IMG/VR virus record: IMGVR_UViG_3300032232_000455
Coordinates: 1-40,188 of that record
Length of the DNA stretch: 40,188 bases
Direction: 5' to 3' (one strand)
Source: a virus
Taxonomy: Duplodnaviria > Caudoviricetes
In this document: piece by piece, positions 1 to 40,188 of the stretch
How positions within the stretch are numbered: position 1 is the stretch's first letter
How the letters are laid out: each line of letters opens with the position of its first letter
Translations under genes and position numbers: made by a program
Notes under the pieces: model-generated
The model's database searches: none
Told to the model about the DNA's origin: nothing
The model's input: only the letters and a program-made list of their open reading frames with translations

Positions 1-123
1 ACACCACGACCTGTAACGATTGAAGCATCAATGTTACCTGTACGAGATTCAGGATAACGAGAGCCTAAACGCAACTCTCCTTCAAGAACCTGTTGCTGTG
101 CAAAAGCACCTGCTGGTATCTCA
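1..123. repeat. Terminal direct repeat (circular-assembly overlap), copy 1
   Basis: 1..123 is identical to 40066..40188 and lies inside the portal ORF, which stays in frame across the join. Confidence 0.97.
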
Positions 124-1040
124 AGTGGAATTCTTCGGACATCTTGAGGTCGTTCTGTACGAATAATAGCATCTGGTCCAAGAGCAATGTCTGAGACATC
201 TCGTGGTGCGACCATTGGTGCTTGAACTGCTTTAGTTGCTGCTTCAAGTGAGAGAAGTGCATAGCGTGCCTTTGCTACTTGGATTGGCAATACATCATCG
301 AATTGACCACGAGCCTGTGAGTCAAGTGATGGGCGCATAACAACGCGGACCATACATTCGCCAATAGGATTTTTAGCACGGTCAATAACAAGGTTATTGC
401 GTGTTGGTACAAATAAAACATCTTGGTCTTTGTCGTGGTAACGCACAACTTCTAACAAAGATGTCATTGAGTTGTGCTCATCCTTGTCGTACAAGATGTG
501 AGCGTACTCTGGATAAAGAGCCATTAGTTCAGATACTGGCTTCATTGTGCGCTGATAGAGAGCGTTAACATTTCCAAAGCGGTCAATGATTGGATAAGAA
601 CCAACTGCTTCTAAGAAACGGATGCGTGGCATCTTTGCTTCTAAATCAAACTCTACTTGTGCTGGAACAAAACCATAACTAATATAGCGGTCAGCGGCTG
701 TAAACATTTGACTTTGCAAATCAGAAAAGTCAACATAAGAGTTAACAATTTCTTCGCGCTTATCTGCTTTCTTACGAGCAGTTTCTGACACCATTGTAGG
801 TGAGTTGCAGTTAAATGCTGGTAGTGGAGCAATTACTTCTGATAAATCGCGTGCTGCAATGTCCACCATATTTGCCACGATAGGATTTTCAAAAGGACCA
901 TCGGGGAAAAGGTCTGGGTAAACATCACGCATGCGACCTTTACGGACAAGCAGCACTGCTTCCATGCGGCTGTCTCGCTCGGCGAATTGCTGGCGGTAGC
1001 GGTCATAGTTATCTTTAATATCATCTAAAGATAGAGCCAC
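1..1040 (-). CDS. Portal protein, N-terminal part (continues across the origin into 40065..39276; ~609 aa total)
   Basis: GTG at 1040 with GGAGG RBS; my translation (MALSLDDIKDNYDRYRQQF...) is in the same frame as ORF 39276..40139; directly downstream of terminase. Confidence 0.85.
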   Translation of the reverse strand, partial: MALSLDDIKDNYDRYRQQFAERDSRMEAVLLVRKGRMRDVYPDLFPDGPFENPIVANMVDIAARDLSEVIAPLPAFNCNSPTMVSETARKKADKREEIVNSYVDFSDLQSQMFTAADRYISYGFVPAQVEFDLEAKMPRIRFLEAVGSYPIIDRFGNVNALYQRTMKPVSELMALYPEYAHILYDKDEHNSMTSLLEVVRYHDKDQDVLFVPTRNNLVIDRAKNPIGECMVRVVMRPSLDSQARGQFDDVLPIQVAKARYALLSLEAATKAVQAPMVAPRDVSDIALGPDAIIRTERPQDVRRIPLEIPAGAFAQQQVLEGELRLGSRYPESRTGNIDASIVTGRG

Positions 1041-1054
1041 ATTCGCCTCCTGTT

Positions 1055-2914
1055 CTATGCGTATAGTTCGTCAAGATTGACGGTGTATTGTTTTGAGCGG
1101 TCATACGGCGTATGAAACATGCCCATTCTGTTATGGTTTTTAGCAAAGTTAGTTGCACTTGCCAAGCGGTCACGACATCCAAGTTCTGCGAACCAAAACG
1201 CCATGACGGTATCTGTCTTTTGTGACTTAGGTGAGTCTGGATACCATGTCACAAGTTGTTCAATGAGAGCCTTAAGACCCTCAGAAGAATGTGTTGAAGG
1301 GAACTCAATAAGAGCATTGCCTTCATCCCATCCATAAAACAAAGTTGTTAGAGATGCAACACCAAAGTCTGAGTCCCATTTGTTTTGACCAGTATGGTGT
1401 TCGCGCAACATAGAACCACTGCGAGTTAAGAACTCACGGACTTCTCTATCTTGCGTAAGCATCGTTTGAAATGCGTTCTTCTCAACACGCCACTCAGTAA
1501 CTCTGTAGCGTTCAGTCCAGTCTTTAATTAAATTACGAATATCATCTGGTTTCATCCCCGCAACATTGGAGACATCCAGCAAGTAACGCTTCTGCGTAGA
1601 AACATCCAAGCCAAGAACCACAGCGGCGGTATAACCAGAGCCAGCGGGGTCAAGACCAGCAACCACAATAAGCCCGTCCATACCATTAGGTCGAACGCCA
1701 TGCTTACCTTTCGGGATAATCCCAATATTGCGAGCACCGTTAATAACGCCTTTGATAGCATCTGATGGGAAAGCAGAATCTTCGTGAACCTGTTGCTGTT
1801 GGTAGACCATAGCCCACAAGTTTGGGGACATACGACTTCGCTTTTTATGCAGCGCTGGACCTGTCCACTTGTCGTAGAGTCCGTTCTCATCAGGTACACC
1901 ATTGCCAGATATGGGAGGCATGTTGGTCTTAGCCCAGAGCGTAACCCAGTCTTTCGAGTCATCTGCGAACTCCAATACGGCAGGTTGGGCAAAGTATGTC
2001 CAAGGGGATGTCTCGTCTGGATAGCGCATAGGGTCACGCAATTCGGAATATAAATCTCGTGGGCGTAGTCGAGTACCTACAACCAGTAGCCGTCCGCCGT
2101 CATTGTCAATACGAGACATAACTTCTGATTGAATCCAGTCAATTTGCTTCTCGTACTCATGAGCGTTGGTGTGGTCAACACAGTCGTCCATAATGATTAA
2201 GTCGGCACGGGCACCATAGATATGACCACGAATACCCACAGCCTGAACTGTAGGGTCCTTTTCTCCAGAGTCACGAGACTCGGAGGATAGGTAAATAAGG
2301 TCCTGCTTCCACGAATCGGAATTTTTTTCATATCCCCCTGGCGGACCAAAGGTTAGTTGTAAATCCTGATAACGAGGATGGGTTAGACGATTCTTGATAG
2401 AAAGCAGGAATTTCTGTGCCATAGCCTGTGTCTTAGACACAATCATTATTCTGATATTAGGGTTCTGGCAAATCCGATATACCGCATAGTTTACTGTAAT
2501 GGTTGTAGACTTAGCGTGTTCTGGTGGGGTGTTGACTATGATTAGGTCAGATGACCCAGGTTCATAGGAGATGGATGGATGTACATCCTCAGGTTCTCGA
2601 CCCTCTAGTAAATCAATCCAGTGCTTTTGATGGGGGAATACTTGGACCCCTAAAAATTTTTCTGAAAACTCTGGGAAGGGTGGTACTTCCCCTCGTGGCG
2701 AGCCGACCTCACCCCGTGCTGTTAGCGAGCGAATCTTGTCAATGGCTAAGGCAAATTGTTCATCAGTCTTTCGGTAGTACTCATAGGTCTTAACACTTCT
2801 ACCTACGGCATCCATCGCCTTTTGGACAGAGTACCCCTGCATTAGGAAGTCAATAACTTGCTTTTTAATAGCATCGCTTTTATGCGAAGCAGAGGTTGTT
2901 CTCTTTCTTTCCAT
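1055..2914 (-). CDS. terL: Terminase large subunit with N-terminal HTH-like extension
   Basis: Walker A variant PPEHAKST, GARADLIIMDD Walker B, VVGTR coupling motif, GLDPA RNase-H-like nuclease motif and C-terminal D(T)VMA; ATG 2914 with GGAG RBS. Confidence 0.92.
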   Translation of the reverse strand: MERKRTTSASHKSDAIKKQVIDFLMQGYSVQKAMDAVGRSVKTYEYYRKTDEQFALAIDKIRSLTARGEVGSPRGEVPPFPEFSEKFLGVQVFPHQKHWIDLLEGREPEDVHPSISYEPGSSDLIIVNTPPEHAKSTTITVNYAVYRICQNPNIRIMIVSKTQAMAQKFLLSIKNRLTHPRYQDLQLTFGPPGGYEKNSDSWKQDLIYLSSESRDSGEKDPTVQAVGIRGHIYGARADLIIMDDCVDHTNAHEYEKQIDWIQSEVMSRIDNDGGRLLVVGTRLRPRDLYSELRDPMRYPDETSPWTYFAQPAVLEFADDSKDWVTLWAKTNMPPISGNGVPDENGLYDKWTGPALHKKRSRMSPNLWAMVYQQQQVHEDSAFPSDAIKGVINGARNIGIIPKGKHGVRPNGMDGLIVVAGLDPAGSGYTAAVVLGLDVSTQKRYLLDVSNVAGMKPDDIRNLIKDWTERYRVTEWRVEKNAFQTMLTQDREVREFLTRSGSMLREHHTGQNKWDSDFGVASLTTLFYGWDEGNALIEFPSTHSSEGLKALIEQLVTWYPDSPKSQKTDTVMAFWFAELGCRDRLASATNFAKNHNRMGMFHTPYDRSKQYTVNLDELYA

Positions 2915-3064
2915 AGCATGCTCCAAAACCATTTGTGGTGAGTTTTGGGGCAAACTCTAACCGAAGGCGAAGTCTAAACGAAGCCGAAGGTTAGGGCTTC
3001 ATTTAGGGTGCGCCCCTGGAGGGCGCTGTTGCTTAGCAGAGAGGCTTCGATATTTTCGCCTCTC

Positions 3065-3102
3065 ACTATACTATAGGTGTCCAGAAGGACACTATTGGAC
3101 AC
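3065..3102 (-). promoter_or_regulatory. Putative terminase/late promoter (-10 TATAGT) with three GACAC/GTGTC boxes
   Basis: Minus-strand TATAGT twice (3075-3070, 3070-3065) upstream of a hairpin-rich leader; GTGTC 3077, GACAC 3088 and 3098. Confidence 0.45.
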
Positions 3103-3111
3103 TTTATAGCG

Positions 3112-3127
3112 TGTGATTCTCATCACA
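3112..3127. promoter_or_regulatory. CRP/GlxR-type binding site
   Basis: Perfect TGTGA-N6-TCACA (TGTGAttctcaTCACA) in the intergenic control region. Confidence 0.55.
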
Positions 3128-3437
3128 CCCTTGCTTAAGGGTAAAAGTGCAGGTCAGACCCCCACCACTATCAAATTTATGTGGGTAGAGATATACCGAT
3201 ACCGATACCAGCAGTTTAATAACCCTGGGGTGATAACTCACCCACTAGCAATGCTTGCTGTTTAAACAGTTAAGCACCTGCTTGCAAGGCTATGCATGCA
3301 GGCTTGGCTAGGACAAGGCAGGGCTAGGGCAGGCGAAGGCGCTGACTCTGTATAGCCTCGCGCTCTTTCATAGGATTCGCGCTCCCCCCCCAGCATGCAG
3401 GCTTGAGCATAAGTAGTTGAAAGTTCAACCATCGCCA

Positions 3438-3564
3438 TAAGTTACTGGCTAGTAAGTCGCTAAAGTCAGTTGTTTAACGACACTTTAGAGTTATGCCGAT
3501 ACAGTAAGAAACGAATTATCAGTGTATAGCACTGACTTTAGCCTTGTTACCACTCAGTAACTTA
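3438..3564. repeat. Long imperfect inverted repeat (33/34-bp arms, 60-bp spacer)
   Basis: TAAGTTACTG-N4-GTAA-N3/4-GCTAAAGTCAGT at 3438-3470 and its reverse complement at 3531-3564. Confidence 0.85.
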
Positions 3565-3691
3565 CGACTGTTTAAACTTTGGCTGTTCGCTGTTGGCTGT
3601 TTTTGCCCTCGATTTAGCCCTCAATCGGCTCGTGTCGCAAAAAAGTTTTATGCGTAGCGACCTGCGGTTTTATCTTTTTGGGCTGTATCTG

Positions 3692-3721
3692 TTGACACGA
3701 GTTTAAACAGGCGCGTATCTT
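3692..3721 (+). promoter_or_regulatory. Sigma-70/SigA-type early promoter with GTTTAAAC in the spacer
   Basis: TTGACA (3692-3697), 18 bp, TATCTT (3716-3721), then a 5' hairpin (tgtcgg/ccgaca) and the first early gene. Confidence 0.65.
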
Positions 3722-3762
3722 TCTCCTTGTCGGTTCAACCCCCGACAGACTGGATGCACCAA

Positions 3763-4296
3763 ATGCCTGTACTCAACCGCGAACAGTGGCTGGCAAGCCT
3801 TGCCATTGCTGTCCGCCCTCACATTGCTTCAATCATCCAAAACGGAGGCGATGAGGAATCTGCAATTCGCCTTTCTTGTGGCTTCCCTCCAAAATCAGGG
3901 CGCAAGGCTGTTTCAGCCTCAATCGTCCCTCCAACAGCATCAGCCGACTTTACAGCCGAGATTTTTGTGGCTCCGACTGTTGACGATGCCGAAACTGTTG
4001 CTCGCCTAATTCTGCCATTGCTCAAAATTGCTCAATCAGGCAACTGGCGCTCAGCCTCGGCTTCTGTTGCCGAACCTTTACAGACATTGCCCTCATGGAT
4101 TGAGCCAATTTTGGCTCGCCTTGGTGCATACCCTCATGCAAAAATCGAATTGACCGAGGCTCCAAAACAATCAACTCGCCTCATCAAGGTTGCCTGTTTA
4201 AACGACAACTACATTGCCCGAGTTTCTCGCTCAACCCTTGTGAATCTCGGCGCTCCAATCTGCCCTGCATGCCAACAATCACTAGTGGAGGCTTAA
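3763..4296 (+). CDS. SprT-like metalloprotease homologue, apparently lacking HExxH
   Basis: REQWL, RLSCGFP, EIFVAP, LGAYPHA, KQSTRLIK and C-terminal CPAC resemble phage SprT-like proteins; ATG 3763 preferred over TTG 3727. Confidence 0.55.
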   Translation: MPVLNREQWLASLAIAVRPHIASIIQNGGDEESAIRLSCGFPPKSGRKAVSASIVPPTASADFTAEIFVAPTVDDAETVARLILPLLKIAQSGNWRSASASVAEPLQTLPSWIEPILARLGAYPHAKIELTEAPKQSTRLIKVACLNDNYIARVSRSTLVNLGAPICPACQQSLVEA

Positions 4297-4300
4297 TCAA

Positions 4301-5074
4301 ATGTCACAATTCACTTACGGACTCGAGTTCGAGGTCAACGGAATCTCACCCTCTACGGCTTCAACTGTCCTCACTCAGGGCGGAATCAACTGTCTCGCCC
4401 CTCGAAATCAGCATGTGCTTTCAACCGAGTGGACAGCCGTTTATGACGGCTCAATCCAAGGAGCGGAAGTAGTTTCTCCAATCCTCAACGATGCCCGTTT
4501 AAACGAGGCTTCAACTGTTGCCCGCTTGCTTTTAAATGCAGGCGCAAAGGTTGACCGCTCAACTGGTTACCATGTCCACATTGGTTTCGATAGTTTTGGC
4601 GATACGCTCAACGACCGCTTCAACGCGCTTGCCAACTTCTACATCAACTGGCACACCGCTCACGAAACAATCGGCACCTTGGTTGCTCCAAGCCGTTTAA
4701 ACAACCGCTTCTGCAAGGTTCGCACTATTGCCGAGGCTCACGAGACAGCCGAGCAAATCCGAGCAGGTCGAATCGGAATCGGTGACCGCTATGTATCTCT
4801 CAATCTCGAGTCTTTTGACCGCCATGGCACAATCGAGGTTCGCCTACACCAAGGCACCTTGAATGGTCGCAAGGCTGTTGCTTGGGCAGAGTTCATTGCA
4901 GGACTCATTGACTACAGCAAGGCAAACAATCTGCTCGGAGCAACCTACTCACGAACAGACATCCGTTTAAACAACATCCAAACCCTGCTCGATGAAGTCG
5001 CACAAGACAACCTCGACATCCGAACAGCGGAATACCTCAAGCAACGCGCCTTGAGCCTACAAGGTCAGGCGTAA
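4301..5074 (+). CDS. Putative amidoligase (COOH-NH2 ligase, glutamine-synthetase-like fold)
   Basis: Motifs YGLEFE, DGSI, EVVSPIL, STGYHVH, RYVSLN, TIEVRLHQGTLN; GGAGG RBS. Confidence 0.88.
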   Translation: MSQFTYGLEFEVNGISPSTASTVLTQGGINCLAPRNQHVLSTEWTAVYDGSIQGAEVVSPILNDARLNEASTVARLLLNAGAKVDRSTGYHVHIGFDSFGDTLNDRFNALANFYINWHTAHETIGTLVAPSRLNNRFCKVRTIAEAHETAEQIRAGRIGIGDRYVSLNLESFDRHGTIEVRLHQGTLNGRKAVAWAEFIAGLIDYSKANNLLGATYSRTDIRLNNIQTLLDEVAQDNLDIRTAEYLKQRALSLQGQA

Positions 5075-5081
5075 GCCGACA

Positions 5082-5130
5082 GCCTGCCCCAAGTGGGCAA
5101 GCGAGGGAGCGTTACCCTCGGCAGGCACAA
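5082..5130 (+). ncRNA. tRNA-like minihelix (7-bp acceptor-like stem + 5-bp T-like stem with 7-nt loop); not a tRNA
   Basis: GCCTGCC/GGCAGGC and GAGGG-agcgtta-CCCTC followed by ACAA; intergenic. Confidence 0.45.
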
Positions 5131-5177
5131 ACAGATACGAGAGAGTCTCGTACTGTTTAAACAGATAGGACTGGAAA

Positions 5178-5333
5178 ATGAAAATCGAATACGCAATCTT
5201 TCAAGGTAGCCGTTGCATTGGTGTAAATCTTTTTGCATCAAGCATGAAAGAAATTAACAAGGCAATCGCCGAGTTAAATGTGGGCGAGTTAAAATTCACA
5301 GCACGCATCATAGCAATCAAGGCTGGTGTTTAA
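5178..5333 (+). CDS. Hypothetical protein (51 aa, MKIEYAIFQG...KAGV)
   Basis: Own translation; preceded by GGACTGGAA; stop codon lies inside GTTTAAAC. Confidence 0.7.
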   Translation: MKIEYAIFQGSRCIGVNLFASSMKEINKAIAELNVGELKFTARIIAIKAGV

Positions 5334-5335
5334 AC

Positions 5336-5425
5336 ATGGACATCTCAATCTTCGATGGTCGCTCGTTTCTCATCATTGGAATCATCGCCCTAACATGGGC
5401 ATGGTATTGGCTCGGCAATGAATAA
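5336..5425 (+). CDS. Small membrane peptide (29 aa, MDISIFDGRSFLIIGIIALTWAWYWLGNE)
   Basis: Own translation; coupled to both neighbours; one hydrophobic helix. Confidence 0.6.
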   Translation: MDISIFDGRSFLIIGIIALTWAWYWLGNE

Positions 5426-5603
5426 CGAATTGTTATACATCGTTGAGGGTGTAGACCCGAGCGGACGAAAGTTCGCTGGGGTTTACCCAAAGTCAGATGC
5501 GGATTACCTCGTTGCAAGTGACTGTTTAAACAAGGTTATTGGAACGCTCACCAATCGTGATACACTTAACTCATTAACGCCTAACAGACTGGAGAATAAA
5601 TAA
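5418..5603 (+). CDS. Hypothetical protein
   Basis: Overlaps the upstream stop and abuts the GATase start. Confidence 0.55.
   Translation: MNNELLYIVEGVDPSGRKFAGVYPKSDADYLVASDCLNKVIGTLTNRDTLNSLTPNRLENK
5539..5566 (+). promoter_or_regulatory. Putative internal promoter for the GATase gene
   Basis: TTGGAA, 16 bp, extended -10 TGaTACACT. Confidence 0.45.
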
Positions 5604-6410
5604 ATGTGTGGAATCGCAGGCTTCTGCCTTAACCCAAAGCATCATGTCAATACAACAGAGTTAGCATCGCAGATGCTTCTCGACATCGAACATCGTGGCT
5701 ATCACGCCACTGGTGTGGCATGGATTAACAAAGAGGGACGGCGTGCCATTACTAAGGCACCAATCTCGGCTTCTAAGTTCATTGCTACCAAGGCTGGTCA
5801 GAGTGTGTGCAAGGATGCAACAACAGCAATCCTGCATACACGCTGGGCAACTCAAGGTTCACCAACTGTAAACGATAACAACCACCCAATTCCTCGTGGC
5901 AAAATCGTACTCACTCACAACGGACACATCGCCAACGATGACCAACTGTTTAAACAACTCAAGGTCGGGCGCATCGGACAGGTAGACTCAGAGGCAGTCG
6001 CAGCATTGCTTGCCTTTACTCAGGGTCAACATCCTGCCGAGGTATTAACACGCATCCAAGGCAGTGCAGCATTGGCTTGGATTACACAAGACCAAGGCGA
6101 CACCTTGCACCTTGCTCGTGTATCCAACAGCCCACTGTGGATTGGTCAGACCTTGACTGGTTCACTGGTTTATGGTTCAACAGAGGAGACAATCGAGAAC
6201 GCAGGCATCATGCTCGGTTCGGATTTAGACTGGTCATACTCAGCAGAGGAAGGCGAGTACTTCAAGGTTAAGAACGGAAAGATTATTGAACATCAAAAGT
6301 TCAAGCCTTACCGCTCATCAGTCAGTCATGACTGGCGCAAGTATGCAATGGGAAAGTATGAGGATGAGTTAACCGAGCATGCAAGTTACTATGACTCGCA
6401 CTTATTCTAA
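5604..6410 (+). CDS. Class II (Ntn) glutamine amidotransferase
   Basis: N-terminal MCGIAG, HRG, HTRWATQG, NNHP, HNGHI and VDSE motifs. Confidence 0.92.
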   Translation: MCGIAGFCLNPKHHVNTTELASQMLLDIEHRGYHATGVAWINKEGRRAITKAPISASKFIATKAGQSVCKDATTAILHTRWATQGSPTVNDNNHPIPRGKIVLTHNGHIANDDQLFKQLKVGRIGQVDSEAVAALLAFTQGQHPAEVLTRIQGSAALAWITQDQGDTLHLARVSNSPLWIGQTLTGSLVYGSTEETIENAGIMLGSDLDWSYSAEEGEYFKVKNGKIIEHQKFKPYRSSVSHDWRKYAMGKYEDELTEHASYYDSHLF

Positions 6411-6423
6411 ACAATAAGAGACT

Positions 6424-6452
6424 AGCCCCTGCTTCGGCAGGGGTTTTTCTTT
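6424..6452 (+). terminator. Rho-independent terminator
   Basis: gcccctgc-TTCG-gcaggggt followed by a T-tract. Confidence 0.9.
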
Positions 6453-6479
6453 TGCCTTAGCACTCGCATCCAGAGACTG

Positions 6480-6780
6480 CTAATTGCATAGTGTTTAAAC
6501 ACATAAAAAGTTGACACCCGATTAACTACTATGGTTGTTAAATGTTTAAACAGTGCAGGAAATTACTCCAGGAAATCTGGTGCTGCATGCTGTTTAAACA
6601 AGGGTACTTGACACGGATGGTAAGGTAGGTTTTACCGCAGGTAAAACTAAAAGATAGATGCGGTTATGTTTAAACAAAAAAATAATTTAAAAAAGTTTTG
6701 GAATGTACTTGACACGCATTGCATACAGTATGAGATGATTCTTTTTGTAAGCAACCTTGCTTACCAAATAGATTGGAAAC
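6480..6780 (+). promoter_or_regulatory. Second early control region: 4x GTTTAAAC, 3x TTGACAC, 5' hairpin and GATTGGAA
   Basis: GTTTAAAC at 6493, 6544, 6592, 6668; TTGACAC at 6511, 6608, 6709; gtaagc/gcttac hairpin ~6747-6764. Confidence 0.6.
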
Positions 6781-6789
6781 TAGATTCAA

Positions 6790-6951
6790 ATGTTAACTTC
6801 AACAGACTTATTCGCTATCGTGATTCTGCTATTCGTATTGGTAGGAACACTCATCGCACTCATCGTAGGCAACCACGCACTCAACAACGACAACAAGAAC
6901 CTACGCAGAACAATTAAAATCTTGAAGGATGCACAGAAGGTGAGCAAGTAA
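6790..6951 (+). CDS. Small membrane protein (53 aa; TM helix + basic coiled tail)
   Basis: Own translation MLTSTDLFAIVILLFVLVGTLIALIVGNH...; stop abuts the next ATG. Confidence 0.7.
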   Translation: MLTSTDLFAIVILLFVLVGTLIALIVGNHALNNDNKNLRRTIKILKDAQKVSK

Positions 6952-7143
6952 ATGGCAGCATCAGTACATCAGAAGGCACAGGGCTTGGCAGTCAGGTACC
7001 TATGTCACAAGTATCATGAGGAGTACACAGCAAAGTATCGTGAATTCGTAATCGAAATGGGTGGCAAGGTGCATCCAACAAATGCCGAGCGCATCAAGAA
7101 CCTCAAAGCACAGATTGCAAAACTAGAAAGCGAGGGTGTTTAA
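6952..7143 (+). CDS. Hypothetical protein
   Basis: ORF track; tightly coupled with neighbours. Confidence 0.75.
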   Translation: MAASVHQKAQGLAVRYLCHKYHEEYTAKYREFVIEMGGKVHPTNAERIKNLKAQIAKLESEGV

Positions 7144-7145
7144 AC

Positions 7146-7400
7146 ATGTTAGCAACTAAAACTTACCAAGGCTGGGCAAACTATAAGACATGGAATGTGG
7201 CACTCATAATTAACAACGAGTACAAACTGTACTTATCAGCCTGTGATTTCATGAAACTATACAAGGGTGCTACCCCATACAAGTCTTGGGTTGAGCATGC
7301 TGGATTAAAAGATAAAGAAACTATTGACAGCGTGCCATTCATTGACGATAAACTATCTTACGCAGAACTAAATCAAATGATGAAGGGGCTGAACTCATGA
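7146..7400 (+). CDS. Conserved phage hypothetical protein (Y.GW.NY.TWNVAL family)
   Basis: Motif YQGWANYKTWNVAL resembles a recurrent small phage protein family. Confidence 0.75.
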   Translation: MLATKTYQGWANYKTWNVALIINNEYKLYLSACDFMKLYKGATPYKSWVEHAGLKDKETIDSVPFIDDKLSYAELNQMMKGLNS

Positions 7401-7552
7401 CACTGCTATGGAAAGCCGAGGTTACATCCGAGATGGTTGCACATCTTAGTGAGGAGAAAAAGGTGGAACTGTTCAGAGATTTATCAGAGGCTGTTGATGC
7501 GATTGGTGCAAAGGCAGAGGTGGGCAGGGAGTTTAAACATGACACCAACTAA
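7397..7552 (+). CDS. Hypothetical protein (51 aa, MTLLWKAEVTSEM...)
   Basis: Own translation; ATGA overlap with the upstream stop. Confidence 0.65.
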   Translation: MTLLWKAEVTSEMVAHLSEEKKVELFRDLSEAVDAIGAKAEVGREFKHDTN

Positions 7553-7685
7553 ACTGCTTGTCTCTACTACACGCACACAAATAAAGGTTAGCGATGAACT
7601 AACAGATGATGAACTGCTTGCGATGATTGACGAAATTGCTCGCAAACTACAAGCAAGGGAGGAAAGCAAATGCCTAAAGGCGTAG
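7539..7685 (+). CDS. Hypothetical protein (48 aa, MTPTKLLVST...)
   Basis: ATG immediately after GGGAGTTTAAAC; C-terminal part of ORF 7437..7685. Confidence 0.6.
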   Translation: MTPTKLLVSTTRTQIKVSDELTDDELLAMIDEIARKLQAREESKCLKA

Positions 7686-8047
7686 TGCTATACACCGATG
7701 GAACCTATGAGGAAAAGGATTTCAATGGACTCAAAGACATGCAAGGTGCAGTCAATGGGTTGATTGAGATTGTCCACATGTACGATTACTATGGAGATGA
7801 AGTACTCACAGGCTATGTAAACGAGGAAGGCATCATGCTTGAACTACCACTGAACACAGTGGCGAGCGCGTTGTCTTTCATGTTCGGCAATAACCCAATG
7901 ATGCTTGGCAATATGATTGTGCTAGGCAAGGATGATGGAGAAGGCAATGACACAGACATACCGCAAGACATCCTCGCGTTCATCAAGAAAGTATGCGCGG
8001 ACAAGAGCAAGGTTGAGGCTGAGTATGCTGAACAAACTAACGCCTAG
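7670..8047 (+). CDS. DUF3846-like hypothetical protein
   Basis: MQGAVNGLIE, YVNEEG...LPLN..AS, GNMIVLG pattern; GGAGG RBS. Confidence 0.7.
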   Translation: MPKGVVLYTDGTYEEKDFNGLKDMQGAVNGLIEIVHMYDYYGDEVLTGYVNEEGIMLELPLNTVASALSFMFGNNPMMLGNMIVLGKDDGEGNDTDIPQDILAFIKKVCADKSKVEAEYAEQTNA

Positions 8048-8471
8048 TGGTAGATTGTGGCTGGTAACAGTCATAGTATTCGGGTTGGCAATCGCATTAT
8101 TCCCCCGCGATTCCCGCTTAGTCATCCCGTTTAAACACTCAGCCATGTCGGGACAAGTGGTTGCTTATTACACAAACGATTACCAACGCTATGCCATAGA
8201 CCAACTAACCAAAGACGGACGGCTTGAACAGTGGTCATGTCTGCATGATTTATGGACACGAGAAAGTAACTGGCGACCAGCAGCATTGAACAAGTCAAGC
8301 AAAGCAGCAGGTATTGCACAGTTAATGCCTGTTACTTGGGGCTTGGTTGGTCACTCACAAACAGAGGACGGTTATGCACAGGTAGATGCAGGCTTGGCAT
8401 ACATAGAAAGAAAATACGGAGGCAACATCTGCAAGGCATACGCTTCGAGTCTGTCGAGGGGGTGGTACTAA
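8025..8471 (+). CDS. Membrane-anchored lytic transglycosylase (SLT/lysozyme-like, actinobacterial type)
   Basis: N-terminal TM; CL..LW.RES.W...A.N..S.A.GIAQ, GLAYIE..YG and C-terminal GWY. Confidence 0.85.
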   Translation: MLNKLTPSGRLWLVTVIVFGLAIALFPRDSRLVIPFKHSAMSGQVVAYYTNDYQRYAIDQLTKDGRLEQWSCLHDLWTRESNWRPAALNKSSKAAGIAQLMPVTWGLVGHSQTEDGYAQVDAGLAYIERKYGGNICKAYASSLSRGWY

Positions 8472-8665
8472 TGACACAATATCAAACACTCAGAGAAGAA
8501 CTTAAAGCACACCTAGTTGTAACTGGTTTATGTTTAAACGCAGAGAATCCCCACGATGCGGTAGTGGTTCGCTCAACAAAAGCGGACATCGTGATTGACA
8601 CACTATTGGATTATCTGATTGGGGCAGGATATGCAAGCGTTTCAAAAACTACCGACCATACCTAA
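8471..8665 (+). CDS. Hypothetical protein
   Basis: TAATG coupling to the upstream gene. Confidence 0.65.
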   Translation: MTQYQTLREELKAHLVVTGLCLNAENPHDAVVVRSTKADIVIDTLLDYLIGAGYASVSKTTDHT

Positions 8666-9002
8666 GTATCACAGAATCATGCAACAAAAGATTGTAAAGG
8701 GGTTGATTTACTATCGGCTCAACTACAACGGAGAAGTTATGTCGAAAGGTGCATGTCGAGGTTCAAACACAGAGATGTTTTACCCCGAGATTGTGCAGTA
8801 CACACGAGTAGAGACTAAGTTCTATGACAAACTATGTAAGGATTGCCCAATCAAACGGGCATGCTTGGAGTGGGGCTTAGTTCATGAAAGGCAAGGGGTA
8901 TGGGGTGGCACAACGCCCGATGCTAGAGTAGGAATACGCAAGATGCTAGGCTGGGCAGTGACAGACCCACATACATTTAGCGATTTGGCATGGCGTTCGT
9001 AG
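8631..9002 (+). CDS. whiB: WhiB-family Fe-S transcription factor
   Basis: C...CxxC...C pattern with GVWGG motif. Confidence 0.92.
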   Translation: MQAFQKLPTIPKYHRIMQQKIVKGLIYYRLNYNGEVMSKGACRGSNTEMFYPEIVQYTRVETKFYDKLCKDCPIKRACLEWGLVHERQGVWGGTTPDARVGIRKMLGWAVTDPHTFSDLAWRS

Positions 9003-9013
9003 TCTGTTAGGCT
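8985..9013 (+). promoter_or_regulatory. SigA-type promoter pointing into the 9021-9066 hairpin
   Basis: TTGGCA, 17 bp, TAGGCT with TG extended -10; no + strand ORF downstream. Confidence 0.6.
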
Positions 9014-9019
9014 ACAACA

Positions 9020-9066
9020 GAGAAGCACCGCTTGAGGTTCCAGTCCCTCGCGGTGCTTCTTCTTTT
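9020..9066 (+). ncRNA. Candidate small regulatory RNA; also the terminator between convergent modules
   Basis: 11-bp stem agaagcaccgc/gcggtgcttct, inner gagg/cctc, loop TTCCAGTC, T-rich tail; loop complementary to the early-gene RBS motif. Confidence 0.55.
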
Positions 9067-9601
9067 ATACTAAGTTAATTTCTTTCTGCTTAGCCAGCAT
9101 AAATACTTCATCGGCTAAGTCATTGAGGTCGCCATGATTAAGAATCAAATCATCAAAGCGCCAGTTATCCATTGCAGTTTCAGATGCATGTAAGTTCACA
9201 GGCTTGTGTCCTTCACGCTGTACACGCCACACCTGCCCACCCTTGTCAATGATTGCTTGTGCTTCATTAGGAAAGCGAACATCCGCAAACACAACGCGCT
9301 CTTGCTGCACTTGTTTAAACGCTAAGTCAACCCAGAAGTTTTCGCCAAACATTTCTCTACCAACTTCGGTGCCAAACACCTGCAACAAACGGCGCACCTC
9401 AGGGTTGTGCTTGGCTAATTCCCATCCATAATCATTAACCAAATGAGATAACGGTTCGTGACCAACGACAGGGTTTAAACGCATCAGTGCTTCACGCATT
9501 GGGTCAGCAAATGATACGCGCTTGTATCCATAGTTTAAACACAACAGTTCAGCAACTGTATCTTTACCTGACTGTGCGTATCCGCTCAAACCTATAATCA
9601 T
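9065..9601 (-). CDS. Deoxynucleoside monophosphate kinase
   Basis: IIGLSGYAQSGKDT P-loop, SFADP, RRLLQVFGTE, DVRFPNEA. Confidence 0.9.
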   Translation of the reverse strand: MIIGLSGYAQSGKDTVAELLCLNYGYKRVSFADPMREALMRLNPVVGHEPLSHLVNDYGWELAKHNPEVRRLLQVFGTEVGREMFGENFWVDLAFKQVQQERVVFADVRFPNEAQAIIDKGGQVWRVQREGHKPVNLHASETAMDNWRFDDLILNHGDLNDLADEVFMLAKQKEINLV

Positions 9602-10269
9602 TCTTGTCCACTCACTTCCTGTCGTGCTTCTGCGTTAGTGCGATTGCGCCTACGCCCATACCATACTGGTGCCTCGCCACCTAGTCTATCTTGCAACTTA
9701 GTCAGCGCTCTCTTGACACGCTTGCGTATGGCTTCCTCTGTTGCTTGGTATTCCTCAGCCAAAGCATCAAACTCCATGCCACCATCAGCGTATCTCAGCC
9801 GCAGGAGTGCCTGGTCTGCATCGTTTAAACGCTTTAGCCCAGCCGCTACATCAGATAGCAACGCCATTCGGTTGCCACCTTCTGCTGGCTTGCTCGACTT
9901 AGATACAAACTCATTGCTTAAGTCTGCGGTATCTGTCCACCCTTCGTGTGTCCACACATCACGCAATAGTTCATGCAACACCTCATGTGTGTAGTAAAAA
10001 CTATCAGACATAGGCGTGCGTGAGTGATGCATGCGCTCTTTTGCAACATACTTCTGTGCTTCATTGTAAAAAGTACGGCGTAGTTTAAACTTCAACGACT
10101 CTTGCTGTTCCCATTCTTCTATCTTGTGCCAGTGTTCCAACGCCCACAAAGATAGGTGTTGATACACATCATCAGTAGTTACCAGTCCACGATGGATGCG
10201 GTTACTGCGTGATGCAACCTGTCGTGCTGTGCCGTAGATAGTTTCCCAAATCTTATCTTGCTCATCCAT
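9598..10269 (-). CDS. Sigma-70-family RNA polymerase sigma factor
   Basis: Region-2-like DDVYQHLSLW and region-4 HTH (L...DQALLRLRY.DG...ALAEEY..TEEAIRKRVKRALTKL); likely start ATG 10269. Confidence 0.8.
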   Translation of the reverse strand: MDEQDKIWETIYGTARQVASRSNRIHRGLVTTDDVYQHLSLWALEHWHKIEEWEQQESLKFKLRRTFYNEAQKYVAKERMHHSRTPMSDSFYYTHEVLHELLRDVWTHEGWTDTADLSNEFVSKSSKPAEGGNRMALLSDVAAGLKRLNDADQALLRLRYADGGMEFDALAEEYQATEEAIRKRVKRALTKLQDRLGGEAPVWYGRRRNRTNAEARQEVSGQE

Positions 10270-10423
10270 TGCGACCCCTAATAATTTCAATGGCTTGTTT
10301 CCTGCCATTAGTAATGCCTTGAATGTAAGCAAAAGGTTTACCACTACCAGTATCTTGCATGTGTTCAGCAGGAATAAAGTAACAAGCCTTTTCAATAGAC
10401 TCTATTAGTTCTTCATCACTCAT
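10262..10423 (-). CDS. Hypothetical protein
   Basis: Overlaps both neighbours; AAGG RBS. Confidence 0.6.
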   Translation of the reverse strand: MSDEELIESIEKACYFIPAEHMQDTGSGKPFAYIQGITNGRKQAIEIIRGRNG

Positions 10424-10823
10424 CCTTGGGTTCTTCCTTCTCATTCTTTAACTTACGCATTGCTGTTAACAAATCATCTACTGTAATCAAGTAACCCTTG
10501 CTTTTATTCGGGGGAATCTCGCATGTTATCTCACGCCCAAACTCTTTAATGGCATACAACACATGGCTTGTTGGCACCATGAGCACACCCTTCTCTAGTA
10601 CAAATGCCCAGTATGCAGCCTCAGTAACCATGATGCCCGATGGCTCCCATGATTTAGACTTCATGAACCAGCACTCAACTTCAATGTAAAGATTGTTAGT
10701 AACCCACCATTTGCGGTCACGCTTGACTTCTATAGTCTTGCCTTCGGTTAACAGTTCCTCTACTAACTGCTCACCTTTTCTACCGTATCCAAAATCTAAA
10801 TCAAATGATGAGTTCTTTGCCAT
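10416..10823 (-). CDS. PD-(D/E)xK nuclease-like hypothetical protein
   Basis: G..GE, IEVK.D, N.YIE, PSG..TEA.YW pattern. Confidence 0.55.
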   Translation of the reverse strand: MAKNSSFDLDFGYGRKGEQLVEELLTEGKTIEVKRDRKWWVTNNLYIEVECWFMKSKSWEPSGIMVTEAAYWAFVLEKGVLMVPTSHVLYAIKEFGREITCEIPPNKSKGYLITVDDLLTAMRKLKNEKEEPKDE

Positions 10824-10825
10824 GT

Positions 10826-11446
10826 TTAAACACCCGCTCGTTTATGTAGTCCTTCTGCGCCCTCGGCGAGGAACACATCATTCACATCACAGTTCTCAGG
10901 CATAAAGATTGGGAACACATTGTCCAGTTCACGAGTGATTGTCTTAGCCATCTCCTTGCCAGCGTTGTCACCATCACAGAACAACATAATCTTTTCCCAG
11001 TCCGCAAGGACACGAGAGTAAAATGGTTTCCAGTTATTAGCACCAGGCAAACCAACAGCAGCGAAGCCCACTTGTGTGGCAATCATCGTGTCAATCTCAC
11101 CTTCACAAATGACCAACACATCTGATTCAGAGTTCAATGCAGCAACATTAAAAATGTGTGTGCTTGCACCTGGTCTTGATAAATACTTTGGTCCGCTATC
11201 TGCGTTTAAACTGCGGAAGCGTATGTCAATTACTCCTGATGGTGTCAAGTATGGGATAGCCAACTTACCTTGGTATGGTTCGTGCCCTGTCTCAGGATTC
11301 TTTACGAAGCCGAGGCGGAACATAAGTGCTGTCTCCTTGGTTATACCTCGAGCCTCCAGGTACGGAGCCACCTCGTCTAGGTTTCTTTCGTAGTTCTCCG
11401 TTGCTTTCGCCAGTAATTCCCTCTGCGATTTCGAGAGCCTTGACAT
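10826..11446 (-). CDS. DNA primase, Toprim part
   Basis: YLEARGI, IPY, RFR, PKYL, ICEGEID, DGDNAG, DVND. Confidence 0.9.
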   Translation of the reverse strand: MSRLSKSQRELLAKATENYERNLDEVAPYLEARGITKETALMFRLGFVKNPETGHEPYQGKLAIPYLTPSGVIDIRFRSLNADSGPKYLSRPGASTHIFNVAALNSESDVLVICEGEIDTMIATQVGFAAVGLPGANNWKPFYSRVLADWEKIMLFCDGDNAGKEMAKTITRELDNVFPIFMPENCDVNDVFLAEGAEGLHKRAGV

Positions 11447-11669
11447 AGGTAACTCCTTCTTTCTTCATAATAAGTGAGTAGACATCCCCAGCCATGTCAC
11501 ATGCGAAGCAGCGAAACCCGCCGTTGTCTATGTTTAAACGCGCTGACTTAACCTTATCATTGTGGAAGGCACACCGCACGGTGACCCAACCACCACGATT
11601 AGTTGGTACTGTAAATCCGTAATGCTCTAGTACTTTAACGATGTCATGCTTAGAGTTTTGGGAGCGCAT
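11292..11669 (-). CDS. DNA primase zinc-binding (CHC2) part
   Basis: CAFHND..SA and FRCFAC..AGD; overlaps the Toprim ORF. Confidence 0.85.
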   Translation of the reverse strand: MRSQNSKHDIVKVLEHYGFTVPTNRGGWVTVRCAFHNDKVKSARLNIDNGGFRCFACDMAGDVYSLIMKKEGVTYVKALEIAEGITGESNGELRKKPRRGGSVPGGSRYNQGDSTYVPPRLRKES

Positions 11670-12015
11670 CGCGGAGCCTCTGGACAACATACGATTCTCC
11701 AATCCCCTTGTTACTTGCTTTAATAATTACTAATGGTGCTGGTGCAATCACCAGTCGTTTCTGTATACGATAGTTATCTGCTTCGAGTTCTGCCTCACGC
11801 AACCATCCACTCAAATCAATTCGACCATCACGGCGTGGTGCCTTTGCTTCAATGACATAGCCATCTGCGTTAGCAGGAAGGTATACATCACCGATGTCAT
11901 TGCGCCCTGCACGAGGCAAACGCTGTGCGTTGAAACCCTGTGCCATAAGCCAGTCTGCTAGTTCTATTTCAAATGCAGCACCTCTGCGCTTGTTACTCGC
12001 TTGCTGTGTTGGCAT
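11650..12015 (-). CDS. Holliday junction resolvase (Hjc-like)
   Basis: NKRRGAAFE, D.GD and VIEAK motifs. Confidence 0.8.
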   Translation of the reverse strand: MPTQQASNKRRGAAFEIELADWLMAQGFNAQRLPRAGRNDIGDVYLPANADGYVIEAKAPRRDGRIDLSGWLREAELEADNYRIQKRLVIAPAPLVIIKASNKGIGESYVVQRLRDALPKL

Positions 12016-12721
12016 CTTGCTTGTTCCTTTCTGCGCTTTCAATGGCTGCCCAATAGAGGTTGTAATAGTTATCATCAAAAGCAAACCGCTTCATGTGCTT
12101 GACCAATGCAGCAGTGTTAGCCACAACTGGTACGCCAGCAGCCTTTACCTTACGGAAGAAGGCGATGTCCTCACCAATAAACAAATCACCACTTGCATTG
12201 TTCTCAGCAAACACAAAGTCAGACTCACCAAACTTCTCATGCAGTGCCTTGATAACAGACTTATGCATCAACACCAAGCCCAACCCAGCATGGTCTACCT
12301 TAATAACTTGATTGCGTGGTAGTGGGTGGTGGTATTTAATTTCGTACTCGTTCCGCCCTTCATTAAAGATAGCAGGCATCGGTTGCATCAACGAGTTTTC
12401 CATCTGCTTAGAGATAAAGTACACACCGCTTACGATAGGTCGAGCAATCTTGTCAGCGGTATCCCATAGAATCTTAACAACCTCTTTAGTAAGTACGATG
12501 TCGGAGTCAACCCACAACGCCCAGTCAGTACCAACCTTGTCCCACATTTCAAATGCAGCCTGTCGTTGGCGAGCAATCTGATTGCCTTGTACACGGATAG
12601 CGTTATGGAATGGCACATCACCAGTGATGATGCTGTATACCAAGCCCTCTGTAAACTTGCCGTCAGTGTTTCCGTTGTCGCACCAAATAACTGATAGCGT
12701 TTCTTTATTACTATGCGCCAT
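11993..12721 (-). CDS. GT-A fold (family 2-like) glycosyltransferase
   Basis: IARQR, WVDSDI (DxD), G.G.VL, GED..F, terminal H.K. Confidence 0.8.
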   Translation of the reverse strand: MAHSNKETLSVIWCDNGNTDGKFTEGLVYSIITGDVPFHNAIRVQGNQIARQRQAAFEMWDKVGTDWALWVDSDIVLTKEVVKILWDTADKIARPIVSGVYFISKQMENSLMQPMPAIFNEGRNEYEIKYHHPLPRNQVIKVDHAGLGLVLMHKSVIKALHEKFGESDFVFAENNASGDLFIGEDIAFFRKVKAAGVPVVANTAALVKHMKRFAFDDNYYNLYWAAIESAERNKQDANTASE

Positions 12722-13130
12722 GTTTAAACACTTCCTCTGATTTGTCTAGTACTTCCATTGCGTTCTCTGCTAGGTCTTTCCATGAAGCGCTCATTAGTCG
12801 GAGTTGAATGGCGATTTCTTCTCTGCACTCTGGTCCGTGGTCCTCAGTAAGATGCTGAGCCAACTGCCCAACATAATCAGCGAACTGTAAAGACTCGAAC
12901 CAGACTTGTGCGGGGTCGTAGATTTTTTGTGTAGCCTCGTCAATGCGTTCAATAAACTCTGGTAGTCCATCAAGAATTGCTTGTTTCAACTCCGCTGGTA
13001 CTTGCTTCGATGACATCACTGCTTCCGTCATCATCTCGGGAGTAATTGATAGTGCCTTCATTAAGGAGTCTTTTGAATTCCTCATCTGTGAGGTCCTTGA
13101 ATCTTCCGCTTTCTTCTTCTTGCCAAACAT
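12711..13130 (-). CDS. Hypothetical protein (start uncertain, perhaps ~13034)
   Basis: ORF track; fills the operon. Confidence 0.6.
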   Translation of the reverse strand: MFGKKKKAEDSRTSQMRNSKDSLMKALSITPEMMTEAVMSSKQVPAELKQAILDGLPEFIERIDEATQKIYDPAQVWFESLQFADYVGQLAQHLTEDHGPECREEIAIQLRLMSASWKDLAENAMEVLDKSEEVFKHGA

Positions 13131-13296
13131 ACGCTCTCCATCCCACTGTCCATGAAAACTGTTTCGGTATAAACATCAACTGCGCTTTAATGTCTGTAAT
13201 CAATGGCTTAGCCTGGACGACTACATCCTCTGCGTTTAAACTACCTTGTAGTTCTCCTGCATTTTCTACGATTTTGATTTCCCATTTGGGTGTCAT
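12970..13296 (-). CDS. Hypothetical protein
   Basis: AAGGAG RBS; follows the helicase. Confidence 0.7.
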   Translation of the reverse strand: MTPKWEIKIVENAGELQGSLNAEDVVVQAKPLITDIKAQLMFIPKQFSWTVGWRAYVWQEEESGRFKDLTDEEFKRLLNEGTINYSRDDDGSSDVIEASTSGVETSNS

Positions 13297-13305
13297 AACT
13301 TCTCC

Positions 13306-14085
13306 TTATGATTGTAATAAATCTGCCAGTTGCATACTGGCTGGGTTGTATGCAAGCCACACTGGACTTGCACCTGTTGAATCGGCTGGACCATAACGAT
13401 TCTTCACAGCACACACACCCATCGAAGCGATTTGGTTATACACCGTAAGGATTAACGAAGGGGTCTGAGCAATTTTTCCGTGCAGGGAACTGCTTGGTGG
13501 GCAAGGATTACCCACAACCCCCTGACTTGTATGGTGGCAAACAACAACAGCAGCGCCAGTTTCTCTAGCCCACCACTTGAGTTCACGCATAAGTGTGCGT
13601 AGTCCGCCCCACTCATCTTGTCCATCAAGGGTTACATCAACTGCGTTGTCAAGCACGATGAGTTCAACATCTTGACCTAAGCGCTCTCGTGTTGCAAGGA
13701 CTGCATCCTCTACATCCTTAAGCGTAGGTGCTGAGTCAAACTCCCACATGATGTGGTCAGCAGGCTTGAGCATTTGTGCAGCCCAGTCTCTGTCTGCTTC
13801 CATCAATGGTTCTACTTCTTGTTGTGGTCTGCCTGTAATCATCGCAAGCAGGCGCAGGCTCATGGTATGTGAGTGAGTGTCTGCTGAAATGTACAGGGTG
13901 GGAACTTGAGCATGGACTGCAAGTGACAAGGCAAAGGTAGATTTACCTGAACCTGGAGGACCTGCAACCATGCTCACTTCCCCCCGTCTAAACGCTATCT
14001 GCTGCTCAGCAAGTGAGCGCCACACCGTAGGTAATGTGGCACCCCCTTGCGAGGCAGTCTTGATAGCACGGGATAAACGGCGCAT
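13306..14085 (-). CDS. DnaB-like (RecA-fold) helicase
   Basis: GPPGSGKST Walker A, LIVLD Walker B, VKNRYG arginine-finger motif. Confidence 0.85.
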   Translation of the reverse strand: MRRLSRAIKTASQGGATLPTVWRSLAEQQIAFRRGEVSMVAGPPGSGKSTFALSLAVHAQVPTLYISADTHSHTMSLRLLAMITGRPQQEVEPLMEADRDWAAQMLKPADHIMWEFDSAPTLKDVEDAVLATRERLGQDVELIVLDNAVDVTLDGQDEWGGLRTLMRELKWWARETGAAVVVCHHTSQGVVGNPCPPSSSLHGKIAQTPSLILTVYNQIASMGVCAVKNRYGPADSTGASPVWLAYNPASMQLADLLQS

Positions 14086-14088
14086 GTA

Positions 14089-14520
14089 CTACGCGTTTAC
14101 TCTGTTACTGCATTGTGAGCCTTGTGGCTGTGGGCATGAGTAGAAGGCACGGTATGCCTTGCCAGCCTTTGAGATACCAGCAGGTACTAACCGCATTGGA
14201 CCAGCGCCACATGCACACTGTGGTTTAACAGCAGGTGCTGGTGCATAACCTTGTGCAGCAGGTGCGTACTGCTGTGCTGGCTGTGCGTGTGCAGGCATTG
14301 GTGCTGCACCTTGGTTGATAACTTCTGCTCCAGGGAATGAAGTCTTAACTGTAGCCATACCTTCAACGGTTGTCTCAAGGTCAACCAACGCTGCAATGCG
14401 CTGGCTTACTGCATCAAGCAAGGTATCAAGTTCCAACGCATCGGATGCGTAGAGGTTGATAAGCATGCCATCCTTCTTTGTCTTGAAGTTAATCTGAATC
14501 GCTGCGTTTTGATTACTCAT
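14089..14520 (-). CDS. Hypothetical protein with Pro/Ala linker and C-terminal zinc ribbon
   Basis: CAC..GPM...Y..FYSC......C. Confidence 0.7.
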   Translation of the reverse strand: MSNQNAAIQINFKTKKDGMLINLYASDALELDTLLDAVSQRIAALVDLETTVEGMATVKTSFPGAEVINQGAAPMPAHAQPAQQYAPAAQGYAPAPAVKPQCACGAGPMRLVPAGISKAGKAYRAFYSCPQPQGSQCSNRVNA

Positions 14521-15355
14521 TTGTTTCTCCTAGTTCGGGGTACATGTGTGAATCTTCACCTTTAACTGCATAGCATGCCTTATTGACAGAACAAGTACCA
14601 CACATAAATCCTGGCTGTGGGATAAAGATGTTGTTGTCAACGGCAATCTTGAATCCACTTACCCATTGTGCAAGGCGTGGTTCTGTGTAGTGCGATAGGT
14701 CAACTGGAGGTGTTAACTCACCAGTACGAGCCATGAAGTACGCCCCCAAGGTAGGACGGATTCCCAGCAACTTCTCAGTCATGATGGCATAAGTGCCTAA
14801 CTGAGTAAATGCTACTGGTGGTTTACTGGATGTCTTGATGTCCACCACTACAAGTTCGCCTGTTGGCGCAACCATAAGGCGGTCAAGAAATCCTTTCATG
14901 TTTACTCCACCAACCTCCACATTGAGTTCGGTTTCGATTGCAGGTGCTCCATCTGGCAGGTGGTACATCTGGTACCCACTGTCCTGTCGGAACTGAACCC
15001 AGAAATCAAGCATCTTCGGTCCATTATCTAACCACCAAGAAGTATCTTCTTTATTTGGATACGCCTTGGTTGCTCTACCACCAGCACGGAACGGCATGCC
15101 GTTATCAGCAAGACGATAGTTCTCCTCCCATCGTGCAGTAAATACTGCAGTAGAGTCAAAATCACCCATAAGGGGTGGTAGGGCATCGTAGATTTCTGTA
15201 CCTTCATGCAAGGACTTGCCACCTACTAGCCAGTAGGATGGGTTCTCAGCGACTTTCTGAATACGGGATAGATAATACGACCAACCACAGTTAAGCCATG
15301 TACTCATGGCGCTGTGGGAGATGTAGTTCTTCCCAGTTTTTTCTTCTAGTGTCAT
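14513..15355 (-). CDS. Cas4/RecB-like PD-(D/E)xK exonuclease
   Basis: ISHS...W.NC, GFLDRL, VVDIKT, QL..YA, C..C.....C; AAGGAG RBS. Confidence 0.88.
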   Translation of the reverse strand: MTLEEKTGKNYISHSAMSTWLNCGWSYYLSRIQKVAENPSYWLVGGKSLHEGTEIYDALPPLMGDFDSTAVFTARWEENYRLADNGMPFRAGGRATKAYPNKEDTSWWLDNGPKMLDFWVQFRQDSGYQMYHLPDGAPAIETELNVEVGGVNMKGFLDRLMVAPTGELVVVDIKTSSKPPVAFTQLGTYAIMTEKLLGIRPTLGAYFMARTGELTPPVDLSHYTEPRLAQWVSGFKIAVDNNIFIPQPGFMCGTCSVNKACYAVKGEDSHMYPELGETNE

Positions 15356-15376
15356 GTTTCTCCTTTGCAATAGAGG

Positions 15377-15413
15377 AGTCTACTACACAATGTCTCATCT
15401 ATTCTGCGACACG
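15377..15413 (-). promoter_or_regulatory. Putative promoter of the replication operon
   Basis: Minus-strand -10 TAGACT (15382-15377) with upstream CGTGTCGCA, a 9-mer also present at 3631-3639. Confidence 0.45.
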
Positions 15414-15468
15414 CCGATGAATTACACCCATGTAATTTTTTAAAAAGTTGATTACACTCCTGTTCGTG

Positions 15469-15699
15469 ATGAACTGGTTAATTGTATCTAGGCTCAAGCG
15501 GAAGCCCAAGTCTAGCATGCTGGCTAACTATCGTGGTATTCCCACGCATGTTTGTCCTTGTGGCTCACGACTTTTTAAAGTCGGCTGCATGTTTGAGGAT
15601 AATGAAATTTCGCTTTGGTTCACCGATGCAGAGTGTGCATTGTGTGGCGCACAAGTAACAGTACCTACTCCCATGGATGGTGAAGATGCCACAGTATGA
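15469..15699 (+). CDS. Small zinc-ribbon protein (start 15469 or 15517)
   Basis: HVCPCGS...ECALCG. Confidence 0.65.
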   Translation: MNWLIVSRLKRKPKSSMLANYRGIPTHVCPCGSRLFKVGCMFEDNEISLWFTDAECALCGAQVTVPTPMDGEDATV

Positions 15700-15862
15700 C
15701 TTCCAATGCAACGCCTGCAATGTAGTGCAGGAACTTCTACTATCGGTTAATGAGTCAGGCAATGTGCCAACATGTAGCCTATGTGAGGGTGACATGAGGC
15801 GCGTATTCACGCCACCTGCGGTACACTTTAGAGGTCCAGGGTTCTACAAGACTGGCGGTTAA
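15686..15862 (+). CDS. FmdB-like zinc-ribbon protein
   Basis: MP.YDF.C..C ... C..C...MRRVF.P..V.F.G.GFY.T. Confidence 0.8.
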   Translation: MPQYDFQCNACNVVQELLLSVNESGNVPTCSLCEGDMRRVFTPPAVHFRGPGFYKTGG

Positions 15863-15898
15863 ATTTCTTGACTGTTGGGGAAGCCGTCAAGGAAAAGC

Positions 15899-15943
15899 AA
15901 AAAAGCCCCCGCTCTTAGATTTCTCTAAGGCGGGGGTTCTTTT
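15899..15943. terminator. Bidirectional terminator between convergent genes
   Basis: A-tract, gcccccgc...gcgggggt stem, T-tract. Confidence 0.85.
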
Positions 15944-15955
15944 GTTTAAACAGTA

Positions 15956-16141
15956 TTACTTTGAGCCGCGACCAAACTCAGTTGCTGATGGGTCAAGCCA
16001 CTTGAGTAGTGGACCTGCAAAGCCTGCAAGGGCTGCAGCAGCAAGGGTCTTAAGGTCCGTCTCGCCAGCAAGGTAAAGTGCAATCGCAGCAGATGCCGCA
16101 GCACGGAACCATGTCAGTCCGAGTTGCTTAAATTGTTCCAT
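15956..16141 (-). CDS. Holin-like membrane protein
   Basis: Two hydrophobic segments, WLDP...FG C-terminus; next to the endolysin; GAGGAGG RBS. Confidence 0.7.
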   Translation of the reverse strand: MEQFKQLGLTWFRAAASAAIALYLAGETDLKTLAAAALAGFAGPLLKWLDPSATEFGRGSK

Positions 16142-16155
16142 TGTTTCCTCCTCGT

Positions 16156-16656
16156 TTATTTTGTACCGTGCAATTTGCAACATGTACAAACTTCGGTTGT
16201 GTATGCCTTTTTAGCAGGCACGGGTGTTATCTTTGAGATAACTTGATTAACAATCTTAGGTTGATTCATCCACCAAAACCACGGAGAAGTATCGGTAGCC
16301 ATAGCGGACTCAATAGAAATATGTAGATGCTTATTATGAGGATTACTCCCAGTGTACCGTCTGTTTCCCAACTTGGATTTTTCTTTGGACCAGATTTGTC
16401 CTTTGAAAATAAGGTACTTAACGCGCTTATCCTCTTTAAGTTTTTCAAAAATTTCAACACAATCAATTCCGTTCTTAGGGTCGTGCGTTAAATCAACAGC
16501 ATGCCCTGTGTTATGGTCACTGGCTGGACTCTGCTTGAGATGAGCGTTCGATGGAAGAAGCCCATCGCTGGCTTTCATACGCAATGGTGCTATCGCTGTG
16601 GCTTGGCGCAGGACTGCAAGTGCAGCAGGTGTGGCTTTCTTGACAACAGGTTTCAT
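16156..16656 (-). CDS. Endolysin (Zn-peptidase, M15-like)
   Basis: SDHN.G.AVD and H..H.HIS motifs; lysis-cassette position. Confidence 0.7.
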   Translation of the reverse strand: MKPVVKKATPAALAVLRQATAIAPLRMKASDGLLPSNAHLKQSPASDHNTGHAVDLTHDPKNGIDCVEIFEKLKEDKRVKYLIFKGQIWSKEKSKLGNRRYTGSNPHNKHLHISIESAMATDTSPWFWWMNQPKIVNQVISKITPVPAKKAYTTEVCTCCKLHGTK

Positions 16657-16925
16657 TTAGATTCATCTTCCTTCTTCTTACTCTTGAGTCCGTTGGCAGA
16701 TACAATTCCTGCTAATGTTCCAGTAAGGAACACAGTTAGTGTAGATACAAGGTCAATGAAGGCTGCATCGTTAGGTGCTTGCTTCATTGGTTGTGTTACA
16801 AATACCAATGCCCATAACAGGGCAAATACAGAACCAGCAAATACAATGGCTAGGATGATTCCAATACTGACAATCAATCTAGCGTGTAGTTCTTCTGCTG
16901 TATATCTTTCAGGGCGTTTCATCAA
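16653..16925 (-). CDS. Two-TM membrane protein
   Basis: Two long hydrophobic stretches, charged tail. Confidence 0.7.
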   Translation of the reverse strand: MMKRPERYTAEELHARLIVSIGIILAIVFAGSVFALLWALVFVTQPMKQAPNDAAFIDLVSTLTVFLTGTLAGIVSANGLKSKKKEDESK

Positions 16926-17097
16926 ATACCTCTGGTAATAAATCGGAGGAACAAGTACCTGTTACTTCACATTGAGGTGGGTTGCACTCTGGTTTTTCCC
17001 AGTTCTCAAATTCTTGACAAGGATAACGAACCCATCCTTGGTAACCACAACCACTAAGAGTTATTGCGAGAAAGAAGGATGCGATAAATTTCTTCAA
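16909..17097 (-). CDS. Small Cys-rich lipoprotein
   Basis: MKK + hydrophobic core + LSGC lipobox. Confidence 0.65.
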   Translation of the reverse strand: MKKFIASFFLAITLSGCGYQGWVRYPCQEFENWEKPECNPPQCEVTGTCSSDLLPEVFDETP

Positions 17098-17257
17098 CCT
17101 GTCGTTCCAATCTATTGACTGAATCTTTTAGGGAACTTCCAGAGTTAGGCTTAAGTTCGTACAAGTAATGCTTTACTAGCCACCTTACTGCAGTAGCAAA
17201 TGCAGCAATAAGGGTACAAAGTGATACGGCTAAGCCTAGCCACTGAGCAGGAGTCAT
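17054..17257 (-). CDS. Membrane protein (TM + short coiled coil)
   Basis: N-terminal TM, SSLKDSVNRLE coiled coil; AAGGA RBS. Confidence 0.7.
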   Translation of the reverse strand: MTPAQWLGLAVSLCTLIAAFATAVRWLVKHYLYELKPNSGSSLKDSVNRLERQVEEIYRILLSRNNS

Positions 17258-17273
17258 TTATTTTCCTTATGTA

Positions 17274-19238
17274 TTAGACAACAGTACGAGCAACTACTTG
17301 AATGATTCCACCATAGCCAGAGAAGTTTCCGTTAGGTGGTGTTGTGCGGGTAAATGTAACCTGCTCAACTACTGCTTCAATGGGTTCTCCACCAGCAGTA
17401 AAATCTTGAATGATGAGCGTTTCGCCCAATGCTTCCATCTGTTCCAATGCTTGCAAGCGAGCAAGTGCGTAGCCTTGGAAGCCAATCATCTGCTTGTTGC
17501 GGTCAGTCTCTTGGTCAAAACAGAAGATAGGAATCTGTAGCACGCGAGCACGAGTAGGTGTAGGCAAAGCCTTAACTGAGTATCCGTAGATAATCGCACC
17601 TTTAGTTGGGTCTGTATTGTTTCTGTTTAAACGGAACTTAAACTGTGCTTCTGCGGCAACAGTAGAAAATACTGGGGCTAGGTCATAGTCGTAGATTTCA
17701 ACAGTTCCTTCTGGAATTGTCTGAAACGCTATGTCAACGCCATCAATAACGCGGAACATATCTATGTCACCTTGCAGTACATCTTCAATACGAACTTTAA
17801 TACGCTTCCATGCTTTGTTTTCAAAGGTATCAAAACGAATAATGCCTGTTGTTATCTCACCAGACTCAACAAAGTCGGTCTGTGATTCTCTCCACATTCC
17901 AGAGTTTTCAACAGTAAATGCTTTATGTCCATTAGCAAATGTAGCAATAGACCAGATAGAGCCAGTTGCTCCAGATGCATAAACATCTTTAGCGTATGCA
18001 TACTTACCACTAGTTAGTGGGGCACCAAGATTGATACGAATAAGCCCTGAGTACCCATCAACTTCGCTATTGATGCCAGCATAAATAAACTCATTGTTGG
18101 CAGTAAATGCATAGATGTCATAGCCAGATTCATAAACCAATGGACCATAAGATAGGTTACCGTTGCTATCTGCTATGGCAATACGCACACCTTTGCTTGT
18201 TCCAAGTGCAACAAAGGTGCCAAGGTATCCATACATCGCGGTAAGGCGTTCGCCTCGTGGCAAGACAAGTACTGTTGTCATAGTGCTTAATGCGCCAGTA
18301 CCATCTACTGTAATTTTAAGGGCAATACCTTCATCACCTGAGAATCCGCCAACATAGATAGCAGCGCTCGACTCAGTAATACCCATGAACCTGAATCCAA
18401 TAGGTAAGGTTGCGCTACCATTGACAGCAGTAAGAGTACTGAGGTTAATACTAGAACCTAGATTGCGTACTAACTCATACACAAAAGTATTCTTATTAAC
18501 ATCGGTATAGCCCAACATAAAGCGTTGCTTAACATACGAAATAAAAGCAGTAGCAGCATTGGCTGTGTTGATTGCATAGTCCTGATGTAAAGCAGGGCTA
18601 ACAGCATCAAATGAATAGCGCCATACCTTAGTAGGTGTGACCATCATTAAGTCATTGCCACCCATTGCTGCATACAAAATTTCTTCTGTAATTGCACTGT
18701 TGTTAATGACTGTTGTTACAGTACCAGCAGTTGTAGTAAGACTTACACGGGCTGTAACGGCTGCTGAACCAGTGACTTTAACTAGGTACTCAGTTCCGCT
18801 GATGATGGTAGAGAACACACCAGAGCGGGCAGTAGAAGCCTGTGTAAGGCTTGTAGAGTGGAGCAGGCTCAACTGTCCTGGAGTCCATGGGTCTACGCCT
18901 ACGGAGTCAGAGAACTGAAACTTAACTTCATCAGGTGTGCCAACGATAGGCTCCTGGTATGTGATGCCTCCACCTAAATGAAAGGATGACTGCGAACGAA
19001 TCCAATAGCCTGAGCCTGAGAGTGACTGCTCACCTGGGTCACGGGCATTGTCAAAACGCTGAGTTCTAAACTCTGCAGTCTGACGGCGGTACGGTGTTGC
19101 ATCTGTGATGCCATAGATAAACGGCATGCCACCAATAGCAACATCAAACTTGTATGTGGTTGGGTCATAGTAAGCAGCGGTGCGACCAGAGAGGTCAATT
19201 ATCACGCGCTCGGATATATCAGGTGGTCTACTTGCCAC
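17274..19238 (-). CDS. Tail structural protein (beta-rich; possible nozzle/tubular protein B)
   Basis: 654 aa, beta-propeller-like composition, late-module position. Confidence 0.55.
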   Translation of the reverse strand: MASRPPDISERVIIDLSGRTAAYYDPTTYKFDVAIGGMPFIYGITDATPYRRQTAEFRTQRFDNARDPGEQSLSGSGYWIRSQSSFHLGGGITYQEPIVGTPDEVKFQFSDSVGVDPWTPGQLSLLHSTSLTQASTARSGVFSTIISGTEYLVKVTGSAAVTARVSLTTTAGTVTTVINNSAITEEILYAAMGGNDLMMVTPTKVWRYSFDAVSPALHQDYAINTANAATAFISYVKQRFMLGYTDVNKNTFVYELVRNLGSSINLSTLTAVNGSATLPIGFRFMGITESSAAIYVGGFSGDEGIALKITVDGTGALSTMTTVLVLPRGERLTAMYGYLGTFVALGTSKGVRIAIADSNGNLSYGPLVYESGYDIYAFTANNEFIYAGINSEVDGYSGLIRINLGAPLTSGKYAYAKDVYASGATGSIWSIATFANGHKAFTVENSGMWRESQTDFVESGEITTGIIRFDTFENKAWKRIKVRIEDVLQGDIDMFRVIDGVDIAFQTIPEGTVEIYDYDLAPVFSTVAAEAQFKFRLNRNNTDPTKGAIIYGYSVKALPTPTRARVLQIPIFCFDQETDRNKQMIGFQGYALARLQALEQMEALGETLIIQDFTAGGEPIEAVVEQVTFTRTTPPNGNFSGYGGIIQVVARTVV

Positions 19239-19268
19239 TATGTCTCCTTAGTCTAGGCATAAAAAATA

Positions 19269-19295
19269 GAGCAGTTTAAACGCATGCTCAGGCGT
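19269..19295 (-). ncRNA. Candidate H-type pseudoknot, copy 1
   Basis: ACGC-CUGAGCAU-GCGU-UUAAAC-UGCUC followed by a U-tract; second copy at 39056. Confidence 0.55.
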
Positions 19296-19307
19296 AATAA
19301 CTATTTG

Positions 19308-20009
19308 TTATTTATATTCTTTGGGTTGTCTAAACATAGACTTGTAGCGGTCAAAGAACTTAGTTTGTAAACGATTAGTAACTCTTTGTTGTTCTTCAAA
19401 CTCTACTTGTGAACCTAAACTCATCTGCCATTCATCACGCTTAATAGGAATGACTTGAGCAATAGGAGTACCAGCAGGAATAATTCCTTCAAAAGTTACA
19501 TCGTTAAGAACAAATGGAAAGTTTACTGCTGCAGTATAAGTATCAGTATCTACAATTCCTGGAAGAATTGTAAACGGCGATTCCCTGTGCATAGGCTGAA
19601 CAAACAAAGTTGAGTAACCTTTAGGAGTTTTAATTGCCCAAGGGTTAACCCATTTTGGATAAGCCATATGACCATTGCGTTGAGGATGCTCAGGCATTTG
19701 TTCTATTGGGTGAAATTGAATAAGCCCATAGTTTGCCCATTCAAAATACGGGTGCTTAGTTCCATCCTGATTTTCTTTTTGAGACACAAATACATCAGCA
19801 GCAGATACAATTATGTATCCACCAACAATAGCATCAAACACTGGCATGCAACGCTTAGCAGTTGCACTACTAGTACCCTGACCAGTAGGCTTTTTTTCTC
19901 TACTTAAATAAGATTCTAGTTTCTTATACCATTCTGGAACAAAAACACTTGCTGGTTTAGGGGAGTATTCTTCTGGAACACCTGCTGTATTTGTAAACTT
20001 TATTTCCAT
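19308..20009 (-). CDS. Conserved phage protein, possibly dUTPase-like beta-clip fold
   Basis: PEWYK, KRCMP..D, W.IKTPKGYS, LPGIVDTD, I.AGTP.AQVIP. Confidence 0.55.
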   Translation of the reverse strand: MEIKFTNTAGVPEEYSPKPASVFVPEWYKKLESYLSREKKPTGQGTSSATAKRCMPVFDAIVGGYIIVSAADVFVSQKENQDGTKHPYFEWANYGLIQFHPIEQMPEHPQRNGHMAYPKWVNPWAIKTPKGYSTLFVQPMHRESPFTILPGIVDTDTYTAAVNFPFVLNDVTFEGIIPAGTPIAQVIPIKRDEWQMSLGSQVEFEEQQRVTNRLQTKFFDRYKSMFRQPKEYK

Positions 20010-20027
20010 TTTGTCCCCTTTGGTTAT

Positions 20028-20402
20028 TTAATTAATCAATGACCCATCAACCCAAGTCTGATTTTCTTCATCCCATACATAATATCCTGGAGTTGGTCTA
20101 GGCGTAGGCGCAACCCAAGTAAATTTTTCAGCGTCTAGTGTCCAAGATGGATATGGTTGAGGTAAATAGAAAGCATCTAAAACTGGGTCATAAACATAAC
20201 CAATACCAGCAAAGTTTCCTCTAAATGGTGTCCCACCTAGTTTATGCTTACCTTGAAAAGTATTGTATGATGTTTGCAACCATGTTCCATCAAGCCCAAG
20301 GTCTTGATTCATGTACTCTTGCCCCCTGTGGACTTCTTCATCTGGAACAACCGTTACTCGAAGAACCATATTATTGTTATCTATTTCTGCAAAATGTGCC
20401 AT
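20028..20402 (-). CDS. Tail-fibre-associated hypothetical protein
   Basis: MAHFA, W.QTSYN, R.NFAGIG..YD, P.P.PSW; follows the glycine-rich gene. Confidence 0.7.
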   Translation of the reverse strand: MAHFAEIDNNNMVLRVTVVPDEEVHRGQEYMNQDLGLDGTWLQTSYNTFQGKHKLGGTPFRGNFAGIGYVYDPVLDAFYLPQPYPSWTLDAEKFTWVAPTPRPTPGYYVWDEENQTWVDGSLIN

Positions 20403-20404
20403 TT

Positions 20405-21328
20405 TTATGCTTCCCACTCTACTCTACAATATCCGCTTCCACCATTTACCGCTGTTCCTGAGTTAGCGGATGCAGCACCACCGCCACCGCCAGTATTAGC
20501 GCGACCAGCCATTCCGCCTGAACCTGAACCTGCACCAGTATTTCCTGCTCCACCTGCGCCAAATCCATTTAATCCTGGACCTGGCACTGAAGTACCTGAA
20601 GGTTGGTTTGATGCGCTATCCATAGCGCCAGAAGAACCAGGTCCCCCAGCGCCACCACCAGCACCACCGCCTTGTGCACTACCAGCACTACCAGCGCCGC
20701 CGCCAGAACCACCATTTGCATTAGAACCACCTGAAACGCCTGTACCCGCACCACCACCTGGGTATCCACCATAACTAAAAGTTCCAGCATTGCCACTGCC
20801 GCCAGTATTAGCACCAGAAGTTCCAACACCTCCACCACCTGCGGTTAAAATATTACCAAAAGTGCTTGCTGTTCCTGCTGCAGCAGAACCTCCAGCACCA
20901 ATAGTAACTGCATAATTTGTTCCTGCTGTAACAGCAATTATTTCTTCAAATACTTGACCACCACCACCGCCGCCAACTCCAGCACCACCTGCGGTTTGAC
21001 ATCCACCACCACCACCAACAAGTATAACTTTTGCGTAGTTAACACCAGTAGGTGCAGTCCAGTTTCCATTAGTAATAAATCTTTGACTGCGCCAAGTTTT
21101 AGCAGCAGCCAATGATGAAACAATATTAGTAACATTTGTATTGTTTGCAGCAGCAACTGCCGTTGCAATACTTGTATTAGTTGGAACTGCTGCTACAACT
21201 GCCGTAGCAATGCTTGAGTTTGTAGGTACTGCTGCAGCAATAGATGAATTAGTAGGTACAGCAGCAGCAACTGCTGTAGCAATGTCTGTATTTTGAGGAC
21301 CAACCCCAGGGATTCTGTCAATAGCCAT
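20405..21328 (-). CDS. Glycine-rich tail fibre/receptor-binding protein
   Basis: N-terminal AAVPTN(S/T)SIA repeats (x3), then a Gly-rich domain ending GGSG. Confidence 0.7.
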   Translation of the reverse strand: MAIDRIPGVGPQNTDIATAVAAAVPTNSSIAAAVPTNSSIATAVVAAVPTNTSIATAVAAANNTNVTNIVSSLAAAKTWRSQRFITNGNWTAPTGVNYAKVILVGGGGGCQTAGGAGVGGGGGGQVFEEIIAVTAGTNYAVTIGAGGSAAAGTASTFGNILTAGGGGVGTSGANTGGSGNAGTFSYGGYPGGGAGTGVSGGSNANGGSGGGAGSAGSAQGGGAGGGAGGPGSSGAMDSASNQPSGTSVPGPGLNGFGAGGAGNTGAGSGSGGMAGRANTGGGGGAASANSGTAVNGGSGYCRVEWEA

Positions 21329-21630
21329 TAGGAAATCTCCACTCCGCTGATGTGAAAGTTAACAGTTGTTGCTGATGCAAAACCAGTAATTGTATTAGTA
21401 GCAGAAAGTACTTGCTTAAGGTCAATGGTTGTAATGCTATTAGCAGCAACAGATACTGCTGATGCCATAGCCACTCCATTAAGTGCAAGCGTAAATGTAC
21501 CTGCTGAGGCAGCAGTATTAGTAATAACTATATTACTTACTACTGTAGTTGTTGCAGATGGCACTGTGTAGAGAGTAGCCGATGATGTTGCAAAGGCTCC
21601 TCTTGCAAGTGCTTTAGTTGTTGTAGCCAT
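21328..21630 (-). CDS. Small virion-associated protein
   Basis: TLYTVP...N...SGVEI beta-sandwich pattern; tail module. Confidence 0.65.
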   Translation of the reverse strand: MATTTKALARGAFATSSATLYTVPSATTTVVSNIVITNTAASAGTFTLALNGVAMASAVSVAANSITTIDLKQVLSATNTITGFASATTVNFHISGVEIS

Positions 21631-21645
21631 TTGTTGTTCCCTTTC

Positions 21646-23904
21646 TTAGAACGCACCCATGATGGTCATGAGTTCCAAATCTAATTCGTATCCGTCAGCA
21701 TCAAGTGTTGTGAACTGGTCGGAGCGAAGTTTTGTAAATCCAACCAATGTTGTATTAGTTGAACCTGAGGCTATAGATGTTGAGCCAAGGGTAGGTGCTG
21801 AGTATCCAGCGACAGTACCCCATGATGGTGTAGTTCCATCTGTTGTTAGGTACTTGCCTGAGTTGCCAGTTTGAGATGGTAGTGCTGCGTAGTACTCGCT
21901 AAATGTAATTGCAGTAGTTCCAATAACAATAGGGTCTACTGTAGTCGAGTTAATGAATGACTTACCACCATTTACTGTACCGCCAACGCAGAACACTTCA
22001 TCGCCATTTTTCATTTCACCTGATGGGTTATTATCAGCATCAGTTGCACGAGTTAATACAAATGGAACAGAACCGCTACCAACAGTTGTTAATGTATAAA
22101 TACCATTTTGTAGTTGGGTTGTTTGGTTTTTAATAAGAACTCTGTCATTTAAAGCAACAGACACTCCATCTAATGTAGTAAGTGCACGGTTTGTATCTGC
22201 CGTAAGAGTTGCTCCTACACCACTTGTTCCGTTATTGTAGATTACGCCTAAGTTGGTATTAGATGCAGCAACAACTGATTGGTGATAGTTAATTTGAGTA
22301 ACTACTGCATCAACATACTGCTTAGTAGCAAGACCAAGATTTACAGTTGGGTCTGCAGCAGCCAATCCACCGCTAAGAGTTAAAGCGGTAATTGTAGATA
22401 CAGTTGCACCTGAACCAATAGATGTGCTACCAATAGTAGGTGCTGTGTAAACACTAGTTGTAGCAATCTGAACCCATGCGGAACCTGACCATACATACAT
22501 ATTGTTAAGGGTCGAGTTCCAATAGATAGCACCAACAAGTAGTGTGTTACCATCATTGTCTACTGTGGGAGCAGATGACTTGCTACCAAGATAGCGGTCA
22601 TCAAAGTCGTCATAAGTTGTAGCAGCAGATGTAGCACTTGTTGCAGCAGAGGCTGCAGAAGTAGAGGCTGCTGTTGCATACCCCTGTGAGGCTGTTGCTG
22701 AGTTGCTTGAAGATGTGGCTGAAGTAGCAGCAGCAGTCTGACTGGTCAAGGCTGATGAAGCACTTGTGGCAGCGGCTGTCTGACTAGTCAAAGCAGAAGA
22801 TGCAGATGTAGCAGCACTTGTTGCTGATGTTGCTGCTGATGTTGCTGATGTTGCTGCTGATGTAGCAGAAGTTGCTGCTAATCCAGCAGATGTTGCAGCA
22901 GCAGTAGCAGAACTAGCAGAAGCAGATGCAGAAGTTGCTGATGCGATTGCTGATGTTTCTGAACTTCCTGCAGATGTAGCAGCACTTGCAGCACTTGTTG
23001 CTGCTGCGCTTGCTGAGTTAGAAGCCGTAGTTGCGTAACCTGCGATGGTTGCTACAGAGTTAGCAGCCGTTGTTGCAGATGCCGCAGCGCTTGTGGCGCT
23101 TGTTGCGGCAGAGGCTGCGCTTGTGGCTGCAGCCGCTACTTGAGCATCTGCAAAGTCTTTACGAACAGCATCACTTGCTAGTGTTGGTGTAGCAAGATTT
23201 GTAATCTTATACCCACCAGCATTAAGAGCATCACCCATAGTCTTGTTGGTAAGTGTCTGAACCGCTGTAGTAAGAACTACGGTACCAGTTGTATTAGGTA
23301 ATGTGATTGTATTATCTTGAGTAGGGTCAACAACTGTAAGTGTTGTTTCAAAGGCATCAGGTGTTGCACCTTCAAAGACAATGCTTGCATCTACACCAGC
23401 ACCAGAGATGCTTGGGTTAGTAATAGTAGGAGATGTAAGAGTCTTGTTAGTGAGAGTTTGTGTCTTGAGTGTTCCAACTACAACACCTTCGCCTGTGACA
23501 ATACCGTGAACATGTGTCTGGTTTGCAGCATCAAGAATAGTTTGGTCAATATCATAACCGCGAGCAGCAATATGATTTTCTGATTCACGGAACTCACGAC
23601 CTGATACACCGTGACGAACAACTGCTCCTGCGGAGTGTGCTACGCCTTGTGTGTTATCGGACCCACGAGTAACGCTAAGGGTTGTTCCACTACCTGCGGT
23701 AACGGTAACTACTTCTTCTTTAGATGTATCTGGGTCAACAATAAGTGTGTAAGGGTATGATGAAGGAAAGCCAGAAACAGATGCAACAATAAATGCGGTG
23801 TTAGCCGCACCTTGTGCTTGTGCTGGAATGGAACCTGATAGCGCTGTTTCTACTGCGGTTGAGGAGTAGTACCGCGCTGGGGAGCCTGGGTCGCCTGCTG
23901 CCAT
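21646..23904 (-). CDS. Tail fibre protein with Ala/Ser/Thr-rich stalk
   Basis: 752 aa; SATSAA repeats; DRVLIKNQ...NGIY...LTRATD motif. Confidence 0.8.
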   Translation of the reverse strand: MAAGDPGSPARYYSSTAVETALSGSIPAQAQGAANTAFIVASVSGFPSSYPYTLIVDPDTSKEEVVTVTAGSGTTLSVTRGSDNTQGVAHSAGAVVRHGVSGREFRESENHIAARGYDIDQTILDAANQTHVHGIVTGEGVVVGTLKTQTLTNKTLTSPTITNPSISGAGVDASIVFEGATPDAFETTLTVVDPTQDNTITLPNTTGTVVLTTAVQTLTNKTMGDALNAGGYKITNLATPTLASDAVRKDFADAQVAAAATSAASAATSATSAAASATTAANSVATIAGYATTASNSASAAATSAASAATSAGSSETSAIASATSASASASSATAAATSAGLAATSATSAATSATSAATSATSAATSASSALTSQTAAATSASSALTSQTAAATSATSSSNSATASQGYATAASTSAASAATSATSAATTYDDFDDRYLGSKSSAPTVDNDGNTLLVGAIYWNSTLNNMYVWSGSAWVQIATTSVYTAPTIGSTSIGSGATVSTITALTLSGGLAAADPTVNLGLATKQYVDAVVTQINYHQSVVAASNTNLGVIYNNGTSGVGATLTADTNRALTTLDGVSVALNDRVLIKNQTTQLQNGIYTLTTVGSGSVPFVLTRATDADNNPSGEMKNGDEVFCVGGTVNGGKSFINSTTVDPIVIGTTAITFSEYYAALPSQTGNSGKYLTTDGTTPSWGTVAGYSAPTLGSTSIASGSTNTTLVGFTKLRSDQFTTLDADGYELDLELMTIMGAF

Positions 23905-23912
23905 TTTTTAAC

Positions 23913-24809
23913 CTATCTCTGGTAGTGGGAACGGATTGGGTGTTGACGGCGTTGGTTGTCCGCAACTTCGTTTAAACGCTGCTGGTAAATGTTATACAAG
24001 TATCTGGAAGCGTTCTGTCCAGAACCAGTTGGTCGCACACCATCAAGGAAGTCTGCAGATGCAGACTGTGGACCAAGGCGTGAAGGGTCCAAGAATGAAA
24101 TCATACGGAAGGCTGCGCCATAGATGACGACATCTTCTGAGTATGTAGGCATGCCACTGGTTGTTGCATAATCGTCATTACCATTAGTAAGAAGTGTTGG
24201 GCGCTTTGAGTAGAACACATGCACTGTCTGTCCAGGCACGATACCAGCATAAACGCTAATACTGCGAGCAGAAGTAAATGCATCTGTATCTGCTGAGCGG
24301 TCTAGGTTGTAGGCACGAACTGGCATCCACTCTTTTGTTGGTCCTACTGTTGAGTAGGTAACACTGAGTGCGTTCTGAAAATCTGCTGGCAACTGGTATG
24401 TTGTCCGCGCTGCAATAAATGTAAAGTCTGTACTAGCGGTAGCAAATACCATTGGGTACATAGCATCAATAGTGTTGTTAATAGCCTTTTTAATCTCATT
24501 GCGTGGGAACAATGGTGAGGCTGTTATCTTTGCGTTTTGAGCATGAGTTGCAGCAGTAGTGCCACGCTGTCCACGACCCCATGGTGCAAGGGTAAGAGTG
24601 TTGGCTACATTGTCTGTGTTGTTAACGAATACAATTTCATCGTCTATCTGTACATAGCCACGACCAATACCTGATGCATCGTACACAGATAACGTTGTAG
24701 TTGTGCTAGTAGCGCTGGTTGTAAGCCAAGTACTTGGCTCAGTATTTTCTGTGTAACCATGCAGCACTGCTTCAACGCGGTCTGCTAGTTCATCAAATGT
24801 TGAACTCAT
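23913..24809 (-). CDS. Head-tail adaptor / tail tubular protein A-like
   Basis: Position, size and helical N/C-termini; function inferred. Confidence 0.5.
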   Translation of the reverse strand: MSSTFDELADRVEAVLHGYTENTEPSTWLTTSATSTTTTLSVYDASGIGRGYVQIDDEIVFVNNTDNVANTLTLAPWGRGQRGTTAATHAQNAKITASPLFPRNEIKKAINNTIDAMYPMVFATASTDFTFIAARTTYQLPADFQNALSVTYSTVGPTKEWMPVRAYNLDRSADTDAFTSARSISVYAGIVPGQTVHVFYSKRPTLLTNGNDDYATTSGMPTYSEDVVIYGAAFRMISFLDPSRLGPQSASADFLDGVRPTGSGQNASRYLYNIYQQRLNEVADNQRRQHPIRSHYQR

Positions 24810-25081
24810 AGGTTAATGCTCCTTAGGGCTACGACTCCTGATAATCCAGTGGTTCCTGCTAACTCGTTACAGATGGCGTTGTAGTCTTTGTAGTCTTTAG
24901 GTTGACGACTTGAACTTGCCTTGTAATTAAGAGCAGCAATAAGACCTAGACCAGATGTACCAGCCCATGCGTTAGCAGCACCTTGTTCTACTTTGTATGC
25001 TGTCATTGCTGGATATGTACCACCGTTTGCAAGACGATTGAGTTCGTCTGCCAATGAACTTCCTGCTACTCCTGTTGCCAT
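24806..25081 (-). CDS. Hypothetical protein
   Basis: ORF track; coupled start/stop. Confidence 0.7.
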   Translation of the reverse strand: MATGVAGSSLADELNRLANGGTYPAMTAYKVEQGAANAWAGTSGLGLIAALNYKASSSRQPKDYKDYNAICNELAGTTGLSGVVALRSINL

Positions 25082-25239
25082 TACTTAGCCTTTCGCTTCG
25101 CTGCTGCGTTGTCTACAAGGTTTGGATAAGGGCGACCAGCCTTCTTTGCTGATGCCTTAGCCCTTGCCTTCTGAGATGCAGTTAAAGGTTTTGATTTCTT
25201 GTTAGGATTCTTTGTATCCCAAAATGCTTTCTTCTTCAC
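25081..25239 (-). CDS. Small basic protein (52 aa, MKKKAFWDTKNP...RPYPNLVDN)
   Basis: Own translation; GTGA and TAATG overlaps. Confidence 0.7.
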   Translation of the reverse strand: MKKKAFWDTKNPNKKSKPLTASQKARAKASAKKAGRPYPNLVDNAAAKRKAK

Positions 25240-25508
25240 CACTTCACCTTGTCTGCCCAGTACGCTGCGCTCATCTTGCCTTTGGCAATGTTCTTGGCGT
25301 GGCGTGCTTTGAATGATGCTTGACGGGCACTTGGCTTTCTATCGCCAGTTACACCCTGCTGACCAAATCTGATGGTCTTAACTGTGCTGCCTTCTTTGGC
25401 AACTACCACATGTGATTTAGTTGGATGAGAGGGAGTACGCTTTGGTTTGTTAAAACCAGATACTCCCACTCGCTCCAGCCGTGAATCCTTTTTACTTCTT
25501 GGCACCAT
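25236..25508 (-). CDS. Small basic protein
   Basis: KTIRFGQQG...F.ARH...SAAYWA.KVKW. Confidence 0.75.
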   Translation of the reverse strand: MVPRSKKDSRLERVGVSGFNKPKRTPSHPTKSHVVVAKEGSTVKTIRFGQQGVTGDRKPSARQASFKARHAKNIAKGKMSAAYWADKVKW

Positions 25509-25737
25509 TTAGCATCTTTTTAATTGAATTTAATTGGCTTTGAGTAATAGGCATTGTTCGAACAATTTTATCATCAATCGGCAATGGAGCCATTGTTCCA
25601 CGCTTTGCAACATTATCAATAGGCTTCTTCTTGATAGGTTGTACTGTTGCACGCTTTTTTGTAGCCTTTGGGTTTGGTTCAGGAATCATTATTTGTTTAT
25701 TGTTTCCCATACCTGGTTTTGGACTAAATGTTGCCAT
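25492..25737 (-). CDS. Small basic protein
   Basis: ORF track; GAGG RBS. Confidence 0.65.
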   Translation of the reverse strand: MATFSPKPGMGNNKQIMIPEPNPKATKKRATVQPIKKKPIDNVAKRGTMAPLPIDDKIVRTMPITQSQLNSIKKMLNGAKK

Positions 25738-25739
25738 TT

Positions 25740-25931
25740 TTACTTTCCTCTTTTTCTTGTTGGTTTTGATTTGCCTGCTTCTGACAATGCAATAGCGATT
25801 GCTTGTTTACGGTTTTTAACTACTGCTGCCTTCTTTGGACCTTTTGGGTCCTTGCCTGCGTTTAGGGTTCCGCGTTTAAACTCACCCATTACCTTGGCAA
25901 CTTTGTTTTTCTTAGGAGTAGTTTTCTTCAT
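25740..25931 (-). CDS. Small basic protein (DUF6496-like)
   Basis: KVAKVMGEFK.G.L...V.NRKQAIAIALSEA. Confidence 0.75.
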   Translation of the reverse strand: MKKTTPKKNKVAKVMGEFKRGTLNAGKDPKGPKKAAVVKNRKQAIAIALSEAGKSKPTRKRGK

Positions 25932-26091
25932 CCTTGTCATCCTTTTCTGCCATAGGTCCTTCTTCGCCAACGCGGACAATCTTGATATTGTTATACAAGG
26001 CGATGTTTGCCTCTGTTGGAGCAGCGTTAACTGCGCGACCGCCTACACCGTAGGGGTTTACTGAGCCGTAGCATCCACATTTAATGCACAT
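25912..26091 (-). CDS. Hypothetical protein (59 aa, MCIKCGC...)
   Basis: Own translation; fills the gap; GAGG RBS. Confidence 0.65.
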   Translation of the reverse strand: MCIKCGCYGSVNPYGVGGRAVNAAPTEANIALYNNIKIVRVGEEGPMAEKDDKDEENYS

Positions 26092-26093
26092 AA

Positions 26094-26342
26094 TTAGTCC
26101 TCATCTTCATCTTCATAGGGGTCGAACAGTGGTATATCAGTTGGGTTAATTGGCTTAGGAAGAATCCAGTCTGGGTATGAATCTCTATCCATGATGAGTG
26201 TCATACAGATTGACTCAGGAAAACCTGCAGTTTTGAGTGCTTTCCAGTATTCATTAAGAGCAATACAGTACTGCTCTAAAGGCGTGTAGTTGTTATCAAC
26301 AACTTGAACTTTATTACTTGTTGGTTTCTTTCTAGCAGCCAT
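26094..26342 (-). CDS. Hypothetical protein
   Basis: GGAGGAG RBS. Confidence 0.75.
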   Translation of the reverse strand: MAARKKPTSNKVQVVDNNYTPLEQYCIALNEYWKALKTAGFPESICMTLIMDRDSYPDWILPKPINPTDIPLFDPYEDEDED

Positions 26343-26350
26343 GGCTCCTC

Positions 26351-26620
26351 CTATTTGAATGTTCCCGTATTACCGTCAAAGGCTTTGCCAACTTTGTCGG
26401 AAATTCTTACCGCTTCTTGAACTTTTGCCATGCTTGTTCCTGATGGTTGAATACCTTGGGCACGAGCATCTTTATAGGCTTTTAGTTCTGCATCCCACTT
26501 GCTTGTAGACATTGCCACCTTAGAGTTGGCATCGCCTACTCCCATTTCAAGTGTTGTAACTTTGCATCCAAAGCATCCTTCAACATATTCAGGGTGCGTT
26601 TGTCTTTGATGTAAATTCAT
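26351..26620 (-). CDS. Hypothetical protein (H...CFGC motif)
   Basis: ORF track; TAATG coupling. Confidence 0.75.
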   Translation of the reverse strand: MNLHQRQTHPEYVEGCFGCKVTTLEMGVGDANSKVAMSTSKWDAELKAYKDARAQGIQPSGTSMAKVQEAVRISDKVGKAFDGNTGTFK

Positions 26621-26880
26621 TAGATAGCCTCTATGTAAGCGCCGTATCCTTGAGCAGTAAGAGCATCGGCGGTTGCTTGGTCAATAACAGTGACGGTTCC
26701 ACCCATGTACAGTTCTTGTGCAGCAAGGGTTTCTGTCTGACTTGGGTATCGGTAAGAGGAGTAGATACCATTATTCCGCATCACAGTAACACCTCGTGTG
26801 ATTTTGTAACGCTCAAACAATACTCCTTCACCCATTGGAGTTTCCTCAACGGTTGGTGTTGTGAATCTATACTGAGTCAT
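26620..26880 (-). CDS. Hypothetical virion-associated protein
   Basis: AAGGA RBS; directly after the capsid gene. Confidence 0.75.
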   Translation of the reverse strand: MTQYRFTTPTVEETPMGEGVLFERYKITRGVTVMRNNGIYSSYRYPSQTETLAAQELYMGGTVTVIDQATADALTAQGYGAYIEAI

Positions 26881-26901
26881 TGTTTGTCCTTACTAATAAG
26901 T

Positions 26902-26930
26902 GAAGGGGCAGGGCTTTCGCCCCACCCCTC
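26902..26930 (-). terminator. GC-rich hairpin (GAAA tetraloop) after the capsid gene; weak terminator or stabiliser
   Basis: gaggggtggggc-gaaa-gccctgcccctt with a poor U-tract. Confidence 0.6.
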
Positions 26931-26938
26931 CCGCACGA

Positions 26939-28111
26939 TTAAAGTGCAGCGATTGATGAGCCTGATTCAATGCGGTATAGCGCAGCCTCACGGTAGCGGG
27001 AGAAACCAAGTACTCCGTACCATCCGATTGGGCGGAAACGCATCAAGCGGTCAGTCACATTACCAATAACAACGCCTGGCTCTTGAGCCACAGCCTCAGC
27101 CAATGCCTGCTTACCGCAGAGAATTGTTGAGAATACTTCTGTTACTGGTGTAACGGTTACAACAGTTGTTGCTGTGACAGCAGCAGTGTTTGCTGTGTCA
27201 ACAGTAAATGTTGTTGTTGAACCTGATGTTGTGATAGCAGTAATCTTGGCACCAGAAGCGATACCTGTTCCTGCAATCTTGTCGCCAACTTCTGCACGAG
27301 AAGCAATGACGGCTGTTGAAGCAACACCGAATGTAAAGCCTGCTGATGTACCAGCGACTGTTACTGCAGTTGTTGCTAGAGCGGTCTGGTCTGCACCTGA
27401 CTTAGATGAGAACATGCGTGGGTTTTCTACATAGAAAGCACCTTCGTATGTACCGATTGTGCCAGCCCATAGGTTGCCCTGTGACTGTTCTGTGTGAGCG
27501 TGAATGTCACGCCATCCAACATTGCCTGTCTCAGCACGAAGGTCGTGTGAAACTTCTGGGTGAATACCTGCCCAGTATAGGCTTCCCTGACGAGGAACAG
27601 CCTTTCCTGTACGCAACTTTGCAACAGCCTTACGGAGGTTAGCAGAAGTAATTGTATTAGCAGCAGATACTGTTGCTGTTGATGTTACTCCACCTGAGTA
27701 GATAACATTTGTACCCTGACGAAGTGGTGTCTGAGCAATAATGTCCAGAGAGTCCGCCATGTTGTATGCGATGATGTCAGCGATTGCTGGGTCAACATCT
27801 GAAAGTGAGAACAACTCCAACTTGCGAGTTGTAAGTGATGAGTTTCCTTGCTCATTTAGAGTTACAGAAACTGTTGATACATCTGGTAGTGCTACTGCAT
27901 CTACATCAGATGATTCTGATAGAGCAGATGTTGCCGCAGTTAAGTCATTGTAAAGTGAGAATACAACGCTTGAACCTGGCATCGCCTGCTGCACTGGGCG
28001 CTTGTCAGCCACTGCACGAATCATTGGCTGAGCACGAAGTGCGAATTCTACATAACGGTCATACGCTGTTTTGACGAGTCCCGCCATCGAGGTTGTGTCG
28101 TTATTTGCCAT
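26939..28111 (-). CDS. Major capsid protein (HK97 fold, N4 gp56-like) with inserted domain
   Basis: PG..V.F, V.VTL.E.G, IHP.V..DL, D.L.RF..IGWYG motifs; AGGAGG RBS. Confidence 0.88.
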   Translation of the reverse strand: MANNDTTSMAGLVKTAYDRYVEFALRAQPMIRAVADKRPVQQAMPGSSVVFSLYNDLTAATSALSESSDVDAVALPDVSTVSVTLNEQGNSSLTTRKLELFSLSDVDPAIADIIAYNMADSLDIIAQTPLRQGTNVIYSGGVTSTATVSAANTITSANLRKAVAKLRTGKAVPRQGSLYWAGIHPEVSHDLRAETGNVGWRDIHAHTEQSQGNLWAGTIGTYEGAFYVENPRMFSSKSGADQTALATTAVTVAGTSAGFTFGVASTAVIASRAEVGDKIAGTGIASGAKITAITTSGSTTTFTVDTANTAAVTATTVVTVTPVTEVFSTILCGKQALAEAVAQEPGVVIGNVTDRLMRFRPIGWYGVLGFSRYREAALYRIESGSSIAAL

Positions 28112-28150
28112 GTGTTCACCTCCTGGTGATTGGTTGATGTTTTGGGTTAA

Positions 28151-28606
28151 TTAAAATCCAAGGAGTGCATCTAGGTCCTCTTTACTCTTTACACCTGATA
28201 CCTTGGCGAACATGTCCTCATCAATATCTGGCATTGAGCCACTTGATACAACATTGTTCATACGGTTTTGTGCTGAGAGGTCTGGACCTTTTTGTACTGG
28301 CGCTTCATTTGTTTGAGCGGGCTGTACACCAAAGACATCGCCATATTCATCTACCCACGCAGCAATAGATTCCTCAGAGGTATCTACATCTTGTGGTATG
28401 AAAGCAGCAATCTTTGGGTTTAATCCCTTTGCCTGTAATACATCCTTGACAGTGCGTTGACGGGTCTGTGATTTAAGACCACCCAACTCCTGTTCTAGTT
28501 CTTTTGCACGCTTTTCAAGCGCACGATTTACCTTACGGAGTTGAGACACCACATCTGTTGATGTGTCCATGTCATCTTCGTCATCGAACTGGTAATTTGT
28601 AGGCAT
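28151..28606 (-). CDS. Capsid scaffolding protein
   Basis: Acidic N-terminus, coiled coil, immediately upstream of the MCP; ATG 28606 with GGGAG RBS. Confidence 0.75.
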   Translation of the reverse strand: MPTNYQFDDEDDMDTSTDVVSQLRKVNRALEKRAKELEQELGGLKSQTRQRTVKDVLQAKGLNPKIAAFIPQDVDTSEESIAAWVDEYGDVFGVQPAQTNEAPVQKGPDLSAQNRMNNVVSSGSMPDIDEDMFAKVSGVKSKEDLDALLGF

Positions 28607-28729
28607 CAGCCTATCTCCCTTGTTAGTAGTTGTATTCGCAATCCACAATGAAGTTCGGGGAAACTAAATTGGCTATTGCTCCTAGACTTGTACGCCCCCG
28701 TGGGCTAGTCGGTCACGGTGGGGATTTTT

Positions 28730-30340
28730 TTATATGCCTGGTGTTGAACGAAGTGACGAGCCAGTTACTCCTGCTCCACCACCAACACCAAAGCGAGCGC
28801 CTTCGCGCTGTGCTCGTTGTTGTGATGCAAGTATTGCTTCTGGACTTCCATCAATAACAGCCTGTAACGCTTGATTCTCATCGTAAACTTCACCTTCGAT
28901 TCCAGTGAGGCGTGATTGAGTCTGGCGTAATTGTGCTGCTTGACCAAGTGCTTGTTGAAGTTGTTGTGCTGATAGTTTGGCGTAGGCTTCTGTCCCAGCA
29001 ATTTGTTCTGCTTGAGCAGCAGTTATGCCTTCCAACTTAAAGCCCTTCTCACGACCAAAGCCAACAAACTGTGCAGACTTTGCTTGCTTCTGAATAAGAG
29101 CAAGTGCTCTTTCTGGGTCAAGAACATAGGCTGTAATGCCACCTTCTCCAACATTGTAAAACTCTTGTAGTTGTGCTCTAGCACCTGGTGACATAGAACG
29201 AGCCAAATCCTGACCTACCTGTAAGCGGTCTTGGTATTCTTTGGCTGATACTTCTCCGCCAATTAACTTACCAAAGTCATCTGGGTTATCATAGAAACCT
29301 TTTGGCAAATCAAAGAAGCGAGCAGTTTGTGTCATTTGCTTCTCAATATCCATGTATTCTTTTTCGGTAATCGTACGCTTCTTAGTACGAAGTGTTGCCA
29401 TGCCAGGAAAGCGAACTTTATATTCTGGTTGGTCATAAAGTTCAAGGAGTACTGATTCCTCAGAAGCATCTTCCATAATTCGCTTGTCAATAAAAGCAGC
29501 AAGAGTTCCTAAGCCATAACCTTCAAACATAGCCTTAAGGCGGTCTGATGCTTTTTTCTTTGTAGCAAGTGCTGCAGCCTTTGCTTCTGCTTTTTGCTGT
29601 TCAACTAAAGCATTAGTTTTTGCGGTAGCATCAGCAACAGCCTTTGCAACAGCAGCATCAACATCTGCCTGTGTTAAACTTTTATTTCCACCAGCACCGC
29701 CAGTACCACCAGTACCACCTTTTCCACCAGTACCACCAGTACCACCAGTACCACCAGTACCGCCTGTTACACCTTCAACTGTCCCATCGGAATTAGGAAT
29801 AAACCAGTCAACAATATTTCCATCGGAATCTCGCATTGGTCTTGGCTGAACTGCAAGAGCGTTTGCACCTCTTGGGTCACCAGGTTGTGCCTGTGTTTGA
29901 CCACCTATTGCACGACTGCCATACTTTGCTTTGTTTTCTTGATTATTTGGAGCGCGAAAAAGTTTCCATGTTCCGCTATTAGTATCTCCTTGCCATCCGT
30001 AATAAAAAATATATTCTTGATTAGCGGCTGGAGCATCAGGACGGTTTTGAAAATCAAACATAGGGTCAGTCGCTGCGCGACCTTCTGCATCAAGTGCATT
30101 TTTTTCATCGCGTGCCGCTTTAAGATAAGCAGTCTTTTCTGCTTGAGTCATAGAGGCACGCTCTGCTGCAGTAAGTTCAGTGTATGGAGTCATTGCAAGT
30201 TCTTTTGCAGCAGCAACAGAAGCAGCAGTCATTTCAGCCTGTGTCATCTGAGCAGTGTCATTGCGTGGAGCAACAGGAACGCGCCGAGTGCCAGTGGCAC
30301 TATCATCTAGTTGCATTGCATCTGGATTCATTCTAGCCAT
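28730..30340 (-). CDS. Probable internal virion protein
   Basis: 536 aa, helical, GGT repeat linker; between portal and scaffold. Confidence 0.55.
   Translation of the reverse strand: MARMNPDAMQLDDSATGTRRVPVAPRNDTAQMTQAEMTAASVAAAKELAMTPYTELTAAERASMTQAEKTAYLKAARDEKNALDAEGRAATDPMFDFQNRPDAPAANQEYIFYYGWQGDTNSGTWKLFRAPNNQENKAKYGSRAIGGQTQAQPGDPRGANALAVQPRPMRDSDGNIVDWFIPNSDGTVEGVTGGTGGTGGTGGTGGKGGTGGTGGAGGNKSLTQADVDAAVAKAVADATAKTNALVEQQKAEAKAAALATKKKASDRLKAMFEGYGLGTLAAFIDKRIMEDASEESVLLELYDQPEYKVRFPGMATLRTKKRTITEKEYMDIEKQMTQTARFFDLPKGFYDNPDDFGKLIGGEVSAKEYQDRLQVGQDLARSMSPGARAQLQEFYNVGEGGITAYVLDPERALALIQKQAKSAQFVGFGREKGFKLEGITAAQAEQIAGTEAYAKLSAQQLQQALGQAAQLRQTQSRLTGIEGEVYDENQALQAVIDGSPEAILASQQRAQREGARFGVGGGAGVTGSSLRSTPGI
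29688..29764. repeat. 9-bp coding tandem repeat (accaccagt; Gly-Gly-Thr)
   Basis: Visible tandem units encoding GGTGGTGG. Confidence 0.9.
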
Positions 30341-31323
30341 TAGATAGCCGCCATTCCAAATTTAGTAAGTATGCCAGTTCCCCACTTGTCATAGGTCTTT
30401 GTAGCATTTTCTGTGTACTGCCAACGCTCATCTGCCTTGATAAGTTTCTCAGCATCCCATGATGGACGAGCAACAACCTTGCCAGTTTTTTCATCAACCA
30501 TAGTAAAGATTTTTCCGTCTTTCCATAGTGGGTCATTCCAGTCAAGGTCATCCTCATTAAGTTCCAATAGGTCAGCCCACTTCTTACGCTGTGATGCTGT
30601 TACATCCCAAAGGGTACGACCTACTGCAAAGTCATCAGCAAACATTGGATAAAGCAAAGCCTGCTTATCACGAATCTCTTTTTTAATCTGGTCTGGTGTA
30701 GAACGAGAGCGAAGTCCACCTTCGGTTACTTCGCCAATAAGACGGCGCTGGTAATCTTTTCTAGTTGTATCGCTTAAGGTAAAGCCCATAAGTTGTCCAT
30801 ACTCAGCCAAGTCTTGTACTGACTTCTCGTAAGCACCACCACTAATTTTGTTAACAATATCGGCATTACCAATGATTGTGTTCTCAATGTAGTCCTCATC
30901 CCAACCATTGAGGAATGATGTCTCTGCTAAGCCTTCTAGGTAATCGGCAACAGTCGGGTCATTAACATCTAAGCCGATGGCTGTAGCAAGACCAGAAATA
31001 GTAATCTTGTACTGGTTGACCTTTTGGCTATAGTACTTCTCACCAAACTTGTAGCGTGCAGCAACATTAGCAGCAACAGTTGGTCCATTATCCAGGTACC
31101 AAGAACTGCTGGTAATCATATCTACAATGGCATCAACCGTTGTATTAAAACTACCATCTGGATTCTTTACTGAATCATAGATATTTCTAAGTTCAGGAAC
31201 ATTCTTAAGTAAATTAACAATCCAAGTTGTCATGCTTGGAATTGACTTGTCAGCCTTGCTAACATTGAATGGGTCTGCAGCACTTGCTGCGGCAATGCCA
31301 GTTAGGGTTGTTGTATCTGCCAT
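30340..31323 (-). CDS. Probable internal virion protein
   Basis: Coupled operon, helical composition. Confidence 0.55.
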   Translation of the reverse strand: MADTTTLTGIAAASAADPFNVSKADKSIPSMTTWIVNLLKNVPELRNIYDSVKNPDGSFNTTVDAIVDMITSSSWYLDNGPTVAANVAARYKFGEKYYSQKVNQYKITISGLATAIGLDVNDPTVADYLEGLAETSFLNGWDEDYIENTIIGNADIVNKISGGAYEKSVQDLAEYGQLMGFTLSDTTRKDYQRRLIGEVTEGGLRSRSTPDQIKKEIRDKQALLYPMFADDFAVGRTLWDVTASQRKKWADLLELNEDDLDWNDPLWKDGKIFTMVDEKTGKVVARPSWDAEKLIKADERWQYTENATKTYDKWGTGILTKFGMAAI

Positions 31324-32480
31324 TATGGTCTAACCCCCAATGCTTTCTCAAGTGCGTTACCAAATACATTTGCTGTTTGGAATTCTGCGTATAGTGGGTC
31401 TTTCTTAGCAAGTTCTAATGCTGCAGCAGTAGCCTCTGCTTCACCGTAACCTGGTGTAGTAACAGGAACCATTTTTCCTTTAATTTTCTTATACTCAGTC
31501 TTTGTAGGTGTTGCCATCTGGCGAGCCTTAACACGCTCAGCAAATGCTGCAGCCTGCTCATCTCCTACGATACGACCTGCTTCTTGTTCTCTTGCAGCCT
31601 TGTATACAGACTTAACATTCTCTGGCTTAAGTAGGTTAACTGAGTATGTTGTCTCGTAATCCTTACCGCCACCGCCCCATAGTCCGCGTTGGATGTCAAG
31701 TAGTTGATAAGGACTTAACTTCTGTCCTTGACGACCAGCATCTTGTGATGCCTGTCCCCATGCTTCCCACTGTTGTTTAAGTTCAGCCAAGCCCGCGCTT
31801 GCGCTAACTACACCAGCAGATACAAGTGTTGCCTTCCATTGAGCCAAAGCCTTTGGGTCTGCAATAGGAAACTGATTCTTCCAGTCTGTTAGTGAAACAG
31901 AATCTGTAGTAGTGCTTACAAAGCGTGAGCCTTCATACTTACCAATTTTTACAGGTTTTCCTGTATAAACACCAGCAGTTCCAGTGTATACATTTCCACT
32001 GTTAAGTATTGCGCCAAGGTTAAAGTTTGGGTTCTTAAAAAGTTGTTGCCCAGCAGCAGTCTGTGCAAGGGCGTTAATGTCTCCACCTGCAGCCTCATAT
32101 TGCGCTGCTTGGAACATTAAGTCTGCATTTGCTTGGGCTGTTACATCAGGTGTACCTGATTCTCCGCCACCGCTAAATGCTAATCCACCAACACCAAGTG
32201 CTGCCCCACCAAGAAGTGCTTGTTTCTTTGTTGGCTTCTTTGCTGTTTTAGCAAGACCAGTAATAGCCTTTGCACCCTGTGCTACTCCCTGTCCTACTGA
32301 AGTACTAGCAATATACTTCCCTAATTTTGTGGCAGCAGCGCGAGTAATCAATCCACCAGCCAAGCCACCTTCAAGTATTTGAGGGTTGTCAATAACTTGT
32401 TTTGCGGTATTACGAAGTTTAGTCTCTGACCAATTAGGATTTTCATCTTTAAGTATCTGATATATTACTTTTTCGTCCAT
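31323..32480 (-). CDS. Probable internal virion protein
   Basis: Ala/Gly-rich with a hydrophobic segment (LLGGAALGVGGLAF). Confidence 0.55.
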   Translation of the reverse strand: MDEKVIYQILKDENPNWSETKLRNTAKQVIDNPQILEGGLAGGLITRAAATKLGKYIASTSVGQGVAQGAKAITGLAKTAKKPTKKQALLGGAALGVGGLAFSGGGESGTPDVTAQANADLMFQAAQYEAAGGDINALAQTAAGQQLFKNPNFNLGAILNSGNVYTGTAGVYTGKPVKIGKYEGSRFVSTTTDSVSLTDWKNQFPIADPKALAQWKATLVSAGVVSASAGLAELKQQWEAWGQASQDAGRQGQKLSPYQLLDIQRGLWGGGGKDYETTYSVNLLKPENVKSVYKAAREQEAGRIVGDEQAAAFAERVKARQMATPTKTEYKKIKGKMVPVTTPGYGEAEATAAALELAKKDPLYAEFQTANVFGNALEKALGVRP

Positions 32481-32484
32481 AGTC

Positions 32485-35400
32485 CTATCCCAATGTCACA
32501 GGGTCATTTTGCAAGAAGCGGTTATAGAAATCTTCAAACTCAGGTGAGCCTTGAAGTAGTTGAGCGATTGTCTGATTCCACAAACCATCAAGGTCTGCAT
32601 TGTCTTTTGCTGCAAGAGTTGATGACATTCCGTATGCTTTACGGCTTGCTAACTCTCGTGCGACTTGTGTGCGTAGATTTAGATAAACACCCATAGCCTG
32701 AACAACAGGGCGTTGGCTATTTTCTTTCATCCATGTAGGGTCGCTTAGCATGGTACGCATAGACTCCATGCGATATACCCACTTGCCACGGTCTACACTG
32801 TAGTAATCTGCAGCCCAATCTTTGTTACGGTTAGTCATGTCAGCAACCATCATCTGCTTAAGAGTCTGTAACTCCTCAGCACCTGATTCATTGTAAGAGT
32901 TATAGCCTTGTGCAAATAGTTGTGAGTCAAGAAGGTTCATGTTCTTGCGGAACTCAATCCAACCCATCTTGACATTGGCATCCTTTTTCAAGTCTGCTGG
33001 GTTACGGCGACCACGGTAGTTCTCTGTAGAACCAGGAACAGGGGCATTGCCATACTGCCATGCATAGACCGCCTCTGAGAAGTCATACTTGCCATCAGGG
33101 TCATTGACCAAGAAGCCAATCATCTCAGGTGTAGTCTGACCAATCTTGCCAATCAAACCGCTGTACTTTTGGATGTTCTTAAATGCAGCCTGTGATGCGT
33201 TAGCACCAGTTGGGTTGTATGAAGAACTAACCAAAGCAGCGCCCATTTCAGGGTACATCTCAAGGAATAAAGACTCTGCATCCTGTCCGTATACTTGCTG
33301 TAAACGGCGGAACTGCTGTGTGTAGAAACTCAATGGTGAGTCGTACTGTGCAGCAAATGGCATTACCAAGTTAGAAAGCATCTTAACTCGGTACATGTTA
33401 TCTGCTAATGTTTTAATTTCACCCAGTTCAGGAAGTGTATTGCGCTCGCCAAGGTTAAAACGAATTAACTCATAGCGGTAAACAGTATTAAATGTACGGC
33501 TCCACGCTTCATCTTGACCCTTGAGAGAGATAAGTTTTTGCGCTGCAGGTGGGAACAACTGGCGTAAAGAACTCTCTTGTGGACCAAATGGAAGCACAGG
33601 AAGAACTGTTGATGTAACCAAATCTTCTAGGTCTGGCTTCATCTTAACCAGTTCATTAACTGGAATAGTTACAATAGGACCAAATCCTGCAATCGCTTCA
33701 CCTTGGAACAAGATGTCAAGGCTTCGTACTGGAATAGACATTTGTGTTCCTGATGAACGCAGTGCCTCTGCCATTCCTTTACCCCAACCTGGGATAAGGC
33801 TAACTGCCTGAATTGCACCTTCTGGCATAGGTAGGACAATCTTGTTGTCATAACTAAACTCAGTAGTTGGGTTTCCATCTTCATCAACCACATTTGGCTG
33901 GTTACGCAGAGAAGAAATAACCTGTCCTGCACGGGCTGCAACTGCTGGATTATCCTTAGTAAGTCCATACCAACGGCGAATAGTGTTTTCCCATGCGTTA
34001 AAGAACGGCATAATGAAACGCATCTTTTCGCCTGCGTATGACTTACGAATAATAGTAAATAGTGTGCTGTTAACTTCCTTGCGTGTAGCCTCAATAACCT
34101 GCATGCGTAGGTTGTTAATCTCATCAACAGTAAGTTCAGCGGCATCGCCTTCGTTTAAACGCTTTGTAGCAAGAGCAATGTTTAAACGGTTCTTATACTC
34201 AGAGCGATAAATTTGACGGGCTAGTGGGTGACGAGCCACTGTTGTTTCAGGCAATGAGCCAAGAAAGTGGAACGCACGCTCTACAACCTTACTCATACCC
34301 TCACGCCAGTTAGCCGCTTCTGGGCTTGTAGGCACGATACGACCAATAATGTCTGGCATATCTGGGTTATCCATAAAGTGTGTACGCAAAAATTGCTCAG
34401 TTGCTTCACCATTACGGAAGGCTTCCTGTACTTGGCGGTCTGGAAGGTAGCGGTTATATGCGCTATAAAGTTCGCCAACAAAATCTTCTGCATCCATAGA
34501 TACATTTAAACGCTCTGACATTACCTTGATACCAGGTACATCAATGTTGAACTTGCGAGCATAGGCAATGTTCTCTGGCTTACGCAACCATGCAACAGCC
34601 TGCTCTGGCTTCATTCCATTAAGGAACATTTCAATCATTGGGTCAATGCGACCATCAGGTGAGCGGAAGAATGTGTTAAGTTGATTCGCATAACCTGTGT
34701 AGTACTCAGGCATCTTAGGTGTAAGACGAGCCTCAGTGAAGTTTGTATGCTCAGCAGCAAACAACTGTGATGGATGGTCTACGAATCGGCGGTAAGACTC
34801 TGCGCTATCTGTACGAGATAAGAGAATATTTCCTAGTTCGCCACGGTAGGCATCATCAATCTCAACAACTGTTCCGTCAAATAAAGTTTCTTGGCGGCGA
34901 CCTGTGCCCTGAATAGCACGAGGTGCTGCCATCTTTCCTTCTTCAACAAGGCGTGCATCTAGTCTAGTTAGCAGACCATTCATGTCACGCTTTGCTGCAG
35001 CCTGCCCATCGGCAAACTCACGAACAAGGGCTACAAGCCCGTCTGTTGGATACTTTCTTGTACTGAGGATGGCTTCGAGTTCGCTAATGCGTTTTCCAAA
35101 GCCCTCTGTGCCAATAACTCGGCGAACGCCTTGCGCTCCTCTTGGGACATTTCCTGCACTGGCTTTGGTGCCTTGACCCAATGCAAACTCTGCTGTGGCA
35201 TCTACATCTCCTGTACCTTGTGTGTTAATAGTAGCATTATCCCAGTCTTTTCTTTTAATTGCGGCAAGGTCGGCAACACTCTTTTGGTTTCTGTCAAGTC
35301 CTAGTCTAGCAGCCTTTACTTTATCTACAATAACATTTGTAGGCTCAGCCCAAATATGTGGCACGCCGTCAATATCTTCTACCCAAGTGCCAAAGTGGTC

Positions 35401-38400
35401 TGCTTGTCCAAACTTCTCAAGGTTCTTCTCGAAGTGTGCAGCAACAGAATCAATCCATGCCTTAGGGTTGTTGCGTGCTTCATCAACTGAGAATGTATGT
35501 GTAGCGCCACGAACTGCAACAGAGTAACCTGATGTAGGTACATCTCCAGTAAATGAAACTGTTGCTCCACCATTTGCAATGGTATCTTCAATAAGTTTAG
35601 CAACACGAGATTCCTCAGAAAGCAACTGCTGCTGCTTCTTGATTGCATCTAAACGCTGCTCAGCAAGACGGACAGATGGTTGTTGTCCAAAGGCTTCAAC
35701 CATGTCAGGGTCAACAAGTACTGTTGCGCCGCCATTAGCCTTTGTGTCAGGCAAAGTTAACTTGCCAACGCCGTTAGCACGCATCCAGCCAAGGATTGCA
35801 TCCTCTTTGCCTTCCCATGCTGCACGAGTTTTCCAACCAGCAGTCTCGCCTACACCAAGAATCTTCTGTAGTTCTGGGTAATCTTTTAGCCCTAGTTGAG
35901 TACGGTTGCCGTTAAACAAGCGCACATCAACAGGAAGTCCATATACCTTGTTGCCAAGGGTTGCACCTTGGTTTCCAGGCTTACGGATACGGAATGTGCC
36001 TTCAACAAGCATCTTCTGTGAAACATTGTATGGGTTGATAGAACGCCATTCACCACTCTGAGGGTTTAGAAGTTCTACCTGATTGCCATTGTCAGTGCTA
36101 TTGATAAAGCCATCGCGCATGTCTGCTGCGATAGTTTCCATAGAAAGTGAAGGCTTCTTTATTTTACCTTCTTTGACAAGTTCGCCTTCACGATTGCGAA
36201 GGTTCTTTGGCATTGTGTATGCGCGACCAGTCTTGCGCTTGTAAATTTCAGAGGCTGAAATCTGTGGCATAGCAGCATCGGCATAGCGATTAGCAATGTC
36301 CTGAGACATGCTCATTGCTAGTGGACGAGTGCTGTCAAGTCCATTCATTGCAGTAGGTGTTCCGTGATAGAGATACTCACCAGTTGCGTACTGGAACACA
36401 TCAATGATTTCCTTGAGTTGTCCCTCGTCCAACTTGCCGTTCATGTACGCACGCTCTGCTGCTGGAAGATAAGCAAGCAGTTCGTTGTACATGCGGTCAG
36501 CAGCACCAAACTCGTACTGCTTCTCAGCAAACAAACGGCGCAATAGAACTGAATCTTCACGCTGTCCCTGTGCTACAAGGCGGCGGTCTGTGATTCGCTC
36601 AACATCGCGGACACGGTTTGTGTACCATGCATCAAAACCTTCGCGGTTCAAGTCACCTAGAGCCATCAAGCCGTAGCCCTTAGCCATAATAGAAAGACTT
36701 GCTTCTGACACATTTCGCACTGTGTAACCAAGGCGAAGAAGAACAGAAGCCTTCCACATATCATTCAAGATGGCTGTGGTGTAACGGAATGAGTCTGGGT
36801 CTACTACATTGAAGCCACCTTCAAGAGCAGTCAACAAGCCCTTATTCTTTGTAAGAACGCGCTCGTAATTCTCAAGGTCAACCATTGGTAGTGCGTTGGC
36901 ACCTTGGCGCTCTAGGTACGGAATCTTAAGGATGACATCATCGTTAGTCATTAAGAACTTGCGGTCACGAATCATAGAGCGTGCAGTCTCACGGCGAGAC
37001 TTGTATGCGCCCCAAATCTGTGCACCTGCTTCATCAGAGACACCAAGTTTGCGGTTTATAGAAGTAATTGCTAAATCTTCAAATGACTCAACTACACGAG
37101 CACGAAGTTCAGGAGTACCGCCTGACTGGATGTAATCGTTTAAATGTCTTGCAATGATTGGGTTTGCTTCTTCTCCAACAACACGGCGAAGAAGATTGCC
37201 AAATGCCGCAATTTCGTTATACGAATCAGAATCATTAAGGTTGATATATCCTGCTGGTTTTTCCTGGAAAGCATCGCCCACCTTTGTCACACCAAAGTTA
37301 ACAACCGCAACGAGTGGGTGATACTTGGTTGGTTGAAAGTAACCTACTGTAGGAAAGTTTGTTGGTGTATCTATATCATCTGCTTTGCCACGGACACGAG
37401 CAGCACGGCGTTCAGCGCGGTTAATTGCCATCTTCTCAAATGGTGATGCACCAAATGTACGCTTAGTTAAATCAGCACCCCTGTCATTAAGGGTAGTTAG
37501 ATAACGGAAGTAAACATCCTCATCAAGTGATTGAACCAAAGCCTCTGCTGCATCTAACTTATTGATGTCATCAACAATGCCGTTGGTTGGAATATTATCC
37601 AACATATTTATTTCAGTCATGGATGTATCTTTGATTTTATCCATAACAAATGCTAAATCCTTGCGCTTAGCAACAAGATTACCCATAGAATTTTTGTCTT
37701 TAAAAACTGTAGCCATAAGGGTATCTGCTACATCATCTACAGTTTTTGCCTCACCAAGTAGATATGACAATGTATCTGCATCGTTAGATGCTTCAATCAT
37801 TGGGTGACTGCGTATTGCAACTTGGTCGCTTTTAGCCATCCATGAAAGCGTATTGTAAAGTTCTCCGCCTTCTTCACGCCCTGCGTTAATGTTATCTGCA
37901 AGTGCTTTTGGAGAAATAATAGTTGTCTTACGGATGCTCTTTGGCATGAAGAAGTCACGAGCCAAAGATGAAGCATTAGCATCAACTGCACCTACTGGTC
38001 GAGTTACATAAGCCTTACGAGCAAGACCTGCAGCCTTGCCAATCTTTCCTAGTGGGTCAGTTACTGTTGTAAAGAATGTATCGTAAGCACCAGTAATAGT
38101 GCGTAGCGACCAGTCTGTTTCAAAATCTTTTCGGTCATTAGGATTGAAGATGTCAAAACCTTCATCAAATCCCATAACCATATTTCCACTTATAGGAAAC
38201 TTTGATTGCAAATAAGCAAGTGCTTGTCCTGGAGAAATCTCATCACGGTTTTCCCATGACTTTTTTACATCACCTGTTGCAACAGTTGTTAGCGCTGCAG
38301 ATAATGGCTCACGAAGGTAACGACCACCAGTTTCGTAAGATACTTGTGCTGCTGGAAGCAAACCTTTTTGAATTGCAAAGCCTGCTGTTTTACGAATTGG

Positions 38401-38589
38401 GAAAGATAATCCTAATACGCTAGTACGAAATGTATCGCCAGCAATGTTAAAAGCATCGCCCACCCAATTCTTGTCATTAGATGACACAGAAGCAAGGTCG
38501 AACAATAAAGTCGGTAAGCCTATGTCGTTGGCAAATCCGTTACCTTGAAGTTTTTTGGCAAAATTGCCAACGGTATCAGTCCAACTCAA
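32485..38589 (-). CDS. Large (2034 aa) internal virion/ejection, polyvalent-type protein
   Basis: Size, position and C-terminal MPFFNAW-type motif; embedded candidate domains (see findings). Confidence 0.7.
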   Translation of the reverse strand: MSWTDTVGNFAKKLQGNGFANDIGLPTLLFDLASVSSNDKNWVGDAFNIAGDTFRTSVLGLSFPIRKTAGFAIQKGLLPAAQVSYETGGRYLREPLSAALTTVATGDVKKSWENRDEISPGQALAYLQSKFPISGNMVMGFDEGFDIFNPNDRKDFETDWSLRTITGAYDTFFTTVTDPLGKIGKAAGLARKAYVTRPVGAVDANASSLARDFFMPKSIRKTTIISPKALADNINAGREEGGELYNTLSWMAKSDQVAIRSHPMIEASNDADTLSYLLGEAKTVDDVADTLMATVFKDKNSMGNLVAKRKDLAFVMDKIKDTSMTEINMLDNIPTNGIVDDINKLDAAEALVQSLDEDVYFRYLTTLNDRGADLTKRTFGASPFEKMAINRAERRAARVRGKADDIDTPTNFPTVGYFQPTKYHPLVAVVNFGVTKVGDAFQEKPAGYINLNDSDSYNEIAAFGNLLRRVVGEEANPIIARHLNDYIQSGGTPELRARVVESFEDLAITSINRKLGVSDEAGAQIWGAYKSRRETARSMIRDRKFLMTNDDVILKIPYLERQGANALPMVDLENYERVLTKNKGLLTALEGGFNVVDPDSFRYTTAILNDMWKASVLLRLGYTVRNVSEASLSIMAKGYGLMALGDLNREGFDAWYTNRVRDVERITDRRLVAQGQREDSVLLRRLFAEKQYEFGAADRMYNELLAYLPAAERAYMNGKLDEGQLKEIIDVFQYATGEYLYHGTPTAMNGLDSTRPLAMSMSQDIANRYADAAMPQISASEIYKRKTGRAYTMPKNLRNREGELVKEGKIKKPSLSMETIAADMRDGFINSTDNGNQVELLNPQSGEWRSINPYNVSQKMLVEGTFRIRKPGNQGATLGNKVYGLPVDVRLFNGNRTQLGLKDYPELQKILGVGETAGWKTRAAWEGKEDAILGWMRANGVGKLTLPDTKANGGATVLVDPDMVEAFGQQPSVRLAEQRLDAIKKQQQLLSEESRVAKLIEDTIANGGATVSFTGDVPTSGYSVAVRGATHTFSVDEARNNPKAWIDSVAAHFEKNLEKFGQADHFGTWVEDIDGVPHIWAEPTNVIVDKVKAARLGLDRNQKSVADLAAIKRKDWDNATINTQGTGDVDATAEFALGQGTKASAGNVPRGAQGVRRVIGTEGFGKRISELEAILSTRKYPTDGLVALVREFADGQAAAKRDMNGLLTRLDARLVEEGKMAAPRAIQGTGRRQETLFDGTVVEIDDAYRGELGNILLSRTDSAESYRRFVDHPSQLFAAEHTNFTEARLTPKMPEYYTGYANQLNTFFRSPDGRIDPMIEMFLNGMKPEQAVAWLRKPENIAYARKFNIDVPGIKVMSERLNVSMDAEDFVGELYSAYNRYLPDRQVQEAFRNGEATEQFLRTHFMDNPDMPDIIGRIVPTSPEAANWREGMSKVVERAFHFLGSLPETTVARHPLARQIYRSEYKNRLNIALATKRLNEGDAAELTVDEINNLRMQVIEATRKEVNSTLFTIIRKSYAGEKMRFIMPFFNAWENTIRRWYGLTKDNPAVAARAGQVISSLRNQPNVVDEDGNPTTEFSYDNKIVLPMPEGAIQAVSLIPGWGKGMAEALRSSGTQMSIPVRSLDILFQGEAIAGFGPIVTIPVNELVKMKPDLEDLVTSTVLPVLPFGPQESSLRQLFPPAAQKLISLKGQDEAWSRTFNTVYRYELIRFNLGERNTLPELGEIKTLADNMYRVKMLSNLVMPFAAQYDSPLSFYTQQFRRLQQVYGQDAESLFLEMYPEMGAALVSSSYNPTGANASQAAFKNIQKYSGLIGKIGQTTPEMIGFLVNDPDGKYDFSEAVYAWQYGNAPVPGSTENYRGRRNPADLKKDANVKMGWIEFRKNMNLLDSQLFAQGYNSYNESGAEELQTLKQMMVADMTNRNKDWAADYYSVDRGKWVYRMESMRTMLSDPTWMKENSQRPVVQAMGVYLNLRTQVARELASRKAYGMSSTLAAKDNADLDGLWNQTIAQLLQGSPEFEDFYNRFLQNDPVTLG

Positions 38590-39017
38590 AGTACACTCTT
38601 TAGGTATCGTACATAGTTACGGAAAGAATTTGATGTTTGTGGTAACTCTGCAAGCGTAGAAAGGTACGGTAATGCCGCACGCATACGGTCTGCATCTTCT
38701 GAGTTTGCCATTGAATCTGTTGCATACATTGTGTCTTGTGCTATAGTTGCACCAGTGCGTACATCTTCATCAGGGCGTTGAGTTCCTGATGTTAGTGGTA
38801 CAAGCGGTGTTGCGCTATCGCCTCGAAATGGTCGTTGACCCGATGGTGAAGGAATGTTAGAGAAGGCAGGGTTCGAGCCACTTAGTTGTGCTGCAGTTTG
38901 CAGGTCATAGAAATCCTGTGCTCCGTCTATGCCTGCTGCATAGCGTGCTGGTTGACCATTAGTTCCCGCTCCGCCTGTTGCGGATACCTCAAAGTTTTTG
39001 TCTTTTGGCAGTGCCAT
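38586..39017 (-). CDS. Hypothetical protein
   Basis: GAGGG RBS; 4-nt overlap with the large gene. Confidence 0.75.
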   Translation of the reverse strand: MALPKDKNFEVSATGGAGTNGQPARYAAGIDGAQDFYDLQTAAQLSGSNPAFSNIPSPSGQRPFRGDSATPLVPLTSGTQRPDEDVRTGATIAQDTMYATDSMANSEDADRMRAALPYLSTLAELPQTSNSFRNYVRYLKSVL

Positions 39018-39055
39018 AGTTCCCTCACAATTAAGTTCAGTCTTTTAAAATTAGT

Positions 39056-39083
39056 TGAGCAGTTTTAAATCATGCTCAGGATT
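39056..39083 (-). ncRNA. Candidate H-type pseudoknot, copy 2
   Basis: AAUC-CUGAGCAU-GAUU-UAAAAC-UGCUCA. Confidence 0.55.
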
Positions 39084-39088
39084 AAGAA

Positions 39089-39262
39089 TTACTTACCTGA
39101 CCCGCGTGTGCCACTTGGTTGCTTTGTTGTGTACAACATACCTGACTTATTAGACATCTTCTTAACAGATGATTTCATAGGCTTCTGGTAGTTAGGCTTA
39201 CCTGCTGAACCTTGGTTCGCTGGCTTCTTGCCTGCTGGCTTCTTTGCTGTTGCTTTCTTCAT
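39089..39262 (-). CDS. Small basic protein (57 aa, MKKATAKKPAGKKP...)
   Basis: Own translation; GGGGGTG RBS; directly after the portal. Confidence 0.7.
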   Translation of the reverse strand: MKKATAKKPAGKKPANQGSAGKPNYQKPMKSSVKKMSNKSGMLYTTKQPSGTRGSGK

Positions 39263-39275
39263 TTTTTCACCCCCT

Positions 39276-40188
39276 TTATACTGGTACTCGGCGTTGCAGA
39301 GAAGCCTGTAAATTAGGTTCGCCTCCCTGTGTTAATCCTGCTAAAAGAGATTGAATATCTGGACGACCACCTGGCATAATTTGTCCAGGTGCTACGCCTT
39401 GCATGCGACCAGTTGCACTCATGCCCATTGGAAGTTGCCCCTCACCTGGCGGGACCGCACCTGGCTGCCCAAGCATGTCGGGACTTACCACACCCTCAGG
39501 GGTCATCGCACCAGGTGGGGGATTCTGTGGTTTAAACGCATCAGAAACCGCAACCTCAATAGAGGTTCCCTTCTGGCGTGCATCAATGACTGCTGAAAGT
39601 TTGTAAAGAATGTCAGATGGGTCCTGACCTTGAGAAGCAAGTGCTGGAATAGCCTGAGCATAAGAAGCAATCGCTTGCTTCATCGCATCGCGCAGTTCTT
39701 CTGTGTCAACTTTTTCTTCTTCTTGTGTTGCATTGAAAGAAAAAGGCATCTGACGGCGTAAGAAGTCGCGTGAAATCAACTTATCTCCACGAGCCTGTAG
39801 ACCAAATACCAAAGCGCGGTTAGGGTCAAGTCCTGCCATCAAACCATATTGGACATCTACGGTGTAATCACCATCAATGTCTTTAGATGGCTTGTATTTA
39901 ATGTTATATGGAGTTCCATTGCGAGTGCCGCGTAGGTTTTTCTCGTCATTTTTAAATACCATCTCGTCAACTTTGAGAGCAAGGCTCATCAACTCGACAA
40001 ATGCACGAGCAAACATTGCGTGTGCTGTTTTAATTTGTGTATCGAATCCACCCATAAGGGCTTGAACACCACGACCTGTAACGATTGAAGCATCAATGTT
40101 ACCTGTACGAGATTCAGGATAACGAGAGCCTAAACGCAACTCTCCTTCAAGAACCTGTTGCTGTGCAAAAGCACCTGCTGGTATCTCA
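39276..40188 (-). CDS. Portal protein, C-terminal part
   Basis: In frame with 1..1040 across the circular join; Pro/Gly/Met-rich tail typical of podovirus-like portals. Confidence 0.85.
   Translation of the reverse strand, partial: EIPAGAFAQQQVLEGELRLGSRYPESRTGNIDASIVTGRGVQALMGGFDTQIKTAHAMFARAFVELMSLALKVDEMVFKNDEKNLRGTRNGTPYNIKYKPSKDIDGDYTVDVQYGLMAGLDPNRALVFGLQARGDKLISRDFLRRQMPFSFNATQEEEKVDTEELRDAMKQAIASYAQAIPALASQGQDPSDILYKLSAVIDARQKGTSIEVAVSDAFKPQNPPPGAMTPEGVVSPDMLGQPGAVPPGEGQLPMGMSATGRMQGVAPGQIMPGGRPDIQSLLAGLTQGGEPNLQASLQRRVPV
40066..40188. repeat. Terminal direct repeat, copy 2
   Basis: Identical to 1..123. Confidence 0.97.

What the first reader, a model, noticed from the sequence alone, without database searches (positions are those of the whole stretch)
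3260..13241. Highly iterated palindrome GTTTAAAC with a steep positional gradient
Seen: I counted at least 37 exact copies by eye. Twenty-nine lie in 3.2-13.3 kb (3260, 3570, 3701, 4196, 4497, 4695, 4965, 5155, 5328, 5524, 5948, 6493, 6544, 6592, 6668, 7138, 7531, 8129, 8532, 9313, 9473, 9533, 9823, 10083, 10824, 11204, 11532, 12722, 13234). Only 8 lie in the remaining ~30 kb (15944, 17625, 19274, 23970, 25874, 34153, 34180, 39530). Roughly one copy is expected by chance if GC is ~45% (my estimate). Copies occur in several reading frames (R/C/S-L-N, F-K, V-stop), on both coding strands, in a promoter spacer and between genes, so selection is on the DNA and not the protein. Phages usually deplete palindromes (this one is the PmeI site). 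Analogies are cyanobacterial HIP1 and mycobacteriophage stoperators, though the latter are asymmetric. Inference: a binding array for a dimeric phage or host protein that coats the early (possibly first-injected) DNA for silencing, protection or uptake.
Basis: partly seen in the sequence, partly recalled or inferred. Interest (0 to 1): 0.82.

Follow-up and report, generated by a model that had tools for sequence, protein, structure and literature searches.

The report
This lake phage carries 37 selected copies of the eight-letter palindrome GTTTAAAC, mostly across its early genes, and in related and unrelated phages the word appears, changes or vanishes together with one small zinc-ribbon protein, so the copies are likely that protein's binding sites and likely let it damp the phage's own early genes.

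Summary
Confirmed: 37 GTTTAAAC at the stated places (about 1 expected; 24 in genes against 1.6-2.2 after codon shuffles), 29 in 3.26-13.24 kb, where the protein sequences too are bent to hold the word. The window is a complete BF-like podovirus genome of the group that infects freshwater Nanopelagicales. The likely reader is its first early gene (3763-4296): a SprT-like domain lacking HExxH plus a zinc ribbon, with a site in its own promoter spacer. The word follows the ribbon, not the host: 8 of 9 unrelated phages and plasmids with the same KQxTR arm are enriched for GT[T/G]TAAAC; other arms go with other words (RNTNL: TTAAGAC; Shocker: CTGTAAAG) or none; genomes that avoid TTAA use a one-letter variant. 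The ribbon is predicted to dimerise through a central Arg-bearing strand. Best reading: a self-regulating repressor with operator and roadblock sites, working like L5 stoperators but unrelated to them; binding and repression are untested. This scan found the same link before on other DNA (at least 8 notes); I reached it independently. I found no paper naming the site; one preprint names the protein as a candidate repressor.

The parts
3260..13241 (.). Dense array: 29 GTTTAAAC (3260, 3570, 3701, 4196, 4497, 4695, 4965, 5155, 5328, 5524, 5948, 6493, 6544, 6592, 6668, 7138, 7531, 8129, 8532, 9313, 9473, 9533, 9823, 10083, 10824, 11204, 11532, 12722, 13234) over the rightward early genes and the far part of the leftward replication genes
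15944..39537 (.). Sparse sites: 15944, 17625, 19274, 23970, 25874, 34153, 34180, 39530; late genes use 6 of 11 peptide positions able to hold the word
3692..3721 (+).
   Evidence: 10 of 12 consensus matches, best of 8 hits
3701..3708.
3763..4296 (+). Likely reader gene (start 3763 or 3754): SprT-like zincin fold without HExxH, then a zinc ribbon
4129..4293 (+). Zinc-ribbon domain; encoded alone (about 55 aa) in 15 of 27 A-type relatives; site 4196 overlaps the codon of its invariant Cys
4165..4179 (+). Basic arm KQSTR (Arg142 invariant in 98 rows); the arm differs where the word differs
4210..4227 (+). Strand YIARVS (residues 153-158, Arg156 invariant), predicted to pair with its mate across the dimer axis
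6424..6455 (+). Terminator-like hairpin ending the first early operon (reader, amidoligase 4301-5074, glutamine amidotransferase 5604-6410)
6493..6714 (+). Four intergenic sites before the second promoter-like TTGACA (6709); last site 41 nt upstream across an A-tract, a spacing kept in A, B and C relatives
5328..12729 (.). Five sites placed directly before a start codon (5328, 7138, 7531 on +; 10824, 12722 on -)
13306..15355 (-). Site-free proximal replication genes (DnaB, L5 gp49-like, exonuclease): 1 site in 38 kb of pooled A-type orthologues
3300..3630 (.). Inferred position of the virion DNA ends, by analogy to BF phages (terminal repeat 253-275 nt, terminase 624-679 nt from the left end); not observed

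Best explanation
The 37 copies are a selected DNA word that is likely bound by the zinc ribbon of the phage's first early protein (3763-4296), which is predicted to bind as a dimer and would repress its own promoter and damp transcription through the early and middle genes. Steps: (1) shown: the word is over-represented, conserved and written into proteins; (2) shown by comparison: word and ribbon appear, change and vanish together; (3) predicted: a two-fold dimer whose central strand (Arg156) and arm (Arg142) suit a palindrome; (4) inferred: host RNA polymerase transcribes the gene first from P1, the protein accumulates, occupies the P1 spacer (negative feedback) and the downstream sites (roadblocks, about one per 350 nt), switching early genes off while late genes and the first replication genes stay nearly free; (5) inferred: the protease activity is dispensable for this, since it is dead here and deleted in many relatives.
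For: Word; in A-type relatives under 85% identity motif bases are 93.8% conserved against 72.8% for flanks, 348 of 425 sites intact, against 12 of 163 in C-type relatives. Non-kin: 8 of 9 named phages and plasmids with a KQxTR arm are enriched for GT[T/G]TAAAC (Venkman 34 vs 1.7, Cen1621 28 vs 0.04, VResidence 23 vs 0.17, JasmineDragon 20 vs 0.13, Alexa 8, Arya 7, pUT1 5, Persinger 4); 0 of 5 with another arm and 0 of 4 without the domain; Shocker (arm SKNWQ) has CTGTAAAG 45 times. 7 of the 9 have a site within 60 nt upstream of the gene. Reverse test on loci of 10 kb or more picked by three close sites: domain in 14 of 20 dense non-kin, 0 of 17 sparse non-kin, 20 of 21 kin. 74 of 80 RNTNL-type loci are dense in the C word, 0 of 80 in the A word. 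Dimer model 0.57 against best control 0.00 (mark reached by 20 of 30 solved homodimers and 1 of 23 single chains; counts hold roughly; contacts agree at least 96%; pLDDT at least 75); no solved relative by sequence. Cluster AZ preprint lists the SprT-like protein as a candidate immunity repressor and notes clear plaques for the N-terminally truncated Liebe versus turbid for Maureen (10.1101/2025.05.26.655371, passages).
Against: No binding or expression data. The word is nearly the same across two bacterial phyla, whereas immunity operators usually diverge. Lytic-looking Shocker spaces its word evenly over structural genes too, which early shut-off does not explain. 24 of 37 sites are inside genes, and for L5 a simple steric block was argued against (PMC9283540). 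The Ralstonia insidiosa plasmid has the arm but only two GTGTACAC; pUT1 has no site within 200 nt upstream. 6 of 20 dense non-kin loci showed no domain within the locus; among 60 loci under 10 kb, left out of the headline count, the domain was in 4 of 8 kin, 2 of 37 dense non-kin and 0 of 15 sparse; loci were not de-duplicated. Within the family the gene is linked to the whole early module, so kin counts are not independent. The site 41 nt upstream of the second -35 box could serve activation. The Liebe observation points to a role for the protease domain, which is dead here.
Confidence: 0.57

Rival explanations
1. Same reader, but the sites are a self-tag: the protein coats the element's own DNA at regular intervals to shield it from, or (with an active SprT domain) to cut off, host defence or silencing proteins; the promoter site only sets the dose.
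For: Even 1-per-kb spacing in both orientations in Shocker; word conserved across hosts and plasmids; sites sit wherever tolerated, including between ribosome site and ATG; 98 of 150 family members keep HExxH; fold resembles SPRTN/Wss1 weakly (Z 4.6-4.8); strong restriction pressure on these genomes.
Against: Protease dead or deleted in all A/B kin examined; late two-thirds of the window poorly covered; sites fixed in promoter spacers or just after the -10 box.
Confidence: 0.22
2. Same reader, but the array paces DNA entry: the block is the first-injected 10 kb, pulled in by transcription from P1, and bound protein slows or pauses entry.
For: Array starts at the inferred end and drops about 10 kb in, inside a leftward gene run; same profile in A, B and C types.
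Against: End and entry direction not observed; siphoviruses, myoviruses and plasmids carry the same pair; restriction-site avoidance is genome-wide, not confined to the block; site-free genes are also the most conserved.
Confidence: 0.08
3. The reader is another protein of the early module (WhiB, amidoligase, DUF3846) or a host GntR/HutC-type regulator whose recalled consensus GT.TA.AC fits the word.
For: All 30 A/B blocks also carry amidoligase and amidotransferase; the word matches the recalled consensus.
Against: Unrelated carriers share the zinc-ribbon gene and their annotations list no amidoligase; Planktophila phages E7 and F5 carry WhiB but 1 and 0 copies; arm changes track word changes.
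Confidence: 0.08
4. A host genome signature or HIP1-like word made by methylation-linked repair.
For: Eight-letter palindrome with few one-letter variants, as for HIP1 (PMC4390886 abstract).
Against: No methyltransferase among 61 window proteins; phages with near-identical backbones carry different words; local rather than uniform; follows a phage gene across phyla.
Confidence: 0.03

Closest known systems
Operator/stoperator system of Cluster A mycobacteriophages (L5, TipsytheTRex; PMC9283540, passages seen)
   Same: More than twenty short sites over the genome, in promoters and elsewhere, likely read by one phage protein that would repress initiation and elongation.
   Different: 8-nt palindrome against 13-nt asymmetric site; mostly inside genes against short intergenic spaces; predicted zinc-ribbon dimer against monomeric two-helix-turn-helix protein; no integrase found in the window; word shared across host phyla.
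Cluster AZ SprT-like protein (Lizalica gp46; bioRxiv 10.1101/2025.05.26.655371, passages)
   Same: [quoted passage not shown]
   Different: The passages seen name no binding site; AZ proteins keep HExxH and their phages use GTGTAAAC, oriented 19 of 23 one way in VResidence; the window's protein lacks HExxH.
HIP1 of cyanobacteria (PMC4390886, abstract)
   Same: Highly iterated 8-nt palindrome in all reading frames, with alternative words in some lineages.
   Different: Chromosome-wide and tied to methyltransferases; here phage-local and tied to a zinc-ribbon gene.
SprT/SPRTN/Wss1 metalloproteases (PF10263)
   Same: Zincin fold followed by a zinc-binding part.
   Different: No HExxH in the window's protein; SPRTN-type DNA binding is not sequence-specific (recalled).
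Ribbon-helix-helix repressors (Arc, MetJ, CopG; recalled)
   Same: Predicted antiparallel strand pair at the dimer axis followed by a helix; short palindromic site.
   Different: Strand is embedded in a zinc ribbon, second helix absent, extra basic arm; no sequence match to any solved chain.

Membership tests
Cluster A stoperator system | More than 20 sites across the genome including promoters | tested here: met
   37 sites, one in the P1 spacer
Cluster A stoperator system | 13-nt asymmetric site | tested here: not met
   8-nt perfect palindrome, weak Y/R flank preference only
Cluster A stoperator system | Orientation follows transcription | tested here: inconclusive
   Undefined for a palindrome; asymmetric B and C words do not flip between rightward and leftward genes but codon limits can explain it; AZ/EH sites are oriented
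Cluster A stoperator system | Sites mainly in short intergenic spaces | tested here: not met
   24 of 37 inside genes
Cluster A stoperator system | Monomeric HTH plus Stoperator-domain repressor | tested here: not met
   No such hit among 61 proteins; co-varying gene is a zinc ribbon predicted to dimerise
Cluster A stoperator system | Blocks initiation and elongation | not testable with these tools
   Needs reporters or transcription assays
HIP1-type word | 8-nt palindrome strongly over-represented in all frames | tested here: met
HIP1-type word | Cognate methyltransferase in the same genome | tested here: not met
   None in Pfam or PHROGs scans of 61 proteins; host methylases not examined
HIP1-type word | Chromosome-wide host signature | not tested
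   No host genome could be reached; indirect evidence against
SprT-like metalloprotease (PF10263) | Zincin fold and homology to SprT-like proteins | tested here: met
   Aligns end to end with annotated SprT-like proteins; model pLDDT 91.7 matches zincins at Z 5.5, rmsd 2.7, 75 residues; Pfam itself gives no hit
SprT-like metalloprotease (PF10263) | HExxH catalytic motif | tested here: not met
   Window has ILPLL at the place of LAHEL
Ribbon-helix-helix | Intermolecular two-stranded ribbon at the dimer axis | tested here: inconclusive
   Predicted contacts 154-158 across chains; model only
Ribbon-helix-helix | Strand followed by two helices | tested here: not met
   One helix (159-165) in the model

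The most novel reading that the evidence does not exclude
A widespread, undescribed family of zinc-ribbon DNA readers (1168 clusters at 50% identity) gives phages and plasmids a portable address code: the element writes a short word all over its own DNA, even bending its proteins and dodging host restriction to keep it, and the ribbon delivers an interchangeable front domain (active SprT protease, dead scaffold, another domain, or nothing) to those sites. It would act as the missing immunity repressor of Cluster AZ phages and, in integrase-free lake podoviruses, as swappable immunity modules holding a dormant or shielded state in starved cells.
Probability: 0.3. Interest if true: 0.88.

Novelty: new variant of a known kind. 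Interest (0 to 1): 0.72.

Why it matters
It assigns a likely sequence-specific role to a large family annotated only as 'SprT-like protease', offers a testable repressor-operator pair for Cluster AZ phages, whose repressor is unidentified, and gives a natural specificity code (arm KQxTR, RNTNL, RNKNL, SKNWQ against words GTTTAAAC, TTAAGAC, TTAAGTC-shifted, CTGTAAAG) for a 45-residue reader. It shows a functional DNA word surviving restriction pressure by a one-letter change, and it is a first handle on gene control in phages of the most abundant freshwater bacteria.

Tried and rejected
Terminase and sigma-like HTH domains as reader: rejected, same in A and C phages. Amidoligase/amidotransferase and WhiB as reader: rejected. 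Restriction-site loss as a feature of the early block: rejected; AGCT, CCGG, GATC, GGCC are absent and ACGT nearly so in early and late parts alike. Host genome count: genome scan gave two phage-like contigs in proteobacterial bins only, no host handle. Physical ends: only contigs available, no pile-ups; small shares not used. ESM Atlas: best 0.82, uninformative. Fold search of the ribbon alone: best Z 3.2, generic rubredoxin-like matches; Foldseek on the full model no hit at E<=0.001. NCBIfam and Pfam: no family for the ribbon. Pfam on 50 homologues showed SprT-like as the only recurrent partner. Forward scan with the wide alignment could not run. Orientation test inconclusive. Literature: 10 searches; none of the listings named GTTTAAAC or GTGTAAAC as a phage site or a SprT-linked operator; subscription papers and bioRxiv supplements (including those of the AZ preprint, which mentions unshown repeats) could not be seen. 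PMC12143481 and PMC12363180 (passages) added nothing.
Full report
What the window is. The first and last 123 bases are identical, inside the portal gene, so this is a circular assembly of a whole phage genome (100% complete). It encodes terminase, portal, capsid, DnaB, split primase, RusA, a sigma-like factor and WhiB; no integrase or methyltransferase was found among 61 proteins scanned. The closest named records by capsid are Planktophila phages E7 and F5 (69%) and Streptomyces BF phages (53-57%). E7 and F5 lyse 'Ca. Planktophila' (PMC10202952, part 1 of 2 of the text read), so a Nanopelagicales host is likely. BF genomes have 253-275-nt terminal repeats with the terminase 624-679 nt from the left end; by analogy the ends here fall near 3.3-3.6 kb, where the array starts. 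That is inferred; public runs held contigs only.

All 37 coordinates are right; about 0.9 copies are expected and one-letter variants are nearly absent. Codon shuffles give 1.6-2.2 against 24 in genes. Between 3.7 and 13.3 kb the proteins themselves offer 23 places able to spell the word against 3.7 after amino-acid shuffling; late genes offer 11 against 9.0. The clustering exceeds all 20000 random placements. In A-type relatives below 85% identity the word is kept at 93.8% per base against 72.8% for flanks.

Relatives carry different words. Of 44 non-duplicate blocks upstream of the terminase (58 found, 14 duplicates dropped), 27 have GTTTAAAC (A), 3 GTCTAAAC (B), 10 an imperfect GTCTTAAGAC with a fixed TTAAGAC half (C) and 4 (E7, F5, two BF) none; the density profile from the terminase start is alike in A, B and C. 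The word goes with the whole early module: L020 and L021 share 94-97% terminase identity with the window yet carry the C module and word, with a few A sites left in the backbone. On a terminase tree of 39 rows (the 2 BF rows and 3 partial rows left out) C needs 4 changes, at least 3 forced by strong branches. The helix-turn-helix stretches of the terminase and the sigma-like factor are the same in the window and L020, so neither reads the word.

B is a restriction-forced variant. G004 has 0 TTAA against 70 expected, L153 0 against 44; VResidence 1/37, Cen1621 0/8, JasmineDragon 0/21 and Shocker 0/16, which also use asymmetric words, avoid it too, while all seven GTTTAAAC users checked keep TTAA. 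The B-type ribbon has the same arm and strand as A. The restriction enzyme is inferred, not seen. The word is therefore kept even when its core must change.

The likely reader. The first early gene aligns end to end with proteins annotated SprT-like protease but lacks HExxH; its model (pLDDT 91.7) gives weak zincin matches (best Z 5.5; SPRTN 4.8). Its last 50 residues, a zinc ribbon with arm KQ[ST]TR, are the only constant part: 15 of 27 A-type phages encode them alone. C phages have an intact SprT domain and arm RNTNL. The family is wide: 1168 clusters at E<=0.001, arm Q[TSG]TR in 125 of the best 150, HExxH in 98.

The word follows the ribbon outside this phage group. I picked named carriers from tblastn lists (177, 145, 11 and 70 records) and counted words in 14. 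Eight of nine with a KQxTR arm are enriched: Venkman 34 GTTTAAAC vs 1.7, Cen1621 28, VResidence 23 and JasmineDragon 20 GTGTAAAC vs under 0.2, Alexa 8, Arya 7, pUT1 5, Persinger 4. The Ralstonia insidiosa plasmid is the miss, with two GTGTACAC, one in the gene's promoter. Of five with other arms none is enriched: Dismas and Quenya lack both invariant arginines and show no such word; phiAsp2 and CB457P2 (50 kb of each) show none; Shocker, arm SKNWQ on a different front domain, has CTGTAAAG 45 times (41 without the repeated end), the same word with its outer pair swapped. Hosts span Actinomycetota and Pseudomonadota. In a reverse test on 118 new loci picked by three close GTTTAAAC, those of 10 kb or more held the domain in 14 of 20 dense non-kin, 0 of 17 sparse non-kin and 20 of 21 kin; the 60 shorter loci gave 4 of 8, 2 of 37 and 0 of 15; duplicates were not removed. 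Of 80 loci found with the C ribbon 74 are dense in the C word and none in the A word; two with RNKNL shift toward CTTAAGTC.

Placement suggests an operator. Seven of the nine named carriers have one within 60 nt upstream; Venkman's lies in the annotated first codons and pUT1 has none within 200 nt. In VResidence four sites directly follow a -10 box. A second geometry, a site 39-48 nt upstream of a -35 box, recurs in A, B and C and could be repressing or activating.

Two copies of residues 128-180 with zinc scored 0.57 against a best control of 0.00 (mark reached by 20 of 30 solved pairs and 1 of 23 single chains, counts rough here; contacts agree at least 96%; pLDDT at least 75). Strand 153-158 pairs with its mate around Ala155/Arg156; Arg142 and Arg156 are invariant in 98 rows. 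No solved chain is related by sequence. This resembles a ribbon-helix-helix reading head (recalled); it is a model, without DNA.

How it most likely works. Shown: selection on the word, its link to the ribbon, its place in the gene's own promoter. Inferred: the protein is made first, binds as a dimer, shuts its own promoter and damps the early and middle genes, leaving late genes and DnaB, gp49-like and exonuclease genes nearly free (1 site in 38 kb pooled). The AZ preprint (passages) reports that no immunity repressor is identified in these temperate phages, lists the SprT-like protein as a candidate and links its truncation to clear plaques; the passages give no site. Against: even spacing in Shocker, a word shared across phyla, and L5 evidence against plain steric blocks (PMC9283540, passages). 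The main rival is a protective self-tag; entry pacing, another reader and a host signature are weaker. Host chromosomes were not counted.

Comparison and novelty. It works like the Cluster A operator/stoperator system but fails its membership tests (site, placement, protein). It is not HIP1 (PMC4390886, abstract). Ten literature searches showed no paper naming the site (listings only, except the six papers opened). This scan's notes report the same link on other genomes (read after my own result); they are unchecked leads, not support. What this window adds: a dead protease, stand-alone ribbons, repeated module swaps with a second arm-word pair, TTAA-forced variants and a dimer model. Verdict: real, new variant of a known kind, interest 0.72.

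Noticed in passing
window 3112-3127; C-type loci L020, L021, G002, G005; E7, F5: Perfect TGTGA-N6-TCACA boxes (CRP/GlxR consensus, recalled): one in the window upstream of the terminase, 3-5 per genome at early promoters in all 10 C-type blocks, 2 each in E7 and F5. May tie these phages to host cAMP signalling.
   Followed up: partly
whole window: AGCT, CCGG, GATC and GGCC are absent and ACGT occurs once; G003 also lacks TCGA, G004 TTAA, E7 and F5 CATG: a read-out of host restriction sets that could sort phages by host.
   Followed up: partly
   Followed up: no
window 1055-2953: Terminase with an N-terminal helix-turn-helix-like extension also present in BF phages; possibly a fused small subunit.
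   Followed up: no
L189 (Shocker) 41341-41682: Zinc ribbon fused to an unassigned 60-residue front domain, with CTGTAAAG about once per kb and four times in the 484-nt terminal repeat.
   Followed up: partly
L045, L051, L075, L049: Phages with both GTTTAAAC and GTCTAAAC and partial TTAA loss; may be caught mid-switch between hosts.
   Followed up: partly
C-type early blocks and E7/F5: GACAGGAGA start-associated sequence, fused to the C word as TTAAGACAGGAGA.
   Followed up: no
window 25081-26342 and 39089-39262: Run of small, very lysine-rich ORFs after the capsid gene, possibly DNA-condensing core proteins.
   Followed up: no
L180 (phiAsp2): Repeated TTGACACTTCACAGTCA element about 14 times, one just upstream of its SprT-like gene; looks like a repeated promoter.
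   Followed up: no

What the first reader, a model, noticed from the sequence alone, without database searches (positions are those of the whole stretch)
8985..9066. Candidate phage trans-acting sRNA whose loop matches a shared RBS motif of four early genes
Seen: a near-consensus promoter (TTGGCA-17-TAGGCT, with TG extension) points into a ~45-nt hairpin with no ORF behind it. The hairpin exposes the 8-nt loop UUCCAGUC. The complement occupies the ribosome-binding region of four early genes: GACTGGA 3748-3754 (ATG 3763), GGACTGGAA 5168-5176 (ATG 5178), GACTGGAG 5587-5594 (ATG 5604) and GATTGGAA 6771-6778 (ATG 6790). The deviations at 5594 and 6773 are both G-U compatible. Inference: one small RNA, made at the end of the early module just after whiB, represses translation of several early cistrons as an early-to-middle switch or a toxicity guard. 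The hairpin probably also acts as a terminator.
Basis: partly seen in the sequence, partly recalled or inferred. Interest (0 to 1): 0.88.

Follow-up and report, generated by a model that had tools for sequence, protein, structure and literature searches.

The report
Phage sRNA targeting early ribosome-binding sites
In this freshwater phage and its relatives, a hairpin just after whiB exposes a loop that is the complement of the ribosome-binding sites of the phage's own early genes and has mostly changed in step with them, so it is likely a small RNA that would turn those genes down by base-pairing.

Summary
Confirmed and stronger than first reported. The hairpin (9020-9061, z -6) exposes UUCCAGUC, complementary to four early start regions. 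An equivalent hairpin follows whiB in 271 of 273 placed related loci (redundant), and all 131 distinct junctions carry a -10 box. Stems vary; the loop does not. Loop and early RBS co-vary: TCCAGTC-loop phages use GACTGGA (49 of 49), TCCTGTC-loop phages GACAGGA (44 of 44). RNAs with a second seed use GACGAAAGG (10 of 11 versus 0 of 92), and one lineage switched loop and GATase RBS together. A terminator separates three of the window's targets from the hairpin, so pairing would be in trans. Cultured Planktophila phages E7/F5 and Streptomyces cluster BF phages carry analogous loops, giving test systems. Against: one subclade changed a loop base without RBS change, the main switch is one evolutionary event, and no transcript or repression is shown. 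The promoter is only 8/12 to consensus. It works like B11/6C or P1 C4 RNA but belongs to neither, and I found no paper on it. This scan noted similar anti-RBS hairpins in other phages before.

The parts
8985..8990 (+). -35 hexamer TTGGCA of the predicted sRNA promoter, inside the whiB 3' end
   Evidence: sequence; variable in close relatives; TG extension or TTG -35 in 123 of 131 distinct junctions vs 1.7% of control windows
9005..9013 (+). extended -10 (TG-n-TAGGCT)
   Evidence: TAnnnT within -8..+14 of the whiB stop in 131 of 131 distinct junctions vs 20.5% of 2620 control windows
9019..9067 (+). predicted ~48-nt small RNA: lower stem, UU bulge, 4-bp upper stem, seed loop, U-tract
   Evidence: fold z -6.0; 9 of 10 consensus pairs show two-sided changes in 11 diverse relatives; 5' end inferred from -10 spacing
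9038..9045 (+). seed loop UUCCAGUC
   Evidence: invariant in 11 of 11 hand-picked diverse hairpins of this class, mean column identity 49%; unpaired p>=0.98
9060..9066 (+). U-tract of the predicted intrinsic terminator, overlapping the dNMP-kinase stop codon
   Evidence: sequence
3748..3754 (+). target site GACTGGA before first early gene (ATG 3763; phrog_6361, unknown function)
   Evidence: the orthologue has GACGAAAGG in two-seed phages
5168..5176 (+). target site GGACTGGAA in the spacer before ATG 5178 (51-aa ORF)
   Evidence: best duplex in the genome
5587..5594 (+). target site GACTGGAG before the class II glutamine amidotransferase gene (ATG 5604)
   Evidence: GACTGGA in 39 of 40 distinct orthologous upstream regions; the 40th matches its own changed loop
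6771..6778 (+). target site GATTGGAA before a 53-aa ORF with a hydrophobic N-terminus (ATG 6790)
   Evidence: perfect GACTGGA in relatives L003 and L018
3692..3721 (+). sigma-70-type early promoter (TTGACA-18-TATCTT) heading the first early transcription unit
6424..6453 (+). ordinary intrinsic terminator after the GATase gene; separates three targets from the hairpin; its loop varies freely in relatives
8631..9002 (+). whiB (start uncertain), last protein gene of the early module; its 3' end holds the -35 element
   Evidence: PF02467
9065..9601 (-). dNMP kinase, last gene of the convergent replication arm
   Evidence: PF21448, phrog_139

Best explanation
The hairpin after whiB exposes a loop complementary to a sequence tag that the phage keeps at the start of some of its early genes, and it is likely a separately transcribed ~48-nt RNA that would pair with those tags in trans and block ribosome loading. 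Shown: structure, complementarity, conserved promoter and terminator signals, and loop-RBS co-variation. Inferred: a host sigma-type promoter makes a stable terminator-shaped RNA; the 8-nt loop nucleates pairing and the weak upper stem above the bulge opens to extend it (9-11 bp at GGACTGGAA(CC) sites; 13 bp in L201); the duplex covers the SD or the SD-AUG spacer. As the RNA accumulates it would act as delayed negative feedback on the first early genes (zinc-ribbon-like first gene, GATase, small ORFs). The same hairpin also serves as terminator of the second early unit and, in this genome, probably of the convergent replication arm.
For: Seed-bearing hairpin after whiB in 271 of 273 placed loci (redundant contigs; seed list built from what was seen). 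-10 box in 131 of 131 distinct junctions, RNA structure starting about 6-8 nt downstream. Loop invariant while stems co-vary, whereas the GATase terminator loop varies freely. TCCAGTC class: 134 start-associated GACTGGA vs 0 GACAGGA in 49 loci; TCCTGTC class: 302 vs 3 the other way in 44 loci. Two-seed RNAs: GACGAAAGG at early starts in 10 of 11 vs 0 of 92 others, 0 of 17 within the same clade; the 11th has a G-U variant. L201: loop and GATase RBS changed together. L022: loop AGTCCTCC with GAAGGACTA at two starts. Terminator after GATase in 53 of 53 (permissive test, no control rate). In E7/F5 the hairpin lies on the opposite strand, at the head of the replication arm, and again the strand of the downstream genes carries the complement of the early RBS. 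Stem G-U 84 vs A-C 47 favours the + strand.
Against: No transcript or repression data: only assembled contigs were available. The TACCAGTC subclade (8 loci with >=4 kb) keeps GACTGGA (31 sites vs 2 GACTGGT), leaving a mismatch in the seed. TCCAGTC/TCCTGTC is a single switch on the SLT tree, L201 is one genome, and L022 lacks the first genes, so independent events number about 3-4. Strand polarity is modest (MFE favours + in 44 of 73 hairpins, - in 29). Wobble bias in targets is mixed. Net pairing at 3748 is weak (-3.5 kcal/mol; loop topology not modelled). Only 4 of about 14 early genes carry the tag here. In E7/F5 and BF phages the hairpin has no U-tract and lies in a 5' leader.
Confidence: 0.68

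Rival explanations
1. Pairing is real, but there is no separate sRNA: the hairpin is the 3' end of the whiB-containing early mRNA and acts from there (fold-back in cis, or a 3'-UTR decay fragment).
For: It is the terminator of that unit; target 6790 lies on the same predicted transcript; the window's promoter is 8 of 12; in E7/F5 and BF phages the hairpin is part of an mRNA leader.
Against: -10 box in 131 of 131 junctions at the right spacing; many relatives have an extra 5' hairpin starting just after the -10; three window targets lie upstream of a conserved terminator, which excludes pure cis action.
Confidence: 0.12
2. The RNA pairs with the tags, but its selected role is not shutting off its own early phase: it silences early genes of superinfecting same-seed phages, holds a carrier state quiet, or changes mRNA stability.
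For: At least five seed/tag types within the family and one more in BF phages recall P1/P7 C4 specificity, where a 4-nt change restricts cross-talk (PMC5320573, passages). The promoter looks host-sigma type, so timing is not obviously delayed.
Against: The relatives E7 and F5 lyse their host (PMC10202952); TCCAGTC is kept across deep branches, slower than expected for diversifying immunity groups.
Confidence: 0.11
3. The motif is a protein-binding site (RegA/CsrA-like repressor, or DNA operator), and the hairpin is a decoy or operator read from the - strand, where the loop is GACUGGAA itself.
For: Also predicts co-variation; the - strand folds equally well in the window (z -4.6); the replication arm is transcribed into the hairpin here; GGA in a loop resembles CsrA sites (recalled).
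Against: Promoter, U-tract and G-U bias point to the + strand; in L029/L030/L032/L035/L037 + strand sequence and a separate plain terminator shield the hairpin from the - strand transcript; seeds as different as TCCAGTC, CCTTTCGTC and ATCTCCTT would each need a new protein specificity; in E7/F5 orientation flips with position.
Confidence: 0.06
4. An ordinary bidirectional terminator between convergent modules whose loop matches the RBS by chance or by capture of a repeated RBS cassette.
For: It has terminator anatomy and lies at the convergence point in the window.
Against: It follows whiB even where the convergence point is elsewhere; ordinary terminator loops in the same genomes vary; loop-RBS co-variation.
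Confidence: 0.03

Closest known systems
Mycobacterial B11 / 6C sRNA (PMC10470900, passages read)
   Same: Actinobacterial RNA whose unpaired loops pair with ribosome-binding sites of many mRNAs and repress them, proven by compensatory mutations.
   Different: B11 is a host RNA with two C-run loops hitting G-rich sites. This is phage-encoded, has one loop (two in a subclade) with a private 7-11-nt seed, and its targets are the phage's own early genes. No Rfam match.
C4 antisense RNA of phages P1/P7 (via PMC5320573, passages read)
   Same: Phage trans-acting RNA whose loops pair with phage mRNA, occlude an RBS, and differ between relatives together with their targets.
   Different: C4 is a three-stem, RNase P-processed RNA of temperate-phage immunity. 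This is a single terminator-like hairpin with 4 to 13 dispersed start-region targets, in a family whose cultured relatives E7 and F5 lyse their host.
Start-Associated Sequences (SAS) of cluster K mycobacteriophages (PMC3203893, passages read)
   Same: An asymmetric repeat overlapping the RBS of non-structural genes, extending beyond 16S pairing, with one reverse copy in K1 phages; function left open (RNA or protein binding). In Anaya the reverse copy folds as a hairpin loop.
   Different: Unrelated sequence and phage group. The paper proposes no RNA gene. The Anaya hairpin alone is weak (z -1.1), and only one genome was checked.
T4 RegB / RegA early-gene shut-off (recalled, no call)
   Same: Same predicted logic: early genes share an RBS feature that one phage product uses to silence them.
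   Different: The effector is a protein nuclease or repressor there, and a predicted RNA here.
Lambda PreS and VP882 VpdS (bioRxiv 10.1101/2024.10.31.621285, passages read)
   Same: Phage-encoded multi-target base-pairing sRNAs.
   Different: PreS is Hfq-dependent with mainly host targets; no shared co-evolving RBS tag appears in the passages read.

Membership tests
trans-encoded anti-RBS base-pairing sRNA | own promoter | tested here: met
   131 of 131 junctions with -10 box vs 20.5% control; by conservation only
trans-encoded anti-RBS base-pairing sRNA | own terminator and no conserved ORF | tested here: met
   stem plus U-tract; no conserved - strand ORF: 64 of 144 have no start, 4 an ATG
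trans-encoded anti-RBS base-pairing sRNA | exposed seed complementary to target start regions and co-varying with them | tested here: met
   exception TACCAGTC subclade
trans-encoded anti-RBS base-pairing sRNA | discrete transcript in vivo | not testable with these tools
   only contigs served; no ends or strand
trans-encoded anti-RBS base-pairing sRNA | seed-dependent repression | not testable with these tools
   needs reporter or phage genetics
6C / B11 RNA | two hairpins with C-run loops; Rfam match | tested here: not met
   single loop UUCCAGUC; no Rfam hit at gathering score
C4 antisense RNA | three stem-loop fold with a' and b' loops; Rfam match | tested here: not met
   single hairpin; no Rfam hit
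C4 antisense RNA | role in temperate-phage immunity | not tested
   no integrase among the 22 distinct proteins scanned; the rest were not scanned
Rho-independent terminator | GC-rich stem followed by U-tract | tested here: met
   the scan did not list it (bulged stem)
cluster K SAS | asymmetric start-linked repeat in non-structural genes with a lone reverse copy | tested here: met
   same arrangement
cluster K SAS | the 13-bp SAS consensus and ESAS inverted repeats | tested here: not met
   the tags here are different 7-11-mers; ESAS-like repeats were not searched for

The most novel reading that the evidence does not exclude
Actinophages write a private, re-programmable address into the ribosome-binding sites of chosen early genes and read it with one hairpin RNA. 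Seed and address are rewritten together, a second seed can be added to address further genes, and the pairs define RNA-based shut-off and exclusion groups. The same device would explain the unexplained SAS repeats of cluster K mycobacteriophages and the shared RBS of cluster BF Streptomyces phages.
Probability: 0.25. Interest if true: 0.92.

Novelty: new variant of a known kind. Interest (0 to 1): 0.78.

Why it matters
Very few phage regulatory RNAs are characterised (bioRxiv 10.1101/2024.10.31.621285). This would be an RNA counterpart of T4 RegB/RegA early shut-off in phages that likely infect the most abundant freshwater bacteria, with natural compensatory changes already on record. It gives a direct test for the question left open in 2011 about what binds cluster K SAS repeats. 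Cultured carriers (Planktophila phages E7/F5; 29 cluster BF Streptomyces phage records) make it testable now, and a ~50-nt hairpin with orthogonal seed/RBS pairs could be a compact translational switch for actinobacteria.

Tried and rejected
Rfam: no match at gathering score for the window; E-value scans gave only sub-threshold hairpin hits. Reads: 20 runs listed, 4 laid, all contigs; the two RNA-labelled runs cover coding and non-coding parts alike at small shares, so they say nothing on transcription. Host: SLT search of genome contigs found nothing; the capsid search gave one Actinomycetota MAG and one Microsaccharimonas MAG contig; no 16S gene in G001, so the host anti-SD could not be checked. 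Exact-pattern scans for more members of rare seed classes gave no new usable genome. Small antisense ORF 9028-8882 served by the loop as RBS: not conserved, rejected. Primase recognition site (the loops end in GTC; T7 analogy recalled): does not explain start-codon spacing or the ATCTCCTT seed, rejected. GATGAAAGG in L243/L258 looks coding-constrained and was not counted. Of the extra GACAGGA copies in the E7 replication arm, one lies inside the exonuclease ORF and is not an RBS; my notebook entry of three such starts is too high. The sigma tree did not finish and the SLT trees are quick trees. One fold (L188) used wrong coordinates and is ignored. The blind hairpin caller failed on 7 loci and was replaced by seed-based classing. 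50 of 323 loci had no placeable SLT-whiB pair and were dropped.

Full report
Context. The window is a complete circular phage genome (123-nt terminal overlap, 45% GC). A + strand early module (3727-9002: unknown first gene, amidoligase, GATase, DUF7249, DUF3846, SLT, WhiB) converges on a - strand arm (dNMP kinase, sigma-70 region 4 protein, primase, DnaB-like helicase, capsid, terminase). Its closest cultured relatives are Planktophila phages E7/F5 (capsid 69%, terminase 47%) and Streptomyces cluster BF phages (terminase about 50%). A freshwater actinobacterial (Nanopelagicales) host is inferred from whiB and from this kinship (PMC10202952, whole text read); it is not shown.

Observation. The hairpin folds at -26.3 kcal/mol (z -6.0) with the 8-nt loop unpaired. 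The promoter is 8 of 12 to consensus plus TG and is not listed by the scan. Among 56 crudely called genes, with the best of several candidate starts allowed for each, the top three loop duplexes are 5178, 5604 and 3763. The caller missed 6790, and one late ORF also carries GATTGGAA. Accessibility-corrected energies are -3.5, -8.2, -8.7 and -6.1 kcal/mol, without a loop-topology penalty.

Conservation. Of 323 sequences (322 fetched loci, many redundant, plus the window), 273 could be placed by an SLT-whiB pair or a strong whiB hit. 271 of these have a seed-bearing segment within 130 nt of the whiB stop; one contig ends there and one is unrelated (the seed list was built from the variants seen). 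All 131 distinct junctions have TAnnnT within -8..+14 of the stop (control 20.5% of 2620 windows), and 123 also have TG or a TTG -35 (control 1.7%) (related sequences are not independent, and a stop codon can supply the TA in a few). In 11 hand-picked diverse members the loop is invariant at 49% mean column identity, and 9 of 10 consensus pairs show two-sided changes. The element follows whiB even where + strand sequence and a plain terminator separate it from the dNMP kinase gene (L029, L030, L032, L035, L037). Many members carry an extra 5' hairpin, giving RNAs of about 90-110 nt.

Co-variation. Among distinct loci with at least 4 kb upstream, 49 of 49 with loop TCCAGTC favour GACTGGA at early starts (134 vs 0 GACAGGA), and 44 of 44 with TCCTGTC favour GACAGGA (302 vs 3). 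On a quick SLT tree the TCCTGTC class is one clade (SH-aLRT 98), so this is one event. Second event: RNAs with an added CCTTTCGTC segment have GACGAAAGG at early starts in 10 of 11 loci, against 0 of 48 one-seed and 0 of 44 TCCTGTC loci, and 0 of 17 inside the same clade. The eleventh has GACGGAAGG, a G-U variant. One- and two-seed RNAs are interleaved on the tree, and orthologous first genes differ accordingly (L184 vs L234). Third: GACTGGA precedes the GATase gene in 39 of 40 distinct upstream regions; the 40th (L201) has AAAGGAGATAAC, and its loop reads GTTATCTCCTT. Fourth, on partial data: L022 has loop AGTCCTCC and GAAGGACTA at two starts. Against: the TACCAGTC subclade (8 loci) keeps GACTGGA (31 sites, 2 GACTGGT), so one seed position is uncompensated. 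Target variants are only partly wobble-biased: C>T 17 in the GACTGGA class, but G>A at the edge 12, and a mixed pattern in the GACAGGA class.

Trans action and strand. A terminator-like hairpin follows the GATase gene in 53 of 53 distinct 3' ends (permissive test, no control rate), and its loop varies freely, unlike the post-whiB loop (window 6424-6453). Three of the window's four targets are therefore on a predicted transcript that ends 2.6 kb before the hairpin. Stems hold 84 G-U against 47 A-C pairs (40 vs 10 hairpins of 73), and MFE favours the + strand in 44 and the - strand in 29: modest support. No - strand ORF is conserved behind the loop.

Cultured relatives. E7 and F5 use GACAGGA at 7 and 6 early starts. 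They carry a hairpin of the same build as the window's (long stem, UU bulge, GAG/CUC upper stem, loop with CUCCUGUC; z -6.6 and -6.0), but at the head of the replication arm, on the other strand and without a U-tract; the first replication gene has the tag too. WRightOn and Immanuel3 have GGGAGAGA before 5 and 9 of 15 early-arm genes and one reverse copy in that arm, in an intergenic hairpin loop (z -3.7 and -2.8) that is found in 29 cluster BF records. In cluster K1 phage Anaya, the lone reverse SAS in the 33 kb fetched folds as a 10-nt hairpin loop, weak alone (z -1.1) and strong with the neighbouring hairpin (z -5.5). These are analogues; homology to the window's RNA was not shown.

Mechanism. 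Shown: anatomy, complementarity, conservation, co-variation. Inferred: a short RNA from a host sigma-type promoter pairs through its loop, extends through the weak upper stem, and occludes the SD or the SD-AUG spacer; at 5178 the tag ends 1 nt before the ATG, where it cannot be the SD. Repression is the default outcome by analogy with B11 (PMC10470900). Delayed feedback ending the first early phase is my preferred role; exclusion of same-seed phages is the main alternative. No read data could test transcription.

Known systems and novelty. It works like B11/6C and like P1/P7 C4 but fails their structural tests and has no Rfam match. Ten literature searches (open-access library only) found no description of this RNA or of a phage sRNA with a co-evolving private RBS tag. 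Read: PMC10202952 whole text; passages of PMC3203893, PMC10470900, PMC5320573 and bioRxiv 10.1101/2024.10.31.621285; others as listings only; no supplements, which for PMC3203893 (Fig. S3) may bear on the reverse SAS. T4 RegB/RegA, CsrA and T7 primase comparisons are recalled. This scan holds 64 earlier notes matching these words, several on similar anti-RBS hairpins in other phages, but none on this sequence; those notes are leads, not support. Verdict: a real, conserved, co-evolving element; new variant of a known kind; interest 0.78.

Noticed in passing
window 3260-39537, densest 3260-8539: Palindrome GTTTAAAC occurs 37 times (shuffle mean 1.0, max 6), often just before start codons and in the early promoter spacer. 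TCCTGTC-loop relatives nearly lack it and show CTTAAGAC next to their RBS instead. Earlier scan notes describe this array.
   Followed up: partly
L023 4480-4530 (- strand), L059, L070, L078, L100, L139 and others, just after the whiB stop: Optional 5' hairpin in the RNA with a conserved purine loop (GAAGGGGAAG or GAACGCGAAAC) shared by both main seed classes; possible protein-binding or tertiary-contact element.
   Followed up: no
L332 31633-31688 (+), L333 32675-32740 (-): Cultured Planktophila phages E7/F5 carry the same hairpin build at the head of the replication arm, behind a long AT-rich stretch, 25 nt before a matching RBS.
   Followed up: partly
L330 37840-37945 (-), L331 38397-38505 (-): Cluster BF Streptomyces phages have an intergenic hairpin with a CU-rich loop complementary to their shared early RBS, found in 29 records.
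   Followed up: partly
L323 31800-31905 (Anaya 59800-59905): The single reverse SAS of a cluster K1 mycobacteriophage lies in a hairpin loop between genes 96 and 97, behind a second strong hairpin.
   Followed up: partly
window 4301-6410: Amidoligase plus class II glutamine amidotransferase pair at the front of the early module, the GATase under the strongest-conserved tag; absent from the TCCTGTC-class loci examined.
   Followed up: no
window 8999-9015: A 7-bp hairpin overlaps the whiB stop and the -10 box in the window's clade; it could form only in read-through RNA.
   Followed up: no
window 6500-6730: Three TTGACA hexamers interleaved with GTTTAAAC copies between the GATase terminator and gene 6790; likely promoter cluster of the second early unit.
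   Followed up: no
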